Shown here piece by piece: positions 1-64,000 of a stretch of 64,000 nucleotides of DNA. This DNA comes from Verrucomicrobiia bacterium (GTDB lineage Bacteria; Omnitrophota; Omnitrophia; Omnitrophales; Aquincolibacteriaceae): contig DATJFP010000026.1 in assembly GCA_035495615.1 (NCBI GenBank), positions 15,635 to 79,634 on the forward strand. Reading direction: 5' to 3'. The notes below the pieces were generated by a model. That model was not told where the DNA came from, did not search any database, and worked only from the letters and a program-made list of their open reading frames with translations. How positions within the stretch are numbered: the stretch's first letter is position 1; the number at the start of each line of letters is the position of its first letter. The translations under genes were made by a program, and so were the position numbers.

Positions 1-554
1 ACAATCTTACCACGGATTTTGTTTCCCCGGCGCGTGGGTTTTTCTTCCGGAAACCGCCGCAGCGTTTTCAGCCGCGGGCCGAGGCTCGCGACGCGTCCGC
101 CGCTGGCAAGATAGGCCGCGGCCGGGGCCATGATGTCCCGGCCGTGAAACGTGTTCGAGATTTTGGCCGCGAAAGCGCGGGAAACCGTATGGGCTTGCAG
201 CTTCGGGAAAAGGCCCGCGAGAAATCCGAGAAGTCCGTTGTCGGGCGCGATAAAAACGTAACGGCCGGTGTCCACGGCCACGATCTTTCTCGCCGTGCCT
301 ACGCCGGGATCGACCACGGCCACGAAAACCGTGCCCTGGGGATAATATTTGAAGCAAGCCTCGAGAAAATAACCGGCCCCGCGAACATCCAGCGGCGTGA
401 TTTCGTGAGAGAGGTCCGTGATCACAGCCTGCGGCGCGCGCAGCCGGAGCACGCCTTTCATGGATGCGGCATAGGGGTCGCGCGTTCCGAAATCGGTCAA
501 AAGCGCGATGGTCCGCGCCCGCGGGCGGGGCCTCATTCCGTTTTTCTCAGCCAT
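1..554 (-). CDS. S-adenosyl-L-methionine hydroxide adenosyltransferase family protein (DUF62/SAM_adeno_trans), 3' end runs off window
   Basis: Own minus-strand translation from ATG at 554: MAEKNG...ALLTDFGTRDPYAASMKGVL...VAVVDPGVGT. LTDFG-DPY-MKGV is the hallmark N-terminal motif of the chlorinase/fluorinase-like SAM hydroxide adenosyltransferase family. Not in the ORF track because no stop lies inside the window. Confidence 0.55.
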   Translation of the reverse strand, partial: MAEKNGMRPRPRARTIALLTDFGTRDPYAASMKGVLRLRAPQAVITDLSHEITPLDVRGAGYFLEACFKYYPQGTVFVAVVDPGVGTARKIVAVDTGRYVFIAPDNGLLGFLAGLFPKLQAHTVSRAFAAKISNTFHGRDIMAPAAAYLASGGRVASLGPRLKTLRRFPEEKPTRRGNKIRGKI

Positions 555-1804
555 TCCGAAGCGTGGACGATTTTCCTTTCCACGGAATCAAAGACGTGGA
601 TGCAGTTGCGGCCCTGACGTTTGGATTCCAGAAGCGCCGCGTCCACCCACTTGATGAGAAAGTCGGTGTCGATCGTCGACTGAGGAATTTCCGTCGTGAC
701 ACCCAGGCTGATCGTAATGTGGAAAGAATCGCGCGACGGCATCACGACGACGAGGTCAGGGTCTTGCTCCACGCTCTGGCGCAGCTGCTCCGCGGCGCGC
801 ACGGCTTCGGGAAGCCTCTGCCCCGGCAGGATGATGCAGAATTCGTCGCCGCCGTAGCGGAAGATGAGATTGCGTTCGGAAAGCGTGTTCTTGACCTTGT
901 GCGCCACCAGCTGGAGGATGCGGTCGCCCTGCTGATGGCCGGCCAGGTCGTTGATGGTCTTGAAGCCGTCCACGTCGAACATGATCAAGGAGAAAACCTG
1001 CAGGCATTCTTTGTCTTTGTAAATCTCGTTGGTCAGCCAGCGGGTCATGTAGCTGCGGTTGTAAGCGCCGGTCAGCGTATCCACGAGCGCGAGCGTCTCC
1101 ACCCTCTCATAGGCGCGCTTCAGGCGGACCTGGTAATCCTGCAAGACGCGGTTTTCCCTCTCGGTCTCGCTTTTCAGCGTGAATTCTTTGAAGCGCATGG
1201 TCTCGTTCATGCGCGACGCGACCATGGAAACGAAGATGAAGAATAGCAGGTAGCTGTTGGACTTGATGAACCAGGCCCATTCCACTTCCTGGCGCCCGAG
1301 CACGATGCCGAGGGGATAGAAAATGTAGAGCGGCACGCATACGCTGGCCGTCGCCGCCGCGCCCCACGGCATCAAAAATCCCATAAGAATAAAAAACAGC
1401 GTGAACGTCACCATCTGGTCGAAGCCCGTCTGGACGTTGAGAATGCGCTGGAGCATGGTGGTGGCGCCGACGAAGATCGCAAGCATGATCGTAAATGCGT
1501 AGCAGCTCTTCCGGAACGGCGGCACGAAGCTGAAGACGCCGAAGCACAGCAGCAGCGCGCTCGAAACGAACTCGATCCGGACGGAAGGATTGATGTTCGG
1601 CGCGGCGTTCGTGTTCCATTCCGTGATGAACGAAATCATGTAAAGCAGGAACAGAAAAACGACGCAAAGACGGAAACGGGGCACGGCAAGCCGTTCGGTT
1701 TCCATCTCGAAGAACGACTTCACTTCGTCGTTGACGGTGGTCTGGGCCTGAAAAAAACGGACCAGATGGGCGGATGTTTTTTTGTTCGCTGCTGCCATGC
1801 GCAC
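533..1804 (-). CDS. membrane-anchored diguanylate cyclase (multi-TM N-terminus + GGDEF domain)
   Basis: 423 aa ORF. Hydrophobic N-terminal half, C-terminal RYGGDEF motif with upstream DVDGFKTINDLAGH. Confidence 0.85.
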   Translation of the reverse strand: MRMAAANKKTSAHLVRFFQAQTTVNDEVKSFFEMETERLAVPRFRLCVVFLFLLYMISFITEWNTNAAPNINPSVRIEFVSSALLLCFGVFSFVPPFRKSCYAFTIMLAIFVGATTMLQRILNVQTGFDQMVTFTLFFILMGFLMPWGAAATASVCVPLYIFYPLGIVLGRQEVEWAWFIKSNSYLLFFIFVSMVASRMNETMRFKEFTLKSETERENRVLQDYQVRLKRAYERVETLALVDTLTGAYNRSYMTRWLTNEIYKDKECLQVFSLIMFDVDGFKTINDLAGHQQGDRILQLVAHKVKNTLSERNLIFRYGGDEFCIILPGQRLPEAVRAAEQLRQSVEQDPDLVVVMPSRDSFHITISLGVTTEIPQSTIDTDFLIKWVDAALLESKRQGRNCIHVFDSVERKIVHASEWLRKTE

Positions 1805-1823
1805 GCTGCGGCAAAGCCGCGGA

Positions 1824-2420
1824 TTATTCTTCCGGTTTGGCCATTTCGGTTTTCATGCTTTTCGTGGTGACGCGGTCCAGGTACGCAAAATCATCGGTGT
1901 CAATGCGCACAAACTCGCCTGTTTTGACGAACTGCGGTACCAGGATTTTGAGGCCGTTCTCGAGCTCCGCCTCTTTGGAGGTTGCGCCGCCGCCCATGGG
2001 AGCAGGCGTGCTCGTCACCTGCAATTCCACGATCTTAGGGAAATCCACGCCGACCGCCTTTCCCTCGACGAAATCCACGCCGATCTCCGAATTCTCTTTG
2101 AGGAAAACCGACTGCTTCCCGACGGCCTTCTCCGGGAGGGAAAATTGCTCGTACGTTTCCATGTTCATGAACACGTACTGGTTCGCGTCTTTGTACGAGT
2201 ACTGCATTTTGACCCGATGCGACTCCAGCGTCTCGATTTTTTCTTCGGCCCGCAGGCTTTTCTCCATCATGTGGCCGTCTTCCAGCGATTTGAGCTTCAT
2301 GTGCATGGTCTTGCCGACCTTGCCGCTGCCTTTCATTTCCTGCGAAATCACCTTGCAGATTTTGCCTTCCAGATTCAGGACATTGCCGACTCTGAGATCC
2401 CCTGCCACCGCCATACGCAC
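1824..2420 (-). CDS. efp: elongation factor P
   Basis: 198 aa. KPGKG-like loop (MKGSGKVGKT) and overall EF-P architecture. Start may be the second Met (2414). Confidence 0.9.
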   Translation of the reverse strand: MRMAVAGDLRVGNVLNLEGKICKVISQEMKGSGKVGKTMHMKLKSLEDGHMMEKSLRAEEKIETLESHRVKMQYSYKDANQYVFMNMETYEQFSLPEKAVGKQSVFLKENSEIGVDFVEGKAVGVDFPKIVELQVTSTPAPMGGGATSKEAELENGLKILVPQFVKTGEFVRIDTDDFAYLDRVTTKSMKTEMAKPEE

Positions 2421-2433
2421 CTCCCTGACTTTT

Positions 2434-3243
2434 CTACAGCAGCTCCTTGTAATCGCGCCATGCGAACGGCGGAGCGCCGCAGACCACGAACTCCGGGTTG
2501 ACCATGTCTTCCCGGTTGTAACGCAAGAGGCCGCCTTCCGCCGTGGCCAGGCTTCCTCCCGCCTCGTTGACCACGCAATGCGCGGCCGCCGTATCCCACT
2601 CCATGGTCGGACTGAGCCGGGGATAAAAATTTGCCTTCCCCTCGGCCACGAGGCAAATCTTGAGCGCGCTTCCCATGCTGATCATGGACGCGTCCGGCAG
2701 CCGGGCCAAAAAGGCCTTGAGCCGTTCGTTCGTATGCGACCGGCTGGCCACGACAATGAGTCCGTCCTTGCGGTAGTCGGAAACAAAAAGGCGCGTTTCG
2801 CCGCCGTTTGCTTTCTTGTAAGCGCCCAAGCCTTGGGCCCCGCTGTACGTCATTCCAAGCACCGGCGCGTGAACGACACCGAGGACCGGATCGCCGCCGC
2901 GCACCAGCGCGATGTTCACTGTAAATTCGCCGTTGCGCTTGATGAATTCCTTGGTGCCGTCCAGAGGATCCACGAGCCAGCACTGGCTCCAGCCCCGCCT
3001 TTTTTCGTACGGAGGAACCGCGGACTCCTCCGAAATCACGGGAATGTCCGGAGAAATCCTGATCAATTCGCCTTGGATCAGCTCGTGCGCGGCCTGGTCG
3101 GCCTTGGTCAACGGCGAGTGATCTTCCTTAAAAGTCGTGCCAAAATCGCCGCCTTCGTAAATCGCTTTGATGGCTCTTCCCGCTTGTTCGGAAATTTCCA
3201 CCACGCGGCGGCGCAAAGCGTCTGTCAGTTCGATAATTTTCAT
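2434..3243 (-). CDS. cysQ: 3'(2'),5'-bisphosphate nucleotidase / inositol monophosphatase family (CysQ-like)
   Basis: WLVDPLDGTKEF metal-binding motif. Longer ORF to 3345 rejected because it overlaps tRNA-Gly. Start taken at MKIIELTDAL. Confidence 0.8.
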   Translation of the reverse strand: MKIIELTDALRRRVVEISEQAGRAIKAIYEGGDFGTTFKEDHSPLTKADQAAHELIQGELIRISPDIPVISEESAVPPYEKRRGWSQCWLVDPLDGTKEFIKRNGEFTVNIALVRGGDPVLGVVHAPVLGMTYSGAQGLGAYKKANGGETRLFVSDYRKDGLIVVASRSHTNERLKAFLARLPDASMISMGSALKICLVAEGKANFYPRLSPTMEWDTAAAHCVVNEAGGSLATAEGGLLRYNREDMVNPEFVVCGAPPFAWRDYKELL

Positions 3244-3311
3244 GATGACCTTGCCTATGGTTATCGGCCGGGAGGGATAAGGAGTGAAGACACCCTTTTG
3301 CATGGTAAATT

Positions 3312-3385
3312 TGGAGCGGGATACGGGAATCGAACCCGTGTCCATAGCTTGGGAAGCTATTGTACTACCATTGTACTAATCCCGC
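3312..3385 (-). tRNA. tRNA-Gly (anticodon CCC), CCA encoded
   Basis: Hand-folded: acceptor GCGGGAT/ATCCCGC, anticodon stem ATAGC/GCTAT with loop TTCCCAA, T-arm CGGGTTCGATTCCCG, 3' TCCA. Confidence 0.8.
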
Positions 3386-3455
3386 TTGAACTGCGAAGGC
3401 ATGCTGCGAGCCTATTTTATGCCGGGCGGCAGGAAAATAAAGGCTTTTTTCAGGA

Positions 3456-4424
3456 TCAAAAGACGGACAGCTTGCGGAAAAGATCGAGGCGCTCTTCAAT
3501 GTCGGAGCGCTTGATGCGGCGCAGCTTTTCAAGCCCGAAATCTTCGACGGCAAAGGAAGCGACCATGCTTCCGTAAGCCGCGGCTTTTTTGATGGCTTCG
3601 AAGCTGACTTCGCCCTGAGACGCGAGATATCCCATGAGACCGCCGGCAAAACTGTCGCCCGCTCCCGTGGGATCAAAGACGCCGTCCAGCGGATACGCCG
3701 GAAGGGCAAAGAAAAGATTGTCCCCCAATATCAGGACCCCGTGCTCGCCTTTCTTGATAATGACGTACTGCGGCCCCCATTCCCGGATCTTCCGCGCGGC
3801 CTTGATCAGGTTCGCCTCGCCTGTCAGCTGGCGCGCCTCGCCGTCATTCAATACCATCGCATCGACGCGGGCCATCACCTTAAGAAGCGCATCGCGCTGG
3901 CTGTCGATCCAGTAATTCATCGTGTCCATGGCCACGAATTTGAGCCGGGGTTTTTCCAGCTGGTCCAGGACTTTTGCCTGCAGATGCGGATCGATGTTCG
4001 CAAGAAAAATAAACGGCGGCTTATTTTCGAATTTGAGCACCGGATCGAAACCCGTGAGCACGTTCAAATGGGTCTCGAGCGTTTTGGCCGAGTTCATGTC
4101 ATGCTCGTAAAAGCCTTTCCAGGAAAACGTCTTTCCTTCGACGACCTGCAAATGGCTGAGGTCGATCGGATGCTCCTTGAGCACGGCGCGATATTCGTCG
4201 GGGAAATCCTTGCCGACCACGCCGACAAGCGCGACGGAAGTAAAAAAACTGGCGGCATAGGAGAAATAAGCCGCGGAGCCGCCGAAGACTTTTTCGCGGA
4301 CGCCGAACGGCGTCTTGATGTTATCGATCGCGACCGTGCCGATGACTGCGAGAGAATTAGGCGACCGCGGTGTTTTCACGGCAAGCGTCGATTTGTTCGC
4401 AAAGCTTTTTTGTGGCTGCATAAA
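3456..4424 (-). CDS. PfkB/ribokinase-family carbohydrate kinase (candidate heptose-7-phosphate kinase, HldA-like)
   Basis: DPTGAGDSFAGG PfkB signature. Start taken at MQPQKSF (internal Met). Context with gmhA and hldC suggests a heptose kinase but specificity is not provable from sequence. Confidence 0.65.
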   Translation of the reverse strand, partial: FMQPQKSFANKSTLAVKTPRSPNSLAVIGTVAIDNIKTPFGVREKVFGGSAAYFSYAASFFTSVALVGVVGKDFPDEYRAVLKEHPIDLSHLQVVEGKTFSWKGFYEHDMNSAKTLETHLNVLTGFDPVLKFENKPPFIFLANIDPHLQAKVLDQLEKPRLKFVAMDTMNYWIDSQRDALLKVMARVDAMVLNDGEARQLTGEANLIKAARKIREWGPQYVIIKKGEHGVLILGDNLFFALPAYPLDGVFDPTGAGDSFAGGLMGYLASQGEVSFEAIKKAAAYGSMVASFAVEDFGLEKLRRIKRSDIEERLDLFRKLSVF

Positions 4425-5034
4425 CGTCCTCCGCGTCGAAGATGGCGCGGACCACGGCAAAACGCCGCGCCCCGCAGGAATAAACCGATGAAAGATTGGA
4501 TGCGTCGATGCCCCCAATGGCGACAAAAGGCCGCGAAATCGCACGCGAAACTTCCCGGACAAGGCTCATACCGACCGGCTCGTACGCGGGTTTCGTCGGC
4601 GTCGAAAAAACGGGACCGACGCCGATGTAATCCACTTCTTCCGCCGCCGTACGAAGCGCCTGCTCGTAACTGTGCGTGGACTTGCCGAGAAACATTTCGG
4701 CGCCTGCCCTCCGCATCAAAGCGCTCACATCCGCGACCGGCATGTCGTCCTGGCCGATGTGAAGGCCGTCGGCCGACGTGGCAAGGGCAATGTCCAGGCG
4801 GTCATTCACAAAATAAAGTTTCCGGCAGCGGTCCGCGATTTCGCGGATCCGGCGCCCGCAGGCGACAAGCTCGCCGTCAGAGAGAGCCTTGGAACGCAGC
4901 TGCACGATGTCCGCGCCGCCGGCATAAGCCGCTTCCACCTTTTTGAAAAAAGAAACATCCCCCGCTTTGATGTCCGTCACCGCGTAAAGCCGGAAATTCC
5001 GGAACACTTCGCTTTTCCAACCGGTCATGGTCAT
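4357..5034 (-). CDS. thiE: thiamine-phosphate synthase
   Basis: 225 aa. LYAVTD, GADIVQLR, IGVGPVFSTPTK motifs typical of ThiE. Confidence 0.85.
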   Translation of the reverse strand: MTMTGWKSEVFRNFRLYAVTDIKAGDVSFFKKVEAAYAGGADIVQLRSKALSDGELVACGRRIREIADRCRKLYFVNDRLDIALATSADGLHIGQDDMPVADVSALMRRAGAEMFLGKSTHSYEQALRTAAEEVDYIGVGPVFSTPTKPAYEPVGMSLVREVSRAISRPFVAIGGIDASNLSSVYSCGARRFAVVRAIFDAEDVYAATKKLCEQIDACRENTAVA

Positions 5035-5519
5035 TGGCCGCTTTTTTCCAGGATCTTGGTGATCACGTTCGTCGTGGAACGCCCCTTCAAAAACGTGATG
5101 CGTTTCACTTTGCCGCCCCAGCTTTTGACTTCAGGTCCGCCGACAATGTCCCCCGTTTTCCAATCCGCGCCTTTCACCAGGACATCGGGACGGATTTTGA
5201 GGATAAGGTTGATAGGCGTGGGTTCGCCGAAAAGGATGACGTTGTCGACACAGGCAAGCGCGGAGAGGACTTCGAGCCGGTCTTCCTGGGGATTCACGGG
5301 ACGGGTCGGGCCTTTGTAAGCGCGCACGGAAGCGTCGTTGTTCACGCCGATGATGAGCACGTCACCCAGCGTGCGGGCTTTGGCCAGGTACCGGACATGT
5401 CCGGCGTGAAGGATGTCGAACGTACCGTTGGTGAACACGATCTTTTTGCGTTTGGCGCGGTACTTGGCGACGGTGCGGGCGAGCGAGGTCTCGGTGAGGA
5501 TCTTCGGCCCGGCTTTCAT
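5031..5519 (-). CDS. hldC: D-glycero-beta-D-manno-heptose 1-phosphate adenylyltransferase (RfaE domain II type)
   Basis: FTNGTFDILHAGHVRYL and VNPQEDRLEVL...VLVKGADW closely match E. coli RfaE C-terminal domain. Start taken at MKAGPKIL. Confidence 0.85.
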   Translation of the reverse strand: MKAGPKILTETSLARTVAKYRAKRKKIVFTNGTFDILHAGHVRYLAKARTLGDVLIIGVNNDASVRAYKGPTRPVNPQEDRLEVLSALACVDNVILFGEPTPINLILKIRPDVLVKGADWKTGDIVGGPEVKSWGGKVKRITFLKGRSTTNVITKILEKSGQ

Positions 5520-5523
5520 GAAC

Positions 5524-6099
5524 TCACGAACCGAAAAGCGTCGCTTCGACCACTTCCGAAACGGCATGCAGGCAGGTAATGTGCATTTCCTGGATGTGCG
5601 GGGTTTTGTCGGATTGGGCGCAGAAGCAGATGTCGGCGAACTTTTTCATTTGCCCGCCGCTCCGGCCCGTGAACGCAATCGTGACCAGCCCCTGAGCTTT
5701 GGCCTTTTCCATCGCCAGAAGCACGTTTTTGGAATTGCCACTCGTGGAAATCCCGATCAGGATGTCGCCTTTCTGGCCGAGGCCTTCCACCTGGCGGGCA
5801 AAAACGACTTCATAATTATAGTCGTTTGCCAGCGCGGTCAGGATGGACGAATCCGTGGTGAGCGCGATCGCGGGCAGGCTCCGTCTTTCCAGCTTGAAGC
5901 GCGCGATGAACTCCGCGGCAATGTGCTGGGAATCCGCCGCGCTTCCGCCGTTACCGCAAAGCAGCAGCTTGTTCCCGGAACGGAAGGCGCGCAGAATTTC
6001 TTTCGCGACTTTTTCCAGCACGGCCACATGCTCGGGAACGAACGTCTTTTCAACGGCGTCCCGGTGATCGTCAAGAATTTGTCCAAGGGGCTTGATCAT
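5524..6099 (-). CDS. gmhA: D-sedoheptulose 7-phosphate isomerase
   Basis: 191 aa SIS-domain protein. LCGNGGSAADSQH and GISTSGNS motifs. Confidence 0.85.
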   Translation of the reverse strand: MIKPLGQILDDHRDAVEKTFVPEHVAVLEKVAKEILRAFRSGNKLLLCGNGGSAADSQHIAAEFIARFKLERRSLPAIALTTDSSILTALANDYNYEVVFARQVEGLGQKGDILIGISTSGNSKNVLLAMEKAKAQGLVTIAFTGRSGGQMKKFADICFCAQSDKTPHIQEMHITCLHAVSEVVEATLFGS

Positions 6100-6101
6100 G
6101 A

Positions 6102-7133
6102 TTATCCGAAGAAGATGCTCGCCATTTCGTAAAAATCAGGCGGCACGGTTTTCAGCTTGCCCACGGCTTCCTGCAGGGAAACGTCGCCGATGTTGCGGCC
6201 CTGAAGGCTGACCATGTGGCCGAACTTCTCGAGCTTCACCAGCTCCACGGCCTTGACGCCGAAACGGGTGCCGAGCACGCGGTCAAACGCGGTCGGTGTG
6301 CCGCCGCGCTGGATGTGGCCGAGCACGGTGACGCGCGTTTCGAAACCGGTCTTCTTTTCGATGAGGTCGCCCAGCAGATTGCCCACCCCGCCGAGACGCA
6401 CGTGGCCGAACTGATCGAGTTTTTCTTCCGCGACCACGTTCTGGTTCTTCATGTGTGCGCCTTCGGCGACAGCCACGATGCTGAACGTCTTGCCGCGGGC
6501 GTGGCGGCGCTTGATGAGGTCGCAGACTTTTTCGATGTCGATCGCAACTTCGGGAATCAGAATCACGTCCGCCCCTCCGGCAAGGCCGGCTTCCAGGGTG
6601 ATCCAGCCGGCATGACGGCCCATGATCTCGACCACCATGACGCGGTTGTGCGATTCCGCCGTCGTATGAAGACGGTCGATGCATTCTGTGGCGATGTTGA
6701 GCGCCGTATCGAAGCCGAACGTGTAGTCGGTGGCGTTCAGGTCGTTATCGATGGTCTTCGGAACGCCTACGACGCGCACGCCTTCCTTATGAAGCCTGAA
6801 GGCCGCGCCGAGCGTGTCTTCGCCGCCGATCGCGATCAGGGCATGGAGATTGTTCTTTTCCATGGTCGCCTTGACCTTGGCAATGTCTTCGGGCTTTTTG
6901 CAGGGGTTCGTACGCGAGGTCCCGAGGATCGTGCCGCCTTTGGGAAGAATGCCGGAAACGGAGTTGTCGTCCAGGACGATGAAATCGCTCTCGAGCATGC
7001 CCCTCCAGCCGTAACGGAATCCGAGCGTCTTCCACTCGTCGCGCTGGGCCGCCTTCACCACCGCGCGGATTACTGCGTTCAATCCGGGGCAATCCCCGCC
7101 GCCTGTCAAAACTCCGATCTGCTTCATTTTCAA
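6102..7133 (-). CDS. pfk: 6-phosphofructokinase (ATP- or PPi-dependent)
   Basis: GVLTGGGDCPGLNAVIR, IGGEDTLG, MGRHAGW motifs. Confidence 0.85.
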   Translation of the reverse strand: MKMKQIGVLTGGGDCPGLNAVIRAVVKAAQRDEWKTLGFRYGWRGMLESDFIVLDDNSVSGILPKGGTILGTSRTNPCKKPEDIAKVKATMEKNNLHALIAIGGEDTLGAAFRLHKEGVRVVGVPKTIDNDLNATDYTFGFDTALNIATECIDRLHTTAESHNRVMVVEIMGRHAGWITLEAGLAGGADVILIPEVAIDIEKVCDLIKRRHARGKTFSIVAVAEGAHMKNQNVVAEEKLDQFGHVRLGGVGNLLGDLIEKKTGFETRVTVLGHIQRGGTPTAFDRVLGTRFGVKAVELVKLEKFGHMVSLQGRNIGDVSLQEAVGKLKTVPPDFYEMASIFFG

Positions 7134-7151
7134 AACTCCTCCTTGAAATAA

Positions 7152-7733
7152 TTAAGCCGAGATCACCTGGTCATTGCTGGCTTCAGTGTTCGGAAGTTCA
7201 CCTTCATGGTCTTCTATTCTGATAACGTCGCAAATCACTTCGAGCCGGTTATCGGGCCCGAGAATTTTCCGCACGCGCTGGCCGACTTCGTCCTGGATTT
7301 CCGCCATGAGCTTGGGCACTCCGGCGCCGGACCAGAGTACGAGACGGATTTTGATCTCGAGATCCTTGCCGTGAATCATGGTCTTGATTTTCCCTTCCTT
7401 GACCATGTGAAAACGCTTGAGCGCCTTCTTGGCAATGTCTTCGACGGCGGTCACGGATACGATCATGGGCCCGATCTCGCTCTGGAAAATGATGGCGTCC
7501 GACTCGCGGCCCTTCTTCACGAGCATCTTGGAAAAAATAAGCCCCACGACGATGAAAAAAAGCCCGACAATTCCGGTTTGCACCGATTTCAACGGGCTGT
7601 CGTAAAGCTCGCGGATCTTGTAGATCGCGTCTTCCACGGAAAGCACGTGAAGGGCCACAATAATAAGAAGGCTTCCCAGCGTCAGGAAGGAAAAAATAGC
7701 GAAAATCTGGGCAAAGACATTGATGACTTTCAT
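7152..7733 (-). CDS. Asp23/Gls24-family (alkaline shock protein-like) protein with N-terminal TM segments
   Basis: Two hydrophobic helices then Asp23-like region (VICDVIRIED, VTAVEDIAKKAL). Confidence 0.45.
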   Translation of the reverse strand: MKVINVFAQIFAIFSFLTLGSLLIIVALHVLSVEDAIYKIRELYDSPLKSVQTGIVGLFFIVVGLIFSKMLVKKGRESDAIIFQSEIGPMIVSVTAVEDIAKKALKRFHMVKEGKIKTMIHGKDLEIKIRLVLWSGAGVPKLMAEIQDEVGQRVRKILGPDNRLEVICDVIRIEDHEGELPNTEASNDQVISA

Positions 7734-7737
7734 GGGA

Positions 7738-9129
7738 TCACCCCGCTGCCGCGGCAGCTTTTCCTTCGGCGGCAGGCGCCTTCGCCGCGGGAGTCAGATA
7801 GGTATCGATAAAGTTGGTCGTCACGGCGCCCTGGCGGAAGCGCGGCCGATTGAGGATTTTCTCGTGGAGCGAAACCGTGGTTTTGATCGGCCCGATCTGC
7901 GTTTCTTTCAGGGCGCGGAGCATGATCTGAATCGCGTCATGGCGGTTTTTGCCGTGCGCGATGAATTTCGCGATCATGGAATCGTAATACGGCGGAATCG
8001 CATAGCCGGCATAGCCCTGGCTGTCGACGCGGAAATGCGGGCCGCCCGGCACCATCCACGTGGTGATCTTGCCCGGCGAAGGCCGGAAATCGTTGTCCGG
8101 ATCTTCGGCATTGATGCGGCACTCGATCGCATGGCCGTTGATCTCGACCTTGTCCTGCGTCAGGCTCAATTTCTCTCCCGCCGCGATGTGGATCTGCTCC
8201 TTGACAATGTCGACGCCCGTCACCATTTCCGTCACCGGATGCTCCACCTGGAGCCTCGTGTTCATTTCCATGAAATAAAAATTATCTTCCGAATCGACGA
8301 GGAATTCAATGGTCCCGGCATTCTCATACTTGAACGTCTTGGCCGCCTTAATCGCAGCTTCGCCGATCTTACGCCGCAATTTCTGAGTCATGCCGGGCGC
8401 CGGAGACTCTTCGATCAGTTTCTGGTGACGGCGCTGCACCGAGCAATCGCGCTCCCCCAGGTGAATGATGTTACCACGGCTGTCCGCCATGATCTGAATT
8501 TCAATGTGCCGCGGGTCCTTCACCAGCTTTTCGATGTAAACTTCGCGGTTGCCGAACGCAGCTTCCGCCTCGGCCTGCGCCGTCAGAAATGCGCTGATCA
8601 GTTTGCCGTCATTGTGCGCGGGCTTAATGCCTTTCCCGCCGCCGCCGGCGGATGCCTTGAGGATGACCGGGTAGCCCATTTTCTTCGCCAGCCGAAGCGC
8701 CTCTTCCTGGTCTTTGATCGTGCCGCGGCTGCCGGGAATGATCGGAACGCCGGCCTTGCGCATTTCCTCGCGGGCCACAGACTTGTCTCCGGCCATGCGG
8801 ATGCTTTCCGGCTTCGGCCCGATAAATTTGATCTGGCAGGATTCGCAGATCTCGGCAAAATGCGCGTTCTCAGCCAAAAAGCCATAGCCGGGATGGATGG
8901 CCTCGACGTCGGCGATTTCCGCCGCAGAGATCAGCGCGGGGATGTTCAGGTAGCTTTCCGAAGAAGGCGCTTCTCCGATGCAGATGGCCTCGTCCGCTAG
9001 CTTGACGTGGAGAGAATCCCGGTCGGCTTTGGAAAAAACGGCCACCGAATAAATGCCCATGTCGCGGCAAGCGCGGATGATGCGCACCGCGACCTCGCCG
9101 CGGTTGGCGATCATGATTTTATGAAACAT
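7738..9129 (-). CDS. accC: acetyl-CoA carboxylase biotin carboxylase subunit
   Basis: 463 aa. [22 protein letters not shown]-terminus and ATP-grasp motifs. Confidence 0.9.
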
Positions 9130-9165
9130 AAACGGTCATTCCGTTGGACGGATGTTTTGTGAGGA

Positions 9166-9630
9166 TCACGCTTTTTTGATCCTGAAAAGAGGCTGGTCGA
9201 ATTCGATCGGGTCGCCATTGTCGACGAGAATTTCTTCGATTACTCCCGACACGTCGGACTTGATTTCATTCATCAGCTTCATCGCCTCGACGATGCACAG
9301 AACGTCCCCTTCCTTAATAGTCTGACCGACCGAAGCATACGGGGGCTGGTCCGGCGCCGGCGCCGAGTAAAAAGTCCCAACCATGGGCGAACGCACGAGA
9401 GTGCCTCCCATCGGCACTTCGGCGGAAGGAACGTCATGAACCTGGGCAGCGCCTCCTTCGTGACGGGGCGCGAATCCCCCCTGCGGCATCGCCATGGGCC
9501 GCTCCATCACGATCTGGCCGGCAATGTTCTTTCTGAGCTTGAGTTTCATGCCTTCTTTCTCGAGCTCGATTTCGCAAAGATCGTGTTCACGCATAAGGCC
9601 GAGTATTTCTTTGATCTCTTTAATATTCAT
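9166..9630 (-). CDS. accB: acetyl-CoA carboxylase biotin carboxyl carrier protein
   Basis: EAMKLMNEI biotinylation motif and Pro/Ala-rich linker. Confidence 0.85.
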   Translation of the reverse strand: MNIKEIKEILGLMREHDLCEIELEKEGMKLKLRKNIAGQIVMERPMAMPQGGFAPRHEGGAAQVHDVPSAEVPMGGTLVRSPMVGTFYSAPAPDQPPYASVGQTIKEGDVLCIVEAMKLMNEIKSDVSGVIEEILVDNGDPIEFDQPLFRIKKA

Positions 9631-9726
9631 CTGCTTCCCTACGGTTGCGGTGGAGAGTCCAAGTCGTTACGCAATAGCTAGTTATATTAGACAGTTTCCT
9701 CTCTTACGTCAAACGGAAACACACGG

Positions 9727-10731
9727 TTAGGCCAGGGGCGGTTCCTGGACCGCAGCTCCCATGCGGGAAATGGTCCCCGGCTTCAGCCCGCCCCTCATGG
9801 CAAAAACAAGGCCTGACGCGATGCCTGACCCGTAAATCAGGATGTTCATCAGCAGCGAATGCGCCAAGGCCATTTCCGACGGCATGTACATGGAAAAAAA
9901 GGCGATCGCGCCCGCCTCACGCACGCCAAGGCCGCCCAGCGACGGCGCCATGCTGGCCACGTTCACCATGGGAACCAGCATGAAGAAGACGATGGGGCTC
10001 AAATCCAGTTTCAGCGCCCTGGCCACCCAATAATACAGCATGATGAGCACAAACTGCCCTGCGATCGAGATCCCTACGCAGAACGCCAGAACCTTGCCAT
10101 GAGCATGACAGCCGTGGATCGCGGAATAAAGCTTGCCGAGAATGTCGCGAATTTTATGCGACGGCACGAGAAAAGCGAATCGTTTGAAGAAAAAGGCCAG
10201 CCGCTCGTTCGCGAAACAAAACAGCATAACTGCGATCACGCCCAGGAACACGAAGGCTACATAGCCGATTCGTGGGTCAGGCAGTTCCCCTTTCAATTGG
10301 AGGCGTAAGATGGCCACCAGCGCAATCAAGCTGATCGCGGTTAGCCCGACAAGCCGGTCGACGAGAATGGCGGTCGCGGTTTCGATTTTTTTTCCTGAGT
10401 GCCTGTACGCATAGTAAAGCTTGGCCACATCTCCGCCCAATGCCGACGGCAGGAAGAGATTGAAAAAAAGGCCGACGACGCATAGATAAAAGGTTTGCCC
10501 GTAAGTCAGGATGACATCCTGGATTCGGAAGATTCGGTACAGCCGGTAGGCCATGATGACCTGCACGATCCAATAGCCCAAGGCTGCCACGCCTAGCCAT
10601 TTCCAATCCACGTCCCCGCGGAGAATGGCAAAGGACTCGTTCAATTTGCCTCGGAGGAAATAACAAATGACGGCAAGGGCCCCGAGGCTCACGGCGATGC
10701 GAAGCAGCGGACCGGTAAGGAGTCGCTTCAT
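9727..10731 (-). CDS. flippase-like domain membrane protein (LPG_synthase_TM / UPF0104 family)
   Basis: 334 aa polytopic membrane protein with N-terminal KLNESF...DWKWL pattern. Resembles the MprF transmembrane flippase domain. Confidence 0.65.
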   Translation of the reverse strand: MKRLLTGPLLRIAVSLGALAVICYFLRGKLNESFAILRGDVDWKWLGVAALGYWIVQVIMAYRLYRIFRIQDVILTYGQTFYLCVVGLFFNLFLPSALGGDVAKLYYAYRHSGKKIETATAILVDRLVGLTAISLIALVAILRLQLKGELPDPRIGYVAFVFLGVIAVMLFCFANERLAFFFKRFAFLVPSHKIRDILGKLYSAIHGCHAHGKVLAFCVGISIAGQFVLIMLYYWVARALKLDLSPIVFFMLVPMVNVASMAPSLGGLGVREAGAIAFFSMYMPSEMALAHSLLMNILIYGSGIASGLVFAMRGGLKPGTISRMGAAVQEPPLA

Positions 10732-11141
10732 GAATGCTGGACGAATTTGAGTTGAAGCTCCGGGAGCACGGCATTGAAAAAATCCGCTTCCTGAGCGCTT
10801 AGGTGGCTTTCAGTCTTTTGTTTGAGGGCAAGAAGAAGCTCGATGATCTCACGCGCCGCGGCAAGGTCCACGTTCGCGGGCGCTCCCGGCGGTCCCTGGA
10901 TTTCACCGAGATGGAACATCACCTGATAAGCCAGCGAGTTCAAAAGCCCCATGAAAGCGGGCGATGTCTGGACTTGGGACTGCGTCTGGGGGCGCGATGC
11001 CGGTTTAGGCGGCGCAGATGCGGCGGGTTTGGATTGCGAAGGCGGGGGTGGGACTTCTTCCCCTCTGTCCTTGGCAACCTGATCCTTCCAGCTTTCGTCC
11101 ACTTTCTTTTCCGAAAACCGGACGTCTTTTGGGTATTCCAT
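10728..11141 (-). CDS. DUF1844 domain protein
   Basis: FMGLLNSLAYQVMFHLGEIQGPPG core and acidic/Pro-rich N-terminus. Confidence 0.5.
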   Translation of the reverse strand: MEYPKDVRFSEKKVDESWKDQVAKDRGEEVPPPPSQSKPAASAPPKPASRPQTQSQVQTSPAFMGLLNSLAYQVMFHLGEIQGPPGAPANVDLAAAREIIELLLALKQKTESHLSAQEADFFNAVLPELQLKFVQHS

Positions 11142-11173
11142 TTACTCTCTCCCGTAATTGCTGCACATGACGT

Positions 11174-11220
11174 AAAAAAAGAGGTTCCTAGCCAGTGGGG
11201 ATCGGTGGGCTAGGAACCTC
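11174..11220 (-). terminator. rho-independent terminator downstream of the STAS-PilZ gene
   Basis: Perfect 13-bp stem GAGGTTCCTAGCC...GGCTAGGAACCTC followed on the minus strand by TTTTTTT. A second small hairpin AGAGACC..GGTCTCT lies at ~11228-11248. Confidence 0.55.
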
Positions 11221-11325
11221 TACAGGTGAGAAGAGACCAGGGGGTCTCTATGGACCAACAGATTTATCACGGGCAAGCAGAAAGTGTCAATCGAAAAGAT
11301 TTATGACCGGAGGGACGGCAAAAGG

Positions 11326-12066
11326 CTAGAGCTTGACTTCGTTATCGGCCTTGAACTCGACACCAAGACCTAACTGCTTCTTGCGCAATTCTTTGCGGGT
11401 AATGATCCCCTTGAGATTGTATTCTTCCGGAAAGTTGGCGCTAGGATAGATATGGACCTCGACATCCATGCCTTTCATGTCATCGACCAGGGTGGCAAGG
11501 TTGTTGCCGATCTCCAGGTCCAGATATTCGGTGAACATGCCGCCTTCGCTGATGTTGGTCGCGATGGCCCGGGTCATGACGGTTTTCCCGTCTTTGAATT
11601 TGAGCTTTAATTCCACGGGAATGGCCACATGCATACGTTTGCTGCGGCGGCGTTCCATCTCGGTGCCGAGCGCCGGCTCGTCTTTGGTGTCGAGAAGGAA
11701 TTCCTTGTCCTTCTCTTTCTCGAGAAGGAAAGGTCCGAAGTCTTCCGCCACTTCTTTTTCTGAGGCGCAAATCCTGACATTGCGCGGAACGTACGTGTCT
11801 TCAAGGCTGTGCAAAAGGCCGTCGGAAGCGCCATAAATAAGACTTTTTTGAGGACGGATGCAGGCTGCCAAAAGTTTACGGAGGCCCAGCGAATCAAGGA
11901 AGTCCACGTACTGGAGATTGATGATAATGCGCTGCAGGCGATGGCGCCGGATATTGCGCTGGATTTTTTCAGCCACTTCCTGGACGGTTTCCTGGGTGGG
12001 CTCGCCTTCTATATCAAACACACAAACGCTTCCGATTTCCCGAGTCGTGACTCTCAGCTTTGCCAT
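11326..12066 (-). CDS. STAS-domain / PilZ-domain fusion protein (putative c-di-GMP receptor)
   Basis: N-terminal STAS-like region (VCVFDIEGEP...INLQYVDFLDSLGL). C-terminal PilZ motifs RRRSKRMHVAIPV and NISEGGMF. Confidence 0.7.
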   Translation of the reverse strand: MAKLRVTTREIGSVCVFDIEGEPTQETVQEVAEKIQRNIRRHRLQRIIINLQYVDFLDSLGLRKLLAACIRPQKSLIYGASDGLLHSLEDTYVPRNVRICASEKEVAEDFGPFLLEKEKDKEFLLDTKDEPALGTEMERRRSKRMHVAIPVELKLKFKDGKTVMTRAIATNISEGGMFTEYLDLEIGNNLATLVDDMKGMDVEVHIYPSANFPEEYNLKGIITRKELRKKQLGLGVEFKADNEVKL

Positions 12067-12325
12067 GTGCTGGTCTTCCCTTTCGGGAAGCCTCCTTGTC
12101 GCGATACTGTGCAGGACTTTTCTCTAACTGTTAGAAAGATAGCTTACGTGTTGTAATTATGCAAATCAAATATCACTTTTTTTTAATTATTTATAGCATC
12201 TAGAGTTACAAAGAAATTCTAAGCATAAAACCTAAGTAATTTCATAGCATCCCCTGTCAATTTGAAGCGTATTTAGGAAGGTTATTTTCCCTTGTGAAAA
12301 AACTGCTAGTTTCCAAAAGGGCCGA

Positions 12326-13660
12326 TTATTTTGCGGGTTTCTGAGGGCGAAGACGATTTAACAGATCGTGGAATTTTTTTTCAAATCCATTTTCGGTAGG
12401 GAAATAATATTGTTTGGACTGCGGCATGTAGGATTGCTTGACCACGTTCCCTGGATAATCATGGGGATAAAGGTAGCCTTCGCCGTGTCCGAGGCGGGCC
12501 GCGCCTTTATAATGAGTGTCACGCAAATGCTGCGGCACTTCTTGGGCCGGTTCTTTTTTGACATCCTCCAAGGCATTACCGATGGCCATGTAACTGGCAT
12601 TACTCTTGGGACACGAGGCAAGGTAGGTGACAAGCTGGCCCAGGATGATTTGCGCTTCGGGCATGCCGACGAATTCGACGGCATGCATTCCCGCGGATGC
12701 AAGGACCAAGGCCTGCGGATCGGCATTGCCAATGTCCTCACTGGCCAGAATGAGCAGACGGCGCACAATAAAACGCGGGTCTTCGCCCGCATAAAGCATC
12801 TTGGCCAGCCAGTAAACCGCCGCGTCGGGATCCGAGCCCCGGACGCTTTTGATGAATGCGCTGATCGTATCGTAATGATAATCCTCGTCGTGATCGTAAT
12901 ACACGACTTTGCGCTGGCAGCTCTCCTCCGCCGCGCCAAGATCGATGACGATGACGCCCGCTTCGTTCTTCGGCGTAGTCAGGACCGCCACTTCCAGAGA
13001 ATTCAGAGCCCGGCGCGCATCGCCGGAAGCCATGCCGACCAGATGCCTCAGCGCGTCTTCGTCCGCTCGAATCTTCAAATGGCCATAGCCTCTTTCGGGA
13101 TCGGCAATCGCGCGTTTCAAAAGTTTAATGAGATCCGCTTCTTCAAGGGGCCTTAATTCAAAAAGAAGCGAACGCGACAAAAGCGGGCCGTTCACGGAAA
13201 AGGAGGGATTGTGCGTCGTGGCGCCGACAAGAATGATCGTTCCATTCTCCACGTCCGGCATGAGAACGTCCTGCTGGGCTTTGTTGAAGCGGTGGATTTC
13301 GTCGACAAAAAGCACGGTCCTCTGCTTCGAAGCCCGCCGCCGCGCATCCTCGATGGCCTTTCTCAATTCCGCGACATTGGAGGTCACGGCATTGACGGCG
13401 ACGAAATGGGCATTGCTGAGCCGTGAAATGAGACGCGCGAGCGTTGTTTTTCCGCATCCGGGAGGACCGTAAAAAATAGCGGAAACGAGACGGTCGGCTT
13501 GAAGCGTACGGCGCAGCAGTTTCCCCTCGCCTAAAAGGTGGGCTTGTCCGACGACTTCGTCCAGCGTCCGCGGACGCATGCGGGCGGCCAAAGGAGCATT
13601 GGGCGAAAGCTCGGAGGAAGCAGACGGCTTGTCCTCGCCGAAGAGGTCTTCCGAATCCAT
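12326..13660 (-). CDS. rarA: replication-associated recombination protein A (AAA+ ATPase)
   Basis: GPPGCGKTTLA Walker A, VLFVDEIHRFNK, C-terminal MgsA-specific region. Confidence 0.9.
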   Translation of the reverse strand: MDSEDLFGEDKPSASSELSPNAPLAARMRPRTLDEVVGQAHLLGEGKLLRRTLQADRLVSAIFYGPPGCGKTTLARLISRLSNAHFVAVNAVTSNVAELRKAIEDARRRASKQRTVLFVDEIHRFNKAQQDVLMPDVENGTIILVGATTHNPSFSVNGPLLSRSLLFELRPLEEADLIKLLKRAIADPERGYGHLKIRADEDALRHLVGMASGDARRALNSLEVAVLTTPKNEAGVIVIDLGAAEESCQRKVVYYDHDEDYHYDTISAFIKSVRGSDPDAAVYWLAKMLYAGEDPRFIVRRLLILASEDIGNADPQALVLASAGMHAVEFVGMPEAQIILGQLVTYLASCPKSNASYMAIGNALEDVKKEPAQEVPQHLRDTHYKGAARLGHGEGYLYPHDYPGNVVKQSYMPQSKQYYFPTENGFEKKFHDLLNRLRPQKPAK

Positions 13661-13684
13661 GGAGGAATCTCCGTTTTCCGGGGG

Positions 13685-15730
13685 CTATTGAAAAGTGGCC
13701 TGAAACTTTTGGGCCACGTTCGAAGCGATCTGCGCGTGAAGCTCTTGAATGTCTTCGGAAACGAGGGTTTTCTGGTCGGACTGGTAGGTGACCCGAAACG
13801 CCATGTTTTTGGAGCCGGCAGGAATCCTTCCGCCGCGGAAAATATCGAAGACGCCGACATCCACGATCAGCCCTTCTCCGTGCGAACGAATTTCCTCGAT
13901 GACTTCGCCGGCATGCACGCTTTCCGCCACAACGACAGCCAAGTCGCGCCGGATCGCCGGGAAACGCGGCAGCGGCTTGAAAGAAGCCACGGCGTGCGTC
14001 CGGCATTCCAGGATTTTTTCCAGCGAGATCTCCGCGAAATAGACGCCCTTTTCAAGGCCCCATTCACGAATGAGAAACGGTGCCGCTTTTCCCAGGCGCC
14101 CCAGGGTCTTCCCGCCTGCCATTATCTCTTCCGAAGTCTCCGCGGCAAAAAAAGGCCAAGGCCGCGGCGCAAAACTGACGCCTCCGATGCCAAGGCGTTC
14201 GAAATAAACCTGCAGAATCCCTTTAAGATCATAGAAACCCGCTTCGCATTCCGGGTCGCGCCAATTCTTTTCCTTAAAAACGCCCGAAAGCGCGAGCGCC
14301 AGGTGCCTTTCTTCTTTCACTTTTTTGGGACCGCTCAGCTGATAGGTATTAGCGATCTCGAAAAAAGCCGCGCCAAGCGCGGAGTGATCGTAATTGCGGC
14401 GGATCACCGTGAGCAGGCTCGTCAGCATGGAAGGCCTGAGCCAGCGCAGTTCTTTATGCTGCGGATTTTCGACCACCACGGCATTTTTGAGCTCTTCTTC
14501 TGGAAATCCGCGATTGGAGATCAAGCTGAACGTCACGCTTTCATAGAGACCGCTGGCCGCCAGGACTTCCCGCGTGCAGTGTTCGAAAGACGGCAAAGGA
14601 TTTTCTTCGAACGTAAGCGGCGCGCGCACCGGCAGCGTCGAAGGGATCTGGTCGTATCCGTAAATGCGGGCGAATTCCTCGACAAGATCCACAGGCGTCA
14701 GGATGTCCGACCTGAAGCTCGGCACTGTCACCTCCCAAGACTGCAACGTGGATTTGACTTCAAATCCGAGCCGGGCAAAAATGGCCGTGACCGCATGCGA
14801 TTTGATTTCCATGCCGAGAATCCGGGTCAAATCCTGCGCGGCCAAATGCACCTTGGTGCCGGTCATTTTGGGAAGCGTTCCCATTTTCAGAATTGTGCTG
14901 ACGAAACGCGGCTTCGCATACCGCTTGATGAGCAGCAGCGCGCGCTGGCGCGCGTAGTCCACGCCGGCCGGATCCACACGGCGCTCGAAGCGGTAGGACG
15001 ATTCGCTCGAAATCTTGTGGGCCCGCGCGCTCTGGCGGACAAAGCGCGGGTTGAAGTAAGCGGATTCGAGAAAAATATTGCGGGTGCGCTCGTTGACTTC
15101 GGAATCCTTGCCGCCCATGATGCCGGCGAGAGCCACGGGCACGTTGGCATCCGCGATGACGACGTCCTGCGGCGTCAGCGCCAGCACTTTACCGTCGATG
15201 GCCGTGAATTTTTCTCCGGGCTTGGCGCGGCGCGCCTGGATTTCCTTGCCCTTCAGCAGATCGGCGTCGAAGGCATGCAGAGGCTGGCCGGTTTCCAGCA
15301 GCACATAATTGGTGATGTCGACAATGACGTTGATCAGGCGGACGCCGCAGGCCTCGAGCCTTTCCCGGATAAAGTCCGGCGTTTCTGCCATTTCAATGCC
15401 TTCGATGACAACTCCGGAATAATAAGGGCAGCCCTCGGGATCTTTGAGATTGACCTTCCAGCCCGAAAGCTGGTGCGTGTCGTGCGTCTCGATTTCCGGA
15501 AGCTTCAGCGGCAGGTTTTCGACCGCCGCGATTTCCCGCGCAACGCCGATATGCGAAAGCCAATCCGGACGGTTTGACGTGATTTCAATTTCGAACAGCG
15601 AGTCTTTTTTGTTCGCGGCCGGATGAATCCCCTTCACTTCCAGTCCGCCCATGGTGAGCTTGTCCGCCACGCTTTCGAGCGGCGGCTTGTAGCCGACATA
15701 GTCTTTGAGCCAAACGGTGCTGACCTTCAT
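13685..15730 (-). CDS. pheT: phenylalanine--tRNA ligase beta subunit
   Basis: 681 aa. tRNA-binding, B3/B4, B5 and FDX-ACB-like order. Conserved operon position after pheS. Confidence 0.9.
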   Translation of the reverse strand: MKVSTVWLKDYVGYKPPLESVADKLTMGGLEVKGIHPAANKKDSLFEIEITSNRPDWLSHIGVAREIAAVENLPLKLPEIETHDTHQLSGWKVNLKDPEGCPYYSGVVIEGIEMAETPDFIRERLEACGVRLINVIVDITNYVLLETGQPLHAFDADLLKGKEIQARRAKPGEKFTAIDGKVLALTPQDVVIADANVPVALAGIMGGKDSEVNERTRNIFLESAYFNPRFVRQSARAHKISSESSYRFERRVDPAGVDYARQRALLLIKRYAKPRFVSTILKMGTLPKMTGTKVHLAAQDLTRILGMEIKSHAVTAIFARLGFEVKSTLQSWEVTVPSFRSDILTPVDLVEEFARIYGYDQIPSTLPVRAPLTFEENPLPSFEHCTREVLAASGLYESVTFSLISNRGFPEEELKNAVVVENPQHKELRWLRPSMLTSLLTVIRRNYDHSALGAAFFEIANTYQLSGPKKVKEERHLALALSGVFKEKNWRDPECEAGFYDLKGILQVYFERLGIGGVSFAPRPWPFFAAETSEEIMAGGKTLGRLGKAAPFLIREWGLEKGVYFAEISLEKILECRTHAVASFKPLPRFPAIRRDLAVVVAESVHAGEVIEEIRSHGEGLIVDVGVFDIFRGGRIPAGSKNMAFRVTYQSDQKTLVSEDIQELHAQIASNVAQKFQATFQ

Positions 15731-16734
15731 CAGAATTGCCTCAGGAAACGGACGTCGTTTTCATAGAAATGGCGGATGTCGTCGATGCCGTGGCGAAGCA
15801 TGGCGATGCGCTCCACGCCCAGGCCAAAGGCGAAACCTTGGACCTGCTTGGGATCGTAGCCCACGGCCTCAAAAACTTTGGGATTCACGCTGCCTGCGCC
15901 GAGGATTTCCAGCCATCCTTTTTTGGACCAGCTGATGTCGATTTCTACACTCGGCTCGGTGAAAGGAAAAAAGTGCGGACGGAACCGGATCTTGGTTTTC
16001 TTGCCAAAAAGCTCCTGCAGAAAAAGGTAGAGCACGCCTTTCAAATCGCTGAAGGTCGTCTGCGTGTCGACCATCAGGCCTTCGATCTGATGGAACATGA
16101 AGGAGTGGCTGGCATCCACGGTGTCGGGCCGGTAAACGCGGCCGGGTGCGATGATCTTGAGCGGAGGCTTGCGCGACTCCATGACGCGGATCTGCACGGT
16201 CGAAGTCTGGGAACGGAGCAAATGGCCGCTCTCGGTATAAAAGGTATCGAAAGAATCGCGGGACGCGTGCTCGAGCGGGATGTTGAGGGCCGTGAAATTG
16301 TGGAATTCGGTTTCCACTTCCGGGCCGCAGACAATTTCGAAACCGAGCCGTTTGAAGATGGCTGTGATCTCGGCAATGGTCTGGGAAATCGGATGGATCC
16401 TGCCGAGCGCGGGCCTTAACCCCGGAAGCGACGGATCGAATGCCGGTTCATTGGCTCCGATTTTAGGCGCGTCGACCAGAGAGTCCTGGCGCGTACTGAA
16501 GGCGTTCTCGAGAAAATCTTTGACGCGGTTGATCTCGCGCCCGAACTCTTTGCGCTCTTCGGGCGGGAGATCCTTCATGCGCTGCATCAGATCCGTGAGC
16601 CTTCCCTTTTTGCCCAGATAGGCAATCCGGAATTGCTCAAGCTCTTCGCGGCTTTTGATCTTCCCGAGATCGGTCTTCGCCTGGTCTTCGAGCGTGGATA
16701 CGAGTTCCTTCATCGGCATGTCCTGAAGCATCAA
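15730..16734 (-). CDS. pheS: phenylalanine--tRNA ligase alpha subunit
   Basis: 334 aa class II aaRS core. FHQIEGL, GAGSVNP-like motifs. Confidence 0.9.
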   Translation of the reverse strand: MMLQDMPMKELVSTLEDQAKTDLGKIKSREELEQFRIAYLGKKGRLTDLMQRMKDLPPEERKEFGREINRVKDFLENAFSTRQDSLVDAPKIGANEPAFDPSLPGLRPALGRIHPISQTIAEITAIFKRLGFEIVCGPEVETEFHNFTALNIPLEHASRDSFDTFYTESGHLLRSQTSTVQIRVMESRKPPLKIIAPGRVYRPDTVDASHSFMFHQIEGLMVDTQTTFSDLKGVLYLFLQELFGKKTKIRFRPHFFPFTEPSVEIDISWSKKGWLEILGAGSVNPKVFEAVGYDPKQVQGFAFGLGVERIAMLRHGIDDIRHFYENDVRFLRQF

Positions 16735-16773
16735 GTTTCTTCCGCGTGGAGGGACCTCGGAGAGGACCGGATC

Positions 16774-17154
16774 CTATTTGGAAGCGGCGCCCGCGGTCAT
16801 CTTTTCTTTACCGACGGCGAGCTCCATGATGGTACGGAAGGCTTCTTCGTCGCGAACCGCGATTTCGGCCAGGCTTTTCCGGTCGAGAGCGATGTTCGCC
16901 TTCTTCAAGCCTGCGATAAAACGCGAATAGCTCACGCCGAACTCCCGGCAGGCCGCGTTGATGCGGACCGTCCAGAGCCTGCGGAATTCACGTTTGCGCA
17001 CGCGGCGGTCACGCGCCGAAAAACGGATGGCGCGCATGACGGTTTCTTTGGCCGAACGGATAAGCTTCCTGCGTCCGCCCCAGAAACCTTTGGCCCTCTT
17101 CAGAATTTTGTTCCGGCGCCTTCTCGACGCGGGATTATTAGTAGCTCTTGGCAT
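16774..17154 (-). CDS. rplT: 50S ribosomal protein L20
   Basis: Basic N-terminus [16 protein letters not shown]. Confidence 0.9.
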
Positions 17155-17183
17155 TCAAAACTCCTTTCATGGAATGATAAATT

Positions 17184-17393
17184 TCACTGGCCCTTAAGGC
17201 CGTAAGGCATGGACCATTTCACACGGTGCGCGTCCGACTTATCGACGGCGTGCCATCCTCTGTTCTGGCGTTTTTTCTTGGATGTGCGGTCCCCAAGAAG
17301 ATGCCGCTTCAAGGCTTTCGACATCAACACTTTTCCGTTTTTGGTAACCCGGAACCGTTTTTTAACAGCTTTGCACGTCTTCATCTTTGGCAT
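17184..17393 (-). CDS. rpmI: 50S ribosomal protein L35
   Basis: MPKMKTCKAVKKRFRVTKNGKV. Confidence 0.9.
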   Translation of the reverse strand: MPKMKTCKAVKKRFRVTKNGKVLMSKALKRHLLGDRTSKKKRQNRGWHAVDKSDAHRVKWSMPYGLKGQ

Positions 17394-17404
17394 TGTCGTT
17401 TCCT

Positions 17405-18016
17405 CTATTCTTGTGAATTTGTACCGGCATTGGCATCTTGATTTGCCGCGGCCTTTTTGCCCGTCGCGGGTTTCGCCGCGAAGTAAATCAGAAAGGCGTT
17501 ACCTTCCAGACCTTCGTTACGCTCGACATCAGCGATATCGGAGATGTCCTGAATGAATTTTTGAATGATCCGATCGCCCAATTCCTTGTGCGTAATTTCT
17601 CTTCCGCGGAAGATCAGGGTCAATTTCACCTTGTCGCCGTTCTCGATGAACTTACGGCTGTTGCGGAGCTTGGTCTGGTAATCATGCTCCTCGATCTTGG
17701 GCGTCATCTTCACTTCTTTGATGTGGATGACTTTTTGCTTCTTCCGCGCCTCTTTTTCCTTCTTATCGAGCGAGTACACGTATTTGCCCAGGTCCATGAG
17801 ACGGCAAACCGGAGGCTTCACGTTAGGTGCCACTTCCACCAGATCCAGGCCTTCTTCTTCCGCCTTGAGCAGGGCGTCCCGCGTGGCAACAATGCCGAGC
17901 TGCGAACCGTCGGAGCCGATGAGGCGCACTTCCGGAACGCGGATTTGATTATTAGCCCTGATTCTTGTCTTGGAATTGGTGTTCAATGAACCTCCATCAT
18001 GGTTAAAAGGTTGCAA
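17405..18016 (-). CDS. infC: translation initiation factor IF-3
   Basis: IRVPEVRLIGSDGSQLGIV...PPVCRLMDLGKYVY matches IF-3. Exact start uncertain: ORF begins with a non-ATG codon, as is usual for infC. Confidence 0.8.
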   Translation of the reverse strand: MQPFNHDGGSLNTNSKTRIRANNQIRVPEVRLIGSDGSQLGIVATRDALLKAEEEGLDLVEVAPNVKPPVCRLMDLGKYVYSLDKKEKEARKKQKVIHIKEVKMTPKIEEHDYQTKLRNSRKFIENGDKVKLTLIFRGREITHKELGDRIIQKFIQDISDIADVERNEGLEGNAFLIYFAAKPATGKKAAANQDANAGTNSQE

Positions 18017-18049
18017 AATCCTATCATAATCCCCCGTAGAATCAAGGGT

Positions 18050-19777
18050 TTATGCAGGGGGCGCCGACTCTTGTTTCAAGAGCTCGATAAACTCGTCGAG
18101 GCTTTTGACGCCCAGGTCGCGCCGGCCGCGGCCTCGCACAGCGACGCCACCGGAAGCGGCTTCCTTGTCGCCGATCACCGCGGCATACGGAATCTTCGAC
18201 GTTTCCGCCTCGCGGATCTTGTAGCCGATTTTTTCCGGCCGCAGGTCTTCTTCGACGCGAAAACCCGCGGCGCGCAATCTCGCCGCGGCATCCTTGGCCG
18301 CCTGTTCCTGTTTTTCTGAAATCGTCAGGATGCGTACCTGCACGGGCGCAAGCCACAGCGGAAATGCTCCGCCAAAATGTTCGATCAGGATTCCCAGGAA
18401 ACGCTCGATCGAGCCATAAATCGCGCGGTGCACCATGACCGGCCGCTTGCGCGACGCATCTTCGGCCACGTACTCCAGGTCGAAACGTTCCGGCATGGAA
18501 AAATCCACCTGGATCGTGCCGCACTGCCACGAGCGTCCCAGGCTGTCGTAAATCACGAACTCGATTTTCGGTCCGTAGAACGCGCCTTCCCCGTCGTGCA
18601 CTTCATACGGGATCTCGCGCTGTTCCAGAGCGCTCTTCAAGGCCTGCGTCGCCTTTTCCCAAATCTCGGAAGATCCAATGGCTTTTGCCGGCCGGGTCGA
18701 GACCGCGACTTCGTATTCGTTGAAACCGAACGCGGTATAGACTTCACGGATGAATTCGATCAGCGCGCCGATTTCGCTTTGAAGCTGGTCTTCGGTGCAA
18801 AAGTGATGCGCGTCGTCCTGCGTGAATGCCCGCACACGCATGAGACCGTGCGTAACCCCCGAACGCTCAAAACGGTGCACCTTGCCGAATTCCGCGATCC
18901 GCAGCGGCAGTTCGCGGTACGAATGCTGACGGCTTTTATAAATGAGCGCATGCCCCGGGCAGTTCATCGGCTTCACAGCATATTCCCGGTTCTCCGCCTT
19001 GGTGAAATACATGGCGTCGTGGAAATTGTCGTAATGCCCGCTTTTTTTCCAAAGATCGTCCGAGAGGACCATCGGGGCCTGGACTTCGTTGTAGCCCCGC
19101 ACGCGCAGCTTCTCGCGCATGAATCCGATCAAAGCGTTGAAAAGAAAAAAACCTTTGTCGTGAAAGAACACCATGGCCGGCGATTCGTCGTGGAAACTGA
19201 AAAGGTCCAGTTCCCGGCCGAGCTTGCGGTGGTCACGCTTCTGCGCTTCTTCCAGACGCTGCAGGTGCTCGTTCAGTTCTTTTTCCGAAAAAAACGCAGT
19301 CCCATAAATCCGCTGCAGCATCTTGTTCTGCTCGCTGCCGCGCCAGTACGCGCCGGCTACGGAAAGCAGCTTGAAGGCCTTCAGCTCATTCGTATTGTGG
19401 ATGTGATTGCCACGGCACAAATCCGTGAACGGTCCGTTCTTGACGAGCGTGATTTCGCCGTCATTGAGGTCCTTCAGGATTTCCAGTTTGTAAGGCTCCT
19501 GCCGCTCTTTGAAATACACTTCCGCATCTTTTTTGGAGATGGGATTCTGCTCAAAGGCCTGGCTTTCCCTGACAATCCTCGCCATTTCGACTTCAAGACG
19601 TTTCAGGTCATCGTCGGTGAACGGCTCGGCCCGGTCAAAATCGTAATAGAATCCGTCCTTGATGGCAGGACCGATCGTCAATTTTGATTCGGGGAATAAT
19701 TTCTGAACAGCTTGTGCCAGGATATGAGCAGCGGAGTGTCGCAGGCGGACAAGTGCTTCTGAATCGGATTTTTTCAT
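18050..19777 (-). CDS. thrS: threonine--tRNA ligase
   Basis: 575 aa class II aaRS with HRAIYGSIERF motif 3 and C-terminal anticodon-binding domain. Confidence 0.9.
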   Translation of the reverse strand: MKKSDSEALVRLRHSAAHILAQAVQKLFPESKLTIGPAIKDGFYYDFDRAEPFTDDDLKRLEVEMARIVRESQAFEQNPISKKDAEVYFKERQEPYKLEILKDLNDGEITLVKNGPFTDLCRGNHIHNTNELKAFKLLSVAGAYWRGSEQNKMLQRIYGTAFFSEKELNEHLQRLEEAQKRDHRKLGRELDLFSFHDESPAMVFFHDKGFFLFNALIGFMREKLRVRGYNEVQAPMVLSDDLWKKSGHYDNFHDAMYFTKAENREYAVKPMNCPGHALIYKSRQHSYRELPLRIAEFGKVHRFERSGVTHGLMRVRAFTQDDAHHFCTEDQLQSEIGALIEFIREVYTAFGFNEYEVAVSTRPAKAIGSSEIWEKATQALKSALEQREIPYEVHDGEGAFYGPKIEFVIYDSLGRSWQCGTIQVDFSMPERFDLEYVAEDASRKRPVMVHRAIYGSIERFLGILIEHFGGAFPLWLAPVQVRILTISEKQEQAAKDAAARLRAAGFRVEEDLRPEKIGYKIREAETSKIPYAAVIGDKEAASGGVAVRGRGRRDLGVKSLDEFIELLKQESAPPA

Positions 19778-19889
19778 TCCAAGGATTTACAATTGACTTA
19801 AGTGGCTCCCGCGTAAAAAGTTAGAGCGAATATCCTATCTAAAACCACGGGAATAGGCAAGTCTTTTCTTCGGGAGCCGCCGGTTGCGG

Positions 19890-19979
19890 TTATTTCGCAG
19901 AGCGGGCAACCTTCCGTTTGCGCTTAATGCGGGCCTTACGTCTCTGACGTTTGATCCGAACTTTGTGGTCGCGTCCCAT
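19890..19979 (-). CDS. small Arg/Lys-rich peptide (29 aa, MGRDHKVRIKRQRRKARIKRKRKVARSAK), possibly ribosome-associated
   Basis: Own translation. Strong RBS AAGGAGA 8 nt upstream of ATG. Sits between tRNA-Val and thrS on the same strand. Confidence 0.3.
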   Translation of the reverse strand: MGRDHKVRIKRQRRKARIKRKRKVARSAK

Positions 19980-20030
19980 GAATTCTCCTTTGTAACGTTA
20001 GAAACTGCTTCAGGATAGGCAAAAAAATTT

Positions 20031-20080
20031 GGGCGGTACAGGACTCGGTTCCGTCCGCTGCGCGGCCGGTAACCGCCCGC
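20031..20080 (-). pseudogene. tRNA-like remnant: acceptor stem plus degenerate T-arm of tRNA-Val fused to a short GC hairpin
   Basis: GGGCGGT...CCTGTACCGCCCA duplicates the 5' and 3' acceptor strands of the adjacent tRNA-Val. D and anticodon arms are replaced by CCGC-GCA-GCGG. Confidence 0.4.
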
Positions 20081-20149
20081 CCCAGCGACATGACCTCTGT
20101 CATGTCGCAAAACAGGGCTCCCTTCGAGGCCTGGTCTTTGGAAAAAATT

Positions 20150-20223
20150 TGGGCGGTACAGGACTCGAACCTGTGACCCCCACCATGTCAAGGTGATGCT
20201 CTAACCAACTGAGCTAACCGCCC
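20150..20223 (-). tRNA. tRNA-Val (anticodon GAC)
   Basis: Hand-folded: acceptor GGGCGGT/ACCGCCC, D-arm GCTCAGTTGGTTAGAGC, anticodon stem TCACC/GGTGG with loop TTGACAT, T-arm ACAGGTTCGAGTCCTGT. CCA not encoded. Confidence 0.8.
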
Positions 20224-20318
20224 AAAAACGGTAGGAAATAAAACCGAGGCTCTTCGGAAAGAACACCCACTATAAGCTTTACGCTTTTATTTTTCAATCA
20301 AATTTTCGGCCAAACCGT

Positions 20319-21386
20319 TCATAAGACCCGGACTTTTTTCATGGCGTCCTTGATGCGTCCAAGCCCTTCCTCGATCTGCTTCACGTCGAGCGCATAGCTC
20401 AAGCGGATGCGGTCCGGCGCACCGAACCATTCGCCAAGATACGTAATCACTTTGTACTCCTGATAAAGAATACTGAGAAACTCACGCGCGTTTTTGCATT
20501 TGGGCAGGATGTAAAAAGCGCCTTCCGGCCGCCAGAGGTCAAATCCCAGATCGCAGAAACCTTTGTAAATGAAATCGCGCCGTTCGCGCCACACCTGCTG
20601 CTGCTTGAGAATGTATTCCTTCGGCGCTTTCATCGCGGACAAGGCCATGTCCTGGCCCGTGAGGTTGGTGTTCATCGAGGTGTGCGTCTTCATCTCGCAG
20701 ACGTTTTCCACGATGGATTTGTCCGCGCTCCAAAGATAGCCGACACGCACGCCGCACATGGCATACGTTTTGGAAAACGAATTGACCGTGATGACGTGAT
20801 CGCCCTGCAGATGATAATTTTCACGTTCGTAGATGAGGTCTTTGTAGACTTCGTCCGAGACCACGTACACGCCGAGTTTCGCCGTGATTTTTTCGATCTC
20901 TTTCAGCGTCTCGATGTCTTCGACGCGCCCCGTGGGATTCGACGGCGAGTTGATCAGCACCGCGCGGCAGCCGTGGACCTTCTTTTTGAAGTCGTCGAGG
21001 TCGATGCGGCCGTCGATCAAGTCCGTGTAGACGGGCTCCATGTTCGCCAGCTCGATAATGGGCGGATAAGAATAATAGTAAGGCCGCGGCAGCAGCACTT
21101 TCCCGCCCTTCCCCCAGCCGCGGAAAATCAGGTCGAGCGCTTCGGACGCGCCGTTGGTGATCACGAAATTGTCCGCGCTCGATCCGGGATATTCTTTGCT
21201 GAGCGCCTCGCGCAGCTTCACCTCGCCCTGGATCAATCCATAGCGGAGGTCTTTGCGCGGGTCAATGTTTTCGAAGGCTTCTTTCGGCGGCGGCAGATCC
21301 GGCTGGCCGGAGCCGAAGCTGATCACGCCGTTGCCTTGCTTGCCAATGAAATCGGCCGGACTTTTTAATTTGAGTATCTGCGTCAT
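20319..21386 (-). CDS. pyridoxal phosphate-dependent aminotransferase (class I/II)
   Basis: 355 aa. SFSKTYAMCGVRVGY with PLP-lysine. NSPSNPTG motif. Confidence 0.8.
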   Translation of the reverse strand: MTQILKLKSPADFIGKQGNGVISFGSGQPDLPPPKEAFENIDPRKDLRYGLIQGEVKLREALSKEYPGSSADNFVITNGASEALDLIFRGWGKGGKVLLPRPYYYSYPPIIELANMEPVYTDLIDGRIDLDDFKKKVHGCRAVLINSPSNPTGRVEDIETLKEIEKITAKLGVYVVSDEVYKDLIYERENYHLQGDHVITVNSFSKTYAMCGVRVGYLWSADKSIVENVCEMKTHTSMNTNLTGQDMALSAMKAPKEYILKQQQVWRERRDFIYKGFCDLGFDLWRPEGAFYILPKCKNAREFLSILYQEYKVITYLGEWFGAPDRIRLSYALDVKQIEEGLGRIKDAMKKVRVL

Positions 21387-21475
21387 AAAATTCCTCGAAT
21401 AAATTAGGGCTATTGTATCGGAAAAGGAACGACAAACAAAGATCGGCTTGAGAAGGGTTCCTCTTTACAGGAAGG

Positions 21476-21835
21476 TCAGCCTAAAATCCATTTGCGCAAA
21501 AGGGCCAGAAACCCTTTACCTTGCGGCGCGGGTTCCTCGGCCGGATCTTCAGCGGCATCTTCGGGGACAAGTTCGGGGTGGGTTTGCTCGGGCATCTGGC
21601 TGCGCGCCAGGGTGGATTCCGCGAGAACGCGGTCCTCGAGACGGACGAAGACCTTGACGGTCCCCAGCAGCGGATTGATGCCTCCGATGCTGCCCATGCC
21701 GAAGAGATTTTGGACGTCCGCGTTTTTGATGTAGCAGGCAATGCCCGCTTCGTCCAAAACGGATTTGACGAGCTCCGCTCGCAGCGGGTCGCCGTCTTCG
21801 TAAATGAGATAGAATTCTTCTTTTTCTTTTTTCAT
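21476..21835 (-). CDS. DUF2007-domain protein (putative signal-transducing protein) with acidic Pro-rich tail
   Basis: Approx. 70 aa N-terminal domain pattern LDEAGIACYIKN...VFVRLEDRVLAE. Confidence 0.45.
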   Translation of the reverse strand: MKKEKEEFYLIYEDGDPLRAELVKSVLDEAGIACYIKNADVQNLFGMGSIGGINPLLGTVKVFVRLEDRVLAESTLARSQMPEQTHPELVPEDAAEDPAEEPAPQGKGFLALLRKWILG

Positions 21836-21853
21836 AGCGGGAACCGGGCCAGG

Positions 21854-22069
21854 CTACTTCTGGTGATAGTCGACGAGCCGTACGGTGGGATTCGGGAGTT
21901 CATCCCCGATGATGATGTTGTTTTCACGGGCCAGCCAGCCGAGCGCCATGTGGATGGTTTCCTTGGGCGCCTTGATGCCGGAAACGATGGCTTTGAATTT
22001 CGCCTCACCGTTGTGGCTTTCGAGGTATCTCCAGACTTCGCCGGCACAAAGGCCGATCCAGGTAATCAT
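21854..22069 (-). CDS. small winged-helix protein (DUF2582-like)
   Basis: 71 aa. ALGWLARENNI motif. Confidence 0.4.
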   Translation of the reverse strand: MITWIGLCAGEVWRYLESHNGEAKFKAIVSGIKAPKETIHMALGWLARENNIIIGDELPNPTVRLVDYHQK

Positions 22070-22127
22070 GATTTTTTTCCTCTCCCCTAAGGGTAAATCG
22101 CAAAACGGGAAAAAGCAAGAACGCGGC

Positions 22128-22739
22128 TCAGCGGCTTTTCTGCCATTCCGCGAAAAACTGCCGGACCCCCTCCAAAGCCTTGGCCCTGTGCGAAACCCGA
22201 TGCTTCATTTCCGGAGAAACCTGCCCGAATGTTTTCTGATAAGGCGGAAAATAAAAAATGGGATCGTAACCGAAACCGCCCGTGCCTGCGCGCTCGCGCG
22301 CGATGACACCGTGCACCTCACCTCGCACGGTGTTCAGCACCTTGCCGTTTTCTACGATAACGACCGCGGAAACATAGTAGGCGCTCCTGCAGTTATCGGG
22401 AAGATTGTGGAGCAGCCGGAGAAGCTTGTCGTTGTTATCCTCGTCACTTTTCCCCTCGCCTGCAAAGCGCGCGGAATAAACGCCGGGCGCGCCCTCGAGC
22501 GCGTCGCAGCACAAACCCGAATCCTCGGCGAGCGTCATGAGCCCGGACTGCGCTGCATATCCTAGCGCTTTCAGCGCCGCATTTTCCTCGAACGTGCGGC
22601 CGGTTTCCGGCACCTCCTGATAACTCGGCAGATCCTTCAGGCCGAGAAGCTGGAACGGCATGTCCTTGAGGAGCTCGCGGAGCTCTTCCAGTTTTTTCTT
22701 ATTCGTGCTCGCGACCAGGAGTTTCTGAGAGGAGTTCAT
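22128..22739 (-). CDS. rdgB: non-canonical purine NTP pyrophosphatase (dITP/XTP pyrophosphatase, RdgB/Ham1 family)
   Basis: [31 protein letters not shown] motifs. Confidence 0.85.
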
Positions 22740-23452
22740 TTCTTGAGTGATTTCCGCTGCGCTTCGATCAATTCGTTGATTCCCTTTTTAGCCAGAAGCA
22801 GCAGGGAGTCCATGTCTTTTTTGGAAAAAGGCTTGCCTTCGGCCGTCCCCTGCAGCTCGATGAATTCGCCGGTGCCCGTCATGACGACGTTCATGTCGAC
22901 TTCGGCCTTGGAATCTTCCTGGTAGCACAAATCAAGGACCGTGCTGCCGCCCACGATGCCCACGCTGACCGCCGCCACGGAATTCACGAAGGGATTCTCG
23001 ATCAGAAGCCCGCCCTTCATGAGCTTGCGCACCGCGTCGGAAACTGCCACATAGCTGCCCGTGATGGCCGCCGTGCGCGTGCCGCCGTCGCCCTGGATCA
23101 CGTCCGCGTCGATCCAGATTGTGCGCTCGCCGAGTTTGGTGAGGTCGATGACCGACCGCAGACTGCGGCCGATCAGACGCTGGATTTCCTGAGTGCGGCC
23201 CGACGGCTTGCCCTTCGAAGACTCGCGCGCGATGCGCTCCGTGCACGACGCAGGAAGCATGCCGTATTCCGCCGTCACCCAGCCTTTCCCCGCCCCCCGC
23301 AGAAACGGGGGCACGCCCTCCTGCACGCTGGCGGTGCAAAGAACTTTGGTGTTTCCCATTTCGATCAGGCAGGAACCCGAAGCGAATTTTAAATAATTGC
23401 GCGTGAATTTTGTTTTTCTCAGTTCATCTTTTTTACGGCCATCGATGCGCAA
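22736..23452 (-). CDS. rph: ribonuclease PH
   Basis: 238 aa. GRKKDELR...FTRNYLK...[18 protein letters not shown]. Confidence 0.9.
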
Positions 23453-23461
23453 AGGAACCTC

Positions 23462-24181
23462 CTAGCGGATGTTGAGTATTCGATGAAGGCGCGGAACGAT
23501 TCTAACGGAAGAAAGTTTGCGGGACGCCAGCGTCTGGAGCTCGCCCAGGAGCTTCATGAGATCGGCGTCCTCGTGCCCTTCGATCTCGGCCGAAATCGGC
23601 TGCAGGATGACGGGCATGGCGGGCGCGAGCCGAGCAACCAGGTTGACCTGATTTTCGAATTCGGAAATCTTGATCTCTTTCGAGAGGACGATTTTGATGA
23701 AGGTTTCTTTGCCGCTGGACAGCGCGGTTTTCAAAAATTCTTCGTGCTCGGTGTCAAAATTCTTTTCGCCGGTCACGCTGGAAGGCTTCAGGTCCATGGC
23801 GATGCAGTCGCAAAGGCCGGCCACCTGCTCGAGCGCGGGCCAGAGGATGCCGTCCGTCTCGAGGTAAACGCGAAAGCCTTCCCGCTTCAAACGTTCCATG
23901 AGCGGCCGCACAAAGCGAAGGTAGAGCAGCGGCTCCCCGCCCGTCAGGCTTACGAACGTGTGCGGGCCTTCCTCTTTTTCCAGGCGCTTCACTTCCGCCA
24001 TCACGCGCCCGATTTCCCATTCCATGGCAGGCTTTCCGAGCTCATCGCAGTAGCGGCAGTGGATGTGACATTCCTCGAAGCGGATGAAGATGTGCCGCTC
24101 CCCCACGTGGACGCCTTCGCCCTGAAGTGAGGAAAAAATTTCGGAAATGCGCGCTTTTTCAGCGGTGGGAGGAAATTGCAT
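23462..24181 (-). CDS. queE: 7-carboxy-7-deazaguanine synthase (radical SAM)
   Basis: ISEIFSSLQGEG, CHIHCRYC cluster motif. Start taken at MQFPPT. Confidence 0.8.
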   Translation of the reverse strand: MQFPPTAEKARISEIFSSLQGEGVHVGERHIFIRFEECHIHCRYCDELGKPAMEWEIGRVMAEVKRLEKEEGPHTFVSLTGGEPLLYLRFVRPLMERLKREGFRVYLETDGILWPALEQVAGLCDCIAMDLKPSSVTGEKNFDTEHEEFLKTALSSGKETFIKIVLSKEIKISEFENQVNLVARLAPAMPVILQPISAEIEGHEDADLMKLLGELQTLASRKLSSVRIVPRLHRILNIR

Positions 24182-24875
24182 AATGAGAAAGAGGATCGGG
24201 AATTCCCGCCTCTTCAAAACCTTTCTTGCGCAGGATGCACGAATCGCATTCCCCGCACGGGATGTCGCCGCCGACGTAGCACGACCAGGTGATTTCAAAC
24301 GGAACCTGCAGGGACTCGCCCAGGCGGACGATCGCCTTTTTGCTGAGCTTCACGAGCGGCGCTTCGATGCGAATATTCTTTCCGTTCACGCCCGCTTTGG
24401 TCCCGCGGCGGATAGCTTCGCAGAACGCGTTCAAAAATTCCGGACGGCAATCCGGATAGCCGCTGTAATCGATTGCGTTGGCGCCGATGAAGATGGCCTC
24501 GGCCCCGCGCGCTTCGGCCAGCGAGGCCGCAAAGGCCAGAAAAATGGAATTGCGCGCGGGCACGTACGTGGAAGGAATATCCCGCGACATGGCGGCTTCG
24601 TCGCGTCCCTGCGGAATGGGCATCTTCTTGTCGATCAAGGAGCTTCCGCCCCACGGCAGAGCGAAATTAACGGTGTGGTGCTCGAGGCCGAGCCGCGCGG
24701 CAAGGGCCTTGGCCGACTGGATTTCGCGGACATGCGACTGGCCGTAAAAAACGGTAAGCGCCGTCACTTCATAACCCTGGCGCACGGCCACGTAAAGCGC
24801 GGTCGCCGAATCCAGTCCCCCTGACAAAAGGCAGACGGCTTTCCTGGGCAAACTTGCTGAATCGGGTTTTTCCAT
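24159..24875 (-). CDS. queC: 7-cyano-7-deazaguanine synthase
   Basis: KAVCLLSGGLDS PP-loop and C-terminal CGECDSC zinc motif. Start at MEKPDS. Confidence 0.85.
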   Translation of the reverse strand: MEKPDSASLPRKAVCLLSGGLDSATALYVAVRQGYEVTALTVFYGQSHVREIQSAKALAARLGLEHHTVNFALPWGGSSLIDKKMPIPQGRDEAAMSRDIPSTYVPARNSIFLAFAASLAEARGAEAIFIGANAIDYSGYPDCRPEFLNAFCEAIRRGTKAGVNGKNIRIEAPLVKLSKKAIVRLGESLQVPFEITWSCYVGGDIPCGECDSCILRKKGFEEAGIPDPLSHYAISSHR

Positions 24876-24946
24876 GACGGCCTCCGGCACAAAAGAATGG
24901 GTTATTTTACAGGATTTTCCGCGGGGCGGCAAAGGGCTTCTTGGGG

Positions 24947-25822
24947 TCAGACGATGACGGATTCGCGCACGACTTTGAGATGCGAAAGCTTCTCGCGCAA
25001 AAAGTTTTCACCGACGCGGACGAAGTTGCGCGGCAGGTCGCTGACAAAAATCTTCAGCTTTCCCCGGATTTTCCGGGAAGCGTCCATCTCGCGGCCCGCA
25101 AGGATGCGCGAAAGATTGGCCACGCAGGGACCCGCCGAATCAATGAGCCGCACGCCGGCGCCCATGTACCGCGCGATGGAGGCTTTGAGCATGGGATAAT
25201 GGGTGCACCCGAGGATGAGCACGTCGATATCTCGCTTTTTGAGCGGCGCCAGATAATACGCCACCATTTCGCCTGCGACCTTTTCCTGCATCATCCCCTC
25301 TTCGACGATGGGCACGAAAAGCGGGCACGCAAGGCTCGTCACTTTCACGCCGGGGCTTCTTTTTTCCAGCGCGCGCTCGTAAGCGCCGCTTTCGACCGTG
25401 GCGGACGTGCCGATCACGCCGACGCGTCCGGTCCTGGTTTCATGCAGGGCGGCTTCGACCGCGGGCGAGATCACGTCGAGCACCGGCACGGGGCAGTAAC
25501 TTTTCAGGAAAGCATACGCCGCGCTGGAAGACGAATTACAGGCGATGACCAGCGCCTTGATGCCTTTGCGCAGCAGGAAATCTGAATTCTCGCGGGAAAA
25601 ACGCTTGATCTGCTCGCGCGATTTCGTGCCGTACGGCAGGCGCGCGATGTCGCCGAAATAAGTAACGGCTTCGAGCGGAAGGCGGTTGCGGAGTTCGCGG
25701 ACGATCGTCAGGCCGCCGAGCCCCGAATCGAAAACACCGATGGGATCATTGCGGGAAAAAAGATGCGTCTCGGTTTTAGGGCGCTTGACGGAAATCGCTT
25801 TGTCCTCAAGGGTGGTTTCCAC
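24947..25822 (-). CDS. murI: glutamate racemase
   Basis: IGVFDSGLGGLTIV and ACNSSS/GCTHYP catalytic cysteine motifs. Confidence 0.85.
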   Translation of the reverse strand: METTLEDKAISVKRPKTETHLFSRNDPIGVFDSGLGGLTIVRELRNRLPLEAVTYFGDIARLPYGTKSREQIKRFSRENSDFLLRKGIKALVIACNSSSSAAYAFLKSYCPVPVLDVISPAVEAALHETRTGRVGVIGTSATVESGAYERALEKRSPGVKVTSLACPLFVPIVEEGMMQEKVAGEMVAYYLAPLKKRDIDVLILGCTHYPMLKASIARYMGAGVRLIDSAGPCVANLSRILAGREMDASRKIRGKLKIFVSDLPRNFVRVGENFLREKLSHLKVVRESVIV

Positions 25823-25835
25823 GGACCTGATGGGA

Positions 25836-26099
25836 TTATTCGTCGTCTTCCTCTTCAGAATCGTCTTCGTCGTCGATGACGCAGAGAACTTCGCCTTTCG
25901 CGACCACTTCGCCTTCGTCGTAATACACCTCGACGAGGACTCCGGAGGCGGGCGCGGGAATCAGAAGGGTACCGTCTTCGGTCGAGAGTTCGACGAGATC
26001 ATCGCCTTCCTGGATCACGTCCCCTTCTTCCGAAAACCAAACCTGGACAGTGGCTTCTTCCACCCGGCTCGAAACTCCTTCCAACGCAACTTCTTTCAT
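25836..26099 (-). CDS. biotinyl/lipoyl-domain-like small acidic protein lacking the modifiable lysine
   Basis: 87 aa. Hybrid-barrel pattern ...EGDDLVELSTEDGTLLIPAPASGVLVEV... aligns with E2 lipoyl domains, but the ETDKA lysine position is Asp. Poly-acidic C-terminus. Confidence 0.45.
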   Translation of the reverse strand: MKEVALEGVSSRVEEATVQVWFSEEGDVIQEGDDLVELSTEDGTLLIPAPASGVLVEVYYDEGEVVAKGEVLCVIDDEDDSEEEDDE

Positions 26100-26126
26100 G
26101 ATGGTCCTCTCCTTTACCGCGAACAG

Positions 26127-26996
26127 TTAAAATGATTTCAGAAAAGTCTCGCCCGCGTGATAAGAACTCCGCACGTACGGCCCGGCAAACACTTCCCGGA
26201 ACCCGTAGGGCCTGATCTCCGCAGCCAGCGACTCGAACGCCTCGGGGCGTATGTATTCGACCAGCTGCAGATGATCCTTCGACGGAGGCAGGTACTGCCC
26301 GATCGTCAGAATGTCGCAGCCCGCCCTCTTTAAATCGGCCGCCGTCTCCAAGACTTCAGTCCTTGTTTCACCCAGCCCCAGCATGATGCCGCTTTTGGCC
26401 ATGACGTCCGGCCTTAAGGACTTCGCGAGCCGCAGCACTTCCAGCGAGCGTTCGTAACGCGCCTGAGGACGGATCTGGCCCTGCAGGCGGCGCACGGTCT
26501 CGATATTATGATTGAAGACATCCGGCCCGCCGGCCAGCACTTCCTGGATGAGCTCGACGCGCGCGTGAAAATCCGGTGTCAGCACTTCCACTTTGCAGCC
26601 CGGAATTCCCGCCTTCAATGCTTCAATGGTCCGGCGGAAATGGCCCGCGCCTTCGTCCTTCAGATCGTCACGCGCGACCGATGTCACGACAATATAATGA
26701 AGCCCCATTTCGCGGGCGGCTTCGGCCACTCGCTGCGGCTCATCCGATTCCACTTCGAGGCCGCGGCCGGTTTTGATCGCGCAAAACCCGCAGCTTCGCG
26801 TGCAAACATCGCCCAGGATCATAAACGTCGCGGTGCGATTCGAATAGCATTCGGCGCGATTGGGGCACACCGCGGATTCGCAGACCGTGTTCAGCCGGTT
26901 TTTGGCTAATACGTCATGTGTTTTTTCCGCCGAGCGCGCGGGAAGCGGGCGCCTTAACCATTCCGGAAGCCGTGTTCTTGAAATCTGGGTTGCCAT
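26127..26996 (-). CDS. lipA: lipoyl synthase
   Basis: CESAVCPN and CTRSCGFC cluster motifs. Confidence 0.9.
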   Translation of the reverse strand: MATQISRTRLPEWLRRPLPARSAEKTHDVLAKNRLNTVCESAVCPNRAECYSNRTATFMILGDVCTRSCGFCAIKTGRGLEVESDEPQRVAEAAREMGLHYIVVTSVARDDLKDEGAGHFRRTIEALKAGIPGCKVEVLTPDFHARVELIQEVLAGGPDVFNHNIETVRRLQGQIRPQARYERSLEVLRLAKSLRPDVMAKSGIMLGLGETRTEVLETAADLKRAGCDILTIGQYLPPSKDHLQLVEYIRPEAFESLAAEIRPYGFREVFAGPYVRSSYHAGETFLKSF

Positions 26997-27145
26997 TTAA
27001 TTATTCCGCGGAGATTGACCGCCATGGAACGGCGGTTTCCATTGTCGGGTGATATCCTAAATAAATTACAGCCGTCGAGTTACAAAAATTTAAACGCGTG
27101 TTTTTAACAAAAAGCCAGCCGGGTGTCAAGAGAAGGCCTCCGCCC

Positions 27146-27793
27146 TTAAGGCAAAAGCTCTCGGGGAATGCCAATATCGATCACGCGTATTTTTCCGGCG
27201 TGGGAAGGCCCGGCACCCGAGAGCAGGCCTTTCTTGACCGCGGCCAAAGTCCCGGTTTCGTGCGCCTTGACGGCAGTCCCCATGACCGCGCCGGTATCAC
27301 CGTGAATGCCCGAGGGAATGTCCACGGCAAGGACATGCGCGCCTGAGGCGCCGGCCCGGTTGATCAGACCGATTAATTCGGCGGGGATTCCGGCCACGGG
27401 CGCGTTTAATCCCACGCCGAAAATCGCATCGACGATCGTGCCGGTTCCCGCGAAAAGTCCGGCCTCGCCGCGGAACACCCGAACAGGAATCTTCAGGGCG
27501 CCGCAGATCTGGAAATTCACGGCCGCATCGCCTTTCAGCGCCGCGGGCGCCGCGGCCATGACGATCTCCACTTCGAGGGAGCGGTTCTTCAAATGGCGCG
27601 CGGCCACAAAGCCGTCGCCGCCGTTATTCCCCTTGCCGCAGACCACTGTGATGCGGCCGGGACGAATTTTTTCAGCGGCCATGTCCGCGATACCGCGCCC
27701 CGCGTTTTCCATGAGCAGCAGCGTGGGAATTCCGTAAATTTCAGCGGCTTTCCGGTCAGCGGCCTGCATTTCTTGAACAGAAACAGCCTTCAT
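27146..27793 (-). CDS. nnrE: NAD(P)H-hydrate epimerase (YjeF N-terminal domain)
   Basis: 215 aa. VVCGKGNNGGDGFV motif. Confidence 0.75.
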   Translation of the reverse strand: MKAVSVQEMQAADRKAAEIYGIPTLLLMENAGRGIADMAAEKIRPGRITVVCGKGNNGGDGFVAARHLKNRSLEVEIVMAAAPAALKGDAAVNFQICGALKIPVRVFRGEAGLFAGTGTIVDAIFGVGLNAPVAGIPAELIGLINRAGASGAHVLAVDIPSGIHGDTGAVMGTAVKAHETGTLAAVKKGLLSGAGPSHAGKIRVIDIGIPRELLP

Positions 27794-27969
27794 TTTTGTC
27801 CTGCGGGATGAGATTTCTACGCGATAGCGCCGTCCTTAACTCCTGTCCGAGTCGGCAAATGGAATCGCTTTTAGCGATAAAAAAAGAGCGTCCGGCCGCG
27901 AATAATAATGAGCCCGAAGCTGTTGCTATTGAATGTTTTGTTAGGTATGTTCTTTTCCAGGGGGTTTGC

Positions 27970-29067
27970 ATGGCAAGCAGCTTAAACCACGAAGGATTCC
28001 TCGAATACGCCAGCAAACGGATGATCCGGTACGCGCACAGCGAAAAATTCATGCGCTGGGTATGCCGCTACCTGATCCTCCATCTCCGCCCCACGCAGGT
28101 TTCGGTCGCGCTCTATGATGCCACGCTGCAATCCTTCTGCATCCAGGTTTCCGAAGGGCATCCGAAGGTTCCCTCGCGCCTGATCAGTCTAAACACAAAC
28201 AGCCCGCTGATCCAATGGTTTTTGAACCGCGGCGAGGCCAGCCACATCCGCCGTTCGCGCCGCGTCGTCACGTCGAGCTGCATGGCGCAAAAAGAAGGGC
28301 CGCGGGAACACGAAATTTACGAAGAGCTCGTCCGCCATCACGTCGAGGCCTGCGTCAGGATCGAGACGCGTGAGCGCCTTGCCGGCTATCTCCTCATCGG
28401 GCCGCGTGAAACCCAGCAGCCGTACAGCAAAGAGGACCTCACGTTTTTTCAGATCCTGGCCAACGACATCGGTATCGAAATCGAAAAGGAAGAATACCTT
28501 CATCATGCCCGCCACGATCCCATCACCGGACTGTATAACCGCGCCACGCTGCAGGAAACGTTGGGGGCCATTTTCGAAAAAGAACGGCACAACGACTTCG
28601 CCGCGGCCATGATCGACATCGACCATTTTAAGTCGGTCAATGACCGGTACGGCCATCTTGCCGGCGACCAGGTCATTCGCTGCGTGGCGGATTTCATCCG
28701 CTCCGGCATCCGCAAAACAGACACGGCCTTCCGCTACGGCGGCGAAGAGTTTCTGGTCTTATTCAAGAAGAACGCGAGAAATCCTGACCGCATCATCTCG
28801 GATGATGAATTTCAAAACGACATCATCCTCGCAGCCGACCGGCTTCGGCAAAAAGTGAACGCCCGCCCCGTGACGTGCCTTCAATACGAAATCCCCCTCA
28901 CCATAAGCATTGGATTGACATTTCTGACTCCCCAAACCCGCAGCACTGCGTCCCTGATTGCCGAAGCCGATCGCGCCCTTTATCAGGCCAAGAACGGCGG
29001 GAGAAACCGCGTGGTCGTATTCGCGGAAAGCGAGAGCCGGCAGCTTATTTCGAGAAGATCCCTTTGA
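27970..29067 (+). CDS. GAF-domain diguanylate cyclase (GGDEF)
   Basis: RYGGEEF motif with upstream DIDHFKSVNDRYGH. N-terminal GAF-like region. Start taken at MASSLNHEGF inside the longer ORF from 27796. Confidence 0.8.
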   Translation: MASSLNHEGFLEYASKRMIRYAHSEKFMRWVCRYLILHLRPTQVSVALYDATLQSFCIQVSEGHPKVPSRLISLNTNSPLIQWFLNRGEASHIRRSRRVVTSSCMAQKEGPREHEIYEELVRHHVEACVRIETRERLAGYLLIGPRETQQPYSKEDLTFFQILANDIGIEIEKEEYLHHARHDPITGLYNRATLQETLGAIFEKERHNDFAAAMIDIDHFKSVNDRYGHLAGDQVIRCVADFIRSGIRKTDTAFRYGGEEFLVLFKKNARNPDRIISDDEFQNDIILAADRLRQKVNARPVTCLQYEIPLTISIGLTFLTPQTRSTASLIAEADRALYQAKNGGRNRVVVFAESESRQLISRRSL

Positions 29068-31600
29068 GGCCGCGGGAATTGAGCGACGCGATGTCGGCCA
29101 GCGCGCGCGGCACGGAAAAGCCGCCGGGAAGGGCAATGTATTTCGGACGCCACTGCGGCCCGAACTTTTCTTTGTAATCGCGAAGGCCTTCGAAGTTGTA
29201 GAAATATTCGCCGCGCGAGAAAATGAAAGCGCCCAGCTTGTTCCACAACGGTGCGAACTCGCGGTTCTCGAGCCCCGCAAGAGGCGCCATGCCCACGTTG
29301 AACCACTGATAGCCCTGCTCTTTTCCCCAGAGGAAAAGATTCAGGAAAAGATAATCCATGGATCCGGCCGGCGCGAGATCCGGGTCATAGCGCATCAAGT
29401 CCACGGACAGTTCGCTTTTCTCCGCGCCCAGCATGACATTGGCAAACGCCACGGGCTTGCCTCCATACCGCATGACTGCCATGGGAAAATGACGCAGATA
29501 CGACACGTCGAAAAATCCGAGCGAGAAGCCTTTTTCCTTGGTGTTTTTCTTGGCGAGCCATGCGTCGGAAATCGTCTTCAGCTCCGCCGCGCGGCCGGGC
29601 ACCGCCTCTTTATCCACCCACTCGAAGGAAGCGCCCTCTTTTTCCATGCGCCGGAGGGTGTAGCGCATTTCTTTGCGCCCGCCGCCTTCCAGTGAAAACG
29701 CGGGAAGGAAAACGCGGCCTTCCTCACCCATCTTGATCAGGGCAAATCCCGCGTCGAGATAAAGCGGCAAATACTGCGGATTCACTTCGTAGAAAACGGG
29801 CATGCCGTCGTGACGGTCGACAAGCATGCGGAAAGACGTGATCAGGTCCAGCCAGGCATTGCTGTCACCAATCGGGTCGCCGAGCGACACCCAGCTCTTG
29901 CCCTGGACGCCGTACATGATGAACGCCAGGCCGTCCCGGCTGAAAAGAAAATTCTTATCGCCGCTCAGGGCGAGATAAGAGGTGGTATTGGACGAGCGCA
30001 CAATGATGTCGAGGGCGCGGGAAAGTTCTTCCGGTGAAGGCGGATGCACTTTGATCGTGGTCGTTCGCATGAGATTGGCGGCGGAAAGGATGCCGGCAAA
30101 GGCCATGACGCCTACCACGGCGCGCATGGAGCGCGCCGCATCCCCGCGCAGGCTGAAGTGCCACCAGAGGTCGCCTGAATAATTGACGTGCTTGAACGCA
30201 AAAAGCCCCAGCCATACGGACACACTGATGACGGTCAGGACCGAAAGAAGCCATGCCGGCGAAAGCGCTTCGCCGAAGAGCGACGCCTTCCGGTAAAAAA
30301 AGGGCCGGCTCGGAACGATCAGCAGGAACATGGCAAACAGGATCACGGCTTCTTCATAGTCAAAACCTTTCATCAGGGAAAACACCATGCCGAAGCCCAG
30401 AAGGATGAGCGCGAAATAATAAGCCGCATCGAGGCGCCGCTGGATGCCCCGCGCGAGGAATAAAAGCAGGACGCCCGCGAGGCTTCCGAGAAAATGCGAA
30501 AGTTCGATGGCCGGAAGAGGCAGGAAGCGCTCCAGCATGGCAAGACGGGAACCGACCGCGGGCGTGGATCCGGAAAGCAGCAGCACCGTGCCTGCAATGA
30601 ACGTGGTCACAGAAAGCAGCGGCGGCACGAACGGCGTCAGAATCTGATTGAAGGCCGCGCCGGCCTTGGCGTATTTCCGCAGATTCTTGAATTCGAGAAC
30701 GGCCAGAAACAGCAGCGACACGAAAAGCGGGAGAAGATAATAGATAAGCCGGTAATAAAGAAGGGAAACGAAAAGCTGGTCCGAAGGGACTCGGTCGGAG
30801 AGCGCGGCCAGAAGCGTCGCTTCGAAAACACCGAGGCCGCCGGGAACCTGGCTGACCATGCCCAGCAAATGCCCGGTGATGAAAAGCCCCACGAAGAAAA
30901 GATAGGACAGCCCATGTCCCTGCGGCAGCAAGACGTAAAGGACGGCCGCGGCCAGCAGCCAATCGGCAAGCGAAAAAAAAGCCTGGCCGAGAGCAAGCCG
31001 CCCTTCCGGCAAACGCAGCTCCCAGTCTTTGATCTTAAAGGAGCGGCGAACGAAGCCGCAGGCCAAAAGATAACTCAGGACTGCAGCGAGAAAGGCAATG
31101 CCCAGCATGCGCACCATTTCGGGACTCAGAAATTGCAGGCCCGGCAAAAGACGGCCGGGAGCGGTCACGAAAGAAAAACCGAGGAGCGCGATAAGGCCCA
31201 GAAAAAAACTCACGCTGTAAAACAGGATAACTTGGGCGGTTTCCAGCGCCGAGAGTCCCCACGTGGAGTACATGCGGTAGCGTACGGCAGCTCCGGAAAG
31301 CGCGACCGCGCCGAAATTATTTCCCAGCGCGCTGGCGATAAACGAGGCCGGAAAAATCTTGGCGTACTTCATGGGCTTGCGGATGTAGCGCAGACCCAGC
31401 CATTCGTAGGACGTCAGCGCCGCGTAATTGAAGGCCGTAAACAGCGCCGCCGCCAGCAGCGGACGCTTGGGGAAATCGGCAAAGTTATGCGTGACGTCGT
31501 TAAAGTGGTGGCCGCCAAGCTCGCGGTAAAGCACCCACAATCCCCCGATAAAAAAAACGAATCCGAGGGAATGAAAAACGCGAAGAAGGAATTTTTTCAT
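29045..31600 (-). CDS. mprF: bifunctional lysylphosphatidylglycerol flippase/synthetase (phosphatidylglycerol aminoacyltransferase)
   Basis: 851 aa. ~14 TM N-terminal flippase domain plus C-terminal synthase domain (DUF2156-like, FANVMLG...YDPDLAPAGSMDYLFLNLFLWGKEQGY). Confidence 0.85.
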   Translation of the reverse strand: MKKFLLRVFHSLGFVFFIGGLWVLYRELGGHHFNDVTHNFADFPKRPLLAAALFTAFNYAALTSYEWLGLRYIRKPMKYAKIFPASFIASALGNNFGAVALSGAAVRYRMYSTWGLSALETAQVILFYSVSFFLGLIALLGFSFVTAPGRLLPGLQFLSPEMVRMLGIAFLAAVLSYLLACGFVRRSFKIKDWELRLPEGRLALGQAFFSLADWLLAAAVLYVLLPQGHGLSYLFFVGLFITGHLLGMVSQVPGGLGVFEATLLAALSDRVPSDQLFVSLLYYRLIYYLLPLFVSLLFLAVLEFKNLRKYAKAGAAFNQILTPFVPPLLSVTTFIAGTVLLLSGSTPAVGSRLAMLERFLPLPAIELSHFLGSLAGVLLLFLARGIQRRLDAAYYFALILLGFGMVFSLMKGFDYEEAVILFAMFLLIVPSRPFFYRKASLFGEALSPAWLLSVLTVISVSVWLGLFAFKHVNYSGDLWWHFSLRGDAARSMRAVVGVMAFAGILSAANLMRTTTIKVHPPSPEELSRALDIIVRSSNTTSYLALSGDKNFLFSRDGLAFIMYGVQGKSWVSLGDPIGDSNAWLDLITSFRMLVDRHDGMPVFYEVNPQYLPLYLDAGFALIKMGEEGRVFLPAFSLEGGGRKEMRYTLRRMEKEGASFEWVDKEAVPGRAAELKTISDAWLAKKNTKEKGFSLGFFDVSYLRHFPMAVMRYGGKPVAFANVMLGAEKSELSVDLMRYDPDLAPAGSMDYLFLNLFLWGKEQGYQWFNVGMAPLAGLENREFAPLWNKLGAFIFSRGEYFYNFEGLRDYKEKFGPQWRPKYIALPGGFSVPRALADIASLNSRGLKGIFSK

Positions 31601-31604
31601 AGGA

Positions 31605-32225
31605 TCAGGTTTTTCCCAGCGGCCAGCACATGCCGCTCAGTACGCCGAAAAAGAAAGCAGTCAGATGCGCGAGATCCGCGTGTTTTTTGACCAGCGGATT
31701 TTCGCCTGCGGCCGCGGGCCTGCAAAAAACCACGATGAGGCCCGCGAATACAGCCGCAATCGCCGGCCACCGCCAGGCCCCCAGTCCGAGCATCAGAGCG
31801 CCCAGACAGCCGAAATACCCTGCGGATGGGCCGACGTCGCGGACAAGTTTGAGCTCCTCGCCAAAGAAATCTGTAAGCGGGCGCAGCGGAAGAAGCATCA
31901 GGACAGACAAGAACAGAAGAGTCAGAGTATGGGCACCCCAGAAGGTCAGTACGGCGCGTGCCGTACCGGCCACGCGTTCCAGGCCGCCGACAGCCAGCAG
32001 CGTCACGGCCATGGCCAGGACGAGGGATTTCGGGCCATCCGTAAAAAAAGTCGACACGAACATCCGGCCCAGGCGCCCTGCCCCCAAATCGGCCGGGGCA
32101 TAGCCGATTTTTTCGAGCCAGGGATCGGACAAAACGCCGGTATGCGTGCCGGCCCAGAAACCGGCGGCGGCAACGACTGCGAGTAAGATGAATGTAAACG
32201 GGAGCATAATGGAAAACCTTTTCAC
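31605..32225 (-). CDS. rhomboid-family-like small polytopic membrane protein (possible rhombosortase-type)
   Basis: 206 aa, ~6 TM. GPSAGYFGCLGA resembles the rhomboid GxSG serine motif and AHLTAFFFGVLSG the His-helix. Assignment tentative. Confidence 0.4.
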   Translation of the reverse strand: MKRFSIMLPFTFILLAVVAAAGFWAGTHTGVLSDPWLEKIGYAPADLGAGRLGRMFVSTFFTDGPKSLVLAMAVTLLAVGGLERVAGTARAVLTFWGAHTLTLLFLSVLMLLPLRPLTDFFGEELKLVRDVGPSAGYFGCLGALMLGLGAWRWPAIAAVFAGLIVVFCRPAAAGENPLVKKHADLAHLTAFFFGVLSGMCWPLGKT

Positions 32226-32275
32226 TAAAATACGGCTTTCCCGAAAATATCATGAGAGGCGGAACAGGGGGAGGC

Positions 32276-33643
32276 CTAAAGACGTTCTGCGATCAGCGTG
32301 TCGTGCGCCAAGCCGACGACGCGGACTTTCACAAAACTCCCAAGCAATTCGCGGGGACCCTCGAATACGACTTTCTTCTCCTGGTGCGACCGCCCGGTCA
32401 GCTGGGCGGCATCCTTCGCTCCCGGGGCTTCGGCGAAAACTTCCAATTCACGGCCGAGCCATTGCCGGTTGCTTTCTTCCGTAATTTTTTTCTGCAGCTG
32501 CAGAAGTTCCTGGTTGCGGGTTTCCTTGGTTTCGAGCGGGACGTCGTCTTCGAGCTTCGCGGCCGGAGTGCCGGGACGCACGGAATACTTATATATGTAG
32601 GCGCCGTCGTAACGGATTTCTTCCAGCGCACGCATCGTGGCTTCGTGGTCCTCCGGCGTTTCACCCGAAAAACCGGCGATGATGTCGGTGGTCACCGAGA
32701 CATCCGGAATCATGGCGCGCATGGCCCGGATCTTTTCCAGGTACTCCGCATATGTGTGAAGGCGCTTCATGCGCTTCAGCATCCTGTCGGAACCGGATTG
32801 AAGCGGAAGATGAAAACGGCGAGACAACTTCGGATTGCGCGCGATGACCCGGTACAGTTCCGGCGTGGCATCGTGCGGATGCGATGTGGTAAAAGAAATC
32901 CGCTCGACACCCGGGATCTCGCACAGCATTTCCAGGAGTTCGGGAAATCCCGTCTGCTTGGCGTCCGCGTCTCTCCCGCTGCCCGTGTATGAATTGACGT
33001 TCTGCCCGAGAAGCGTGATCCATTTGACGCCCTCGCCCGCGAGACGGCCGGCCTCGCGGTAGACTTCCCGAGCCGGCATGGAAACTTCGCTGCCGCGCGT
33101 GATGGGCACGATGCAAAACGTGCAGACCTTGTTGCATCCGGTCATGATGGGCAGCCAGGCGTGATGATGGCCCTGGCGCTGGATTTGGTCCGTATATTCA
33201 ATGGAAACGCCATCCTGCTTGATCTTGGAAACCTGGCGGCGGGTCCTGCGGACTTCTTCGACCAGCGCGGGAAGGTCCGCGATGTTGCGCGTGCCGACCA
33301 TGAGGTCGAGCTGGGGAAAACGCCGGAACAATTTCTCTTTGTGCTCTTCCACCATGCAGCCCATGAGGCCGACGATGAGCTCCGGATTCGTTTCCTTGGC
33401 CTTGCCGAGCATTCCAAGCCGCCCATAAACGCGGTCTTCCGCGTGCTCGCGCACCGAACACGTGTTCATGAGCACCACGTCCGCCGCAGGAAGCAGCTTG
33501 CGGCCGTCCCCGGAGCGTTCCCATTCTTCGGGAATGATCTCGAAGCCCTTCGCGGACAAAAGACCTCCGGCCACTTCGCTGTCATACATGTTCATCTGAC
33601 AGCCGAACGTCTTGATCGAAACTTTTAACTTCTGCTCGCTCAT
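32276..33643 (-). CDS. miaB: tRNA-2-methylthio-N6-dimethylallyladenosine synthase (radical SAM methylthiotransferase)
   Basis: N-terminal MTTase domain (FGCQMN), radical SAM CxxxCxxC, C-terminal TRAM. Confidence 0.8.
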   Translation of the reverse strand: MSEQKLKVSIKTFGCQMNMYDSEVAGGLLSAKGFEIIPEEWERSGDGRKLLPAADVVLMNTCSVREHAEDRVYGRLGMLGKAKETNPELIVGLMGCMVEEHKEKLFRRFPQLDLMVGTRNIADLPALVEEVRRTRRQVSKIKQDGVSIEYTDQIQRQGHHHAWLPIMTGCNKVCTFCIVPITRGSEVSMPAREVYREAGRLAGEGVKWITLLGQNVNSYTGSGRDADAKQTGFPELLEMLCEIPGVERISFTTSHPHDATPELYRVIARNPKLSRRFHLPLQSGSDRMLKRMKRLHTYAEYLEKIRAMRAMIPDVSVTTDIIAGFSGETPEDHEATMRALEEIRYDGAYIYKYSVRPGTPAAKLEDDVPLETKETRNQELLQLQKKITEESNRQWLGRELEVFAEAPGAKDAAQLTGRSHQEKKVVFEGPRELLGSFVKVRVVGLAHDTLIAERL

Positions 33644-34332
33644 TGTATCCCTCGATCGCGGACCAGCGTTTCAGAACCGACCTGGTCGGAAGACTGGCTA
33701 GCCCACCGCCCGATTAATTCATCGCCCTTAATCTCATAATAAATAACACCGGCACCGATTCCCCATCCCACGAACAGGAAATCACCCCGTAAGAGGCCGA
33801 CTCCAGTATACACAATATTATTGATGTGCCATGTCAGTCGGTAAATCTGGCCGCTCGGACGGATCTCCACCGTGCCGGAATAAGCGGCTCCTCCATCCTC
33901 CCCGGCGGCATCGACGATCTGATAGACGCCATTCAGGCCGGACGGCCCCTCGAGCGATTCCGTGCCCAAGTCGAATTCCGTCGTGTTCGAGATCCAATCA
34001 CCATAGAGCTTCCCGCCTTCCACTTTATAGATCACAAGGCCGTAGGAATCCGCATCGCTCCAGGCGGCCGCGAGCCCGTTCTGATCATGAAGCCCAATGC
34101 CGTGATAGGCGGTTCCGCCGCCTGTATTCCAACCCACGGAAAAAACCTCATCCCCGAGATCTTCAATCTCGACTTCGCCGGAGTATTCAGAGCCCCCCGG
34201 GCCCATGCCGTGGCTGATCGAATAGGATCCGGCAGGATTCAACGGTGCTTGGGCATTCGCAGGCGTTTGTTGAAGCGCGCCGAACAGGGCGATTGTGACG
34301 CACCCGGCGAAAGTTTTAAAGGGCGGTTTCAT
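33640..34332 (-). CDS. secreted protein with two internal ~75-aa repeats
   Basis: Signal peptide ending ANAQA. Repeat starts YSGEVEIE and YSGTVEIR, each ending in a G-rich beta-like segment. Confidence 0.45.
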   Translation of the reverse strand: MKPPFKTFAGCVTIALFGALQQTPANAQAPLNPAGSYSISHGMGPGGSEYSGEVEIEDLGDEVFSVGWNTGGGTAYHGIGLHDQNGLAAAWSDADSYGLVIYKVEGGKLYGDWISNTTEFDLGTESLEGPSGLNGVYQIVDAAGEDGGAAYSGTVEIRPSGQIYRLTWHINNIVYTGVGLLRGDFLFVGWGIGAGVIYYEIKGDELIGRWASQSSDQVGSETLVRDRGIQ

Positions 34333-34525
34333 GAGTGGGATTTTATATCAAATCGCGGCTTTTGGCATCAGCCTTTTGGAGCTGCGGGAACCCGAGAAAT
34401 CATTCGTTCGAAGGCGGGATAAGAAGGAATAGACACAGGAAGCCTGACAAAAAGTGCCGCTGCAGGAGCCGAGGCCATGAAGACCCATGCGGCCCCTGCA
34501 GCGGCGCAGAAAGCGTAGGTACAGG

Positions 34526-34867
34526 TCAGTCGACCGCCACTTCCCCGTTTTCACCCGTGCGGATGCGGATCGCGTCATCAATCGTCGTGATGAAGATCTT
34601 GCCGTCTCCGACCGAGTTGGTGCTTGCGGTGCGCACGATGGCCTCAACGATTTTTTTCACCTGCGTATCGCGCGCAACGATTTCGATCTTGGTTTTCGGC
34701 AGGAGGTCGACTTTGAATTCTCTGCCGCGGAATTGCTCCGTGATCCCGGCCTGCTTGCCGTGCCCGACGATTTCCCACACTTGCATGCCTGGGCAGCTGA
34801 TGCCGTCAAGCGCCTGCTTCACATCGCCGAGTCTTTCCCTGCGAATGATAGCTTGAATCATCTTCAT
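34526..34867 (-). CDS. glnK: nitrogen regulatory protein P-II
   Basis: Aligns along full length with E. coli GlnB. T-loop reads GHGKQAGITEQFRGREF, so Phe replaces Tyr51. Start taken at MKMIQAII. Confidence 0.85.
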   Translation of the reverse strand: MKMIQAIIRRERLGDVKQALDGISCPGMQVWEIVGHGKQAGITEQFRGREFKVDLLPKTKIEIVARDTQVKKIVEAIVRTASTNSVGDGKIFITTIDDAIRIRTGENGEVAVD

Positions 34868-34871
34868 TTGA

Positions 34872-36491
34872 TTATCTCCCTTTCCCGACACTAGCCGGCT
34901 CGTTATAAACGTAATTGCTCTTCGGGCCGGGGCCGTTCTTGCGTGTAGACAGCGGTGTCTCTGAAAACTTGTCCAGCTTCACGCCCACATAACCCGGAAC
35001 GCCCATTTCGGGAATGTCCAAACCTTCGACTTCGTCATCCGGCCGGACACGCAGCCCGATCGTGACATCGATCGCCTTAAGCACAATGTAGCCGATGACG
35101 CCCACGTAAACCACGTTTGCAAGAACGCCGATGCAGGAAGCCACAAACTGACTGGGATCGCCATAAAAAAGTCCGCGAACCGTTCCCGCAACGCCGTTCC
35201 AGCCGTCGCCGTACGTTCCGTCGGCGAAAAGGCCCGTGGCCAGAATGCCCCATGCGCCGTTCACGCCATGAACCGCTACGGCGCCGACGGGATCATCGAT
35301 CTTAAGCACGCCTTCAAAGAAATACACGGCTTCGACGACGAGCAGGCCCGAAACCGCGCCGATGATGCAGGCGTTCACCGAATTCACGAAAGCGCAGGGC
35401 GCCGTGATGGCGACAAGGCCCGCGAGCATACCGTTGCACATCATGCTGGGATCCGGCTTCTTGGTGCGGACTAGCCACATCCAAAGCGTTGCGACGAGCG
35501 CGCCGGTCATGGAGGCCAGCATCGTGTTCGTAGCCACGACGGAAATACGCAGGTCCGTGCCCGCCAGCGTGGAGCCGGGATTAAATCCGAACCATCCGAA
35601 GGCGAGAATGAACGTGCCGACAATGGCCATCGGGATATTATGCCCGGGAATCGCGTTGGGAGTTCCGTCCGCATTGAACTTCCCGATCCTGGGGCCAATG
35701 AGTTTCGCGCCCACGAAAGCCAGGACGCCGCCCGTCAAATGCACCACCGAAGAGCCTGCGAAGTCCACATGCCCATGGCCCAGACCGAAATTCTGGCCGA
35801 GCATGGCCAGCCAGCCGCCGCCCCAGGTCCAGTTGCCATAAATCGGATAGATGATGCTGCCCACGAAAAGGCCGTACACGACAAACGCCGAAAATTTCCA
35901 ACGCTCGGCCATGGATCCCGTAGGAATCGTTGCGGTCGTGTCCATGAACACCATCTGGAAAAGGAACATCGCGAAGATCGCGGCGTCATAGGATTGTCCC
36001 GTCAGGAAAAAGCCTTTCATGCCGAAAAGGCCGAAACTTTTTCCGAAAAGGTGCAGCGTAAACTCATGGTTCAGGACATCCACGCCTCCCAGCGTGCCAA
36101 ACGCTCCGATGCCTCCGAACATTAACGCAAACCCGCACACGTAGAAACCCAGCATGCCCAAGGGATAGATCATGAAGTTCATGGACATCGTATGCGCCGC
36201 GTTTTTTGCGCGGCAAAGCCCGGTTTCCACCATGGCAAAACCCGCTTGCATGAACATCACGAGAAATCCGGTGATTAGCGTCCATACAAAGTTAATCGAG
36301 ACCTTGTTATGGCCCACTGCGGTCGCGAGTTCTTGGAGAGTCGGCGCGCCCGCCGTGGCAGCCGTAACGTCAGCAGCAGTTCCGGTCAGTGCGCCGCTCG
36401 GATCGGCATCCTTGGCGAAAGCCAGGACCGGCACTATCAGCCCGAAAGCGAATAGCCCTAGGAAAAAAAGACTCACTAATTTCTTTTGCAT
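34872..36491 (-). CDS. amtB: ammonium transporter
   Basis: 539 aa Amt/MEP family with cleavable signal peptide and 11 TM core. Immediately upstream of glnK on the same strand. Confidence 0.85.
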   Translation of the reverse strand: MQKKLVSLFFLGLFAFGLIVPVLAFAKDADPSGALTGTAADVTAATAGAPTLQELATAVGHNKVSINFVWTLITGFLVMFMQAGFAMVETGLCRAKNAAHTMSMNFMIYPLGMLGFYVCGFALMFGGIGAFGTLGGVDVLNHEFTLHLFGKSFGLFGMKGFFLTGQSYDAAIFAMFLFQMVFMDTTATIPTGSMAERWKFSAFVVYGLFVGSIIYPIYGNWTWGGGWLAMLGQNFGLGHGHVDFAGSSVVHLTGGVLAFVGAKLIGPRIGKFNADGTPNAIPGHNIPMAIVGTFILAFGWFGFNPGSTLAGTDLRISVVATNTMLASMTGALVATLWMWLVRTKKPDPSMMCNGMLAGLVAITAPCAFVNSVNACIIGAVSGLLVVEAVYFFEGVLKIDDPVGAVAVHGVNGAWGILATGLFADGTYGDGWNGVAGTVRGLFYGDPSQFVASCIGVLANVVYVGVIGYIVLKAIDVTIGLRVRPDDEVEGLDIPEMGVPGYVGVKLDKFSETPLSTRKNGPGPKSNYVYNEPASVGKGR

Positions 36492-36683
36492 TTCGTTGGC
36501 TCCTTCTGTTTGCGAGACAAATCTGTGAATTTGACGAGGTCTTAATCAAGGTTCATGCCATCGACTTTTTTATTGATGCCATATTGATATCAATGCTTGA
36601 AACTTTCTTTTTAGAAGCAATGCTTTTATGTCACGAAAATCGGGCGGGCTTACAAAAATGAAGACAAACACAAAATTGACTGC

Positions 36684-37412
36684 TTAGGCGGGGACGGAAA
36701 TGGACGGAGGATCAATACGAAGACGATATCCCACGGCGGGCTCCGTGAGAATATAAATAGGACGCGCCGGGTCGGGCTCGAGTTTCTTGCGCAGGTTATA
36801 AATAACGACACGCAAAAGATGGTCCATCCGATGGACACTCTGATCATTATTCCAAACTTGTTTGTAGAGCTGCTCCGTTCTGACGATTTTACCCGCGCTC
36901 AAAACCAGGGCCTTCAGCACATCGTATTCCGTCGGCGTGAGATGCTGCGTGCGGTCCCCGACTTTGACGATACGCTGCTCGCCATCGAAAACAAGTTCGC
37001 CGGTCTTGAAAATCGGAGTTCCGCCTTTCGGCAGCCAGCGGCGCATGAGCGCTCGAACGCGGGCTAGAAACTCCGAAGGGCTGAAGGGCTTGGTGACATA
37101 GTCGTCGGCGCCTGCGTCAAGCGCCGCCACTTTATCCGCTTCGTCTCCGCGGACCGAGAGAATCATGATGGGTGTAGCCGCGCGCTGGCGTATCTCTCTG
37201 GCCACCTCGACTCCGCTGATATCGGGCAGTTTCAAATCCAGAATAATCGCATCAGGATGCGCTTTTACCGCGGCTTTCAAAGCCGCGCGGCCGTTAGCCG
37301 CTTCAAAGGTGCGGTACCCCTGGGATTGGAGCATTCTTTTGAGAACGCGCCTCAGCGGACGTTCGTCATCCACGATCAAAATACGCACCCCGTCTTTTTT
37401 AGGCCTAAGCAT
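36684..37412 (-). CDS. OmpR-family response regulator, KdpE-like (pair 1)
   Basis: Receiver domain (ILIVDDE...DLKLPD...DYVTKPF) plus winged-helix output (LTPTEYDVL, GYRL). Confidence 0.8.
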   Translation of the reverse strand: MLRPKKDGVRILIVDDERPLRRVLKRMLQSQGYRTFEAANGRAALKAAVKAHPDAIILDLKLPDISGVEVAREIRQRAATPIMILSVRGDEADKVAALDAGADDYVTKPFSPSEFLARVRALMRRWLPKGGTPIFKTGELVFDGEQRIVKVGDRTQHLTPTEYDVLKALVLSAGKIVRTEQLYKQVWNNDQSVHRMDHLLRVVIYNLRKKLEPDPARPIYILTEPAVGYRLRIDPPSISVPA

Positions 37413-38541
37413 GGGGCTTCTCGATGCAAAAAGGCAATTCCACAATCATTTTCGTCCCCTTTTCCGGCAGATTTTCGGCCCAGATTTTTCCTTGGTGCGC
37501 CTCAACAATTCCTTGGCAAATCGAGAGGCCGAGACCTGTACCCGGAATTTTCTGCGTTCGTTCACCGCGGTAGAACTTATCAAAGATACGATGCAATTCC
37601 CGTTCCGGAATGCCCGGGCCCTCGTCAGAAATTTCAATACGGACGCTTTGCATCGAGGTTTTGATCTCGAGCAAAACCAAAGAACCCCTGGGCGAATACT
37701 TCAGGGCATTGTCGATCACATTGACTAAGACTTTCAGCATCAGGTCGTAGTCGACGCAGGCTTCCGGGAGCTCATCCGGAAGAAGGACGCGCACACGATA
37801 TCCTTCCTCCCCCCGGGATAACTGCTGCAATGCCACTCCGATGAGATCGCTTAAGTCGCATGGTTTCCGGGTCAGCTCTAAAATGCCTCCCTCGACCTTG
37901 GTCATGTCCAATAAATTTTCAACGAGCTGACTGAGTCTCCCCGCCTCCGCGTTGGCTGTCGTAATGAGCTGCCGGCGGGAGGATTCATCCAGGTCCATGT
38001 TGTGGTGCATCAGATTCCCCAGGGCCGCAGTGATCGAGGACAACGGCGTTTTTAGATCATGAGAGATCGAGTTCAACAAAGTTGAATACAGTTTCTCCTT
38101 CTCCCGCAAAAGCTCCATCTGCTGAGTTTTCATGAGGCTGCGTCGGAGGCGCGTCGTCAAAGTGCTGATCGTGATTCCTACAATCAAGAATCCGGCCAGG
38201 GTGACGAAATCGTGCTGACTGAATGTGGCGAAGCTGAATTGCGGCGGGATGAAAAGGTAATCAAAAGCCAGCACGCTGGCGATCGAAGAGGCGATTGCGG
38301 GGCCACGGCCCCATTTGAGCGCAATAATTACGACCCCTAAGAGATAAAAAATAATGAGGTCGGTTGTGATCAGAAAGGCTTTGGCATAGGCAATCCAACC
38401 CGCAAGAAAAGCCGCTGCCACCAACATCAGGCTCAGGATATATGGCATGACGCGATCGGTTTTTTTTCCACCCCACTTCATGGTCATGAGAGCCCCTACG
38501 GATCGATAATTGTATCGAACGTCAGGGAAAGAAAATATCAA
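37405..38541 (-). CDS. sensor histidine kinase, KdpD C-terminal type (4-TM + HisKA + HATPase only)
   Basis: TM block LAFDYLFIPPQFSFATFSQHDFVTLAGFLIVG matches the KdpD membrane domain. LLNSISHDLKTPL H-box. No N-terminal KdpD/Usp domain and no GAF linker. Confidence 0.8.
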   Translation of the reverse strand: MIFSFPDVRYNYRSVGALMTMKWGGKKTDRVMPYILSLMLVAAAFLAGWIAYAKAFLITTDLIIFYLLGVVIIALKWGRGPAIASSIASVLAFDYLFIPPQFSFATFSQHDFVTLAGFLIVGITISTLTTRLRRSLMKTQQMELLREKEKLYSTLLNSISHDLKTPLSSITAALGNLMHHNMDLDESSRRQLITTANAEAGRLSQLVENLLDMTKVEGGILELTRKPCDLSDLIGVALQQLSRGEEGYRVRVLLPDELPEACVDYDLMLKVLVNVIDNALKYSPRGSLVLLEIKTSMQSVRIEISDEGPGIPERELHRIFDKFYRGERTQKIPGTGLGLSICQGIVEAHQGKIWAENLPEKGTKMIVELPFCIEKPHA

Positions 38542-38654
38542 AATTTGATCAAATCCGCAAAACCCGGCGCAAAATATTAAAAATGGGGATGTTGCTGAGA
38601 AGTCCTTTTGCTAAAATGGCCCATCACCGGACCGTGAACTGTCGGTAAACGCAC

Positions 38655-39728
38655 ATGCAGAGACAAGACTCGCCGATCAAATATCATTTTATCTGGCACG
38701 GTTATGCCCAGAGCCTTCTCATGGTGGTTCTGGTCACGCTTGGCGGGGAACTACTCAAGCGCACGATCGAGCCCATCAACCTTATCATGTTCTATCTTTT
38801 GGCCGTGATCGTCGCGGGCATCCGCTGGGGCCACGGCCCCGCTGTCCTGACTTCCGTTCTGAGCGTGCTTGCCTTTGATTTTTTTCTCATCCCTCCCTAT
38901 CTGACTTTCGGCGTCGAAGATTTCCAGTACGTCTTTACCTTCGCGGGTTTTCTCATTGTAGGTCTGATCACAAGCGAACTGATGACAAAAACAAAGGAGC
39001 AGGCGCGCAAAGCGCGGCAATTGGAACTGCTTCGAGCGACAAAAAAACTGCAGACAGCGCTCCTCAATTCAGTCTCGCACGACTTGCGCACGCCGCTGGC
39101 TTCGATCATCGGATCCATCAGCATGCTCCTGCAAGACGAGCCTTCCCTCGCCGAAGAAACCATAAAGGGGCTGCTCCGGGACGCCTATGGGGAATCGCTG
39201 CGCTTGAATCGCTTGGTCGGGAACCTCCTCGACATGACGCGGCTTGAAGCCGGCGCTCTGAATCTTTCTTTTAAATCCTGCGATTTAAGAGACGTGCTCG
39301 GCGTGGCTTTGCAGGAGCTCGCCGACAAATTGGAGCAGCGCCGAATTAAAACCCAGATCCCTCACGACCTCCCGGAAATCAGCGCGGACTTTTCTTTGAT
39401 CATGAAGGTGCTCGTGAATTTAATCGATAATGCGGCGAAATATTCGTCTGAGGACACACCGATCCGCATTGCCGCCAAAACGCAGGGCGACCGGATTAAA
39501 ATTGAAATCATGGACGAGGGAATTGGAATTGCCCCCAAAGACTTGAAACCTATCTTCGACAAATTTTACCGCGCTTCCCATCCGTCGACGGTCGAGGGTC
39601 TCGGGCTTGGGCTCTCGATAGCGAAAGGAATCGTGGAGGCGCATCATGGCGAAATCTGGGCGGAAAGCGGCGCGGGAAAAGGGACGACATTCGTCGTGCT
39701 TTTGCCTTACTCCAAGGAGACCGCATGA
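38655..39728 (+). CDS. sensor histidine kinase, KdpD C-terminal type (pair 2, paralog of 37405-38541)
   Basis: LAFDFFLIPPYLTFGVEDFQYVFTFAGFLIVG TM block. LLNSVSHDLRTPL H-box. About 50% identical to the divergent paralog. Confidence 0.8.
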   Translation: MQRQDSPIKYHFIWHGYAQSLLMVVLVTLGGELLKRTIEPINLIMFYLLAVIVAGIRWGHGPAVLTSVLSVLAFDFFLIPPYLTFGVEDFQYVFTFAGFLIVGLITSELMTKTKEQARKARQLELLRATKKLQTALLNSVSHDLRTPLASIIGSISMLLQDEPSLAEETIKGLLRDAYGESLRLNRLVGNLLDMTRLEAGALNLSFKSCDLRDVLGVALQELADKLEQRRIKTQIPHDLPEISADFSLIMKVLVNLIDNAAKYSSEDTPIRIAAKTQGDRIKIEIMDEGIGIAPKDLKPIFDKFYRASHPSTVEGLGLGLSIAKGIVEAHHGEIWAESGAGKGTTFVVLLPYSKETA

Positions 39729-40426
39729 AGGAGCAGCACGCCTTGCGCGCGTTGATTGTCGATGACGAGAAGGCCTTGCGCCGTTTTCTCAAGACCGCAC
39801 TGTCGTCCCACGGCTATCAAGTGTTCGAAGCCGGCAACGGCCTAGAGGCCCTCGAAGAATCCGTATCCTGCCATCCCGACGTCATCATCATCGACCTGGG
39901 CCTGCCCGACAAGGACGGCATCGAGGTCACGCGCGAGATCCGCCGGCGCACGAAGACGCCCATCATCATTTTGTCGGTGCGCGACCGCGAAGAGGACAAA
40001 ATCCAGGCGCTCGACGCGGGCGCGGACGACTACCTCACCAAGCCTTTCAGCGCAGGCGAATTGATGGCGCGTCTGCGGGCCGTCATCCGCCGCCTAGTTC
40101 CGCAAAACGAAACCACATTTTTTAAAGCCGGCAAATTAGCGATCGATATCGGCAAGCACACGGTGGAATTAAACGGCCGCGCCCTCCAGCTCTCGCCGAC
40201 CGAATTCGACATCGTTAAAGTGCTGGTCATGAACGCCGGAAAAGTCGTGACTCAAAAGCAGATCTTGAAAGAAGTCTGGAACAAAACCGAAGAAATGGAA
40301 GGGGCTTCCCATCTTCTCCGCGTCACCATCAGCAATCTGCGCAACAAAATCGAGCCCAATCCCGACCGTCCCACCTATCTTCTCACCGAGCCGGGCGTGG
40401 GATACCGCCTTCATACCGAAGATTGA
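39725..40426 (+). CDS. OmpR-family response regulator, KdpE-like (pair 2)
   Basis: ALIVDDEKALRRFL...DLGLPDKDG...DYLTKPF receiver. LSPTEFDIVKVL...GVGYRL winged helix. ATGA overlap with upstream kinase. Confidence 0.85.
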   Translation: MKEQHALRALIVDDEKALRRFLKTALSSHGYQVFEAGNGLEALEESVSCHPDVIIIDLGLPDKDGIEVTREIRRRTKTPIIILSVRDREEDKIQALDAGADDYLTKPFSAGELMARLRAVIRRLVPQNETTFFKAGKLAIDIGKHTVELNGRALQLSPTEFDIVKVLVMNAGKVVTQKQILKEVWNKTEEMEGASHLLRVTISNLRNKIEPNPDRPTYLLTEPGVGYRLHTED

Positions 40427-40459
40427 TTTGAAAGATTTTCCGCTTACCCATTTCCTCTT

Positions 40460-40504
40460 TTGACTCTCTTTTGACTTGGCCTTCCTTTGCCTCACGGCTA
40501 TCTT
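40460..40504 (+). promoter_or_regulatory. activator-type promoter: 11-bp-phased direct repeat TTGACTC-N4-TTGACTT, then TATCTT -10 element 22 nt downstream, no canonical -35
   Basis: Same architecture with identical spacings recurs at 43682-43726, upstream of the second riboswitch. Confidence 0.35.
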
Positions 40505-40514
40505 TTGCATAGAT

Positions 40515-40695
40515 CGAACAAGCCGAATCCGGATGACGGATCGGGGGACCCAGAGAAGGCTCCGGAGCTCGATGCTTCGGGGCGATAAGCAGCTCGAAAC
40601 TTGGTGTTTTTAGCTATCGGGGCGAATCACTGCAAAGTGAAAGGTTTCCACTCGACCTTAGCCCGACAGCTAACCCCGTAGGCGAAACGGAGAGA
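40515..40695 (+). promoter_or_regulatory. c-di-AMP riboswitch (ydaO/kimA class) in leader of ptsN-like/kimA operon
   Basis: GAAUCCGGAUGACGGAUCGGGGGACCCAG ... GGGGCGAAUC ... GUUUCCACUC ... AGCCCGACAGCUAACCCCGUAGGCGAAACGGAGAG. Conserved blocks remembered from the ydaO motif (GAAUC, ACGG..GGGGGACCCA, GGGGxGAAUC, CCCGAAGG-GCAA-like 3' end). Confidence 0.75.
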
Positions 40696-40796
40696 ACTGT
40701 GCACCGCATTTTCGAACCGCGCTTTTCAATCCTTTCCGTTTCCCCTGGTTTCACCGCCGAAGCGTTCCGCGCAGACGGGCTTTCAAGGAGGACGCC

Positions 40797-41381
40797 ATGG
40801 TTTCACTCATCGTGTTAGGAGGAGCAAAAATGCTGTCGTTTCGAAAGCAAAGGCAGGAAACATCATTAAGGCGCGGGCAGGCCGCCGCGAATCAGAGCTT
40901 AGGCCAAGCGGCGTTAAAAATTTCCGACTACCTGACGTCCGAACAGATTTGTTTTTTCCCCGAGGGAACAAACGCGCTCAGGGTATTCTCGGATTTGATA
41001 GGCACTCTCTCGATACCAAACCGGGAGTTCGCTTTGGAAGCCGTTCTTCGCAGGGAACAAGTCGGCGGGACGATCGTGGCTCCGGGAATCGCGCTTCCCC
41101 ATGCTCGGATTGACGGCACGGACCGGTTGCATTCGGCTCTCGCTCTTTGCCCAAGCGGTATCAAGCTCAGCGAAGACGAACCGGCGATCCGCCTGCTCCT
41201 CCTTTTTGTCAGCCCTTTTACCGAACTGAAAAACCACTTACGCTTTCTGGCCGCGGCAGCAGCTTTATTTCAAGACGAAATGCTTTGCGGCGACATGATC
41301 GCGCTGAAGTCGAGCGATGCCATTTTGGAAAAACTAAAACACAAAGAAATGAAAACCCATGCCGAACATTCCACAAAATAA
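40797..41381 (+). CDS. PTS EIIA type-2 protein, EIIA(Ntr)/PtsN-like
   Basis: ALEAVLRREQVGGTIVAPGIALPHARIDG...LLLLFVSPFTELKNHLRFL aligns with E. coli PtsN around the phosphorylatable His (GIAIPHG). AGGAGG RBS 7 nt upstream. Confidence 0.75.
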   Translation: MVSLIVLGGAKMLSFRKQRQETSLRRGQAAANQSLGQAALKISDYLTSEQICFFPEGTNALRVFSDLIGTLSIPNREFALEAVLRREQVGGTIVAPGIALPHARIDGTDRLHSALALCPSGIKLSEDEPAIRLLLLFVSPFTELKNHLRFLAAAAALFQDEMLCGDMIALKSSDAILEKLKHKEMKTHAEHSTK

Positions 41382-43389
41382 GTCGGTCCCTCGAAACGTC
41401 GTCATTGTGACGACCGCCATGCTGAGCTTTATCAGTTTCTGGCGGGCCGCCGCGATCGTGCTTTGCGATATTGCCTCCACGGTTTATTACATCGGCGGCA
41501 TTGCCGAGCATGCCATCGGAAAAGCCGCTCCGTGGTTTATTTTGGGCGTGATGCTCTTTTCCTACACGGTACGCGCCATTTACATCGAGTCTTGCGGCAT
41601 GTTTGTCCGCGGCGGCGTATACCGCGTCGTCAAGGAGGCTATGGGAGGAACGCTCGCCAAACTTTCCGTCTCGGCCCTGATGTTTGACTATGTCTTGACC
41701 GGGCCCATCAGCGCGGTTTCGGCAGGCCAATACATGGTCGGCCTTTTGAACACGACGTTTCCACACTTCGGCTTACCGTGGCATTTTCGCGCTGATATTT
41801 TTTCCGTTTTGTTCGCCGTCGCCGTCACGCTCTATTTCTGGTGGGAAAACGTTAAAGGCATTCCCGAGTCGAGCGACAAAGCCCTCAAAATCATGATCGC
41901 CACGACGATCATGGGCATCACCATGATCATTTGGAGCGTGACGACGCTCCTCGTGCGAGGCATCCACTGGCCCCCTTTCACTCCCGTCTTTAACGAAGAC
42001 TCGCTGGGCTGGCTGTATTCTCTGAAAGACAAGATCAAACCTCTGGGCGTCCTCGGCCTCACCATCGCCTTCGGCCATTCGCTGCTCGCCATGTCCGGCG
42101 AAGAATCCCTTGCCCAGGTCTACCGGGAAATCAAAGCGCCCAAGCTCAAGAATCTCGAAAAAGCAGCCTTCATCGTCTTTCTCTACAGCATGCTGTTGAC
42201 CACGCTGGGAAGTTTTTTCGCGATCATGATCATTCCCGATTCCGTGCGCATGAGCCAATACTCCGACAATCTGATAAGCGGCCTTGCGATGTATTTCGTC
42301 GGCCCGCTCCAACTCAGACTCCTTTATCAAGCCTTCGTGGTCTTCGTCGGATTTTTAATTCTTGCCGGCGCGGTGAATACGTCCATTATCGGGTCGAACG
42401 GGGTCCTCAATCGGCTGGGAGAAGACGGCATCCTGCCCGAGTTCCTCAGAAAGCCTCATGCCCGTTTCGGCACGTCTTCGCGGCTCATCAATATGACAGT
42501 AGGACTTCAACTGCTGACGATCGTACTCTGCCGGGGGAATATTTACGTGCTCGGTGAGGCCTATGCCTTCGGCGTCATCTGGAGCTTCGTATTCAAGGCC
42601 CTGGCCGTCCTCATCCTCCGCTATAAAGACAAGATGCCGCGCGAATGGAAAGTGCCCTTGAATATCAAAATCAAAGGCCTGGAATTCCCGGTCGGAATCG
42701 CCGCTATTTTTCTGATCCTTCTCCTTACCGCCAGCGCGAACCTTGTGACGAAAAAGGTCGCCACAATTTCCGGCTCCCTTTTTGCCCTTGTCTTTTTTGC
42801 CGTATTTGTGGCTTCGGAAAAGATCAACAAGCGGAAGCATCATGCCCTTCATGGCCAGCATGACATTCACGCGGGCCACATCGACCGGGTCAATCTGAAT
42901 GAGATCGAAAATCTCAGCCCCGAAAGTTGCGGCTGCACGAAACCCCGAAGGGTCATTGTTGCCGTACGAGGCCCGCACAGCCTCAGCCATCTCGAAAAAA
43001 CGCTCCATCAGATCCATCCGGAAGACACCGATGTCGTGGTGCTGACTTCGAAAGTCGGCAAGGGCTACCAGTTGGAAGGCGATTTGAGCCGTGTCGCGCC
43101 GGAGGAAGAAAAGCTCTTTACCCGCGTGATTGAAGTGGCAGAGAAAGTCGGCCGAACCGTCATCCTGCTGTCGGTCCCGACGAACGATCCTTACTACGTG
43201 ATGGCGCGCATCGCGCACGAGTTAAAAGCGCAGGAACTCGTGGTCGGAAAATCTGAAAAATTTTCCCCCGAAGTTCAGATGGAGGAAATCGCGATTGCCT
43301 GGGGCGCCGTGACGCCGCCGCGCCAGCATGTGCCGCCTCTGATGATTCGGATTCTGTGGGATGGGAAAGAAATGACCGAAATGTTCTAA
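41359..43389 (+). CDS. kimA: KimA-family K+ importer (APC superfamily) with C-terminal cytoplasmic Usp-like domain
   Basis: 676 aa, 12-TM APC fold. SGEESLAQV region corresponds to KimA SGVEAISN. C-terminal RRVIVAVRGPHSLSHLEK...VVVLTS...VILLSVP resembles the B. subtilis KimA cytoplasmic domain. Preceded by ydaO-class riboswitch. Confidence 0.75.
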   Translation: MPNIPQNKSVPRNVVIVTTAMLSFISFWRAAAIVLCDIASTVYYIGGIAEHAIGKAAPWFILGVMLFSYTVRAIYIESCGMFVRGGVYRVVKEAMGGTLAKLSVSALMFDYVLTGPISAVSAGQYMVGLLNTTFPHFGLPWHFRADIFSVLFAVAVTLYFWWENVKGIPESSDKALKIMIATTIMGITMIIWSVTTLLVRGIHWPPFTPVFNEDSLGWLYSLKDKIKPLGVLGLTIAFGHSLLAMSGEESLAQVYREIKAPKLKNLEKAAFIVFLYSMLLTTLGSFFAIMIIPDSVRMSQYSDNLISGLAMYFVGPLQLRLLYQAFVVFVGFLILAGAVNTSIIGSNGVLNRLGEDGILPEFLRKPHARFGTSSRLINMTVGLQLLTIVLCRGNIYVLGEAYAFGVIWSFVFKALAVLILRYKDKMPREWKVPLNIKIKGLEFPVGIAAIFLILLLTASANLVTKKVATISGSLFALVFFAVFVASEKINKRKHHALHGQHDIHAGHIDRVNLNEIENLSPESCGCTKPRRVIVAVRGPHSLSHLEKTLHQIHPEDTDVVVLTSKVGKGYQLEGDLSRVAPEEEKLFTRVIEVAEKVGRTVILLSVPTNDPYYVMARIAHELKAQELVVGKSEKFSPEVQMEEIAIAWGAVTPPRQHVPPLMIRILWDGKEMTEMF

Positions 43390-43400
43390 GCGAGAAAAGG

Positions 43401-43685
43401 ATGGATTTCTTTTTAAAATTCACTCTCATCTCTTATGCCTCGATTTTCTTTTTCACACTGGGATTGCGCCTGGCTGTTTCCAGCGAATTGGACTTGCGGG
43501 TCATCCAACTTTTTCTTATTTTTGCCGCTGTCTCGCTTCCTTTGTCTCTGACCTTCAAATCCCAGCCTTTGTATAGCCGTTTTCTGATGTCCCTGACCTG
43601 CACCTCCCTCATTCTGACCGGTTTCCGTTTCGGCAGGAAAATAAAGCGTTTGGGTGAAGAAAATCCCCTCAAACGTCATTTTTGA
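43401..43685 (+). CDS. small 3-TM membrane protein ending ...GFRFGRKIKRLG (paralog of 45622-45891)
   Basis: 94 aa. RBS GAAAAGG. Shares FFLxFxLxSYAxIFFFxxGL...FKSxPL...GFRFGRKI with the ORF following the second kimA. Confidence 0.5.
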   Translation: MDFFLKFTLISYASIFFFTLGLRLAVSSELDLRVIQLFLIFAAVSLPLSLTFKSQPLYSRFLMSLTCTSLILTGFRFGRKIKRLGEENPLKRHF

Positions 43686-43736
43686 CTCGTTTTTGACTCG
43701 TCCAATGCCCTCTCCCCGAGTATTTTGTCACGATTA

Positions 43737-43880
43737 ACGACAAGCCGAATCCCGACAGGGATCGGGGGACCCGATAAAGCGGCTCTCAAAGTTTTGAGCC
43801 ATGGGCGAATCCGCCGGAGCGCGGAGAGGTTTCCACTCAACCTCAGCCCGTCAGCTAACCCCGAAGGCGCAACGGAGAGG
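43737..43880 (+). promoter_or_regulatory. c-di-AMP riboswitch (ydaO/kimA class), second copy, abutting the kimA2 start codon
   Basis: ACAAGCCGAAUCCCGACAGGGAUCGGGGGACCCGA ... GGGCGAAUCC ... GUUUCCACUC ... AGCCCGUCAGCUAACCCCGAAGGCGCAACGGAGAGG. Co-linear with the first copy. The conserved 3' AACGGAGAGG contains the RBS for ATG at 43885. Confidence 0.75.
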
Positions 43881-43884
43881 TGTT

Positions 43885-45612
43885 ATGTCTTTGATGCTCA
43901 AAAAAGTCGATCGCCCGCGCGAATTGAAGTGGTATCAGGCGGGCGCCATGCTGTACGGCGATTGGGGAACCAGCAAGGCCTATGTGCTTGGCATCGCCTT
44001 CGCTCTTGCCGGCCACGCTTCCTGGTTTTTCCTCGGCCTCATGTCCGCGCTTACGGCCCTCATCGGCGTCTGCTACATGGTGATTTGCCGCGTGTATCCG
44101 GACGGCGGCGGCGTTTATTCTTCCGTGAAGCATCGCCACCGCCTGCTCGCGGTGATCGGCGCGTTTCTTTTGATCGCGGATTACGTGATTACCGCGTCGC
44201 TCAGCACGCTCGACGCCTTCCATTATTTCAACGCGCCGCATCCGGAAATCTGGGCCGTGGCCACGATCCTCGTCATCGGCGCCATCAACTGGCTCGGGCC
44301 CAGCAAATCCAGCACGATCGCGTCTTACATCGCCGTCGTGGCCTCGGCGGGCGCCCTGATTCTTTTCGCGGCAACCGTTCCCTCGCTCTCCCATGTGCAT
44401 CTGACCTGGCCCGGCAGCGACTGGCCCAAAAATTGGACGGTTTTCGTCGGCATCGTGCTCGCGCTTTCCGGCGTGGAAGCCATTGCCAACATGACGGGCA
44501 TCATGGAAGAGCCCGTCGAAAAAACATCCAAGCGCGCGATCTGGCCCGTGCTCCTGGAAGTTTCCGTGCTGACCTTTCTGCTTGGCATTGCCATGAATGC
44601 CATCCCGAACCTCAAAGACCATACCGAAGACATGCTCCGCGTCCTGGCCACGCATTATATCGGGCCTTGGTACGGCGCCTTCATCTCGCTCGCGTTCGGC
44701 TTCCTGCTGCTTTCGGCGACCAACACCGCCATCGGCGACCTGGTCAGCATCCAGTTTTTGATGGCCAAAGACCGCGAGCTGCCCGAAGCTTTCTCAAAGC
44801 TAAACCGCTTTGGCATGCCGGGCCTTGCGCTGATCATCGCCACGGCGATCCCCGCGGGCGTTTTAATCTTCGAGCACGATCTGGTTAAACTCGCGGCACT
44901 CTATGCCATCGGCGTGATCGGTGCCATCACGATCAATCTCGGCGCCTGCGCGACCAACTTCAAGATCCCGCTGAGCCGGAAGGAACGCATCCTCCTCGGC
45001 ATCGGCGCGGTCATCCTTTTTTTTATTGAATTGACGATCGCCTTCGAAAAGCACCACGCCCTGATTTTCGCGCTCACGGTCCTCGCGGTCGGATTGTCGC
45101 TGCGCTATGCCGCCAAGACGTTCCTGCCGATTCCGGTGCCGGCGCTTGCGCCCACGGTCAATCTGCTCACCGTTTCCGAAGCCAGAGAAATAGCGCCGCT
45201 TTACAAAAGCTCGTCGCTTGTCGCGATCCGCAGCTTTAATCCCGCGGTGCTCGACGAAGCCGCGCTGCGCGTGAAGGCCCTCAAGGAAAACGCGGTTTAT
45301 TTGAGCTACATCGAGGAAACTCCCACCGTGGCGGAATTGCCGGATGAAATCGAACCGTCCTCTCACTCCCTCGAAGTCCTGGGAGAGGCTCAGAAGGCCA
45401 TGGAGGAACGCGGGGTCACCGGCATCCCGGTCTGGCAGATCGGCGATGATCCCGGCCGCATGATCGCCAAAGCCGCGGCCGAACTTGGAGTCAATACGGT
45501 CATGATCGGGACGACGAGGCGCAGCGCGCTGGTCAACCTTCTCCGCGGCGACGTGCTGCGAACGCTCGCCCGTCATTTACCCAGAGAATGCCGCCTGGTG
45601 ATCAGCGGCTAG
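43885..45612 (+). CDS. kimA: KimA-family K+ importer, second paralog
   Basis: CYMVICRVYPDGGGVYSSVKH matches KimA YRQIIYAYPQGGGAYIVSKE. LALSGVEAIANMTG matches SGVEAISN. C-terminal Usp-like domain. Start moved from ORF-track 43801 to 43885 to clear the riboswitch. Confidence 0.8.
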   Translation: MSLMLKKVDRPRELKWYQAGAMLYGDWGTSKAYVLGIAFALAGHASWFFLGLMSALTALIGVCYMVICRVYPDGGGVYSSVKHRHRLLAVIGAFLLIADYVITASLSTLDAFHYFNAPHPEIWAVATILVIGAINWLGPSKSSTIASYIAVVASAGALILFAATVPSLSHVHLTWPGSDWPKNWTVFVGIVLALSGVEAIANMTGIMEEPVEKTSKRAIWPVLLEVSVLTFLLGIAMNAIPNLKDHTEDMLRVLATHYIGPWYGAFISLAFGFLLLSATNTAIGDLVSIQFLMAKDRELPEAFSKLNRFGMPGLALIIATAIPAGVLIFEHDLVKLAALYAIGVIGAITINLGACATNFKIPLSRKERILLGIGAVILFFIELTIAFEKHHALIFALTVLAVGLSLRYAAKTFLPIPVPALAPTVNLLTVSEAREIAPLYKSSSLVAIRSFNPAVLDEAALRVKALKENAVYLSYIEETPTVAELPDEIEPSSHSLEVLGEAQKAMEERGVTGIPVWQIGDDPGRMIAKAAAELGVNTVMIGTTRRSALVNLLRGDVLRTLARHLPRECRLVISG

Positions 45613-45621
45613 AGGTTCGAA

Positions 45622-45891
45622 ATGCCGGTTTCGAATATCGCTTTCTTCCTGAGGTTTGGGCTCACCTCGTATGCCGCCATTTTCTTCTTTGCCGCGGGGC
45701 TCGGGTTTGCCTTGTCTTATGCCGGCAGCCTGAAACACACGGATTTCGGCCTGCTTTTTTTCTTCATGGCCGCGGCCCTGTGTTTCAGTTTCAAGTCCGA
45801 ACCCCTTCAAGGCCGCCTGATCATCGCCGCCATCTGGGCCTCGATCGTTTGGGCCGGCTTCCGCTTCGGCCGGAAGATCCGGATGCGCTGA
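45622..45891 (+). CDS. small 3-TM membrane protein ending ...GFRFGRKIRMR (paralog of 43401-43685)
   Basis: 89 aa. RBS AGAGG. Conserved blocks shared with 43401-43685. Confidence 0.5.
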   Translation: MPVSNIAFFLRFGLTSYAAIFFFAAGLGFALSYAGSLKHTDFGLLFFFMAAALCFSFKSEPLQGRLIIAAIWASIVWAGFRFGRKIRMR

Positions 45892-45934
45892 TTTCCCTTC
45901 CCGCCTCGCTTCCTTCCTAAATACAGAGCACACG

Positions 45935-45962
45935 TTGCATTACGCCAAAATTTGTGTACAAT
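45935..45962 (+). promoter_or_regulatory. sigma70-type promoter (TTGCAT-16-TACAAT) for the flippase-like gene
   Basis: Near-consensus hexamers about 85 nt upstream of ATG at 46046. Confidence 0.4.
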
Positions 45963-46045
45963 CATACTTTCTCTGGTAGCGTTCCGGCTCAGGCCGGGAT
46001 TCCAGACACCGATTCAGGACTTGATGCGAGCCCAATAAGAACTCG

Positions 46046-47068
46046 ATGTCGACAAACGATCAGCCCTCAACTGCGCCCGCGGGCAAAAAACCCAAGATCA
46101 ACGCCCGCTTTCTCAGCCTGGGCAATTTGCTTCTGCCCGTCCTTCTGGTCATCATCGCGCTTCACTGGGGAGACGGCCGGGTTTTTGCCGAGCTGCTGCT
46201 GAAGATCAAGCCCCAATGGCTTGTCCTGGCCGCCCTCTGCCAGATCGGGACTTACCTCTGCGTAACCATGATCTGGCGCACGGTGTTCCGCCGCTGCGGC
46301 ATCCCCATCCGCTCTTATCAATTGTTTGCGCTCAGCATTGCCAAGCTTTTCTTCGACCAGACCCTGCCTTCCTTCGGCGTGAGCGGCAGCGTCATGGCCA
46401 TGCGCGGGTTCATCCGCCGGCAAAGCTCCAAGGGCGCGGCCGCCGCGGCGGTCATCATCAATACCACGAGCCGCTACCTGCCCTACGTGCTGCTGTTCAC
46501 GGCGGCCCTGGCCATCCTCTGGAAACACCACATGCTCAGCAAGCCGCTGGAATACACGGCGGCTCTTTTCATCGCAGTCATCGTCATGCTCATGGCCGCG
46601 ATCCCCGCGCTCGTGCAGCTGGCCATCAATCATAAAACACCGTCCTGGGTGCACCGGTTTGGCTGGCTCGAGAAGGTCCTGAAAACCTTGCGCGAGATCC
46701 CGGTCGAGATCATTGGGGACTGGCGCCTGTGGCTTGTGGCGTGCCTTGCGAACGCCTGCATTTTTCTGCTGGATTCGACGACGCTTTGGAGTCTGTTGTC
46801 GTCCCTCGGCATCGGGACCCATCCCTGGTTCCACGCCTACGTCAGCGACATGGTGTCGTCCGTCGTGACCGACCTGGCCATGGTGCCGGGAAAAATCGGG
46901 GTTTTCGAAGGAAGCTCCGTCACCATGCTGCGGCTCTTCAAATATCCGCTCGAAGAAGCCGTGGCCGCGACGCTCCTTTTCCGCGGCTTCACCTACTGGC
47001 TGCCCATGATCCCGGGATTTATTATCACCCGCCGCGAGCTCGGACAGCACCCTCACGAATCCCGCTGA
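46046..47068 (+). CDS. flippase-like domain membrane protein (LPG_synthase_TM / UPF0104 family), second stand-alone copy
   Basis: 340 aa polytopic. Same family pattern as 9727-10731 and the MprF N-terminal domain. Confidence 0.65.
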   Translation: MSTNDQPSTAPAGKKPKINARFLSLGNLLLPVLLVIIALHWGDGRVFAELLLKIKPQWLVLAALCQIGTYLCVTMIWRTVFRRCGIPIRSYQLFALSIAKLFFDQTLPSFGVSGSVMAMRGFIRRQSSKGAAAAAVIINTTSRYLPYVLLFTAALAILWKHHMLSKPLEYTAALFIAVIVMLMAAIPALVQLAINHKTPSWVHRFGWLEKVLKTLREIPVEIIGDWRLWLVACLANACIFLLDSTTLWSLLSSLGIGTHPWFHAYVSDMVSSVVTDLAMVPGKIGVFEGSSVTMLRLFKYPLEEAVAATLLFRGFTYWLPMIPGFIITRRELGQHPHESR

Positions 47069-47181
47069 TTCCCTTCCGCTTTCCGACGCATAGAACGGAT
47101 TTACAAAAAAGATTTGTCCGGCGGGAAATAGAACGCTGCCCGGCTTTTTCCAGAACTTGACTCGAGTTTTAAGATCGGGAA

Positions 47182-47955
47182 TTACGCCCGGGAAGCTTGC
47201 TTGCGCGGGAAAGGGAAGCGTTCGGAAATCAGATTCAGGCAAAGCCACAGGCCGCAGCCCGTGACGGTCAGGATCAGGTACCATTTGCCGTAGATTCCGT
47301 CACTCGAAAAAGGCTCGGTCGCGGCATGGAGCACTTCGCTGTTGGGAAGAACGCCGCCTTCGGCGAATTCATGGAAGGATTGCACTGCGATCTGGACCGT
47401 GAAAAGCAGCAGGTAAACGGCCGTGACCTGGAAAAAATGCTTGAGGTTGATAAGATAGCCGAACTGCTGCCAGAGATAGGCGACCAGGCCCGCCGCGGCA
47501 ACGCCAAGCAGGACACCGGTCACGATCTGCGCGTCCTGCACCTGGAGCAGGAGAAGGGCGGTTTCCATCCCCTCGCGGCTGATCATGAGAAGCGTAAACA
47601 GGAACACGCCCCAAAGCGAGCCTTTCAGGGTCGGTGCCGCGGAAGCTTTGGAAAGCTGGCTTTCCATTTCCTGCTTCATGGTCGGGCCGACCTTCATCAT
47701 GTGCACGACGAGCGTGGCCACAAGTACGGCGGTGATCAGCCCGAAGGCCCCTTCGATCACAGGCTGATGCTGCCCTTCAGTGATCCACAGAAAATAGCCG
47801 AGCAGGCCGCTCACGACAATGGAGCCGACGATGCCGGCGACAAGCGCGGGAATCAAATGGCCCTGGCAGGTTTTACGCAAATAGGCGGCGGTGATTGCGA
47901 CCATAAGAAAGGCTTCGACGCCTTCCCGTAAAACAATGAAAAATGCCTGGAGCAT
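47182..47955 (-). CDS. FTR1/EfeU-family high-affinity iron permease
   Basis: Two REGxE motifs (REGVEA in TM1, REGMET in TM4) diagnostic of FTR1. Confidence 0.8.
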   Translation of the reverse strand: MLQAFFIVLREGVEAFLMVAITAAYLRKTCQGHLIPALVAGIVGSIVVSGLLGYFLWITEGQHQPVIEGAFGLITAVLVATLVVHMMKVGPTMKQEMESQLSKASAAPTLKGSLWGVFLFTLLMISREGMETALLLLQVQDAQIVTGVLLGVAAAGLVAYLWQQFGYLINLKHFFQVTAVYLLLFTVQIAVQSFHEFAEGGVLPNSEVLHAATEPFSSDGIYGKWYLILTVTGCGLWLCLNLISERFPFPRKQASRA

Positions 47956-48106
47956 GAATTTCCTTCCAATTAGTATGAATTCTGAATCAGACAGAATCTT
48001 AATTGAAAACCTGTGGAAGTCAATGGCTTTCTTTGGGACGAATTTGGGGAAGAAGCGGCGGGAAAGAACCGCCGGGGCTGGGAACAGTCCCAGCCCCGGC
48101 GTAACC

Positions 48107-48853
48107 TTAAATGTATTTGACGCCCGGCTTTTCCCAGACGTATTCGGGATAAACCAGAGGCGCTTTGCCTTTGACGGGAAAATCGAACGGGAACGTCACG
48201 ACATCGAGAAGCCCGACGCCGATGCGGACCACGCCCTGCCCGAAGCCCCGGATGAGACCCACCGTCCAGCCGTACGCAAGGCTGTTCTCCTGTGAATCGA
48301 CCTGGATCGACCGGATGATTTCCACGGGCGAGCTGACGACATTCAGCGCGCCGCGGCCGAGCTTGTCATACCACTTGTAGCCCGTCTTTTCCACCGGCGC
48401 CTTTTCCGCTGCCCGGCTGCCTGCGGTTTCGTCGGCTGCGCTCTTGGTTTCACCAGTCGCATACGTGCCGAAAGCGCGTGACGTGCGCCTTCCCTTGCCG
48501 TCGGTGTAATTTTCCGAAGCGCTTTCATTTTCGCCGATCAGGCTGCGAAGCTGCGTGTCGGTTTCCGTCTCGGGCACGCGCAAGACTACCGGTTCGAAAC
48601 CCGTTTTCGTTTTTTCTCCTTCAAGGACCACGTCCTCGCCGACCTGAAGCTGGTCCAGCGAAGAAATGCCCTGGAAGTCCACCCGGTCGGGCGCCACGCT
48701 CATCTGGTCAGGCAAATCTCCCGCGTCCTTGGGAGCCACCACCAGGGAATTGTCCTGCGAATTCACGTAAGTCACCGTGGCATGCACGGTCTCCGCAAAG
48801 GCGGGAACCGAAAGCGCGAAAAGCATCGCCACTGCCGTCGTTAGAGTTTTCAT
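48107..48853 (-). CDS. secreted acidic protein with conserved C-terminal GWTVGLIRGFGQGVVRIGVGLLDVVTFPF block
   Basis: Signal peptide ending PAFA. Low-complexity acidic middle. Family not firmly recognised. Confidence 0.45.
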   Translation of the reverse strand: MKTLTTAVAMLFALSVPAFAETVHATVTYVNSQDNSLVVAPKDAGDLPDQMSVAPDRVDFQGISSLDQLQVGEDVVLEGEKTKTGFEPVVLRVPETETDTQLRSLIGENESASENYTDGKGRRTSRAFGTYATGETKSAADETAGSRAAEKAPVEKTGYKWYDKLGRGALNVVSSPVEIIRSIQVDSQENSLAYGWTVGLIRGFGQGVVRIGVGLLDVVTFPFDFPVKGKAPLVYPEYVWEKPGVKYI

Positions 48854-48977
48854 GCTCGGCCTCCTTCTATTAAGTCCGTTAACCGGGCTTATTATGGCTG
48901 AGGCCGCGCCCGAGAGCCTATCAGGGCGAGTCTGATTTTCCGATCAGGCTCCTGCTCGACGCCATGGGATTTTCATT

Positions 48978-49721
48978 TTGCCGCGGCGGGTTTTTAGCAT
49001 AAAATCGGCGGCTCAGGAGAGTGCAATGACCGATATGGACGCCTTCATGGCGCAGGTGAAAGCCTTCAAATCCCCAGGTGTTTTCAACCCGTGGCGGGAC
49101 GTGGACCGCGAAAACGATCGGGGTCCCTCGGGCCCGAAGATCCGTGCGGAGCAGCTCGAACATTACCTGGCCGCGCGCCGGGACAAAGCGCGCATCTGCC
49201 TGCTCGGCGAAGCCGTCGGCTATCAAGGCGGCCACTTCTCCGGCATTGCCATGATGTCGGAAAGAATCCTGCTGGGTCATTGCCGGGAAAAAGGACTGCG
49301 GCCCGAAGATGTGCTGCCGGATCTGGAGCCGAGGCGCACGAGCAAGCCTGCCATCATGGAGAAAGGATTCGCCGAGCCCACGGCCACCATGGTCTGGGGC
49401 CTGATGAAGGCCTCGGGGCATCCCCCGCTTGAATTCGTCACGTGGAATTCGTTTGCCTGGCATCCCTATCATCCGGCCAGGGGCCCGCTCACCAACCGCA
49501 GGCCCACACCGAAAGAATCGCAGGCCGGGCTTGGCGTGCTGCGCCTTTTTTTGAAGCTCTTTCCGCGGGCCAGGATCATTGCGCTGGGAAGGGTCGCGGA
49601 GGCATGCCTTGCCGATCTCGGCATCGCCGCGGAAGGCGTAAGGCATCCCGCGCAGGGCGGGTCCGTTAAATTTCGCAGTCAGATGGCGCGTATCCTCGAA
49701 GACGAAAAAGCGCGCGCCTGA
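48978..49721 (+). CDS. uracil-DNA glycosylase superfamily protein
   Basis: GEAVGYQGGHFSGIAM (motif A-like) and HPAQGG (motif B-like). Real start may be the internal Met at 49026. Confidence 0.55.
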   Translation: MPRRVFSIKSAAQESAMTDMDAFMAQVKAFKSPGVFNPWRDVDRENDRGPSGPKIRAEQLEHYLAARRDKARICLLGEAVGYQGGHFSGIAMMSERILLGHCREKGLRPEDVLPDLEPRRTSKPAIMEKGFAEPTATMVWGLMKASGHPPLEFVTWNSFAWHPYHPARGPLTNRRPTPKESQAGLGVLRLFLKLFPRARIIALGRVAEACLADLGIAAEGVRHPAQGGSVKFRSQMARILEDEKARA

Positions 49722-49731
49722 TTCCGGAGAA

Positions 49732-50262
49732 TTATTGGCAGGCGTTCCGTTTGGCCCGGAACCGGTCCTCGGCCTGGCGGATGATCTGGATCGCATCTTC
49801 CCTGTCGTGCCATCCCTCCACGCCCGTCTTCTTCTTTTCCAGCTCTTTGTAGATCTTGAAGAAGTGCTCGATCTCCTTGAGCAGATGCGGCGGAACGTCG
49901 GAAAGCCCGTTGATGTAATTCCAAAACGGCTCATGCACGGGCACACAGAGGATTTTTTCGTCCGGCCCCTTTTCGTCCCACATCTTGAAAAGCCCGACGG
50001 GCTTGGCCTCGATCAGGCATCCGGGGAACGTCGGCTCCCAGACTAAGACCAGCGCGTCGAGCGGGTCCCCGTCCTGGGCCAGCGTATCAAAAATAAAACC
50101 GTAATCGCTCGGGTAATGCACAGCGGAAAAAAGCATACGGTCGAATTTGACCGCTTTCTTTTCCGCGTCGTATTCATACTTATTCCGGCTCCCTTTCGGG
50201 ATTTCGATCATGACCGATAAGGTCACGTTTCCATTGTCTTCGACTTGCATAAGGCTCCTCAA
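49732..50262 (-). CDS. ppa: inorganic pyrophosphatase
   Basis: 176 aa family I PPase. EIPKGSRNKYEYD, DPLDALV motifs. Confidence 0.9.
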   Translation of the reverse strand: MRSLMQVEDNGNVTLSVMIEIPKGSRNKYEYDAEKKAVKFDRMLFSAVHYPSDYGFIFDTLAQDGDPLDALVLVWEPTFPGCLIEAKPVGLFKMWDEKGPDEKILCVPVHEPFWNYINGLSDVPPHLLKEIEHFFKIYKELEKKKTGVEGWHDREDAIQIIRQAEDRFRAKRNACQ

Positions 50263-50526
50263 TTGATTGGATTTTTACCGCTTAGGGCCTGCCCTCAACC
50301 GCTTGTCGGGATTGAGTCGAAATCCGGCCATGCACCTGCTTTACTTGAATCAGAAGGGGGAACGCCATGAGAAACATCCAGACACGCTTCCCAGACGCCC
50401 ATCAAGGGGGGAATTCCGGAACTGAAAAACGGCAGGAATGGTCCAACGAACGCGCCGCCTTCCTGAGAAAGCATTATCCGCTGCGCTACCTGCGCTTCCT
50501 CAATGAAATTCTGGCGATCGCGGAAA

Positions 50527-50760
50527 CTACATGTGCTTGACAGCTTCCTGAATGAATGGAAGCACGGCTTCGAGCTCTTCCTTGCTCATCCGGCCGAGCT
50601 TGGCAAAGCGGTATTCGCCTTCCGCCGTCTTGCCTTCCCTGCTGATCTGCAGTTTCTTGGCGGCTTTATTATAGGAAAAGACGGCCACGACCAACCGGGT
50701 GTTGTCGTTTTCCCAGGTTTTGGAAAAAAGGCATTCATCAAGACTGGCGTTGTACGGCAT
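50527..50760 (-). CDS. small PC4/YdbC-like (DUF2128-type) putative ssDNA-binding protein
   Basis: 77 aa. VVAVFSYNKAAKKLQISREG...FAKLGRMSKEELEAVLPFIQEA resembles bacterial PC4-like proteins. Tentative. Confidence 0.35.
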   Translation of the reverse strand: MPYNASLDECLFSKTWENDNTRLVVAVFSYNKAAKKLQISREGKTAEGEYRFAKLGRMSKEELEAVLPFIQEAVKHM

Positions 50761-50784
50761 GTCTCCTCCTTGTTGGGTCCGGCG

Positions 50785-51180
50785 CTAAAACAAATGAGAA
50801 AAGTGCTTTGCGTATTTGGCGATCCAGGCGCGCGCAGCTTCTTCTTCCGTGATCTCTTCGTTGCGTTCCTGCGACAGTTTTTCCTGGTAAGCCTTGATCA
50901 AATGGATCTGTTCCGCCAGCTTGGCGTTGAAAGCGCTCGTGGGATCGCGGAAGGCCAGGCCCGTACGGTACCGGCCCGATTCGGTGACGCGGTTGCAGTA
51001 AGCCACCTGGCCGTGGATGCGGAACACTTCCTCTTTCACCGGGATCGACACGTCCATCAGCGTTCCCTTCGAGAAAAAGCGCTCGGCCATGAAACTCAGC
51101 CCGCCTTGGGAAAGATCAATGGACGACGAATTGTCGATCGTATGCGAGCGGACTTCGTAATACTGGATCGGGACCTGAAG
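50785..51180 (-). CDS. PilZ-domain protein (stand-alone c-di-GMP receptor)
   Basis: MEKRRFFRHPLQVPIQYY (RxxxR) and DLSQGGLSF (DxSxxG). Upstream part of the ORF-track entry rejected because it reads through gene 51318-51806. Confidence 0.65.
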   Translation of the reverse strand, partial: LQVPIQYYEVRSHTIDNSSSIDLSQGGLSFMAERFFSKGTLMDVSIPVKEEVFRIHGQVAYCNRVTESGRYRTGLAFRDPTSAFNAKLAEQIHLIKAYQEKLSQERNEEITEEEAARAWIAKYAKHFSHLF

Positions 51181-51317
51181 GGGGTGTCTGAAAAAACGCC
51201 TTTTTTCCATACGGTACGAGTTAACCTCCGAGCGGCCCACAGTATACGCCGCCCGCACGCGGAAAGCAATTTCCGGCAAAAAAAATGATCGCGGCCACTT
51301 CAAATCGATCCAAGGCT

Positions 51318-51806
51318 CTACAAGACCTTGCACGAAACCGCGCCCCCGGCCTTCTGCTGGAAAGCCGGGTCTTCCATGCAGGCTTTTTCCAGTTCTTTCA
51401 GCTCGTCCAGAAGGATTTCGCGGGATAAACGGTATTTGTTCTTGCCATCTTTGACCCAGATCAGCACCCCGTTGGGCACGGTGACATTGCACCATTTCAT
51501 GATCCATTCCACCGGGCGTTCTTTGCGGTACTGAACCCCCAAAAACCATTTGGCCAGGCGCGCGGCCATCGGCGCCGGAAAATAGTGGCCGTCATACACA
51601 ATGTCGAGCTCCGCTTCTTTGAAACGGTCGATCAGGTAAATGAGGACTGATAAGTCCGAAAAGGGCCGCTGCTGGAATTGCCCATAAGCCTTCGACTGCT
51701 CGATCGGCGGAAGGCCGGGGTCAAACGCGTGCGCGGCCGGCGCGGCAAAAAAGAGCGCTGCCTGCGCGCAGATCAGGAGTGAAATCGGGAGCACCAAACG
51801 TTTCAT
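51318..51806 (-). CDS. secreted hypothetical protein
   Basis: Signal peptide ending AAHA. No recognisable domain. Confidence 0.45.
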   Translation of the reverse strand: MKRLVLPISLLICAQAALFFAAPAAHAFDPGLPPIEQSKAYGQFQQRPFSDLSVLIYLIDRFKEAELDIVYDGHYFPAPMAARLAKWFLGVQYRKERPVEWIMKWCNVTVPNGVLIWVKDGKNKYRLSREILLDELKELEKACMEDPAFQQKAGGAVSCKVL

Positions 51807-51844
51807 CGGGTGGGGATTCTACTAGAAGACGCGGAAGAAAACAA

Positions 51845-53371
51845 TCAGACAGGTTTAGATAAAGCCGAAGGCTCGGAAGACGGCACGGACTGCGGAACCG
51901 TGACTCCGATCCTGGCGATGCAGGCCGACCAGGCGCCCATATTCACCCCCGCACTGCCCGAAAAATTCCCGCCGTCGGCATGCGCTTCCCCGGCGGAAAA
52001 CTGGAGGCTCATGCCTGAGGCCGTCCGGCCTTCGGCAAGCCTTTGCAGTTCAATCCTGCCTTTCGCCGGGTGTTCGGAATAATTCACGGCGACAAGACGG
52101 CCTTCCTCGCCCAGGATCCATACCCATGCCAGGATACTTTTGGAAATGCCGCCGAAAGCGGGGTCCATCACTTCCAGGCTGGCCCATTGCCCTTGATGGA
52201 AACACGGCGTGTTCACGCAGTCCCAAAGCTCGCGGTAAAAAACCATGGTTTCAACGTCCGGCTTTTCCGCGGGTTCGCGAACCAGCTGCACGGGCAGCCG
52301 CTTTTTTTTGCCCTCGGCCTGGCCGTCGTGAAAAAAACGCAAACCGGGCAGCGTGGCGACCATGACGGCCGCGGCCATGGATTTTTTAGGTCCGAACGCC
52401 TTGACCGCGCGCTGCTCGTCGTGATTTTCGATGAAACGCATGCACTGTTCCTGGAAGGCCGGCGCCGCTTCCAGATGCGTCCGGATCCCGGCGACGTCGC
52501 CGGAAAGGAGGTGGTCGTAAAAGGGTTTGTCGTACGCGTAATCAAAACCCAGCTCGTGCAGCGGCCATTCGAGCCCCCAATACGCTTCCGCGAGAAAAAG
52601 GAAAGAAGCGTTCTCTTCCTTGATGCGCCGGATCGCCTGCGTCCAGAATTCGGATTGGACCGGGGCGGCATTGGCCGCAAAAGGCGACCAAACCCGATCG
52701 AACACGGCGTTCATGGCGAGCATGGCCATGTCGCAGCGCACGCCGTCGGCCAGCTTCGAAATGTGTCCCAGCTCCTGGATCATGACTTGGCGCAGTTCCG
52801 CGGAAAAATAATTCAGCTGCGCGGAATCCGTCCAGGGCGGGAAATAAGGATCCCGGCCATGCGCGAGGTCGATGCCGTGGCGGGTTTTGAAAAACCAGTC
52901 GGGATGCTCCCCCAACGCCTCGCTTTTAGGGCGCACGAACCATTCGGGATGCGAGAGCGTCCAGGGATGATCGAGCGCCACGTGGTTCGGCACGAAATCC
53001 ACGATCAGCTTCATGCCGAGATAGTTGAGCCGTTTTTTCAGCTCGAGCAGCTCTTCATGGCGGCCGAGAGCCGGATCCAGCATGTACGAATAAACCGCAT
53101 ACGGCGAACCTTCGATATCTTTGTCGCTGAGGTCGGGCAGGGCTTCAGGAAAGTGGCGGCGCAGGGCCTCATGTCGGAGCGCGACCTGGGCGGCGCCCGG
53201 ACTTCTCTGCCACGCGCCCATCAGCCAGATGAGGTCAAAGCCTCTCTCACGGATCTTTTCCCATTCTTCTTCGGGAACCGTGGAAAGCGTCAGGCGGCTG
53301 TTGTGCTTCCGCGACAGGCGCTCCAGAAAAATTCTTGCATTAGCCTCGAACAAATGAGGATGACGTCGCAT
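51845..53371 (-). CDS. alpha-amylase-family glycoside hydrolase (GH13-like)
   Basis: GFDLIWLMGAW and LIVDFVPNH conserved regions I/II of the alpha-amylase catalytic domain. Confidence 0.7.
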   Translation of the reverse strand: MRRHPHLFEANARIFLERLSRKHNSRLTLSTVPEEEWEKIRERGFDLIWLMGAWQRSPGAAQVALRHEALRRHFPEALPDLSDKDIEGSPYAVYSYMLDPALGRHEELLELKKRLNYLGMKLIVDFVPNHVALDHPWTLSHPEWFVRPKSEALGEHPDWFFKTRHGIDLAHGRDPYFPPWTDSAQLNYFSAELRQVMIQELGHISKLADGVRCDMAMLAMNAVFDRVWSPFAANAAPVQSEFWTQAIRRIKEENASFLFLAEAYWGLEWPLHELGFDYAYDKPFYDHLLSGDVAGIRTHLEAAPAFQEQCMRFIENHDEQRAVKAFGPKKSMAAAVMVATLPGLRFFHDGQAEGKKKRLPVQLVREPAEKPDVETMVFYRELWDCVNTPCFHQGQWASLEVMDPAFGGISKSILAWVWILGEEGRLVAVNYSEHPAKGRIELQRLAEGRTASGMSLQFSAGEAHADGGNFSGSAGVNMGAWSACIARIGVTVPQSVPSSEPSALSKPV

Positions 53372-53459
53372 GATGTCACTCGAATCGGTCGCGTCTTAAA
53401 TAAAAGTAAGAAATGAATGCACCTATGATACCCCTTAACGCAAGCGGCCCCAAATCTTT

Positions 53460-53825
53460 TCACTTCAGGATCTCTCGCATCGCCGTGAGAAGGATATCGA
53501 CGTCCAGCGGCTTTTCGAAAACCCGCGCCGCGCCGACTTTCATGGCCAGCTCGAGATACCCTCTGGCCTCGATGCGTCCCCCGCCCGACATCGCGAAAAT
53601 TTTGGCGTCGGGGGATTCCTTGCGCATCACGCGGATGGTCTCGATGCCTTCCTGTTCCGGCATGATGATGTCGGTAATGACCAGATCGATTTCATTTTCA
53701 CGGAAACATTTCAGGCCTTCGCGGCCGTTCGCGGCCACGCTCACCTTGTAGCCTTCGGATTCCAAAAGGTCGCCCAGAGCTTCGCGGATGCCGGATTCGT
53801 CGTCGATGATCAGGATATGCGCCAC
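53460..53825 (-). CDS. single-domain response regulator (CheY-like receiver)
   Basis: ILIIDDE...DLVITDIIMP...KPL receiver residues. Confidence 0.8.
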   Translation of the reverse strand: MAHILIIDDESGIREALGDLLESEGYKVSVAANGREGLKCFRENEIDLVITDIIMPEQEGIETIRVMRKESPDAKIFAMSGGGRIEARGYLELAMKVGAARVFEKPLDVDILLTAMREILK

Positions 53826-53834
53826 GGCCTCTCC

Positions 53835-54725
53835 TTATTTGGCGATCTTGCCATACGAATTGCCCTCGGGCTCGGGTTCCCGCGGCGCCCTGGAAATCTT
53901 CATGGTCCGGAAATTGGGATCGCCCGCGCGGAAATAGCTGATGATCAGCCGGACCGGAAACTTCGGAAATTTTCCGGCATCCATGCCGTGAATCAATTTG
54001 TCCAGCGCCCCGCGTACGGTAAATGCGCGCTTGCGGTAAGGACGGTCCGCGACAAGGGCGTCGAAGATGTCGATGATGGCCACGATCTTCGTGTACTTGC
54101 TCAGTTTCTTGATGCCTTTGGGATAGCCGCTGCCGTCGAGCGTTTCATGGTGTTCATAAGCCACGCGGCAGGCCTCGGTGCCGCCGCGCCCCAGGTAATA
54201 GCGCAGCAGTAAGAGGCTGTTCAGCGGATAGCTGTGCAGGATGCGGTACTCGTTCGAGGTCAGCCGCCCCTTTTTGTTCAGAACGCTTTTTGAAAGGCGC
54301 GTTTTTCCGATGTCATGGACCAAGCCGTAAACAAAGGCCAGGCGCGGATCATAGCCGTAGCTGCGCAGGTCGAGGGCCATCTTCGCCGAAAGCGCCGCGA
54401 TCAGCACAAAATGGCGGTAAGTGTAGGGTGATGTTTTTTTCAGCCGCCGGATTTCGCGGTACAATGAAGACTGGAGGCGGCATTTTTTCGAAATTTCCAG
54501 AATCTTCCGGCGAATCGCGGGAGTCTCGAATACTTTGGCGTAAAGCGGCTCCTCGACCGCTTTTTCCACGTCGCGGGAAAATTCTTTGCTGTTGAGCGAC
54601 CGCAGATCCCGGCAATGGCCTTCGCCTTCGCGGGTCACGCGGCGGATCAAAGCACCGTCCATTTCGGAACCCGCTTTGGCAATCATCCGTCCGTCGATGT
54701 CCCGTAAGTCCGCTAAAATCTTCAT
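53835..54725 (-). CDS. HD-GYP domain c-di-GMP phosphodiesterase
   Basis: LVHDIGK and HHETLDGSGYPKG motifs. Confidence 0.85.
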   Translation of the reverse strand: MKILADLRDIDGRMIAKAGSEMDGALIRRVTREGEGHCRDLRSLNSKEFSRDVEKAVEEPLYAKVFETPAIRRKILEISKKCRLQSSLYREIRRLKKTSPYTYRHFVLIAALSAKMALDLRSYGYDPRLAFVYGLVHDIGKTRLSKSVLNKKGRLTSNEYRILHSYPLNSLLLLRYYLGRGGTEACRVAYEHHETLDGSGYPKGIKKLSKYTKIVAIIDIFDALVADRPYRKRAFTVRGALDKLIHGMDAGKFPKFPVRLIISYFRAGDPNFRTMKISRAPREPEPEGNSYGKIAK

Positions 54726-54865
54726 GCTTCCCCCTGGGTCCCCGCCCCTGGGCCGGGACCGCTTCTAATATTGTCGGAATTTCGCTCCAAAACCTGACTC
54801 CGGTGCGGTTTAGGGCTCATGAGATAAAGATACCCCGGGGGGAAAGCAAATACAAAAGCAGGCGG

Positions 54866-55654
54866 TCAGGAAGCTGAGACGGATTCGCCGGAGGCCTCGT
54901 AAACCGGGCTCTGGGGCCCGGCAGGCTTGTCCTTCTCGGCATGGATGGCGGCATTCTTATCGATGAAAAAGTGGCGAAGCCCCAGGGAGGGTTCTACAGG
55001 ATCGGCATTGATGCCCGGCTCCGGTTCCTCGGAAATCAGCGAAAATTTGTATTTCCCATAGACACCTTTCGCATAACGATCGGGAAGACTGCCCGTTTGC
55101 ACGAGCTGCTCGAGACTGGCGGGACGCTGCCCTTTCTGGCTGGCGAAAGTCGAACCTGCCTGGTAAATCTGCATGAGGTCCGTAACCGCGATCCGTTCCC
55201 AAAGGTCGGCTTTAGCCTGGCCGCGGGGTGCGTTCTGCTTTTGGGGAAATGTCCCCTCCCACCACGCCTTCAGCGCTTCCTGCCATGACGGCTTCGGAGC
55301 CTCAGGCAAAGGCGCGGCGGACTGAGCCGCAGCGGCTTCAGTTACGTCGAGCCGGACTTCTGCCCCGCCCGCTTCAGGCGCCGTGAAAACGCAATTTCTT
55401 TCCACGCGCAGGATTTTCTGTCCGTCCACGACTTGCCCCGCGCGGACAGCCTGGCCATTGATGAGAGCGAGAGAAGCTGAGGGATCGGCGTCGTCAAACA
55501 TCACGCCTTCGAGGCGGAGGTCCGAAGCGGCTAGCGAGGCACTGAGAAAAAAAAGAACGGCGGCCAAAACCAGAAGGGCGCACGCCGCGCTGCGGGACAA
55601 GGGCTGCCCCGCCCTTTTAATGCGCATGCCCGCCTTCGCCATGGGCATGGCCAT
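54866..55654 (-). CDS. secreted or membrane-anchored hypothetical protein
   Basis: Signal/anchor MRIKRAGQPLSRSAACALLVLAAVLFFLSASLAA. Ala/Pro/Gln-rich. Start ambiguous (Met at 55654 or 55627). ORF-track extension to 55900 rejected. Confidence 0.4.
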   Translation of the reverse strand: MAMPMAKAGMRIKRAGQPLSRSAACALLVLAAVLFFLSASLAASDLRLEGVMFDDADPSASLALINGQAVRAGQVVDGQKILRVERNCVFTAPEAGGAEVRLDVTEAAAAQSAAPLPEAPKPSWQEALKAWWEGTFPQKQNAPRGQAKADLWERIAVTDLMQIYQAGSTFASQKGQRPASLEQLVQTGSLPDRYAKGVYGKYKFSLISEEPEPGINADPVEPSLGLRHFFIDKNAAIHAEKDKPAGPQSPVYEASGESVSAS

Positions 55655-56087
55655 GCTGGATTTCTTCCGAAGTGGCATCGCGAACGTCGGTGATCTCGAC
55701 GTCGAAAAAAAGATTTTTCCCCGCCAGAGGATGATTGCCGTCCAGCGTGACCTCGGTCTCGCTGACGTCCACCACGGTAAAAATCCGGGCTTCTTCCTCC
55801 TGGCCCGCGCGGAAGCGGTCGCCCACGCGCACGCCGGCCTCGCCGAATTTATCGCGGGGTTCCCGGATGATGAGTTCTTCGTCCCTTTCGCCGTAAGCAT
55901 CCGCGGCCAGGACAGTAATGTTCTTGCGGCTGCCCTTTTCGAGGCTGGAGATCTGGTCTTCCAGGCCGGGGATGATTTGCCGGGATCCGGTCATGAACGC
56001 GAAAGGCTCCGCGGACCTGGACGAGTCGAGAACTTTTCCGGCTTCGTCGGTAAGCGTGTAGTGAAAGGAAATGACGCGGTAATCCAT
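55617..56087 (-). CDS. slyD: FKBP-type peptidyl-prolyl cis-trans isomerase SlyD-like with His-rich metal-binding tail
   Basis: MDYRVISFHYTLTDEAGKVLDSS...LAGKNLFFDVEITDVR and C-terminal HGHAHGEGGHAH. Confidence 0.8.
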   Translation of the reverse strand: MDYRVISFHYTLTDEAGKVLDSSRSAEPFAFMTGSRQIIPGLEDQISSLEKGSRKNITVLAADAYGERDEELIIREPRDKFGEAGVRVGDRFRAGQEEEARIFTVVDVSETEVTLDGNHPLAGKNLFFDVEITDVRDATSEEIQHGHAHGEGGHAH

Positions 56088-56169
56088 AAAACCTCCGTTG
56101 GCAAACCCAATGAAAAGTTGAGGGGGGCATTTTATACCCCGCTTCGGAAGAAAGATAGGGCAAAGAGCG

Positions 56170-57102
56170 TTAACTCGAGCGGGCGTCTGCGGCCAGGATG
56201 CGGCGGAAGGAATCCGGAAGCGGTGTTTCGAACGCGAGCGGTTTGCCGGTGGCCGGATGGCGGAATGCAAGCTTGAAGGCATGAAGCGCCAGGCGTCCCG
56301 CCGGGTCGGTTCGCGCGCCGTAGTCCTTGTCTCCCGCGATGGGAGTACCGAGATCCGAAAGGTGCACGCGGATCTGATGCTTGCGCCCGGTCTCGAGCCG
56401 CACGCGCAAAAGCGTGTAGCGAGGCGAACCTTCGAGCGTTTCATAATGCGTGACCGAAAGCTTGCCTTCGCGTTTGTCCGTCGTGCTGAAGACGCGCAGG
56501 ATTTTATTTTCACGAAGGTAGCTTTCCACCGTGCCCGCGGGCCGGGCAGGCGCGCCTTCCACGACCGCGTAATAAAATTTTTCCACCTGGTCCCAATTTC
56601 CCTGCAGCGCCAGCTTCATGTCTTCGGTACGCGCAAAAACCAGCAGGCCGGAGGCATCGCGGTCCAGGCGGTGCACGATGAACGCCTGTTTGCCGGTCAC
56701 CCGGCGCGCGCTGCCCCGCTTTCCGGCGGCGCGGGCATTTTGATTTTCCGCGCGCTGGCGCAGATAATCCTGAACCGCGGCCATGGCCGTCCGGTTCTGG
56801 ATCTTGTCTGTGGCCACGGTCAAAAGGCGCGGCGGCTTTTCCACGACTACGAGAAAGTCGTCTTCGTAAATCATGCGGAGGCCCCACAGCGGTTCGACGT
56901 GAGACGACCTTTCCTGGCGCGTGAGTAGCGATACCTTATCGCCGCTTTTCAGCCGCTGGCGGTATTGCGTGGTCATGCGGCCGTTCACGGACACGCTGCC
57001 GAATTTCAACCATTGCTTGACGCGGGTTTTGTTCGCGCCTTCCACGGAGCCTAGCAGAAAATCCGCCAGCTCCATGTCTTCCCGCACGGTCATGATTTTC
57101 AT
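56170..57102 (-). CDS. RluA-family 23S rRNA/tRNA pseudouridine synthase with N-terminal S4 domain
   Basis: HRLDRDASGLLVFAR catalytic Asp motif. Start taken at MKIMTVRED. Upstream ORF-track extension rejected. Confidence 0.8.
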   Translation of the reverse strand: MKIMTVREDMELADFLLGSVEGANKTRVKQWLKFGSVSVNGRMTTQYRQRLKSGDKVSLLTRQERSSHVEPLWGLRMIYEDDFLVVVEKPPRLLTVATDKIQNRTAMAAVQDYLRQRAENQNARAAGKRGSARRVTGKQAFIVHRLDRDASGLLVFARTEDMKLALQGNWDQVEKFYYAVVEGAPARPAGTVESYLRENKILRVFSTTDKREGKLSVTHYETLEGSPRYTLLRVRLETGRKHQIRVHLSDLGTPIAGDKDYGARTDPAGRLALHAFKLAFRHPATGKPLAFETPLPDSFRRILAADARSS

Positions 57103-59135
57103 GGCGTCTTGGCCTCCGGTGCCGCGGCTTTCAGGCGTTCCACTTCTTTCAGCCCCGCGGCCGCGCCCGCATGAGCGGGATCGATCCGGAGCGCCTGGGA
57201 GAAATAAAGCCCGGCAGCGCGCAGGTCGCCCGCGCGCGCAAAGGCAAGGCCGAGATTGTAATGGTATTGCGCATTCATGGGGTCCAGGCGGATCGCCTGT
57301 GAAAACGCGCGCTGCGATTCCCGGAAGCGTCCGAGCGAAGAAAGCGCGATGCCGAGATTCGAATAGAGTACGGGATTCGTCCTGTCCAGCTGGAGGCCCT
57401 TGTTCAGAACAGCCGCGGCCTGTCCGAATTGTTTGAGGCCGATGAGTGCCGCGCCCCAATCACGGTAGGCTTCCGGCGCCGCGGGCATCAAGGCCGCGGC
57501 ACGCTGGAGATAAGGCAAAGCCTCCGCGGATTTTCCCTGGGACTGCAGCGCGCTTCCCAGCCCCAGCGATGCGGGACCCACATCGGGATTGATTTCGAGC
57601 GCCCTGCGGTAATGCGCGGCGGCCGCGTCCTTGTCGCCGGCCAGCAGGAAATAAAATCCAAGATTCGTCTGCAGGTCGGCATCGGCCGGATCGCGCCTCA
57701 GGATTTCATCGAAATACGGCTTGGCTTCATCCATGCGCCCTTCTTTGGCCAGCAGGCTTCCTGTGCGCGCGTAAGCCGTCGTGTTCCGCGGATTGAGCGC
57801 GATCGCCTTCGACAAATGTTCGAGCCCTTCCTCGGTGCGGCCTTCGCCTGCCAGCCAGGCGCCCAGCAGCATCTGGCCATGATCATTCTCAGGATCACGC
57901 GCGAGCGCCTGGCGAAAAAGGCTTTCGGTGTCCTTCCATGTCCGGATCTGCGCGGACGACAGGGTCCCGTAAAAAAAGCATGCCGCGCATCCGGCCGCGC
58001 AGGCCAGGGCCGAAAGAACCCGCGATTTCTCCGCCCAAGCTGCCACGGTCCAGATCACCATAATCCCCAGGCCGAGCAGCGGTACGTACATGAAACGGTC
58101 GGAGAAGGCCATAAAACCCGAGACGGGCAGAAGGAAAATCAAATACCAGAGCCAGCCGGCCGCGGCATGACCGGCTTTCCGCGCGGCGAACGCGGCAAGC
58201 GAGACTCCGGCCAAAAAAAAGGCGGCCGAAGCAAGCGAAGACGCCGAAGGATAGTCATACCATGACGGCGCAATCCCCAGGCGCAGCGGCACGAAAAAAA
58301 GCCGCACGCCTTCGAAATAAGCCACGAGCACGTTCGCGGCTTGAACGCCCCACGGCAAATGTCCGAGGGCTTCGGGGCGGCGAATCGCGTCAAGTAAAGC
58401 CAGCCCGGCCGGCGGCAGCAGCATGAGAAGCCGAGCAGCCAGAACTTCCCTGCGTGGGCCCAGGCTCTCCTGCGTGCGCAGCGGCCAAAAGTCCAGCACG
58501 TAAAGCGCAAACGGCAGCGGCGCGAAGACCGGTTTCGCGGCCAGCGAGGCAAGATAAAAAACATAAAACCACCCGCCATGGCCGGGAAGATTTTTTTTTC
58601 GACGGCGCGCGTAAGCCAGCAAGGCCAGGAAGCCGAAAAAAGACGCGGCCAGATCTTTCCGCGCTGTCACCCAGGCCGCGGCCTCGACCTGGTATGGATG
58701 CACGGCGAACAAAAGCGCGAGGAAAAAAGAGCGTCCCGGCTTCCCCGTCATCAGGGAAAATAAAAGAAAGACCAGGACCGCGTTGGACGCGTGATAAATC
58801 ACGTTCATGACGTGATGCATCGCAGGCCGCATGCCGAACAGCGCGGCGTCGAAGATGCGGGACACAAGCGTGACCGGCTGGTAATAATCCGCGTAAAACG
58901 AATCGTTATAAGAATCCGCGGTCAAAGCCCATGAGAAAGTCCGCAGGGAAAGAGGCTCGGCCAGATAGGGATTGTCCACGATGTAGCGGGTATCGTCGTA
59001 GCCGACGAATTGGAGCGTTGGCGCTTCACGGTAAACCGCCGCGGCCGCCAGGACCAGCAACGCGGCAAGGACGGCCTTCAAATATTTAGGACGCGCAGAA
59101 ACAACAGCCGGCCCCTGGGAGGCCGCGGGGCTCAT
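57099..59135 (-). CDS. membrane protein with N-terminal glycosyltransferase-39/PMT-like 9-11 TM domain and C-terminal TPR repeats
   Basis: 678 aa. Polytopic N-half. C-half shows repeated TPR 34-mers (AxxYxxLGxAL...G...EA). Confidence 0.65.
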   Translation of the reverse strand: MSPAASQGPAVVSARPKYLKAVLAALLVLAAAAVYREAPTLQFVGYDDTRYIVDNPYLAEPLSLRTFSWALTADSYNDSFYADYYQPVTLVSRIFDAALFGMRPAMHHVMNVIYHASNAVLVFLLFSLMTGKPGRSFFLALLFAVHPYQVEAAAWVTARKDLAASFFGFLALLAYARRRKKNLPGHGGWFYVFYLASLAAKPVFAPLPFALYVLDFWPLRTQESLGPRREVLAARLLMLLPPAGLALLDAIRRPEALGHLPWGVQAANVLVAYFEGVRLFFVPLRLGIAPSWYDYPSASSLASAAFFLAGVSLAAFAARKAGHAAAGWLWYLIFLLPVSGFMAFSDRFMYVPLLGLGIMVIWTVAAWAEKSRVLSALACAAGCAACFFYGTLSSAQIRTWKDTESLFRQALARDPENDHGQMLLGAWLAGEGRTEEGLEHLSKAIALNPRNTTAYARTGSLLAKEGRMDEAKPYFDEILRRDPADADLQTNLGFYFLLAGDKDAAAAHYRRALEINPDVGPASLGLGSALQSQGKSAEALPYLQRAAALMPAAPEAYRDWGAALIGLKQFGQAAAVLNKGLQLDRTNPVLYSNLGIALSSLGRFRESQRAFSQAIRLDPMNAQYHYNLGLAFARAGDLRAAGLYFSQALRIDPAHAGAAAGLKEVERLKAAAPEAKTP

Positions 59136-60049
59136 GCGGACGGAGCGGGCGCGGGGGTTTCGGCCGGAGGCGTTACCGCGGCTTCAGCCGGAGCCGCCGC
59201 CGCAGCGTCGGCAGGAGGCGCAGCAACAGCTTCACCGCTGGACTCCGCGATGTCTTCCGCGCCCACAGGAGCGACCTTGGAGTATCCGGTGTAGCGCCAA
59301 TGCCACGGCTCGTACGTGATGCCCGGCTTGTCGCGCGGATACGAAAGCTCGAAATCGTATTCACCGGCGTGCTTCTGCAGCCAGGCGTACTCGGGCAATT
59401 CCTCGAAGTCTTCGACGCGGTCTTCGCCGTTCACGCCGTAGGGATTGATGAAATCAATCGCCTGCAGCTGCGGCGCGCCGTGCTCGCTGTAGCCCGGCAG
59501 AGCGACCCAGTGGCCGGTCTCGACGAGCGAATAGTTGTGCTTGGGCATGTAAAAAAGATACGTGTATAACTGGTAAGCCGGCGAACGGTACCCGGATTCC
59601 ACGAGAAGATGGCGACCCAGGTCCTGGTTCATGGCCGCCATCATTTTATCGTAGGCCTGGAAAACCTCCACGGGCAGGTACTGAGGCGCGAGCGTTTCCT
59701 TATTGCCGTTCTTGGTGACCTGCTGGCCTTCGATCTGGCGCATGCGGAAGCCTTCCCGCGATTCTCCCAGGTACTCGCCCTGGAAATTAAAACTTTCCTT
59801 GGGATTGATTTTCCGCACGCGGTCGAGAAAACCGCTCTCTTCCGGGCTCAGCCCTTTGTAGAGATCTTCGAAGGTGACCAGCGGCGCGGTGCCGTCGGCT
59901 TTTTTGGCCGGCATCCACGTTTCCCATTGCGCCAGCACCTTGTCCAGCGTCGCCTTTTCGGAATCGGACAGCACGTTCCACACGTCTTCGGCGCGCGCCG
60001 CGGGCACGATGAGAAGCTGCAACACGACAAACCCTATGAGCCACCGCAT
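59132..60049 (-). CDS. D-alanyl-D-alanine carboxypeptidase family protein (peptidase M15B, VanY-like), secreted
   Basis: ESGYRSPAYQ, PGYSEHGAPQLQAIDF and EPWHWRY motifs. Signal peptide. Ala/Pro-rich C-terminal tail. Confidence 0.7.
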   Translation of the reverse strand: MRWLIGFVVLQLLIVPAARAEDVWNVLSDSEKATLDKVLAQWETWMPAKKADGTAPLVTFEDLYKGLSPEESGFLDRVRKINPKESFNFQGEYLGESREGFRMRQIEGQQVTKNGNKETLAPQYLPVEVFQAYDKMMAAMNQDLGRHLLVESGYRSPAYQLYTYLFYMPKHNYSLVETGHWVALPGYSEHGAPQLQAIDFINPYGVNGEDRVEDFEELPEYAWLQKHAGEYDFELSYPRDKPGITYEPWHWRYTGYSKVAPVGAEDIAESSGEAVAAPPADAAAAAPAEAAVTPPAETPAPAPSA

Positions 60050-60612
60050 CAAGAACCTCCTTTGGCAAGCGCCGGAGCGCGCCATGATTGGATGGATTTC
60101 AAAATCTCTTCCGTGGGCGGATTGCCCCGTTTACCATACCGGACAAGCCCCTGCTTGTCGATAACGTAGACCGTACGATTGGCAAGCAGCCCGCCGAAGC
60201 CAAGCGAACGGTAATCCCGGCAGGTCTTCTTCGCCGGATCGCTGAGCAGGGGAAATTTCAAATGGGAATTATCGCAAAACGAGGCGTGGTTTTTCTGAGA
60301 TTCCGGATTGATGGCCAGCACTTCGGTGTCCAGATCGTGGAACGAGGCGAGCTTCGCATTGAGCGACGCAAGCTGACGGGAGCAGGTAAACGACTTGTCT
60401 TTCGGATAAAAAACGATCACGACGTTTTTCTTGCCCAGGAAATCCGCAAGGCACACGACCCGGCCGCTGGCGTCTTTCAGGGAAAAATGCGGCGCCTTGG
60501 CAAAAAGCGGAAGCGGACCTTTTTCGTCCGGACGCTTGTAGGTCAGGGCCATGAGGGCAAAGATTCCGCCGAAAGCGGAAAAGGTCAGAAAGAAAGCAAA
60601 GTCGTGCGTCAT
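60049..60612 (-). CDS. peroxiredoxin / redoxin-family thiol peroxidase (AhpC/TSA, Bcp-like) with N-terminal membrane anchor
   Basis: VVIVFYPKDKSFTCSRQ peroxidatic-Cys motif. Confidence 0.7.
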   Translation of the reverse strand: MTHDFAFFLTFSAFGGIFALMALTYKRPDEKGPLPLFAKAPHFSLKDASGRVVCLADFLGKKNVVIVFYPKDKSFTCSRQLASLNAKLASFHDLDTEVLAINPESQKNHASFCDNSHLKFPLLSDPAKKTCRDYRSLGFGGLLANRTVYVIDKQGLVRYGKRGNPPTEEILKSIQSWRAPALAKGGS

Positions 60613-60716
60613 GAAGCGTATTGTATTTTGTTATCTTCCCGGCGTCAAACCGTTGGTGGACTTCAGGAGATTATGGCTTTAGACTTTAAGTGACGGCTAT
60701 TCGGGAGAGAATCTTC

Positions 60717-62066
60717 ATGAAGCTTCGATATTTTTTTTCGGTCCTGTTTCTGAGCCTTTCCTGCGCCTCGGTGCCGCGCCTGGTGCCCCAGCCTCAGGCT
60801 GCCGGCGGCTTTGAGCGCACGCCTGTCATCTTGATCCCGGGCACGACGCGCAGCATGCTTTTCAATCCCGAGCGCCAGGACATCGTGTGGGGCGTCCTCG
60901 CCAATTTCACGGGTCCGGCCCGCACGGACGAGCTGTCGCTTCCCATCGACTCCACGGACCTGCGCGAAAACCGGGACAGCCTGATTCCCGCCGGGCTTCT
61001 GGACCACATCACCATCATTCCCGGCCTCGTGGAAATGCAGCTGTACACGCGGTTCCTCAAGACGATGAAGAACCACGGCTACGTGATCGGCGACATCAAC
61101 CATCCGCGTCCCGGCGACAATTTTTTCATTTTCTATTACGATTGGCGCCGCCCTTTTGATGAGAATGCCCTTCGCCTGGCCGAAACCGTGAACAGGCTCA
61201 AACAAATGCCGGGGCGCGAAAACGCAAAGTTCGACGTCATCGCGCATTCGTCCGCCGTGTTCCTCGCTCGTTATTACGCCCTGTACGGAGGCCGCGACCT
61301 CCGCAGTGAAAAAAATCCCGCGCCCGATTATGAAGGCGCTAAAAATATCCGTAAACTCATCCTGATCAATCCCGCGCACGAGGGCCTGCTCTACGTCTTC
61401 CGCATCTTGAACGAAGGCTTCACTCCGGCCAAGGGGCCGCTTTTCCGCAGGTTCACGCCCCAAGAACTTTTCACTATGCCCGCGTTTTTCGGACTGCTCC
61501 CGCGTTATGACACCCAGCCGTTCGTGGATGCTTCCGGCAACGTCGCGGACCTCGACCTCTACGATGCCGGGAACTGGGTGCGTTACGGATGGTCGGTCTT
61601 CAGCCCGGCGCAGCAGGCGCTTCTCGAAAGCCAGATGAAGCGCCGCTTCCCGCTTACGTGGCAAGAGGAAATGAAATCCGAGAACGAGAAGCGGAAACGC
61701 TATCTTGAGGCGGCGCTGGCGTGGGCCAAATTCATCCAAAGCGCGGTCAGCGAGAAACTGCACCCGCTGCCGGCTGAAGTGAAGACTTATGTTTTTGCGA
61801 CCGAGTGGGGACCGACGCCGGAGCGCGTCTGCATCATGAAAGAGGATAAGAAACTGGACTTCGGGGACGGCAAGAGCTGCAACGCGCAGCTTTTTTCTTC
61901 AGGCGACAACATGGTGACCAGCTCGAGCCTGCGCGGGCATTACACGGAAAATCCGCCGCAGTACATTTTCCTGAAGGAACAGCACCGCAAGATCGCCAAC
62001 AACAAGAAGATCCACCGGCACATCATCCGCATTCTCTGGGATTCGAAAGAGGACGGAAAAAGCTAA
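60717..62066 (+). CDS. secreted/lipoprotein alpha/beta-hydrolase, LCAT/PGAP1-like lipase family
   Basis: Signal peptide with LSLSC. VIAHSSAV nucleophile-elbow-like motif. Assignment moderate. Confidence 0.5.
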   Translation: MKLRYFFSVLFLSLSCASVPRLVPQPQAAGGFERTPVILIPGTTRSMLFNPERQDIVWGVLANFTGPARTDELSLPIDSTDLRENRDSLIPAGLLDHITIIPGLVEMQLYTRFLKTMKNHGYVIGDINHPRPGDNFFIFYYDWRRPFDENALRLAETVNRLKQMPGRENAKFDVIAHSSAVFLARYYALYGGRDLRSEKNPAPDYEGAKNIRKLILINPAHEGLLYVFRILNEGFTPAKGPLFRRFTPQELFTMPAFFGLLPRYDTQPFVDASGNVADLDLYDAGNWVRYGWSVFSPAQQALLESQMKRRFPLTWQEEMKSENEKRKRYLEAALAWAKFIQSAVSEKLHPLPAEVKTYVFATEWGPTPERVCIMKEDKKLDFGDGKSCNAQLFSSGDNMVTSSSLRGHYTENPPQYIFLKEQHRKIANNKKIHRHIIRILWDSKEDGKS

Positions 62067-63901
62067 CCCTGCCCGATTTTTTTCTTCAGCTTCTCGAGCT
62101 GGGCCTGCAGCTTGTACCAGGCGTCTTCTTCCTCTTCCAGCTTCGCGGTCACGCGCTTGATGTTCTCGTTCCGCTCGCGCGAGAAATTGAAGGGATTTTC
62201 CTTCATGTCCTTCAAAAGCCGGTCGCGTTCCTGGGTGAGATTCTGCACGCGCGTCTCGGCCTTCTTGATCTTTTGCGTCAGCTTGGTCATGTCGGACTTG
62301 AGCTGCTTGAAATCCTCGTAAGAGCCGGCTTTTTCTCCCGCGCCGCCCTCGCGTTCCGGCTTTGCGGCCTGGGCCGGCGCTCCGCCGTCTTCTTCCGCGG
62401 CCCCGCCCATCTCTTCCCGCGCGCGCGCCTCAAGCGAATACACGTAGTCTTCGTAGGTGCCGGGATAGGCCGTGATGCGGCCGTCTTTCACGTCCACGAT
62501 CTTGGTCGCGATCAGGTTCACGAACGTGCGGTCGTGACTGATAAAAAAAACCGTGCCGTTAAATTCCCGCAGCGCGTCGGCCAGCGCTTCAACGGTTTCG
62601 AAGTCCAAGTGGTTGGTGGGCTCGTCGAGCATCAGCACGTGGCTGCGAGACAAAAGAAGCCCGGCCAGCACGCAGCGCGCCCTCTCGCCGCCGCTCAGGA
62701 CCGAAATCCTTTTCTTCACTTCGTCGCCGCGGAACAGAAAGCTTCCGGCCAGGTTCAGGACGTCCTGCGTGGTCACGCCCTGGGACGCTTCCCTTTGAAG
62801 GTGCGTGAACACGTCGTCCTGCGGGTGAAGCGAGGTAAAGACATGCTGCGCGTAATACGCGACGCGAAGGCCCGTGCCCCAACGGAAGGAACCCGCCAGC
62901 GGCTGAAGGTCGGAGGCCAGCGTGCGCAAGAAAGTGGTCTTCCCCTGCCCGTTGTCGCCTAGAATCGCGATGCGGTCCCCGCGTTCGAACTCCATCTCGA
63001 TGCCGCGGGCGACGGTCCGGTCCGGATAACCGACGGAAAGCCCGCTGCACTGGAGCGCGATGCCCGCTTTGTTTTCCACGCTCGGGATCCGGATCTTGGC
63101 CGCGGCCAGGGTGTGCGCGATTTCAATCGTTTTGAGTTTGGAGATCTGCTTCATCTTGGATTTGGCGCGGGTCGCCGTGGACGCCTTGGCTTTGAACCGG
63201 TCCACGAATTCCTGGAGCTGCTCGCGCTTTTTTTCCACGGTGCGGTTGTAGGCAATCTGCTGGGCGCGGTTTTCCTCTTTGAATTCGAAATAGTCCTCGA
63301 TGTTGCCCGGGTAAAGCGACAGCCTTCCGTTTTCGATTTCCAGCGTGTGGTCGCAGGTGCGCTTCAGGAATTCGCGGTCGTGCGACACGATGAGGTAGCC
63401 GCCGTTGAAGTCCTGGAGGAAATTTTCGAGGATGATGAGCGTGCTGAGGTCCAGGTAGTTCGTCGGTTCGTCGAGGATCAGGAAGTTCGGGTCGCGCAGC
63501 AGCATGGCCGCCAGCTTCACGCGCGTCCGATACCCGCCGGGGAGCGTTCCGATCGCCGCGTGCTGTTTTTCGTATGGCAGCTGGAATTTGCCCGCCATCT
63601 CCCCGCATTCCCATTCCTCTTTGCCTGTGTAGCGCACGAGGAAGTCGAGCACGGTCTCGTCGGTCTTATACGGGTCGTGCTGCTCGAGGTAGCTGAGTTT
63701 CAACTCCGAATTCTTGATCACGCTGCCCGAGTCCATGGTCTCATGGCCCGTGATGATGCGGCAAAGCGTGGACTTGCCCGCGCCGTTTCGCCCGATGACA
63801 CCGATCTTCTGGTCGTGGGCAAAGGAGGCGCTGGCGTCCTCCAGGAGCACCGCATGTCCGTAGGTTTTCCGTATGCCTTTCAATTGCAGTAAAACGCTCA
63901 T
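62063..63901 (-). CDS. ABC-F family ATPase (two ABC domains, Uup/EttA-like, C-terminal coiled coil)
   Basis: Two Walker A motifs (GRNGAGKST, GDNGQGKTT), two LSGGE signatures, K/E-rich C-terminal coiled coil. Confidence 0.85.
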   Translation of the reverse strand: MSVLLQLKGIRKTYGHAVLLEDASASFAHDQKIGVIGRNGAGKSTLCRIITGHETMDSGSVIKNSELKLSYLEQHDPYKTDETVLDFLVRYTGKEEWECGEMAGKFQLPYEKQHAAIGTLPGGYRTRVKLAAMLLRDPNFLILDEPTNYLDLSTLIILENFLQDFNGGYLIVSHDREFLKRTCDHTLEIENGRLSLYPGNIEDYFEFKEENRAQQIAYNRTVEKKREQLQEFVDRFKAKASTATRAKSKMKQISKLKTIEIAHTLAAAKIRIPSVENKAGIALQCSGLSVGYPDRTVARGIEMEFERGDRIAILGDNGQGKTTFLRTLASDLQPLAGSFRWGTGLRVAYYAQHVFTSLHPQDDVFTHLQREASQGVTTQDVLNLAGSFLFRGDEVKKRISVLSGGERARCVLAGLLLSRSHVLMLDEPTNHLDFETVEALADALREFNGTVFFISHDRTFVNLIATKIVDVKDGRITAYPGTYEDYVYSLEARAREEMGGAAEEDGGAPAQAAKPEREGGAGEKAGSYEDFKQLKSDMTKLTQKIKKAETRVQNLTQERDRLLKDMKENPFNFSRERNENIKRVTAKLEEEEDAWYKLQAQLEKLKKKIGQG

Positions 63902-64000
63902 GAAGCCTTCTTCCTTTCGTTTATGATTATTAAAAAGATACCACGATCAGCGCGCGAGCAAGTCCGGATTTTCGAAACGGTTGCCGAGCACTTCGAATTC

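Follow-up and report, generated by a model that had tools for sequence, protein, structure and literature searches.

A c-di-AMP riboswitch operon in which an EIIA-Ntr-like protein is a candidate regulatory subunit of a KimA-like, putative potassium transporter

In the 64,000-nt stretch of DNA analyzed here (referred to as the window), a gene for an EIIA-Ntr-like protein lies between a c-di-AMP riboswitch and the gene of a remotely KimA-like transporter, directly downstream of a KdpD/KdpE-like two-component system. This arrangement raises the question of what a phosphotransferase-type protein does in such an operon. A literature search found no description of this combination of EIIA, transporter, and riboswitch. 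We consider it fairly probable that the gene encodes an EIIA-Ntr-type protein dedicated to regulating, as a subunit, a proton-coupled K+ importer of KimA-like type, and that this subunit is possibly one that can be switched by phosphorylation.

The EIIA-like gene and its junction with a transporter gene

The EIIA open reading frame (ORF; 40797 to 41381, forward strand) encodes a protein of 194 aa, in which a basic N-terminal extension of ~42 aa precedes a PTS_EIIA_2 domain (Pfam PF00359, E 5.4e-13, 49.6 bits against a cut-off of 27). The ATG at 40797 is preceded by AAGGAGG and was favored over the in-frame ATG at 40830, since the N-terminus MVSLIVLGG is kept with third-position changes in two related loci, L007 and L008 (related loci are numbered with the prefix L). 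The window and L008 differ in this part at 1, 0, and 6 first, second, and third codon positions, respectively, and the L008 protein has no second Met, in line with a start equivalent to 40797. Among solved structures, the top match by sequence is the Escherichia coli EIIA-Ntr 1A6J (E 1.9e-9), and the alignment places GIALPHAR (residues 97 to 104, with His102 encoded at 41100 to 41102) opposite GIAIPHGK. Arg86, His102, and His147 correspond in the alignment to Arg57, His73, and His120 of E. coli PtsN, and all three are invariant in 14 family members; the phospho-His loop GIALPHAR does not vary in the relatives either. A PDB fold search with the predicted model returned EIIA-Ntr structures in all of the top six positions (target-normalised TM-score 0.81 to 0.82, rmsd 2.2 to 2.8 Å), and cytoplasmic domains of SLC4/band 3 proteins were also present among the matches.

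The initial annotation had described an EIIA(Ntr)/PtsN-like gene here and had treated loss of the conserved His as partial grounds for giving up its reading. The gene assignment is borne out by PF00359, by the EIIA-Ntr fold matches, and by the phospho-His loop, in which His102 is retained. The PtsN label holds only in part: both the sequence and the predicted fold resemble EIIA-Ntr, but the protein falls below the cut-offs of the PtsN equivalogs (TIGR01419, 42.4 bits versus 138.7; NF008145, 38.3 versus 221) and is not encoded in an rpoN operon. No gene of the rpoN-hpf-ptsN-rapZ-ptsO cluster was found in the ~60 window ORFs scanned against Pfam (non-overlapping ORFs of 80 aa or more, chosen greedily, with a few left out), and the neighbors of the EIIA gene are a kinase/regulator pair and a transporter. 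We therefore dropped the reading of the ORF as a PtsN orthologue. The source annotation as a sugar-PTS EIIA of the fructose/mannitol class was rejected as well, because EIIB and EIIC genes or domains are absent from the window and from every related locus.

The transporter gene, here called T1, starts at 41359, that is, 23 nt inside the EIIA ORF (overlap 41359 to 41381), as the initial annotation had read; no separate Shine-Dalgarno sequence is evident for it. The EIIA-T1 pair was seen in ~12 independent loci, with EIIA directly 5' of the T1 orthologue (the window, L001, L003 to L006, L007, L008, L009/L010, L053, L057, L011/L055, L132, and L134). Across the paired loci, the EIIA stop and the T1 start overlap by up to 23 nt or are separated by up to 3 nt; a tight stop/start junction is kept in every related locus and is the most conserved feature of the EIIA loci. 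Members of the same EIIA clade sit after a true KimA homologue in L050 and L054 (the L050 KimA matches 6S3K with E 2e-58), and the EIIA proteins of L050, with a KimA partner, and L011, with a T1 partner, are 57% identical. For 11 further EIIA matches, the longest contig is identical in size to that of T1 homologues. The EIIA gene is missing beside many members of the T1 family (e.g., L130 and L131), and therefore the transporter does not need EIIA; L133 is an orphan EIIA family member with no transporter nearby. The second-tier EIIA matches (tblastn E > 1e-15; L012 to L049 and L059 to L129) have no T1- or T2-like gene nearby and were set aside as ordinary PtsN/EIIA genes.

The KimA-like transporters and small membrane proteins

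T1 (41359 to 43389, forward strand) encodes a 676-aa transporter of the APC superfamily with a 12-TM LeuT fold and a C-terminal alpha/beta cytosolic domain. The gene had been named kimA at the outset, a name that could not be kept: phmmer gave no match between T1 and KimA (6S3K) even at E ≤ 10, and T1 falls in a very large APC clade of its own, whose likeness to KimA is only remote. T1 matches Pfam AA_permease_2 with E 3.8e-50, and sequence searches of T1 and its paralogue T2 against PDB chains did not match KimA. Because the sequence searches found no KimA, the link to this protein was drawn from comparisons of fold and profile and from the mapping of residues. The top full-length PDB matches of the T1 AlphaFold model (pLDDT 82.6) are the KimA structures 8B70, 8B71, and 6S3K (E 2e-16 to 1e-13), followed by a small margin by NCC/NKCC transporters (3e-13 and weaker). 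With hhalign, the T1 profile aligned to KimA over 306 columns (94.8% probability, E 5e-8), and the identity in the structural alignment is 16%.

In KimA, K+ is coordinated by D36, Y43, D117, T121, S125, T230, E233, and Y377 (PMC10284832; bioRxiv 10.1101/2023.07.05.547876). Their counterparts in T1 are D37, Y44, D110, T114, S118, S246, E249, and Y402, all of which are invariant in 54 T1 homologues. These columns are constant in T1, T2, the KimA homologues, and Bacillus subtilis KimA, with the exception of one T-to-S position, and T2 has the same residues as T1. Considering the conserved residues and the gene context, K+ would be the substrate of T1. The c-di-AMP-binding loop of the KimA cytosolic domain (H579-N580-Q581-S582; PMC10284832) is another matter, as HNQ does not occur in the C-terminal domains of T1 or T2; HNQT is present in the KimA homologues of L050 and L054.

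The third gene of the operon, sm1 (43401 to 43685, forward strand), encodes from the ATG at 43401 a small conserved membrane protein of 94 aa that matches no Pfam or NCBIfam family and whose homologues adjoin T1 genes in L003, L130, L001, L057, and L058. Downstream, T2 (43885 to 45612, forward strand) codes for a paralogous KimA-like transporter of 575 aa that shares 24% identity with T1 (E 5e-14) and carries a Usp domain at its C-terminus (PF00582, E 2.6e-8); hhalign related this domain to the T1 profile with only 37% probability. T2 has no EIIA gene of its own and is followed by sm2 (45622 to 45891, forward strand), a paralogue with 43% identity to sm1.

Riboswitches, leader, and a candidate KdpE-like operator

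The placement of the EIIA gene behind a c-di-AMP riboswitch, from which the initial annotation had read its control, was confirmed for the window, where a ydaO-class aptamer with a ~57-nt insertion lies upstream at 40511 to 40699 on the forward strand (Rfam RF00379, full model 1 to 134, 75.1 bits against a gathering score of 38, E 1.3e-15). The aptamer is conserved in 8 related EIIA loci, being found upstream of EIIA in L001, L003 to L010, L053, and L057, but it is not a constant partner, as the EIIA-T1 pairs of L011/L055, L132, and L134 are without it. A second aptamer (43733 to 43884, forward strand; RF00379, 76.3 bits, E 6e-16) ends in a GGAGAGG tail that is the Shine-Dalgarno sequence of the T2 start codon, ATG 43885.

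Between the first aptamer and EIIA there is a candidate leader ORF (40699 to 40818, forward strand) of 39 codons, whose GTG start lies 4 nt past the GGAGAG tail of the aptamer and whose TAG stop lies 19 nt past ATG 40797, within the Shine-Dalgarno sequence of ATG 40830. An ORF begins at the equivalent leader position in related loci, and the case for a leader peptide is strong in L001, L053, L057, and L008, where MK.IS.LYP.I..PSDPPP is kept with third-position substitutions; in the window it is weak, with a GTG start and little peptide similarity. A scan of positions 40300 to 41500 found no intrinsic terminators or sigma-70 promoters, and a hairpin-type expression platform was rejected since the leader (40695 to 40850) folds into less structure than shuffled sequences (z +1.9). 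The lack of a terminator, together with a start codon 4 nt past the GGAGAG tail, suggests that the riboswitch acts on translation, and its effect would extend to the genes that begin 98 nt downstream. The leaders also have a C>G bias, which hints only weakly at a Rho site.

A tandem direct repeat, CTCTTTTGACT present twice with the core TTTGAC-N5-TTTGAC, is found at 40455 to 40476 on the forward strand and is a candidate operator of the KdpE-like regulator and promoter of the EIIA operon. A second tandem TTTTTGACT box (CATTTTTGACT CGTTTTTGACT; 43677 to 43698, forward strand) has the same spacing to the second aptamer; the exact core occurs just twice in the 64 kb, each time 51 nt 5' of an aptamer start. 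With at most one mismatch allowed there are 3 matches versus 0.36 expected, a number reached by none of 100 shuffles. The box is kept in loci with a KdpE-like regulator (in some of them as an 11-nt variant with TTGAT) and is absent from loci without one, and we infer that a KdpE-like regulator acts on it.

The initial annotation had also placed KdpD-like kinases beside the EIIA gene, and two kinase/regulator pairs are indeed encoded directly upstream. The nearer one consists of a short KdpD-like histidine kinase (38655 to 39728, forward strand) and a KdpE-like response regulator of the OmpR family (39725 to 40426, forward strand), the latter located directly 5' of the box, the riboswitch, and the EIIA operon. 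The best NCBIfam model of this regulator is KdpE, with 224 bits versus a cut-off of 325, and regulators 65 to 81% identical occupy the equivalent position in L001 to L010, L053, and L057. The second pair is divergent, with a KdpD-like kinase at 37405 to 38541 and a KdpE-like regulator at 36684 to 37445 on the reverse strand, and is followed on the same strand by an ammonium transporter gene (34872 to 36491). Both kinases have the architecture DUF4118-HisKA-HATPase_c, and their best NCBIfam model is KdpD, below its cut-off and for the C-terminal part only; KdpE is likewise the best model for both regulators, below its cut-off. The KdpD N-terminal sensor (PF02702) and the Usp domain are absent from both window kinases, and the nearer kinase is also without a GAF domain. 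There is no kdpABC in the window, and in L001 a kdpABC-kdpDE cluster adjoins the EIIA-T1 cassette.

Possible roles of the EIIA-like protein

The operon order is thus KdpE-type operator, c-di-AMP riboswitch, short leader ORF, EIIA, T1, and small membrane protein. The short KdpD/KdpE-like two-component system encoded alongside would probably activate transcription. The aptamer would be an OFF switch whose 3' tail doubles as the ribosome-binding site of the next start codon, so that at high c-di-AMP (K+ replete) leader translation would be blocked and the genes behind it would not be expressed. The EIIA and T1 genes would be translationally coupled and both proteins therefore made together. EIIA is predicted to bind a cytosolic part of T1, and possibly the KdpD-like kinases too, with the His102 loop at or near the interface. 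A nitrogen-PTS-type relay, if present in the organism, would phosphorylate His102 and switch this binding, and K+ uptake would then track the carbon/nitrogen status besides K+ and c-di-AMP. Binding and phosphorylation are predicted steps of this model, and the outcome could be activation or inhibition. In E. coli, unphosphorylated PtsN binds the K+/H+ antiporter YcgO at a cytosolic domain; His73 is one of the interface residues, and the change H73E abolishes binding (bioRxiv 10.64898/2026.08.14.744764).

Fusion proteins of the EIIA clade bear on the choice of target. Among the closest relatives, EIIA is fused to transporters, as Na_H_Exchanger with two EIIA domains or Na_H_Exchanger with TrkA_N and EIIA, and to sensors, as the KdpD N-terminal sensor domain with EIIA (protein P0358) or DUF4118 and GAF with EIIA (P0260, 44% identical to the L050 EIIA). 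The phospho-His is retained in each of the five fusions that were inspected at sequence level (P0268, P0280, P0377, P0358, and P0260). The link between c-di-AMP, PTS-Ntr, and two-component control of K+ that the initial annotation had suggested gains from the candidate operator box shared by both operons and from these fusions to KdpD modules and antiporters.

The sensor fusions also suit a different target, namely that EIIA acts mainly on the adjacent KdpD-like kinases and tunes transcription of the K+ operons without gating T1, their co-location reflecting co-regulation. P0260 is 47% identical to the membrane domain of the nearer window kinase, a DUF4118 kinase is also found near the EIIA gene of L050, the kinase/regulator pairs lie directly upstream of EIIA here, and activation of KdpD by PtsN is established, as cited in PMC13104625. 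However, EIIA-T1 pairs persist without a nearby kinase or regulator in L011, L132, and L134, the most conserved feature is the junction with the transporter, and the commonest fusions are to transporters, with Na_H_Exchanger in 6 of the 10 tested. We consider an action mainly on the kinases unlikely; the two modes are not mutually exclusive.

A dedicated subunit of T1 could also work without any phosphotransfer, as a permanently unphosphorylated, PTS-independent structural or ligand-binding module in which the His is kept for the interface. Genes for EI-Ntr, NPr/HPr, or HprK were found neither in the ~60 window ORFs scanned against Pfam, a scan that an HPr/NPr of ~85 to 90 aa might escape, nor in the gene calls of the flanks retrieved for related loci; this search covered the window and those flanks. 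PTS-Ntr has been described mainly in Proteobacteria (PMC13104625), and both the SLC4/band 3 fold matches and the interface position of His73 in the YcgO complex would suit such a module. On the other hand, the triad-like Arg86/His102/His147 set is invariant in stand-alone members at 27 to 55% identity, which is what retained phosphotransfer would predict, and the phospho-His is kept in the fusion proteins as well. A PTS-independent module thus seems rather improbable.

Amino-acid transporters of the APC superfamily have a G(S/T)G motif in TM1. That T1 transports amino acids or osmolytes, with EIIA coupling amino-acid uptake to the nitrogen status and osmotic control coming from the riboswitch, would agree with AA_permease_2, with the source names of the T1 family ('amino acid transporter' and 'APC family permease'), with the adjoining ammonium transporter gene, and with the APC permease fused to a P-II domain that follows T1 in L011, but it is very improbable considering that the K+-coordinating residues are invariant or T to S in T1, T2, and KimA, that T1 has D37/Y44 (read from sequence) at the place of G(S/T)G, that its best full-length fold matches are KimA structures, and that there are KdpD/E-like control, kdpABC near the L001 cassette, and an EIIA partner common to true KimA.

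Returning to EIIA as a subunit of T1, the broader proposal that, in uncultured bacteria with Verrucomicrobiae and Elusimicrobia annotations, phosphorylatable EIIA-Ntr-type proteins are detachable gates of KimA-type K+ importers is tentative and, for now, doubtful. If it were true, three independent inputs on one operon would set K+ uptake: promoter control by a truncated KdpD/E system, c-di-AMP through a translational riboswitch and leader peptide, and the PTS phosphorylation state of the protein. PTS and c-di-AMP signaling would then be seen for the first time to meet at one transporter, and EIIA would be part of a wider 'K+ module' pluggable into importers, antiporters, and KdpD-type sensors. 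Control of K+ homeostasis by PtsN is known almost wholly from Proteobacteria, where PtsN is global and encoded far from most of its targets, whereas here EIIA is hard-wired to its likely target by overlapping genes, and by fusions in relatives, providing a clean and testable regulator-transporter pair. The link between PTS and K+ would thereby extend to other phyla and to KimA-type importers, sharing an operon with control by c-di-AMP and by a KdpD/E-type system, which are usually studied apart. The analysis also draws attention to a clade of KimA-like transporters, very large and unstudied, whose members are now annotated as amino-acid permeases.

Several known systems share parts of this arrangement. 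E. coli PtsN, with the targets KdpD, TrkA, and YcgO, resembles the window EIIA in fold, phospho-His loop, and the theme of K+ homeostasis, and in the case of YcgO the unphosphorylated protein binds its target directly (bioRxiv 10.64898/2026.08.14.744764; PMC11808508). The window protein differs in scoring far below the equivalog cut-offs, in its basic extension, and in its location outside an rpoN operon; it is encoded with, and apparently translationally coupled to, a presumed target from another superfamily, an APC KimA-like importer, and would be made only when the c-di-AMP riboswitch permits. A proteobacterial PtsN paralogue within a K+ uptake operon, working with KdpD/E, is another such system; that operon has a P-type ATPase and no riboswitch, in contrast to the secondary KimA-like transporter and riboswitch of the window. 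The window EIIA moreover overlaps the transporter gene itself, and the loci described here come from metagenomic bacteria of Elusimicrobia type and a Verrucomicrobiae MAG. In SLC4/band 3, the cytoplasmic domain likewise has an EIIA-type fold and forms the regulatory portion of a transporter on the cytosolic side, but it is very distant, eukaryotic, fused rather than separate, and without a phospho-His.

On the side of c-di-AMP, B. subtilis kimA (ydaO) encodes a K+/H+ symporter that is controlled by a c-di-AMP riboswitch and itself binds c-di-AMP (PMC6994465, PMC10284832). T1 shares with it the leader riboswitch, the LeuT-fold membrane and cytosolic domains, and the K+-coordinating residues, but is invisible to phmmer and has no HNQ(S/T) loop; the window riboswitch is without a terminator and abuts a start codon, and genes for EIIA and a small membrane protein are added. 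Upstream of the kdp operon of Bacillus thuringiensis, a c-di-AMP riboswitch replaces the missing KdpDE (PMC6488665). In both cases an RNA responding to c-di-AMP would control a high-affinity K+ uptake operon with ties to Kdp-type regulation, but the window has the KdpD/E-like pair, the riboswitch, and EIIA all together.

An EIIA-Ntr-like gene paired with a transporter gene

The ORF at 40797-41381 (+), preceded by AAGGAGG, codes for a protein of 194 aa that matches Pfam PTS_EIIA_2 (E 5.4e-13) and, among solved structures, is closest in sequence to E. coli EIIA-Ntr 1A6J (E 1.9e-9). The initial annotation had called it EIIA(Ntr)/PtsN-like from the phospho-His loop, and this alignment was reproduced, with GIALPHAR opposite GIAIPHGK of 1A6J. 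In an AlphaFold model built with 10 relatives as input (pLDDT 83), the domain part is confident, and the N-terminal ~40 residues are modelled, with low confidence, as a basic helix (7 K/R versus 1 D/E). Neisseria, E. coli, and Burkholderia EIIA-Ntr proteins account for all six top PDB matches of the model (target-normalised TM-score 0.81-0.82, rmsd 2.2-2.8 Å). Arg86, His102, and His147 align with Arg57, His73, and His120 of E. coli PtsN and are invariant in 14 family members, only 27-55% identical to the window protein. The resemblance thus holds for domain, sequence, fold, and active site, but not for orthology: the protein scored 42 bits with one NCBIfam PtsN equivalog model (cut-off 139) and 38 bits with the other (cut-off 221), so that a PtsN orthologue was rejected, and no member of the rpoN-hpf-ptsN-rapZ-ptsO cluster was found among the window ORFs scanned.

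Relatives of this gene (tblastn E<=1e-31) lie directly 5' of an orthologue of the following transporter gene, T1 (41359-43389, +), in the window and at related loci from other genomes and metagenomes (L001, L003-6, L007, L008, L009/10, L053, L057, and L011/L055). In a more distant branch of ~179-aa proteins (the few members with a name come from Elusimicrobia), the two genes are likewise paired at L132 and L134, overlapping by 11 nt, and eleven more of its members share an identical longest-assembled-piece size with T1 homologues. At the junctions, the two genes overlap by up to 23 nt or are separated by up to 3 nt, and the sequence ATGCCTAA was seen at five loci. At L050 and L054, a gene of the same clade is found immediately 3' of a genuine homologue of KimA (E 2e-58 against 6S3K), the L050 protein being 57% identical to the T1-paired EIIA of L011; one orphan member was found (L133). 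The EIIA-transporter pairing is the conserved feature, and the control layers around T1 are modular, with a kinase and regulator alone at L130, a riboswitch alone at L131, EIIA alone at L011, L132, and L134, and all three layers together in the window and the loci most closely related to it. We found no description of the EIIA-transporter-riboswitch arrangement in the literature searched; the link between PtsN and K+ is already known. Directly 3' of the pair at L011, an Elusimicrobia MAG, there is a 634-aa APC permease with a fused C-terminal P-II domain (7767-9671). c-di-AMP receptors occur among P-II-like proteins.

EIIA fusions and the probable role of the protein

An exhaustive EIIA profile search of 1.84 billion representatives gave 3107 matches at E<=1e-10, 29 of them at E<=1e-30. 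Among the best 150 we found Na_H_Exchanger fused to two EIIA domains (6 of 10 tested), a Kef-like antiporter with Na_H_Exchanger, TrkA_N, and EIIA, the KdpD N-terminal sensor with EIIA, and DUF4118 plus GAF with EIIA in place of the kinase transmitter. Fusion proteins with EIIA domains near this family are P0268, P0274, P0278, P0280, P0377, P0358, and P0260. The last (DUF4118 + GAF + EIIA) shares 47% identity with the membrane domain of the window kinase at 38655-39728 and 44% with the EIIA of L050; judged by these identities, it unites in a single chain two components that adjoin in the window. In these fusions, EIIA domains of the clade are thus repeatedly attached to monovalent-cation transporters and K+-sensor modules.

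It seems likely that the EIIA protein is a dedicated regulatory subunit, of EIIA-Ntr type, of a KimA-like putative K+ importer; the subunit would be produced together with T1, and phosphorylation of His102 might switch it. In mechanism, the nearest precedent is YcgO, a K+/H+ antiporter: PtsN in its unphosphorylated form is wedged against a cytosolic domain of YcgO, with His73 in the interface, and H73E abolishes binding (bioRxiv 10.64898/2026.08.14.744764). That the protein acts chiefly on KdpD-like kinases, as the KdpD fusions of its clade would favour, is compatible with a transporter subunit but rather improbable as the main function. Somewhat more doubtful still is a PTS-independent structural module, the histidine being kept in all five fusion proteins whose sequence was read. 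The observation of the initial annotation is confirmed, and its view that c-di-AMP, PTS-Ntr, and two-component control of K+ could be linked here is partly supported.

KimA-like transporters

The gene overlapping the EIIA ORF had been named kimA. The 23-nt overlap is real, and no Shine-Dalgarno sequence is evident for T1 itself. As phmmer, run to E<=10, gave no match to KimA, T1, an AA_permease_2 protein, is not kimA as the name is usually understood. Its clade is very large and well conserved (>8000 matches, those listed 55-79% identical), the few named members being from Omnitrophota, Elusimicrobia, and Deltaproteobacteria. The three top PDB matches of the T1 model (pLDDT 82.6) are KimA structures (8B70, 8B71, and 6S3K), aligned over membrane and cytosolic parts, followed at a modest margin by cation-chloride cotransporters and then amino-acid transporters. 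A profile of 54 homologues matched KimA with 94.8% probability. The K+-coordinating residues of KimA (PMC10284832; bioRxiv 10.1101/2023.07.05.547876) fall in invariant columns of a joint alignment of T1, T2, two KimA homologues, and B. subtilis KimA; in T1 these are D37, Y44, D110, T114, S118, E249, and Y402, with S246 replacing T230 of KimA. Fold match, profile alignment, and K+-coordinating residues thus point to a remote relationship of T1 to KimA, and an amino-acid transporter, in spite of the domain name, is very improbable. Unlike KimA, T1 has no HNQ(S/T) c-di-AMP loop.

T2 (43885-45612, +), 24% identical to T1 and with a C-terminal Usp domain, keeps the same K+-coordinating residues. 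Its operon (43733-45891) consists of a riboswitch, T2, and a paralogue of a small membrane protein, with no EIIA gene. Such proteins of ~85-95 aa are found alongside T1-type genes with or without EIIA (window 43401-43685 and 45622-45891; L130 8045-8305; L003 3179-3433); the family has no Pfam or NCBIfam match and may be an accessory subunit.

Riboswitches, leaders, and promoters

The predicted c-di-AMP riboswitch upstream of the EIIA gene was confirmed by a full-length Rfam match at 40511-40699 (+; 75 bits versus a gathering score of 38), and one is also present 5' of the EIIA gene in L001, L003-L010, L053, and L057. A second (43733-43884, +; 76 bits) directly abuts the ATG of T2. The first aptamer has a ~57-nt insertion (40552-40608), against 27 nt at the same position in the second and 6 in the Rfam consensus. 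A scan of the leader region found no terminator after the first aptamer, and no stable leader structure, the 156 nt 3' of it folding worse than shuffled sequences.

The geometry is constant at every locus: the aptamer ends in GGAGAG/GAGAGG, with a start codon 4-9 nt further on. This codon is the ATG of T2 itself (43885) in the second window operon and that of the EIIA gene in L003 and L009; in the window, L001, L007, L008, L053, L057, and L131 it begins a short leader ORF. In L001 (7843-7914), L053 (760-831), L057 (5853-5924), and L008 (117-200), the peptides encoded by it share the consensus MK.IS.LYP.I..PSDPPP and differ chiefly at third codon positions (1/0/7 for L001 versus L057), hence the peptide itself is under selection; it also has a polyproline motif (EF-P-type stalling). 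The window candidate (40699-40818, GTG start at 40699, TAG stop at 40816-40818) is less convincing; its stop lies 19 nt beyond ATG 40797, within the Shine-Dalgarno of an in-frame ATG at 40830. These sequence features suggest that the riboswitch gates translation of the leader peptide instead of that of the main gene. It would act as a translational OFF switch, with the ligand-bound aptamer stopping the ribosome at the adjoining start codon and the block propagating along the chain of coupled ORFs. Rho-dependent polarity might help, and is weakly hinted at by leaders having more C than G.

The kinases beside the EIIA gene had been described as KdpD-like, and rightly so: both (38655-39728, +; 37405-38541, -) are DUF4118-HisKA-HATPase_c proteins with KdpD as best NCBIfam model, in its C-terminal part only, and both regulators (39725-40426, +; 36684-37445, -) have KdpE. 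kdpFABC is absent from the window. Each aptamer has, 51 nt before it, a tandem repeat with a period of 11 bp, as CTCTTTTGACT twice (40455-40476) and as CATTTTTGACT CGTTTTTGACT (43677-43698). Its core TTTGAC-N5-TTTGAC has two exact matches in 64 kb; at <=1 mismatch it has 3, against 0.36 expected. The box is present at all related loci with a KdpE-like regulator (the riboswitch-less L130 among them) and absent from loci without this regulator. Direct repeats are typical of OmpR-family sites, and considering this layout and the correlation with the regulator, the box is a candidate operator of that regulator. Both promoters have the same layout: the box, TAT(C/T)TT 22 nt past the second TTGACT, and the aptamer ~7 nt on. 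It looks as if the box stood in for the -35 element, by analogy with PhoB-type activated promoters.

On the minus strand (34872-38541), an Amt ammonium transporter gene (539 aa, extended at both termini) follows the second KdpD/E-like pair, which places K+-type regulators next to NH4+ uptake. An MprF-like lysyl-phosphatidylglycerol synthase is present as one full copy and two stand-alone membrane (flippase)-domain paralogues (9727-10731, 29045-31600, and 46046-47068), one stand-alone paralogue directly after the second transporter operon. Genes for c-di-GMP signalling are dispersed across the window, namely two GGDEF proteins, each of 423 aa and alike in layout (533-1804 and 27796-29067, the second also matching GAF_3) and a STAS-PilZ protein (11326-12066).

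Follow-up and report, generated by a model that had tools for sequence, protein, structure and literature searches.

A rare family of small membrane proteins encoded in potassium-uptake gene clusters of an Omnitrophota-type lineage

In the 64,000-nucleotide (nt) window (the whole stretch of DNA that was analyzed), two small open reading frames (ORFs), sp1 and sp2, each follow the gene of a candidate K+ importer. Conservation at the protein level indicates that both are real, translated genes and that they belong to an undescribed, rare, and narrowly distributed family. The home of the family is an Omnitrophota-type lineage in groundwater and sediment metagenomes. The small family tracks K+-uptake clusters with KdpD/E-type regulators, not KimA as such. 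It is likely that sp1 and sp2 encode real proteins whose function is linked to K+ uptake or homeostasis. Probably, they are helpers or regulators of K+ uptake peculiar to this lineage and not subunits dedicated to KimA. As to their mode of action, we tentatively propose that each is co-translated with the adjacent transporter and acts as its accessory modulator.

Two small genes behind two candidate K+ importers

The features of the locus are listed in Table 1. The ATG of sp1 lies 12 nt past the last base of the upstream TAA (43387-43389; 11 nt between), and that of sp2 lies 10 nt past the last base of the upstream TAG (45610-45612; 9 nt between). A purine-rich, Shine-Dalgarno-like GAGAAAAGG was found just 5' of sp1, and a Shine-Dalgarno-like GAGG overlaps or just follows the stop codon upstream of sp2. 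In BLASTP, sp1 and sp2 aligned without gaps, with 35 of 82 residues identical (43%, E 2e-21), and the blocks FFL.F.L.SYA.IFFF..GL, FKS.PL, and C-terminal GFRFGRKI are common to both. AlphaFold2, run with a 37-sequence alignment, predicted helices at residues 2-26, 34-51, and 57-86 (mean pLDDT 72). Because the C-terminal tail is strongly basic, the positive-inside rule suggests that the N-terminus is outside and the C-terminus inside; the third helix would then lead into the near-invariant tail motif at the cytoplasmic face. Thus, the two ORFs with their distances of 12 and 10 nt to the upstream stop codons, the ribosome-binding sites, the shared blocks, and, at the level of a model, the three transmembrane (TM) helices are as the earlier note had described them.

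Table 1. Features of the K+-uptake locus and its flanks in the window
Feature	Position	Strand	Evidence and remarks
Amt ammonium transporter	34872-36491	-	Divergent from the K+ cluster
OmpR-type regulator	36684-37445	-	Divergent from the K+ cluster
Second truncated DUF4118-HisKA-HATPase kinase	37405-38541	-	Divergent from the K+ cluster
Truncated KdpD-type sensor kinase	38655-39728	+	Pfam DUF4118 2e-30, HisKA 4e-15, HATPase_c 2e-28
KdpE/OmpR-type response regulator	39725-40426	+	Pfam Response_reg 1e-31, Trans_reg_C 1e-21; 4-nt overlap with the kinase gene
c-di-AMP riboswitch aptamer 1	40511-40699	+	Rfam RF00379, 75.1 bits, E 2e-16, full model 1-134
PtsN-like PTS EIIA	40797-41381	+	Pfam PTS_EIIA_2 5e-13; NCBIfam PtsN weak (42 bits, below cut-off)
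KimA-like putative K+ importer, 676 aa	41359-43389	+	APC/LeuT-fold membrane domain and C-terminal alpha/beta domain; Pfam AA_permease_2 4e-50
sp1	43401-43685	+	94-aa predicted three-helix membrane protein; from ATG to end of stop codon
c-di-AMP riboswitch aptamer 2	43733-43884	+	Rfam RF00379, 76.3 bits, E 9e-17, full model
Second candidate K+ importer, 575 aa	43885-45612	+	Divergent APC/KUP-like membrane domain and C-terminal Usp domain; Pfam Usp 2e-08
sp2	45622-45891	+	89-aa paralogue of sp1; from ATG to end of stop codon
LPG_synthase_TM-family gene	46046-47068
FTR1-type iron permease	47182-47955	-	3' of the K+ cluster

The gene upstream of sp1 encodes a 676-aa protein. In its AlphaFold2 model (pLDDT 70.9), approximately 12 long helices precede a beta-alpha-beta domain (residues 530-675). 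With this model, the top three PDB matches in Foldseek were the Bacillus subtilis KimA structures 8b71, 8b70, and 6s3k (E 2e-15 to 3e-14, 665-673 columns, 16-18% identity), which ranked above cation-chloride cotransporters and amino-acid APC carriers. KimA combines a LeuT-fold 12-TM domain with a C-terminal domain made of a five-stranded parallel sheet and four flanking helices (PMC6994465). The predicted 676-aa protein conforms to this KimA/KUP architecture, with a LeuT-fold 12-TM domain and a C-terminal alpha/beta domain. Residues D37 and Y44, seven residues apart, and S246-G-E-E249 were invariant in 25 homologues; judged by motif position only, they sit at KimA D36, Y43, and T230 to E233. 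In KimA, TM1 holds the K+-binding Asp D36 and the gate Tyr Y43, and TM6 holds the proton-coupling Glu E233. At the level of sequence, neither phmmer searches with both transporters nor a 25-sequence profile of the 676-aa protein returned KimA or another APC protein from the PDB sequences, and a BLASTP comparison with Escherichia coli Kup gave E 0.68. Since no solved structure was matched by sequence, the label KimA-like is one of fold and architecture, at which level we assign it with fair confidence.

The transporter upstream of sp2 differs. Its 575 residues include the motifs YGDWGTS..Y in TM1 (YGD26WGTSKAY33) and SGVE, and a marginal N-terminal BLASTP match to E. coli Kup (E 0.04) includes YGD.GTS. 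The protein most likely starts at ATG 43885 and not at 43801, because the mechanically called 603-aa ORF from 43801 overlaps riboswitch 2 (43801-43884) and because the N-terminus of the orthologue in locus L018, which starts MLLKKVERPRELKW, agrees with the later start. The two transporters are only 24% identical (E 6e-14), so the two units are no simple duplication. The best reading for both transporters is K+ import, based on the c-di-AMP riboswitches, the KdpD/KdpE-type regulators, and the KimA-like fold. The earlier note had named both upstream genes kimA and had spoken of duplicated units. The first name can be kept for the 676-aa protein at the level of fold, whereas for the 575-aa protein a KimA-like nature is only plausible; the notion of duplicated units does not fit 24% identity between the transporters next to 43% between the small proteins. 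The link of the small ORFs to K+ importers was borne out by KimA as the best structural match of the 676-aa neighbor and by the c-di-AMP riboswitches on both units.

These two riboswitches, absent from the earlier note, score well above the RF00379 gathering score of 38. Aptamer 1 leads unit 1, which comprises the PtsN-like EIIA, the KimA-like transporter, and sp1. Aptamer 2 begins 48 nt past the sp1 stop codon and ends one base before ATG 43885; its 3' end, ACGGAGAGG, holds a likely Shine-Dalgarno sequence for this ATG, with GGAGAGG at 43874-43880. Since the 3' end of the aptamer doubles as a probable ribosome-binding site, the arrangement suggests that unit 2 is under translational control by riboswitch 2. 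RF00379 aptamers were also detected in loci L001, L007, L011, and L012 of the small family, and were not found in L002, L013, L003, and L014. In Bacillus, a c-di-AMP riboswitch is located upstream of kimA and ktrAB, and in Bacillus thuringiensis upstream of kdp (PMC10284832, PMC6488665).

The sensor kinase encoded 5' of unit 1 contains the DUF4118 membrane domain without the N-terminal or Usp part of KdpD. A truncated kinase gene also precedes the transporter in L001, L002, L007, and L013. The EIIA gene is preceded by the ribosome-binding site AAGGAGGA, and its 3' end overlaps the start of the KimA-like gene by 23 nt. EIIA and transporter genes are likewise paired in L011, L012, L022, L023, L025, L034, and L036, and this recurrent pairing suggests EIIA-Ntr-type control of the KimA-like transporter family. 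No kdpABC genes were found within the 64-kb window. The minus-strand genes at 34872-38541 and the K+ cluster together form a pair of KdpD-like systems, one by NH4+ uptake and one by K+ uptake. An FTR1-type permease gene is also located past the K+ cluster in L007 (8559-9587, with hemP), pointing to some wider synteny.

A rare family in K+-uptake clusters

A word-indexed search of 5.8 billion proteins returned 12 relatives of sp1 with 48-60% identity, and a profile of 21 members detected 36 homologue clusters among 5.8 billion proteins. HMMER, run exhaustively against 1.84 billion representatives at 50% identity, matched only 9 proteins at E<=0.001, including a 1137-aa repeat protein that is likely spurious. 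The genome-contig scan yielded one genome match for the small gene, an Omnitrophota MAG (L002). Members are 72-100 aa long; F17, G21, G74, R76, and G78 are invariant in the sp1-family alignment, and the C-terminal consensus is G-[FY]-R-F-G-[RK]-K. The protein P0032 is an sp2 orthologue (64% identical). P0039 from L018 is 45% identical to sp2, whereas the transporters upstream of the two are 87% identical; the small protein thus evolves much faster than its neighbor.

It is very improbable that sp1 and sp2 are untranslated, be it as chance ORFs or as a 3' UTR kept for RNA-level reasons. Such a reading would be compatible with the fact that the family was seen in metagenome assemblies only. It conflicts with open frames of 79-100 codons that retain 33-60% protein identity across the 36 clusters, with dN/dS values of 0.20 and 0.39 in the two closest orthologue pairs, and with an amino-acid motif that stays invariant in wider comparisons, in which synonymous sites are saturated. 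The Shine-Dalgarno-like sequences before both ORFs also speak against it, as does the lack of an Rfam family match at the coordinates of sp1 and sp2.

The 36 clusters and the dN/dS values of 0.2-0.4 agree with the earlier claim that the ORFs are real and conserved, and their tight coupling to the neighboring genes was likewise borne out. Homologues exist outside this genome, whereas a lack of such conservation would, according to that note, have spoken against the claim. The family, which it had not recognized, gave nothing above cut-off in Pfam-A (sub-threshold noise: DUF2070, 12.7 bits; DUF3272, 15.5 bits) and no match in NCBIfam. Fold searches with the small protein returned nothing specific, and no paper describing the family was found in the literature. 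One 81-aa protein of the representative library, P0020, is composite: approximately 52 residues at its start match the N-terminus of DUF4118 from a KdpD-type kinase, and approximately 29 at its end match the small family's helix 3 and GFRFGRK tail. Either a deletion or a chimeric assembly would account for P0020. The idea it prompted, that the small protein derives from the KdpD DUF4118 domain, was rejected (hhalign probability 0.65%).

Genomic context was readable for 15 instances of the small gene, including sp1 and sp2, and 14 of them adjoin K+-uptake genes. In six loci (sp1 in the window, L001, L002, L007, L013, and L100), the small gene directly follows a KimA-like gene with a gap of 1-20 nt; the KimA-like genes in these loci are 73-79% identical to that of the window. 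Two instances, sp2 and the one in L018, follow a Usp-type transporter (gaps of 9 and 13 nt). In L003, L014, and L015, the small gene is part of a kdp operon, between kdpC and kdpD (gap of 3-7 nt), and in L016 it follows kdpA of a permuted kdpB-C-A operon (gap of 35 nt) and stands directly before kdpD. Loci L011 and L012 contain kdpABCDE, the small gene (132 nt past kdpE), a response regulator, a c-di-AMP riboswitch, EIIA, and a KimA-like gene, in this order. Here the small gene stands in place of the truncated kinase gene. It lies outside the riboswitch unit, 1.7 kb 5' of the transporter gene, with the co-oriented response regulator 4-34 nt 3' of it. The remaining instance (L017, near a contig end) follows zinc ABC transporter genes, without a K+ gene in view. 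The gap to the stop codon of the upstream transporter is 1-20 nt in eight loci.

Three side observations concern these clusters. The kdp genes of L016 (2532-6965, plus strand) are in the order kdpB-kdpC-kdpA instead of A-B-C. A second family of small membrane proteins (70-73 aa, no Pfam match) is encoded in L003 (8282-8494), L015 (7301-7522), and L074 (9838-10053); in L003 and L015, its ORF is located between the small gene and kdpD, and in L074 near a KimA-like gene from another lineage. Directly 3' of the small gene in L100, a 134-aa protein (1571-1975, plus strand) has a weak match to Ion_trans_2, a K+ channel pore (21.7 bits, with a cut-off of 22.5).

The transporter family was also viewed from its own side. 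The family of KimA-like proteins is very large: in Omnitrophota, Elusimicrobia, and Deltaproteobacteria, no fewer than 8000 matches had identities of 55-79%. The closest named homologues are from Omnitrophota. Eighty metagenomic loci from other lineages were sampled, with KimA-like members 49-72% identical. When all frames were considered, the 80 loci contained no small-protein homologue; several of them keep a kinase, regulator, or EIIA module. For 69 KimA-like genes, downstream sequence of 330 nt or more was available, and a hydrophobic small ORF directly followed just one of them (L021); this 73-aa ORF (2140-2361, plus strand), 1 nt after the stop codon of a 70%-identical KimA-like gene, is unrelated. 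Fusions that could serve as a Rosetta stone, with a hydrophobic C-terminal extension on a KimA-like gene elsewhere, were ruled out: the extensions are soluble.

Since none of the 80 loci with the same transporter family carries the small gene, the small protein is a lineage-specific addition and not a core subunit. Together with the homologues in kdp operons, this absence from the sampled KimA-like loci of other lineages also shows that it is not an obligate KimA subunit. The earlier note had proposed a KimA accessory subunit and had suggested that co-occurrence with kimA be checked in other genomes. A KimA subunit is not supported by the kdp operons of L003, L014, L015, and L016, which have the small gene and no KimA-like gene within 7-8 kb, nor by L011 and L012, where the small gene stands apart from the transporter and ahead of a response regulator, nor by the 80 sampled loci of other lineages.

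In a neighbor-joining (NJ) tree, the members linked to KimA-like genes, including those of L011 and L012, formed one clade (80% bootstrap), and sp2 belonged to a subclade of its own (74% bootstrap); the kdp-linked members fell outside both. The prediction that members outside the KimA-like-linked clade are kdp-linked failed, as P0036 follows a KimA-like gene in L100.

Candidate partners of the small protein

The small gene can be described as a component of K+-uptake clusters and not of one transporter: it is the last cistron after KimA-like, KUP-like/Usp, or kdp structural genes, beside KdpD/KdpE-type regulators. In the role that we tentatively favor, each paralogue would be made together with its upstream transporter by translational coupling across the gaps of 1-20 nt. 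It would then bind this transporter in the membrane, itself a tentative step, and act as a nonessential, lineage-specific stabilizer or activity modulator. Its basic-aromatic tail may lie at the inner leaflet, beside the cytoplasmic nucleotide-binding-type domain of the transporter. A transporter-specific partner is favored by the very short gaps in eight loci and by the fact that one genome retains two divergent paralogues, one behind each of two different transporters. In addition, orthologues of sp2 in particular are encoded behind transporters of the same type, and the NJ groups (80% and 74% bootstrap) point in the same direction.

Several observations weigh against a transporter partner. 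A dedicated subunit would not usually be found beside three uptake systems of unrelated structure. The agreement between clade and gene context is imperfect (P0036 in L100), the KimA-like family elsewhere does without the small protein (0 of 80 loci), the small protein changes much faster than its neighbor, and L017 has no K+ gene in view. Finally, the small gene of L011 and L012 is 1.7 kb from the transporter and outside the riboswitch unit, and that of L016 still stands just before kdpD despite the order kdpB-C-A.

The arrangements in L011, L012, and L016 fit a role with a KdpD-type kinase or regulator. By analogy to MgrB or SafA with PhoQ, the small protein might be a membrane modulator or connector that binds the DUF4118 TM domain of a KdpD-type kinase and feeds information on transporter expression back to KdpD/KdpE signaling; its linkage to different transporters would then merely reflect membership in the KdpE regulon. 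This is the main alternative to a transporter partner, though we regard it as unlikely. In its favor, a DUF4118 kinase and an OmpR-type regulator are encoded in every locus long enough to show them (window, L001, L002, L007, L013, L003, L014-L016, L011, and L012). In the kdp loci, including L016, the small gene is followed directly by kdpD or by the 70-aa gene and then kdpD, and the small gene of L011 and L012 replaces that of the truncated kinase, outside the riboswitch unit and with the response regulator 4-34 nt later. Two divergent paralogues with separate orthologous lineages are, however, hard to explain by one target, an objection tempered by the two DUF4118 kinases of the window. Moreover, modules of kinase, regulator, and KimA-like transporter exist without the small protein in L038, L039, L042, L043, L061, L067, and L074. 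Homology of the small protein could be detected neither to DUF4118 (hhalign probability 0.65%) nor to small proteins known to modulate kinases (no Pfam match).

Somewhat less probable still is a passenger of a K+-limitation or osmotic-stress regulon, which would have its own membrane function and bind neither transporters nor the kinase. It could, for example, control an oligomeric leak of ions or solutes, or bind lipids via the basic-aromatic tail. The linkage to three unrelated uptake systems, the fast evolution outside a few motif positions, and L017 with its lack of a K+ gene in view would all be accounted for, and the clusters do harbor other small membrane genes (the 70-73-aa family in L003, L015, and L074 and the Ion_trans_2-like 134-aa protein in L100). 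Such a passenger is harder to reconcile with the very short gaps to the preceding transporter, which recur in eight loci, and with the arrangement of one paralogue per transporter in the window, which points to a specific partner.

Ranked by probability, a partner of the adjacent transporter comes first, though tentatively, a modulator of the kinase second, as an unlikely role, and an independent function third, as a slightly more doubtful one. An improbable further role would be that of a common adaptor subunit of KimA-like, KUP/Usp-like, and KdpFABC systems, in which the invariant G[FY]RFG[RK]K motif next to the membrane links all three to the same cytoplasmic regulator or signal. This common element could be the Usp/HUP-type nucleotide-binding domains, which occur in both APC transporters and in full-length KdpD, or else c-di-AMP or the PtsN-like EIIA. 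If true, K+ uptake would be coordinated at an additional, new level.

Small membrane proteins acting as modulators of transporters or sensor kinases tend to be overlooked, and only a few of them are understood. A sharply conserved motif encoded behind three K+-uptake systems in an uncultivated phylum provides a defined, testable candidate. The locus also shows c-di-AMP riboswitches and KdpDE-type and PtsN-type control genes with KimA-like importers outside Firmicutes. The impact is limited by the rarity of the family (36 clusters among 5.8 billion proteins) and by the fact that the same transporters work without the small protein elsewhere.

Comparison with known systems

Although the family itself is new, proteins of this general kind have been described before; none of the nearest analogues is homologous. 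Like the small protein, KdpF is small, hydrophobic, and encoded in a K+-uptake operon; this 29-aa subunit of KdpFABC is dispensable for catalysis and probably stabilizes the complex. KdpF has one TM helix and its gene is upstream of kdpA, whereas the sp1/sp2 family has three predicted helices and its genes in kdp operons follow kdpC or kdpA. There is no sequence similarity between the two, and the sp1/sp2 family also occurs beside non-Kdp transporters. Locus L003 contains its own kdpF-like 30-aa ORF (3344-3436) besides the new gene after kdpC. Identity with KdpF is thus ruled out by length, helix number, position, and this separate ORF. Cyanobacterial kdp operons contain KdpG, a small hydrophobic ORF of unknown role between kdpB and kdpC. 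Compared by description only, KdpG and the sp1/sp2 family are both small, hydrophobic, and encoded in kdp operons, at different positions. Detectable homology to a widespread cyanobacterial family is not expected, since the HMMER scan matched only 9 proteins in 1.84 billion representatives.

MgrB and SafA, which act on PhoQ, and MzrA, which acts on EnvZ, are likewise small proteins of the inner membrane, with genes in or close to the regulon of a two-component system. They have a single TM helix and no homology to the three-helix sp1/sp2 family, for which an interaction with a kinase is a hypothesis. The likeness to the MgrB/SafA type consists in gene co-localization with DUF4118 kinases only.

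Small subunits of transporters include DUF485/YjcH with ActP, DUF4212 with sodium:solute symporters, and 4F2hc with SLC7 APC transporters. What sp1 and sp2 have in common with these is a gene coupled tightly to that of a LeuT-fold/APC carrier. To our knowledge, no such accessory subunit has been described for KimA or KUP transporters. Unlike a core subunit, the sp1 family is missing from most members of the same transporter family, and the structure of KimA is a homodimer without partner proteins (PMC6994465).

The closest known counterpart of unit 1 as a whole is the kimA (ydaO) gene of B. subtilis, in which a c-di-AMP riboswitch is followed by a K+/H+ symporter with a LeuT fold and a C-terminal five-stranded alpha/beta domain (PMC6994465, PMC10284832). 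Unit 1 resembles it in the riboswitch and in the KimA-like fold, with only 16-18% identity between the transporters. The locus in the window goes beyond the B. subtilis arrangement in that it also encodes a PtsN-like EIIA, a two-component system of the KdpD/E-like type, and the small membrane protein.

Follow-up and report, generated by a model that had tools for sequence, protein, structure and literature searches.

The founding member of the c-di-AMP riboswitch class (Rfam family RF00379) is the ydaO (kimA) element of Bacillus subtilis, an OFF switch which precedes the gene of an APC-fold K+ importer and which works by way of an intrinsic terminator (PMC9960051). In Thermoanaerobacter pseudethanolicus and T. 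tengcongensis, the Shine-Dalgarno (SD) sequence is sequestered by the pseudoknot of the riboswitch, as found with PK- and SD-mutant reporters and by smFRET (PMC11963983). Mutations of the pseudoknot and of the SD abolish c-di-AMP repression in these RNAs, and in T. pseudethanolicus the tail (nt 125–130) pairs with nt 83–88 to form a long-range pseudoknot capping ligand site 2 (PMC11963983). Reporter assays point to control at the level of translation for the nlpC riboswitch of Corynebacterium glutamicum, for which pairing of CUCC with GGAG in a pseudoknot that includes the ribosome-binding site (RBS) has been proposed (PMC9960051).

The locus described here is part of a 64-kb window, the complete stretch of 64,000 nt that was analysed, from a metagenome-assembled genome (MAG) of the PVC group (Verrucomicrobiae/Omnitrophota), whereas the Thermoanaerobacter hosts are firmicutes. 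The window harbours two riboswitches of the RF00379 class, designated copy 1 and copy 2, the latter being the subject of this analysis. Copy 2 shares with the Thermoanaerobacter RNAs the class, the seven helices, the location of the SD in the predicted pseudoknot strand of the tail, the close start codon and the lack of a terminator. The Thermoanaerobacter pseudoknot comprises 6 bp (nt 83–88/125–130), whereas 5 bp with an A·A mismatch are predicted for copy 2. The ligand was shown to turn translation OFF in Thermoanaerobacter, and the same direction is predicted for copy 2. Compared to the B. subtilis element, copy 2 belongs to the same class with the same predicted ligand, but lacks a terminator, and its protein, with only about 18% identity to KimA, does not reach the sequence-family thresholds. 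A terminator is also absent from the C. glutamicum nlpC element, the mechanism of which is only proposed; it controls a cell-wall peptidase instead of a transporter gene. In our view, copy 2 likely acts as an OFF switch of translation that responds to c-di-AMP and has no separate expression platform. That copy 2 binds the ligand, that regulation is of the OFF type, that K+ is the substrate and that the promoter boxes have a regulatory role is what we infer.

A preliminary description of this DNA had placed a second c-di-AMP riboswitch at positions 43737–43880. This interval falls inside an RF00379 match on the forward strand that was obtained when the whole window was searched with Rfam cmscan (43733–43884; 76.3 bits, E = 6e-16). 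The gathering score of the family is 38 and the match covers model positions 1–134 of 134; copy 1 is likewise a full-length match (75.1 bits). The pseudo-symmetric ydaO architecture is reproduced in copy 2, with all helices from P1 to P7 being formed and the outermost pair of P1 (A·G) as the sole non-canonical one. In the cmscan alignment, every upper-case consensus position of the half-site core nucleotides (GCCGAAUCC...CGGGGGACC and GGGCGAAUCC...CCGUCAGCUAACCCCG) is matched. The fold is further backed by covariation. A sample of 80 riboswitches was collected from metagenomes via a core pattern that leaves the P7 loop and the tail unconstrained, and was aligned by Infernal to a covariance model built from the single sequence of copy 2 and the structure derived from Rfam. 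Helix pairing in this sample was 96.1% compared to 34–49% with slid partners, and 21 of the 30 pairs were compensatory. For the alignment of the PVC clade (12 sequences), the corresponding values were 94.6% and 15 of 30. Judged by its sequence and structure class, copy 2 is certainly a genuine c-di-AMP riboswitch aptamer. Matches of the copy-2 model in the loci L011, L017, L026 and L041 (E = 1e-6 to 1e-2) were excluded as weak false positives; in these loci the tail GUUGCAGAUUG is followed by a terminator and a TerC-like gene, and the elements probably belong to another riboswitch class.

The blocks ACAAGCCGAAUCC, GAUCGGGGGACCC, GUUUCCACUC and AGCCCG.CAGCUAACCCCG.AGGCG.AACGGAGAG, which had been described as co-linear between the two copies, are indeed present and identical in both, and the copies also have the same P7 loop and tail core. 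Alignment of the copies revealed the compensatory stem changes which the preliminary description had proposed to look for. One pair has changed in a compensatory manner in P2 (copy 2, UCCC/GGGA; copy 1, UCCG/CGGA) and three pairs in P6 (CCGC/GCGG and CACU/AGUG, respectively), indicating that the copies are paralogues under structural selection and not the result of a fresh duplication. The P4 element of copy 2 is a hairpin of 20 nt, whereas that of copy 1 has a much larger insert (about 57 nt). An alignment of both copies with MAFFT was dropped, since it misaligned P5/P6. The coordinates of the features are summarised in Table 1.

Table 1 Positions of the features assigned to the two riboswitch units and of the start codons of the leader frames
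Feature	Position	Strand	Remarks
Tandem repeats TTTTGAC-N4-TTTTGAC	43680..43697	+	11-bp periodicity; putative operator of KdpE-like regulator
-10-like hexamer TATTTT	43721..43726	+	Read from sequence
Riboswitch aptamer copy 2	43733..43884	+	RF00379; helices mapped from Rfam structure line
Copy 2 P1	43743-46/43866-69	+	
Copy 2 P2	43750-53/43758-61	+	
Copy 2 P3	43762-67/43859-64	+	
Copy 2 P4	43781-85/43796-800	+	
Copy 2 P5	43803-05/43847-49	+	
Copy 2 P6	43811-14/43821-24	+	
Copy 2 P7	43827-30/43840-43	+	
Pseudoknot 5' strand CCACUC, P7 loop	43833..43838	+	Register homologous to relatives
Pseudoknot 3' strand GAGAGG	43875..43880	+	Same six nt as SD core
Shine-Dalgarno GGAGAGG	43874..43880	+	From sequence; conserved GaGaGg tail of Rfam consensus
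Regulated transporter, 575 aa	43885..45612	+	LeuT/APC fold (predicted) and C-terminal Usp-like domain
Small membrane protein, 89 aa	45622..45891	+	Paralogue of 109-aa ORF 43356-43685
Riboswitch copy 1	40511..40699	+	RF00379, 75.1 bits
Leader start, window (copy 1), GUG	40699		
Leader start, L211, ATG	2343		
Leader start, L209, UUG	1146		
Leader start, L021, ATG	1729		
Leader start, L027, ATG	5928		

The sequence GGAGAGG is the only SD ahead of the ATG at 43885–43887, from which it is separated by UGUU (43881–43884). The start codon is located 4 nt past GAGG and 7 nt past GGAG; the 4-nt spacing between tail and ATG given in the preliminary description is therefore exact. Pairing of GGAGAGG with the canonical anti-SD is predicted to yield -7.8 kcal/mol. 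In the 64-kb window, SD-like tetramers precede 23 of 75 long ORFs (31%), compared to 11.6% of random positions, indicating that the organism uses SD-dependent initiation.

The ATG at 43885 opens the 575-aa ORF, which agrees in length and N-terminus with homologues of 573–577 aa. In the ORF list, this ORF started at an in-frame ATG within the aptamer (43801), which was rejected as spurious because the lengths and N-termini of homologues place the start at 43885. More than 6000 homologues were found; the best 120 are almost all 571–578 aa long, and the N-termini of more than 100 homologues align as M-x3-4-LK[KR]V[ED]RPRELKW. The closest relative (L201) shares 84% protein identity and is found in a different genomic context. 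Its layout is that of copy 2, with tandem boxes and a riboswitch whose last position (4500) directly precedes the ATG (4501). The distance from GGAG to AUG is the same 7 nt despite the diverged tail (GGAGGCUUGUC), P2 and P6, and P4 is absent. The direct arrangement is thus kept in at least one independent genome, that of L201. A start codon further downstream, considered in the preliminary description, is at odds with these lengths, N-termini and the L201 spacing.

The SD and the pseudoknot 3' strand overlap, which places the RBS inside the aptamer, as had been claimed. In the Rfam consensus, the conserved GaGaGg is part of the unpaired 3' flank. In the register homologous to relatives (CC.CUC/GAG.GG), copy 2 is predicted to form 5 bp around an A·A mismatch (-4.9 kcal/mol, RNAduplex), a value that is no better for its loop with its own tail than with unrelated tails. 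The A·A mismatch is common to copy 2, copy 1 and L211, and in L201 only CUC/GAG is left (about -3.3 kcal/mol). Common to all clade members is the CUC/GAG core, in which the loop pairs with the heart of the SD. Loop and tail pairs of the relatives are CCUUUC/GAAAGG (L078), CCUUUC/GGAAGG (L079), UCCUUC/GGAGGG (L209), UCCUC/GAGGA (L210 and L027) and UUUCUC/GAGAGG (L021). In the broad sample, loop and tail covary as CUCUUUC/GAAAGAG, CUCCUU/AAGGAG, CGUCUCA/UGAGACG, CUUUUC/GAAAAG, GUUCCU/AGGAAC and CUCGUC/GACGAG. Duplexes with the own tail have -8.65 kcal/mol compared to -7.45 ± 0.22 kcal/mol for permuted tails, and none of 5000 permutations reached the former value. At the level of sequence, the loop-tail covariation is clear across the RF00379 class. 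The register UUCC/GGAG (-4.0 kcal/mol), which is the best one of copy 1, was rejected as the homologous register, because in the relatives a single nucleotide lies between the end of the loop strand and the P7 3' strand. Likewise rejected was the idea that a pseudoknot doubling as SD is generally weakened, since direct types averaged -9.2 kcal/mol compared to -7.6 kcal/mol for the others. As the direct types of the broad sample do not in general have weak pseudoknots, the weakness predicted for copy 2 is lineage-specific.

Upstream of the aptamer, the tandem boxes TTTTGAC-N4-TTTTGAC occur exactly twice in the window (0.05 expected), starting at 40458 and 43680. Each pair starts 53 nt ahead of a riboswitch and 41 nt ahead of a TATNTT hexamer, which is TATCTT (40499–40504) in copy 1. 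The hexamer TATTTT of copy 2 was missed by a strict sigma-70 scan; based on its sequence and position it is a -10-like element, and the transcript probably starts near 43733. An arrangement of two direct repeats of 7 nt at a periodicity of 11 bp is typical of binding sites of the OmpR/PhoB family. A gene for a KdpE-like regulator (39725–40426) lies together with two genes for kinases of the KdpD-C-terminal type immediately upstream of the two units. The boxes are also found before the orthologues in L001, L201, L209, L210 and L211, and in L001 (80% identity) they follow the regulator gene and precede the orthologue without a riboswitch. Transcription would thus be activated by the KdpD/KdpE-like two-component system, while translation would be vetoed by c-di-AMP.

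Since the tail is the pseudoknot 3' strand, ligand-induced folding should hide the SD and turn translation OFF. The transcript would start from the promoter with the tandem boxes, probably near the position given above. In K+-replete or high-turgor cells, in which c-di-AMP is high, two ligand molecules would lock the pseudo-symmetric P1–P7 structure, and in the locked aptamer CCACUC of the P7 loop would pair with GAGAGG of the tail. This pseudoknot would cover the core of the sole SD, with the 3' strand of P1 just 15 nt 5' of the ATG. The folded aptamer would exclude the 30S subunit and the KimA/KUP-like transporter would not be made. At low c-di-AMP, the pseudoknot would be open and the tail single-stranded, allowing translation to begin.

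The layout of such a translational OFF switch is present in copy 2, namely the overlap of SD and pseudoknot, a normal spacing between SD and start codon and the lack of a terminator. No intrinsic terminator was found on the forward strand between 43700 and 44500, a region that includes the gap between aptamer and ORF and the early ORF. The minimum free energy of the copy 2 leader is no lower than that of shuffled sequences (z = -1.1) and yielded no clear ON-state structure; the value for the copy 1 leader is similarly uninformative (z = -0.5). For the AUG of copy 2, a paired state is predicted in the unconstrained ensemble. In a non-redundant, core-selected sample of 72 riboswitches, 50 have the start codon of a long ORF at most 13 nt from the pseudoknot 3' strand, a count that is somewhat inflated by chance ORFs due to high GC, though the trend is plain. 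Gating by an SD in the pseudoknot is hence already published and is the majority architecture in the 72-sequence sample, rather than new or rare. Riboswitches of the classes preQ1-II/III, SAM-II, SAM-V and SAM/SAH also carry the RBS in the aptamer pseudoknot and have no separate platform, while their folds and ligands are unrelated. The direct translational gating suggested for copy 2 is supported by our analysis as far as the overlap of SD and pseudoknot is predicted, with the start codon, the tail register and the L201 layout in agreement.

Repression could also come about in a functional aptamer independently of pairing between pseudoknot and SD, the SD-like tail then being a mere conserved tail. 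In this case, the 30S subunit may be blocked sterically by the ligand-stabilised P1/P3, or the main output may be at the level of transcription or decay, by Rho termination or by RNases acting on the untranslated mRNA. The weak pseudoknot of copy 2 and L201 speaks for such a route, and so does the P1 3' strand, which at its distance from the ATG lies within the usual 30S footprint. We nevertheless regard it as unlikely, because the CUC/GAG core meets the heart of the SD in each clade member and because PK and SD mutants lose regulation in the Thermoanaerobacter homologue (PMC11963983). Effects of Rho or decay would be a consequence of a translation block, not a substitute for it.

A considerably less probable reading of copy 2 is that of a duplicate which is decaying or non-regulatory, in which the tail serves only as a constitutive SD and control is exerted via the boxes and the response regulator. 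The case of L001, where regulator, boxes and orthologue occur without a riboswitch, would fit such a scenario, as would the absence of the riboswitch from most orthologues and the weakened pseudoknot of copy 2. On the other hand, the Rfam score of copy 2 is on par with those of copy 1 and the relatives (63–83 bits), the conserved core nucleotides are all intact, and the changes in P2, P3 and P6 relative to copy 1 and L201 are compensatory, which indicates structural selection. Initiation at the in-frame ATG 43894 (MLKKVDRP...), for which the tail at a distance of 13 nt would be a poor SD, is highly improbable: some homologues do open with MLK[KR]V (e.g. L008 and L047) and both ATGs share the frame, but L201 keeps the first ATG with identical spacing, 3–5 residues precede LK[KR] in most homologues, and 43881–43894 contains no other purine-rich element, so that the same SD would serve either start.

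Turning from the switch to the regulated gene, assignment of the 575-aa protein to a family by sequence gave a largely negative result. Pfam recognised only a Usp domain (residues 455–566), and NCBIfam returned only a sub-threshold match to an arginine/ornithine antiporter. None of the sequence thresholds for KimA, K_trans and APC is reached. KimA (6S3K) was matched in the PDB neither by phmmer nor by a family profile, for which the best match was ApcT (E = 1.3e-3); as a positive control, the true KimA homologue behind the L072 riboswitch matched 6S3K at 1e-62. With phmmer, profile, Pfam and NCBIfam all lacking a family match, membership in KimA by sequence was rejected.

The predicted structure points in another direction. 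The AlphaFold (AF2) model is of moderate confidence (pLDDT 67, pTM 0.57, TM1 poorly modelled), and its top three PDB matches in Foldseek are the KimA structures 8b70, 8b71 and 6s3k (E = 2e-13 to 1e-11, TM 0.58–0.60). The match extends over both domains (about 610 columns, 17–19% identity), and in this moderate-confidence model the LeuT-fold membrane domain and the C-terminal cytoplasmic domain are arranged as in KimA. The K+/H+ symporters KimA and KUP (6S3K, 8B70; PMC6994465, PMC10284832) are hence the best structural match, with which the protein has D-Y-x-x-T, G-V-E-A and the TM1 motif [IV][FY]GD (here LYGD) in common. It differs from them in that it has no significant sequence-family match and in that Usp is the assignment obtained for its C-terminal domain. 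LYGDWGTSKAY, ADYVIT and GVEAIAN are motifs that correspond to signatures of KUP/KimA, and D26 and Y33 of the first were assigned to the IYGD motif of KUP by visual comparison (PMC6994465). The K+/H+ residues of KimA are D36, Y43, D117, T121, S125 and E233, of which D117, T121 and E233 are carried by the KimA motifs corresponding to ADYVIT and GVEAIAN (PMC6994465). The segments ADY100VIT103ASLS107 and GVE198AIAN could be aligned to their counterparts in the KimA homologue of L072. Fold and motifs make a remote KimA/KUP-like transporter the most fitting description of the protein, at the confidence that the model allows. The name kimA2 used in the preliminary description is thus only loosely applicable, in line with the closest predicted fold but not with any of the sequence thresholds.

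The protein is probably a K+ importer. K+ is a likely substrate because of the riboswitch and the adjacent KdpD/KdpE-type genes; it is uncertain because orthologues lacking the riboswitch sit amid the nitrogen-regulation genes amtB, glnB, glnA and glnE. The two transporters of the window (575 aa and 676 aa) are 24% identical. The 89-aa small membrane protein encoded downstream shows no family match in Pfam and NCBIfam, but is related to the 109-aa protein (43356–43685) at the end of unit 1 (43% identity, E = 4e-21), and an 84-aa gene occupies the equivalent position in L210.

Orthologues were compared at 80 genome loci, nearly all of which belong to MAGs of Omnitrophota. A riboswitch directly upstream was found by CM search at five of these (L008, L078, L079, L021 and L027), compared to three in a screen with exact motifs. 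In L008, L078 and L079 the riboswitch is followed by an intrinsic terminator, and in L021 and L027 by a leader of about 75 nt. Among the six closest relatives looked up singly, the riboswitch is absent in five (P0003, P0004, P0005, P0007 and P0010). The absence from about 75 of 80 loci and from close relatives indicates that the riboswitch is gained and lost readily. Boxes together with a riboswitch of RF00379 are present in each relative of the copy 1 unit (L209, L210 and L211); among them, L210 has the direct layout, with GAGGA followed after 8 nt by the ATG of the EIIA gene.

The preliminary description had contrasted the direct gating of copy 2 with copy 1. The contrast holds in that copy 1 has a 97-nt leader before a gene for a PtsN-like EIIA protein (40797–41381), which is followed by the genes of the 676-aa AA_permease_2 permease and a small membrane protein. 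The ATG at 40797 is supported as EIIA start by synonymous differences to L209 across MVSLI[IV]LGG. The contrast does not hold in so far as copy 1 has a start codon 4 nt past its tail (GUG 40699) and a predicted anti-SD relay. Its tail GAAACGGAGAG can pair with the downstream segment CCUUUCCGUUU in a predicted 11-bp helix and, when the tail is withdrawn, the freed UCCUUU is predicted to pair with the SD AGGAGG. No terminator was predicted within the 97-nt leader. Based on the modelled relay and the start codon near the tail, copy 1 probably also acts on translation, in an indirect manner.

A start codon near the tail is not restricted to copy 1. All five members with a long leader have a single start codon 3–8 nt past the tail, which opens a frame of 20–39 codons (Table 1), and in L021 and L027 the leader ORF stops 4 nt before the main ATG. 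In shuffled sequences, such leader ORFs arise with frequencies of 0.08–0.30 each, corresponding to a joint probability of about 1e-4 to 7e-4 for the five members. The sequence pattern suggests that the leader ORF of these members is gated by c-di-AMP. Pyrimidine-rich anti-SD segments alone could explain open frames in the leaders. Interplay of a riboswitch with an upstream ORF (uORF) is known for the B12 riboswitches of Mycobacterium tuberculosis (PMC11260477).

A tentative extension to the PVC-clade family, which we rate as possible rather than probable, is that the SD-like tail is always a real start site that either launches the gene directly or gates a leader ORF. In the direct members (copy 2, L201 and L210), the tail would launch the transporter or EIIA gene itself. 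In the long-leader members (copy 1, L209, L211, L021 and L027), it would launch the leader ORF of 20–39 codons, the gated translation of which would open the RBS of the main gene or couple to it. If this is true, the two copies of the window would be two stages of one mechanism, with the leader ORF present or deleted, and not two mechanisms. The c-di-AMP riboswitches would then join the B12 riboswitches (PMC11260477) as ligand-gated uORF controllers, and the KdpE-like operator added on top would result in two-input control of two K+ importer operons.

Taken together, the current understanding of c-di-AMP riboswitches is not overturned by this locus, and we see the most promising leads in the pattern of leader ORFs and in the tandem boxes. 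The likely function of copy 2 extends SD-in-pseudoknot switching by c-di-AMP to an uncultured lineage of the PVC group and to an uncharacterised KimA/KUP-like subfamily. Members of one gene family have the riboswitch with a direct SD, with a long leader and perhaps an ORF in it, or with a terminator, or they lack it altogether, which provides a comparative set for the turnover of expression platforms. The protein family, of which over 6000 members carry no annotation other than 'amino acid permease', receives from the riboswitch a functional hint towards K+ or osmotic homeostasis.

Behind the SD-like riboswitch tail, every relative with a long leader, including the first riboswitch of the window (copy 1), features one start codon 3–8 nt further 3', which begins an ORF of 20–39 codons. 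This ORF has a length of 23 codons in three of these relatives; in the relatives L021 and L027 its stop codon is located 4 nt 5' of the main ATG. The joint probability of this pattern in shuffled sequences of the long-leader relatives was calculated to be ~1e-4 to 7e-4. It may be a leader ORF whose translation is gated by c-di-AMP. The tail of copy 1, GAAACGGAGAG, was found to be complementary to CCUUUCCGUUU, located ~45 nt further 3' (window 40680–40830). Once the tail is removed, the UCCUUU segment contained in CCUUUCCGUUU is predicted to pair with an AGGAGG SD. As modelled, the copy 1 leader looks like an anti-SD relay platform.

Coordinates of features in the window and in loci of relatives
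Feature	Locus	Position (strand)	Remarks
Possible leader ORF	window	40699-40818	
Possible leader ORF	L211	2343-2414	
Possible leader ORF	L209	1146-1208	
Possible leader ORF	L021	1729-1800	
Possible leader ORF	L027	5928-5999	
TTTTGAC tandem repeats	window	40458-40475, 43680-43697	
TTTTGAC tandem repeats	L001	4462-4479	
TTTTGAC tandem repeats	L201	~4318-4337	
Weak cross-match	L011	958-1091	
Weak cross-match	L017	1258-1385	
Weak cross-match	L026	1982-2118	
Weak cross-match	L041	1885-2019	
c-di-AMP riboswitch	L072	1039-1215	
Gene behind riboswitch	L072	1269-3248	
Small hydrophobic protein genes	window	43356-43685, 45622-45891	
Small hydrophobic protein gene	L210	3179-3433	
Histidine kinases, KdpD C-terminal architecture	window	37405-38541 (-), 38655-39728 (+)	DUF4118 + HisKA + HATPase_c
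tRNA gene (Rfam RF00005)	window	3315-3385 (-)	71.8 bits
tRNA gene (Rfam RF00005)	window	20150-20223 (-)	69.4 bits

The window has exactly two instances of the tandem direct repeats TTTTGAC-N4-TTTTGAC, with a periodicity of 11 bp, and both lie 53 nt 5' of a riboswitch. The repeats were also observed 5' of the riboswitches in L209, L210 and L211, and are kept 5' of orthologues also where the riboswitch is missing. The repeats are probably the operator of the adjoining KdpE-like regulator, next to which two histidine kinases are encoded in divergent orientation. The N-terminal KdpD sensor domain is missing from both kinases in the window.

Each riboswitch-controlled transporter is followed by a small hydrophobic protein of 84–109 aa, for which no family match was obtained; the two copies in the window share 43% identity. 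The product of the EIIA-like gene (window 40797–41381) is identical to an NCBI protein (P0121), encoded on a MAG contig of 96 kb and named 'PTS sugar transporter subunit IIA [Verrucomicrobiae bacterium]', a label pointing to Verrucomicrobiae, whereas the relatives of the transporter are nearly all Omnitrophota. An ORF of 603 aa (window 43801–45612), which begins at an in-frame ATG within the aptamer, is spurious; the true transporter product has 575 aa. A naive gene caller could annotate the longer ORF instead.

A covariance model built from the second riboswitch alone gave weak cross-matches in L011, L017, L026 and L041, which have the tail GUUGCAGAUUG in common; a terminator comes next, and then the gene of a TerC-like membrane protein. 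These cross-matches probably belong to a different, yybP-ykoY-like riboswitch class and not to the c-di-AMP class. In L072, from a MAG labelled Planctomycetia, a c-di-AMP riboswitch precedes an intrinsic terminator and a genuine KimA homologue (6S3K, E = 1e-62).

Many Omnitrophota orthologues without a riboswitch (L009, L013, L015, L017, L020, L038, L040, L041, L050, L073, L075 and others) share the conserved motif CTATTGATTGTCTG..CTTCTGCTATATTA, ~45 to 10 nt 5' of the ATG. The motif ends ~10 nt from the ATG and there is no SD, which suggests a conserved promoter giving a leaderless or near-leaderless mRNA. The riboswitch-less orthologues in L203, L206, L207 and L208 are neighboured by amtB, glnB (P-II) and glutamine synthetase genes, as well as by genes for GlnE/GlnD, a sigma-54 activator and arginine decarboxylase. 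Given this nitrogen-metabolism neighbourhood, NH4+/amines are candidate substrates of the 575-aa transporter as well as K+.
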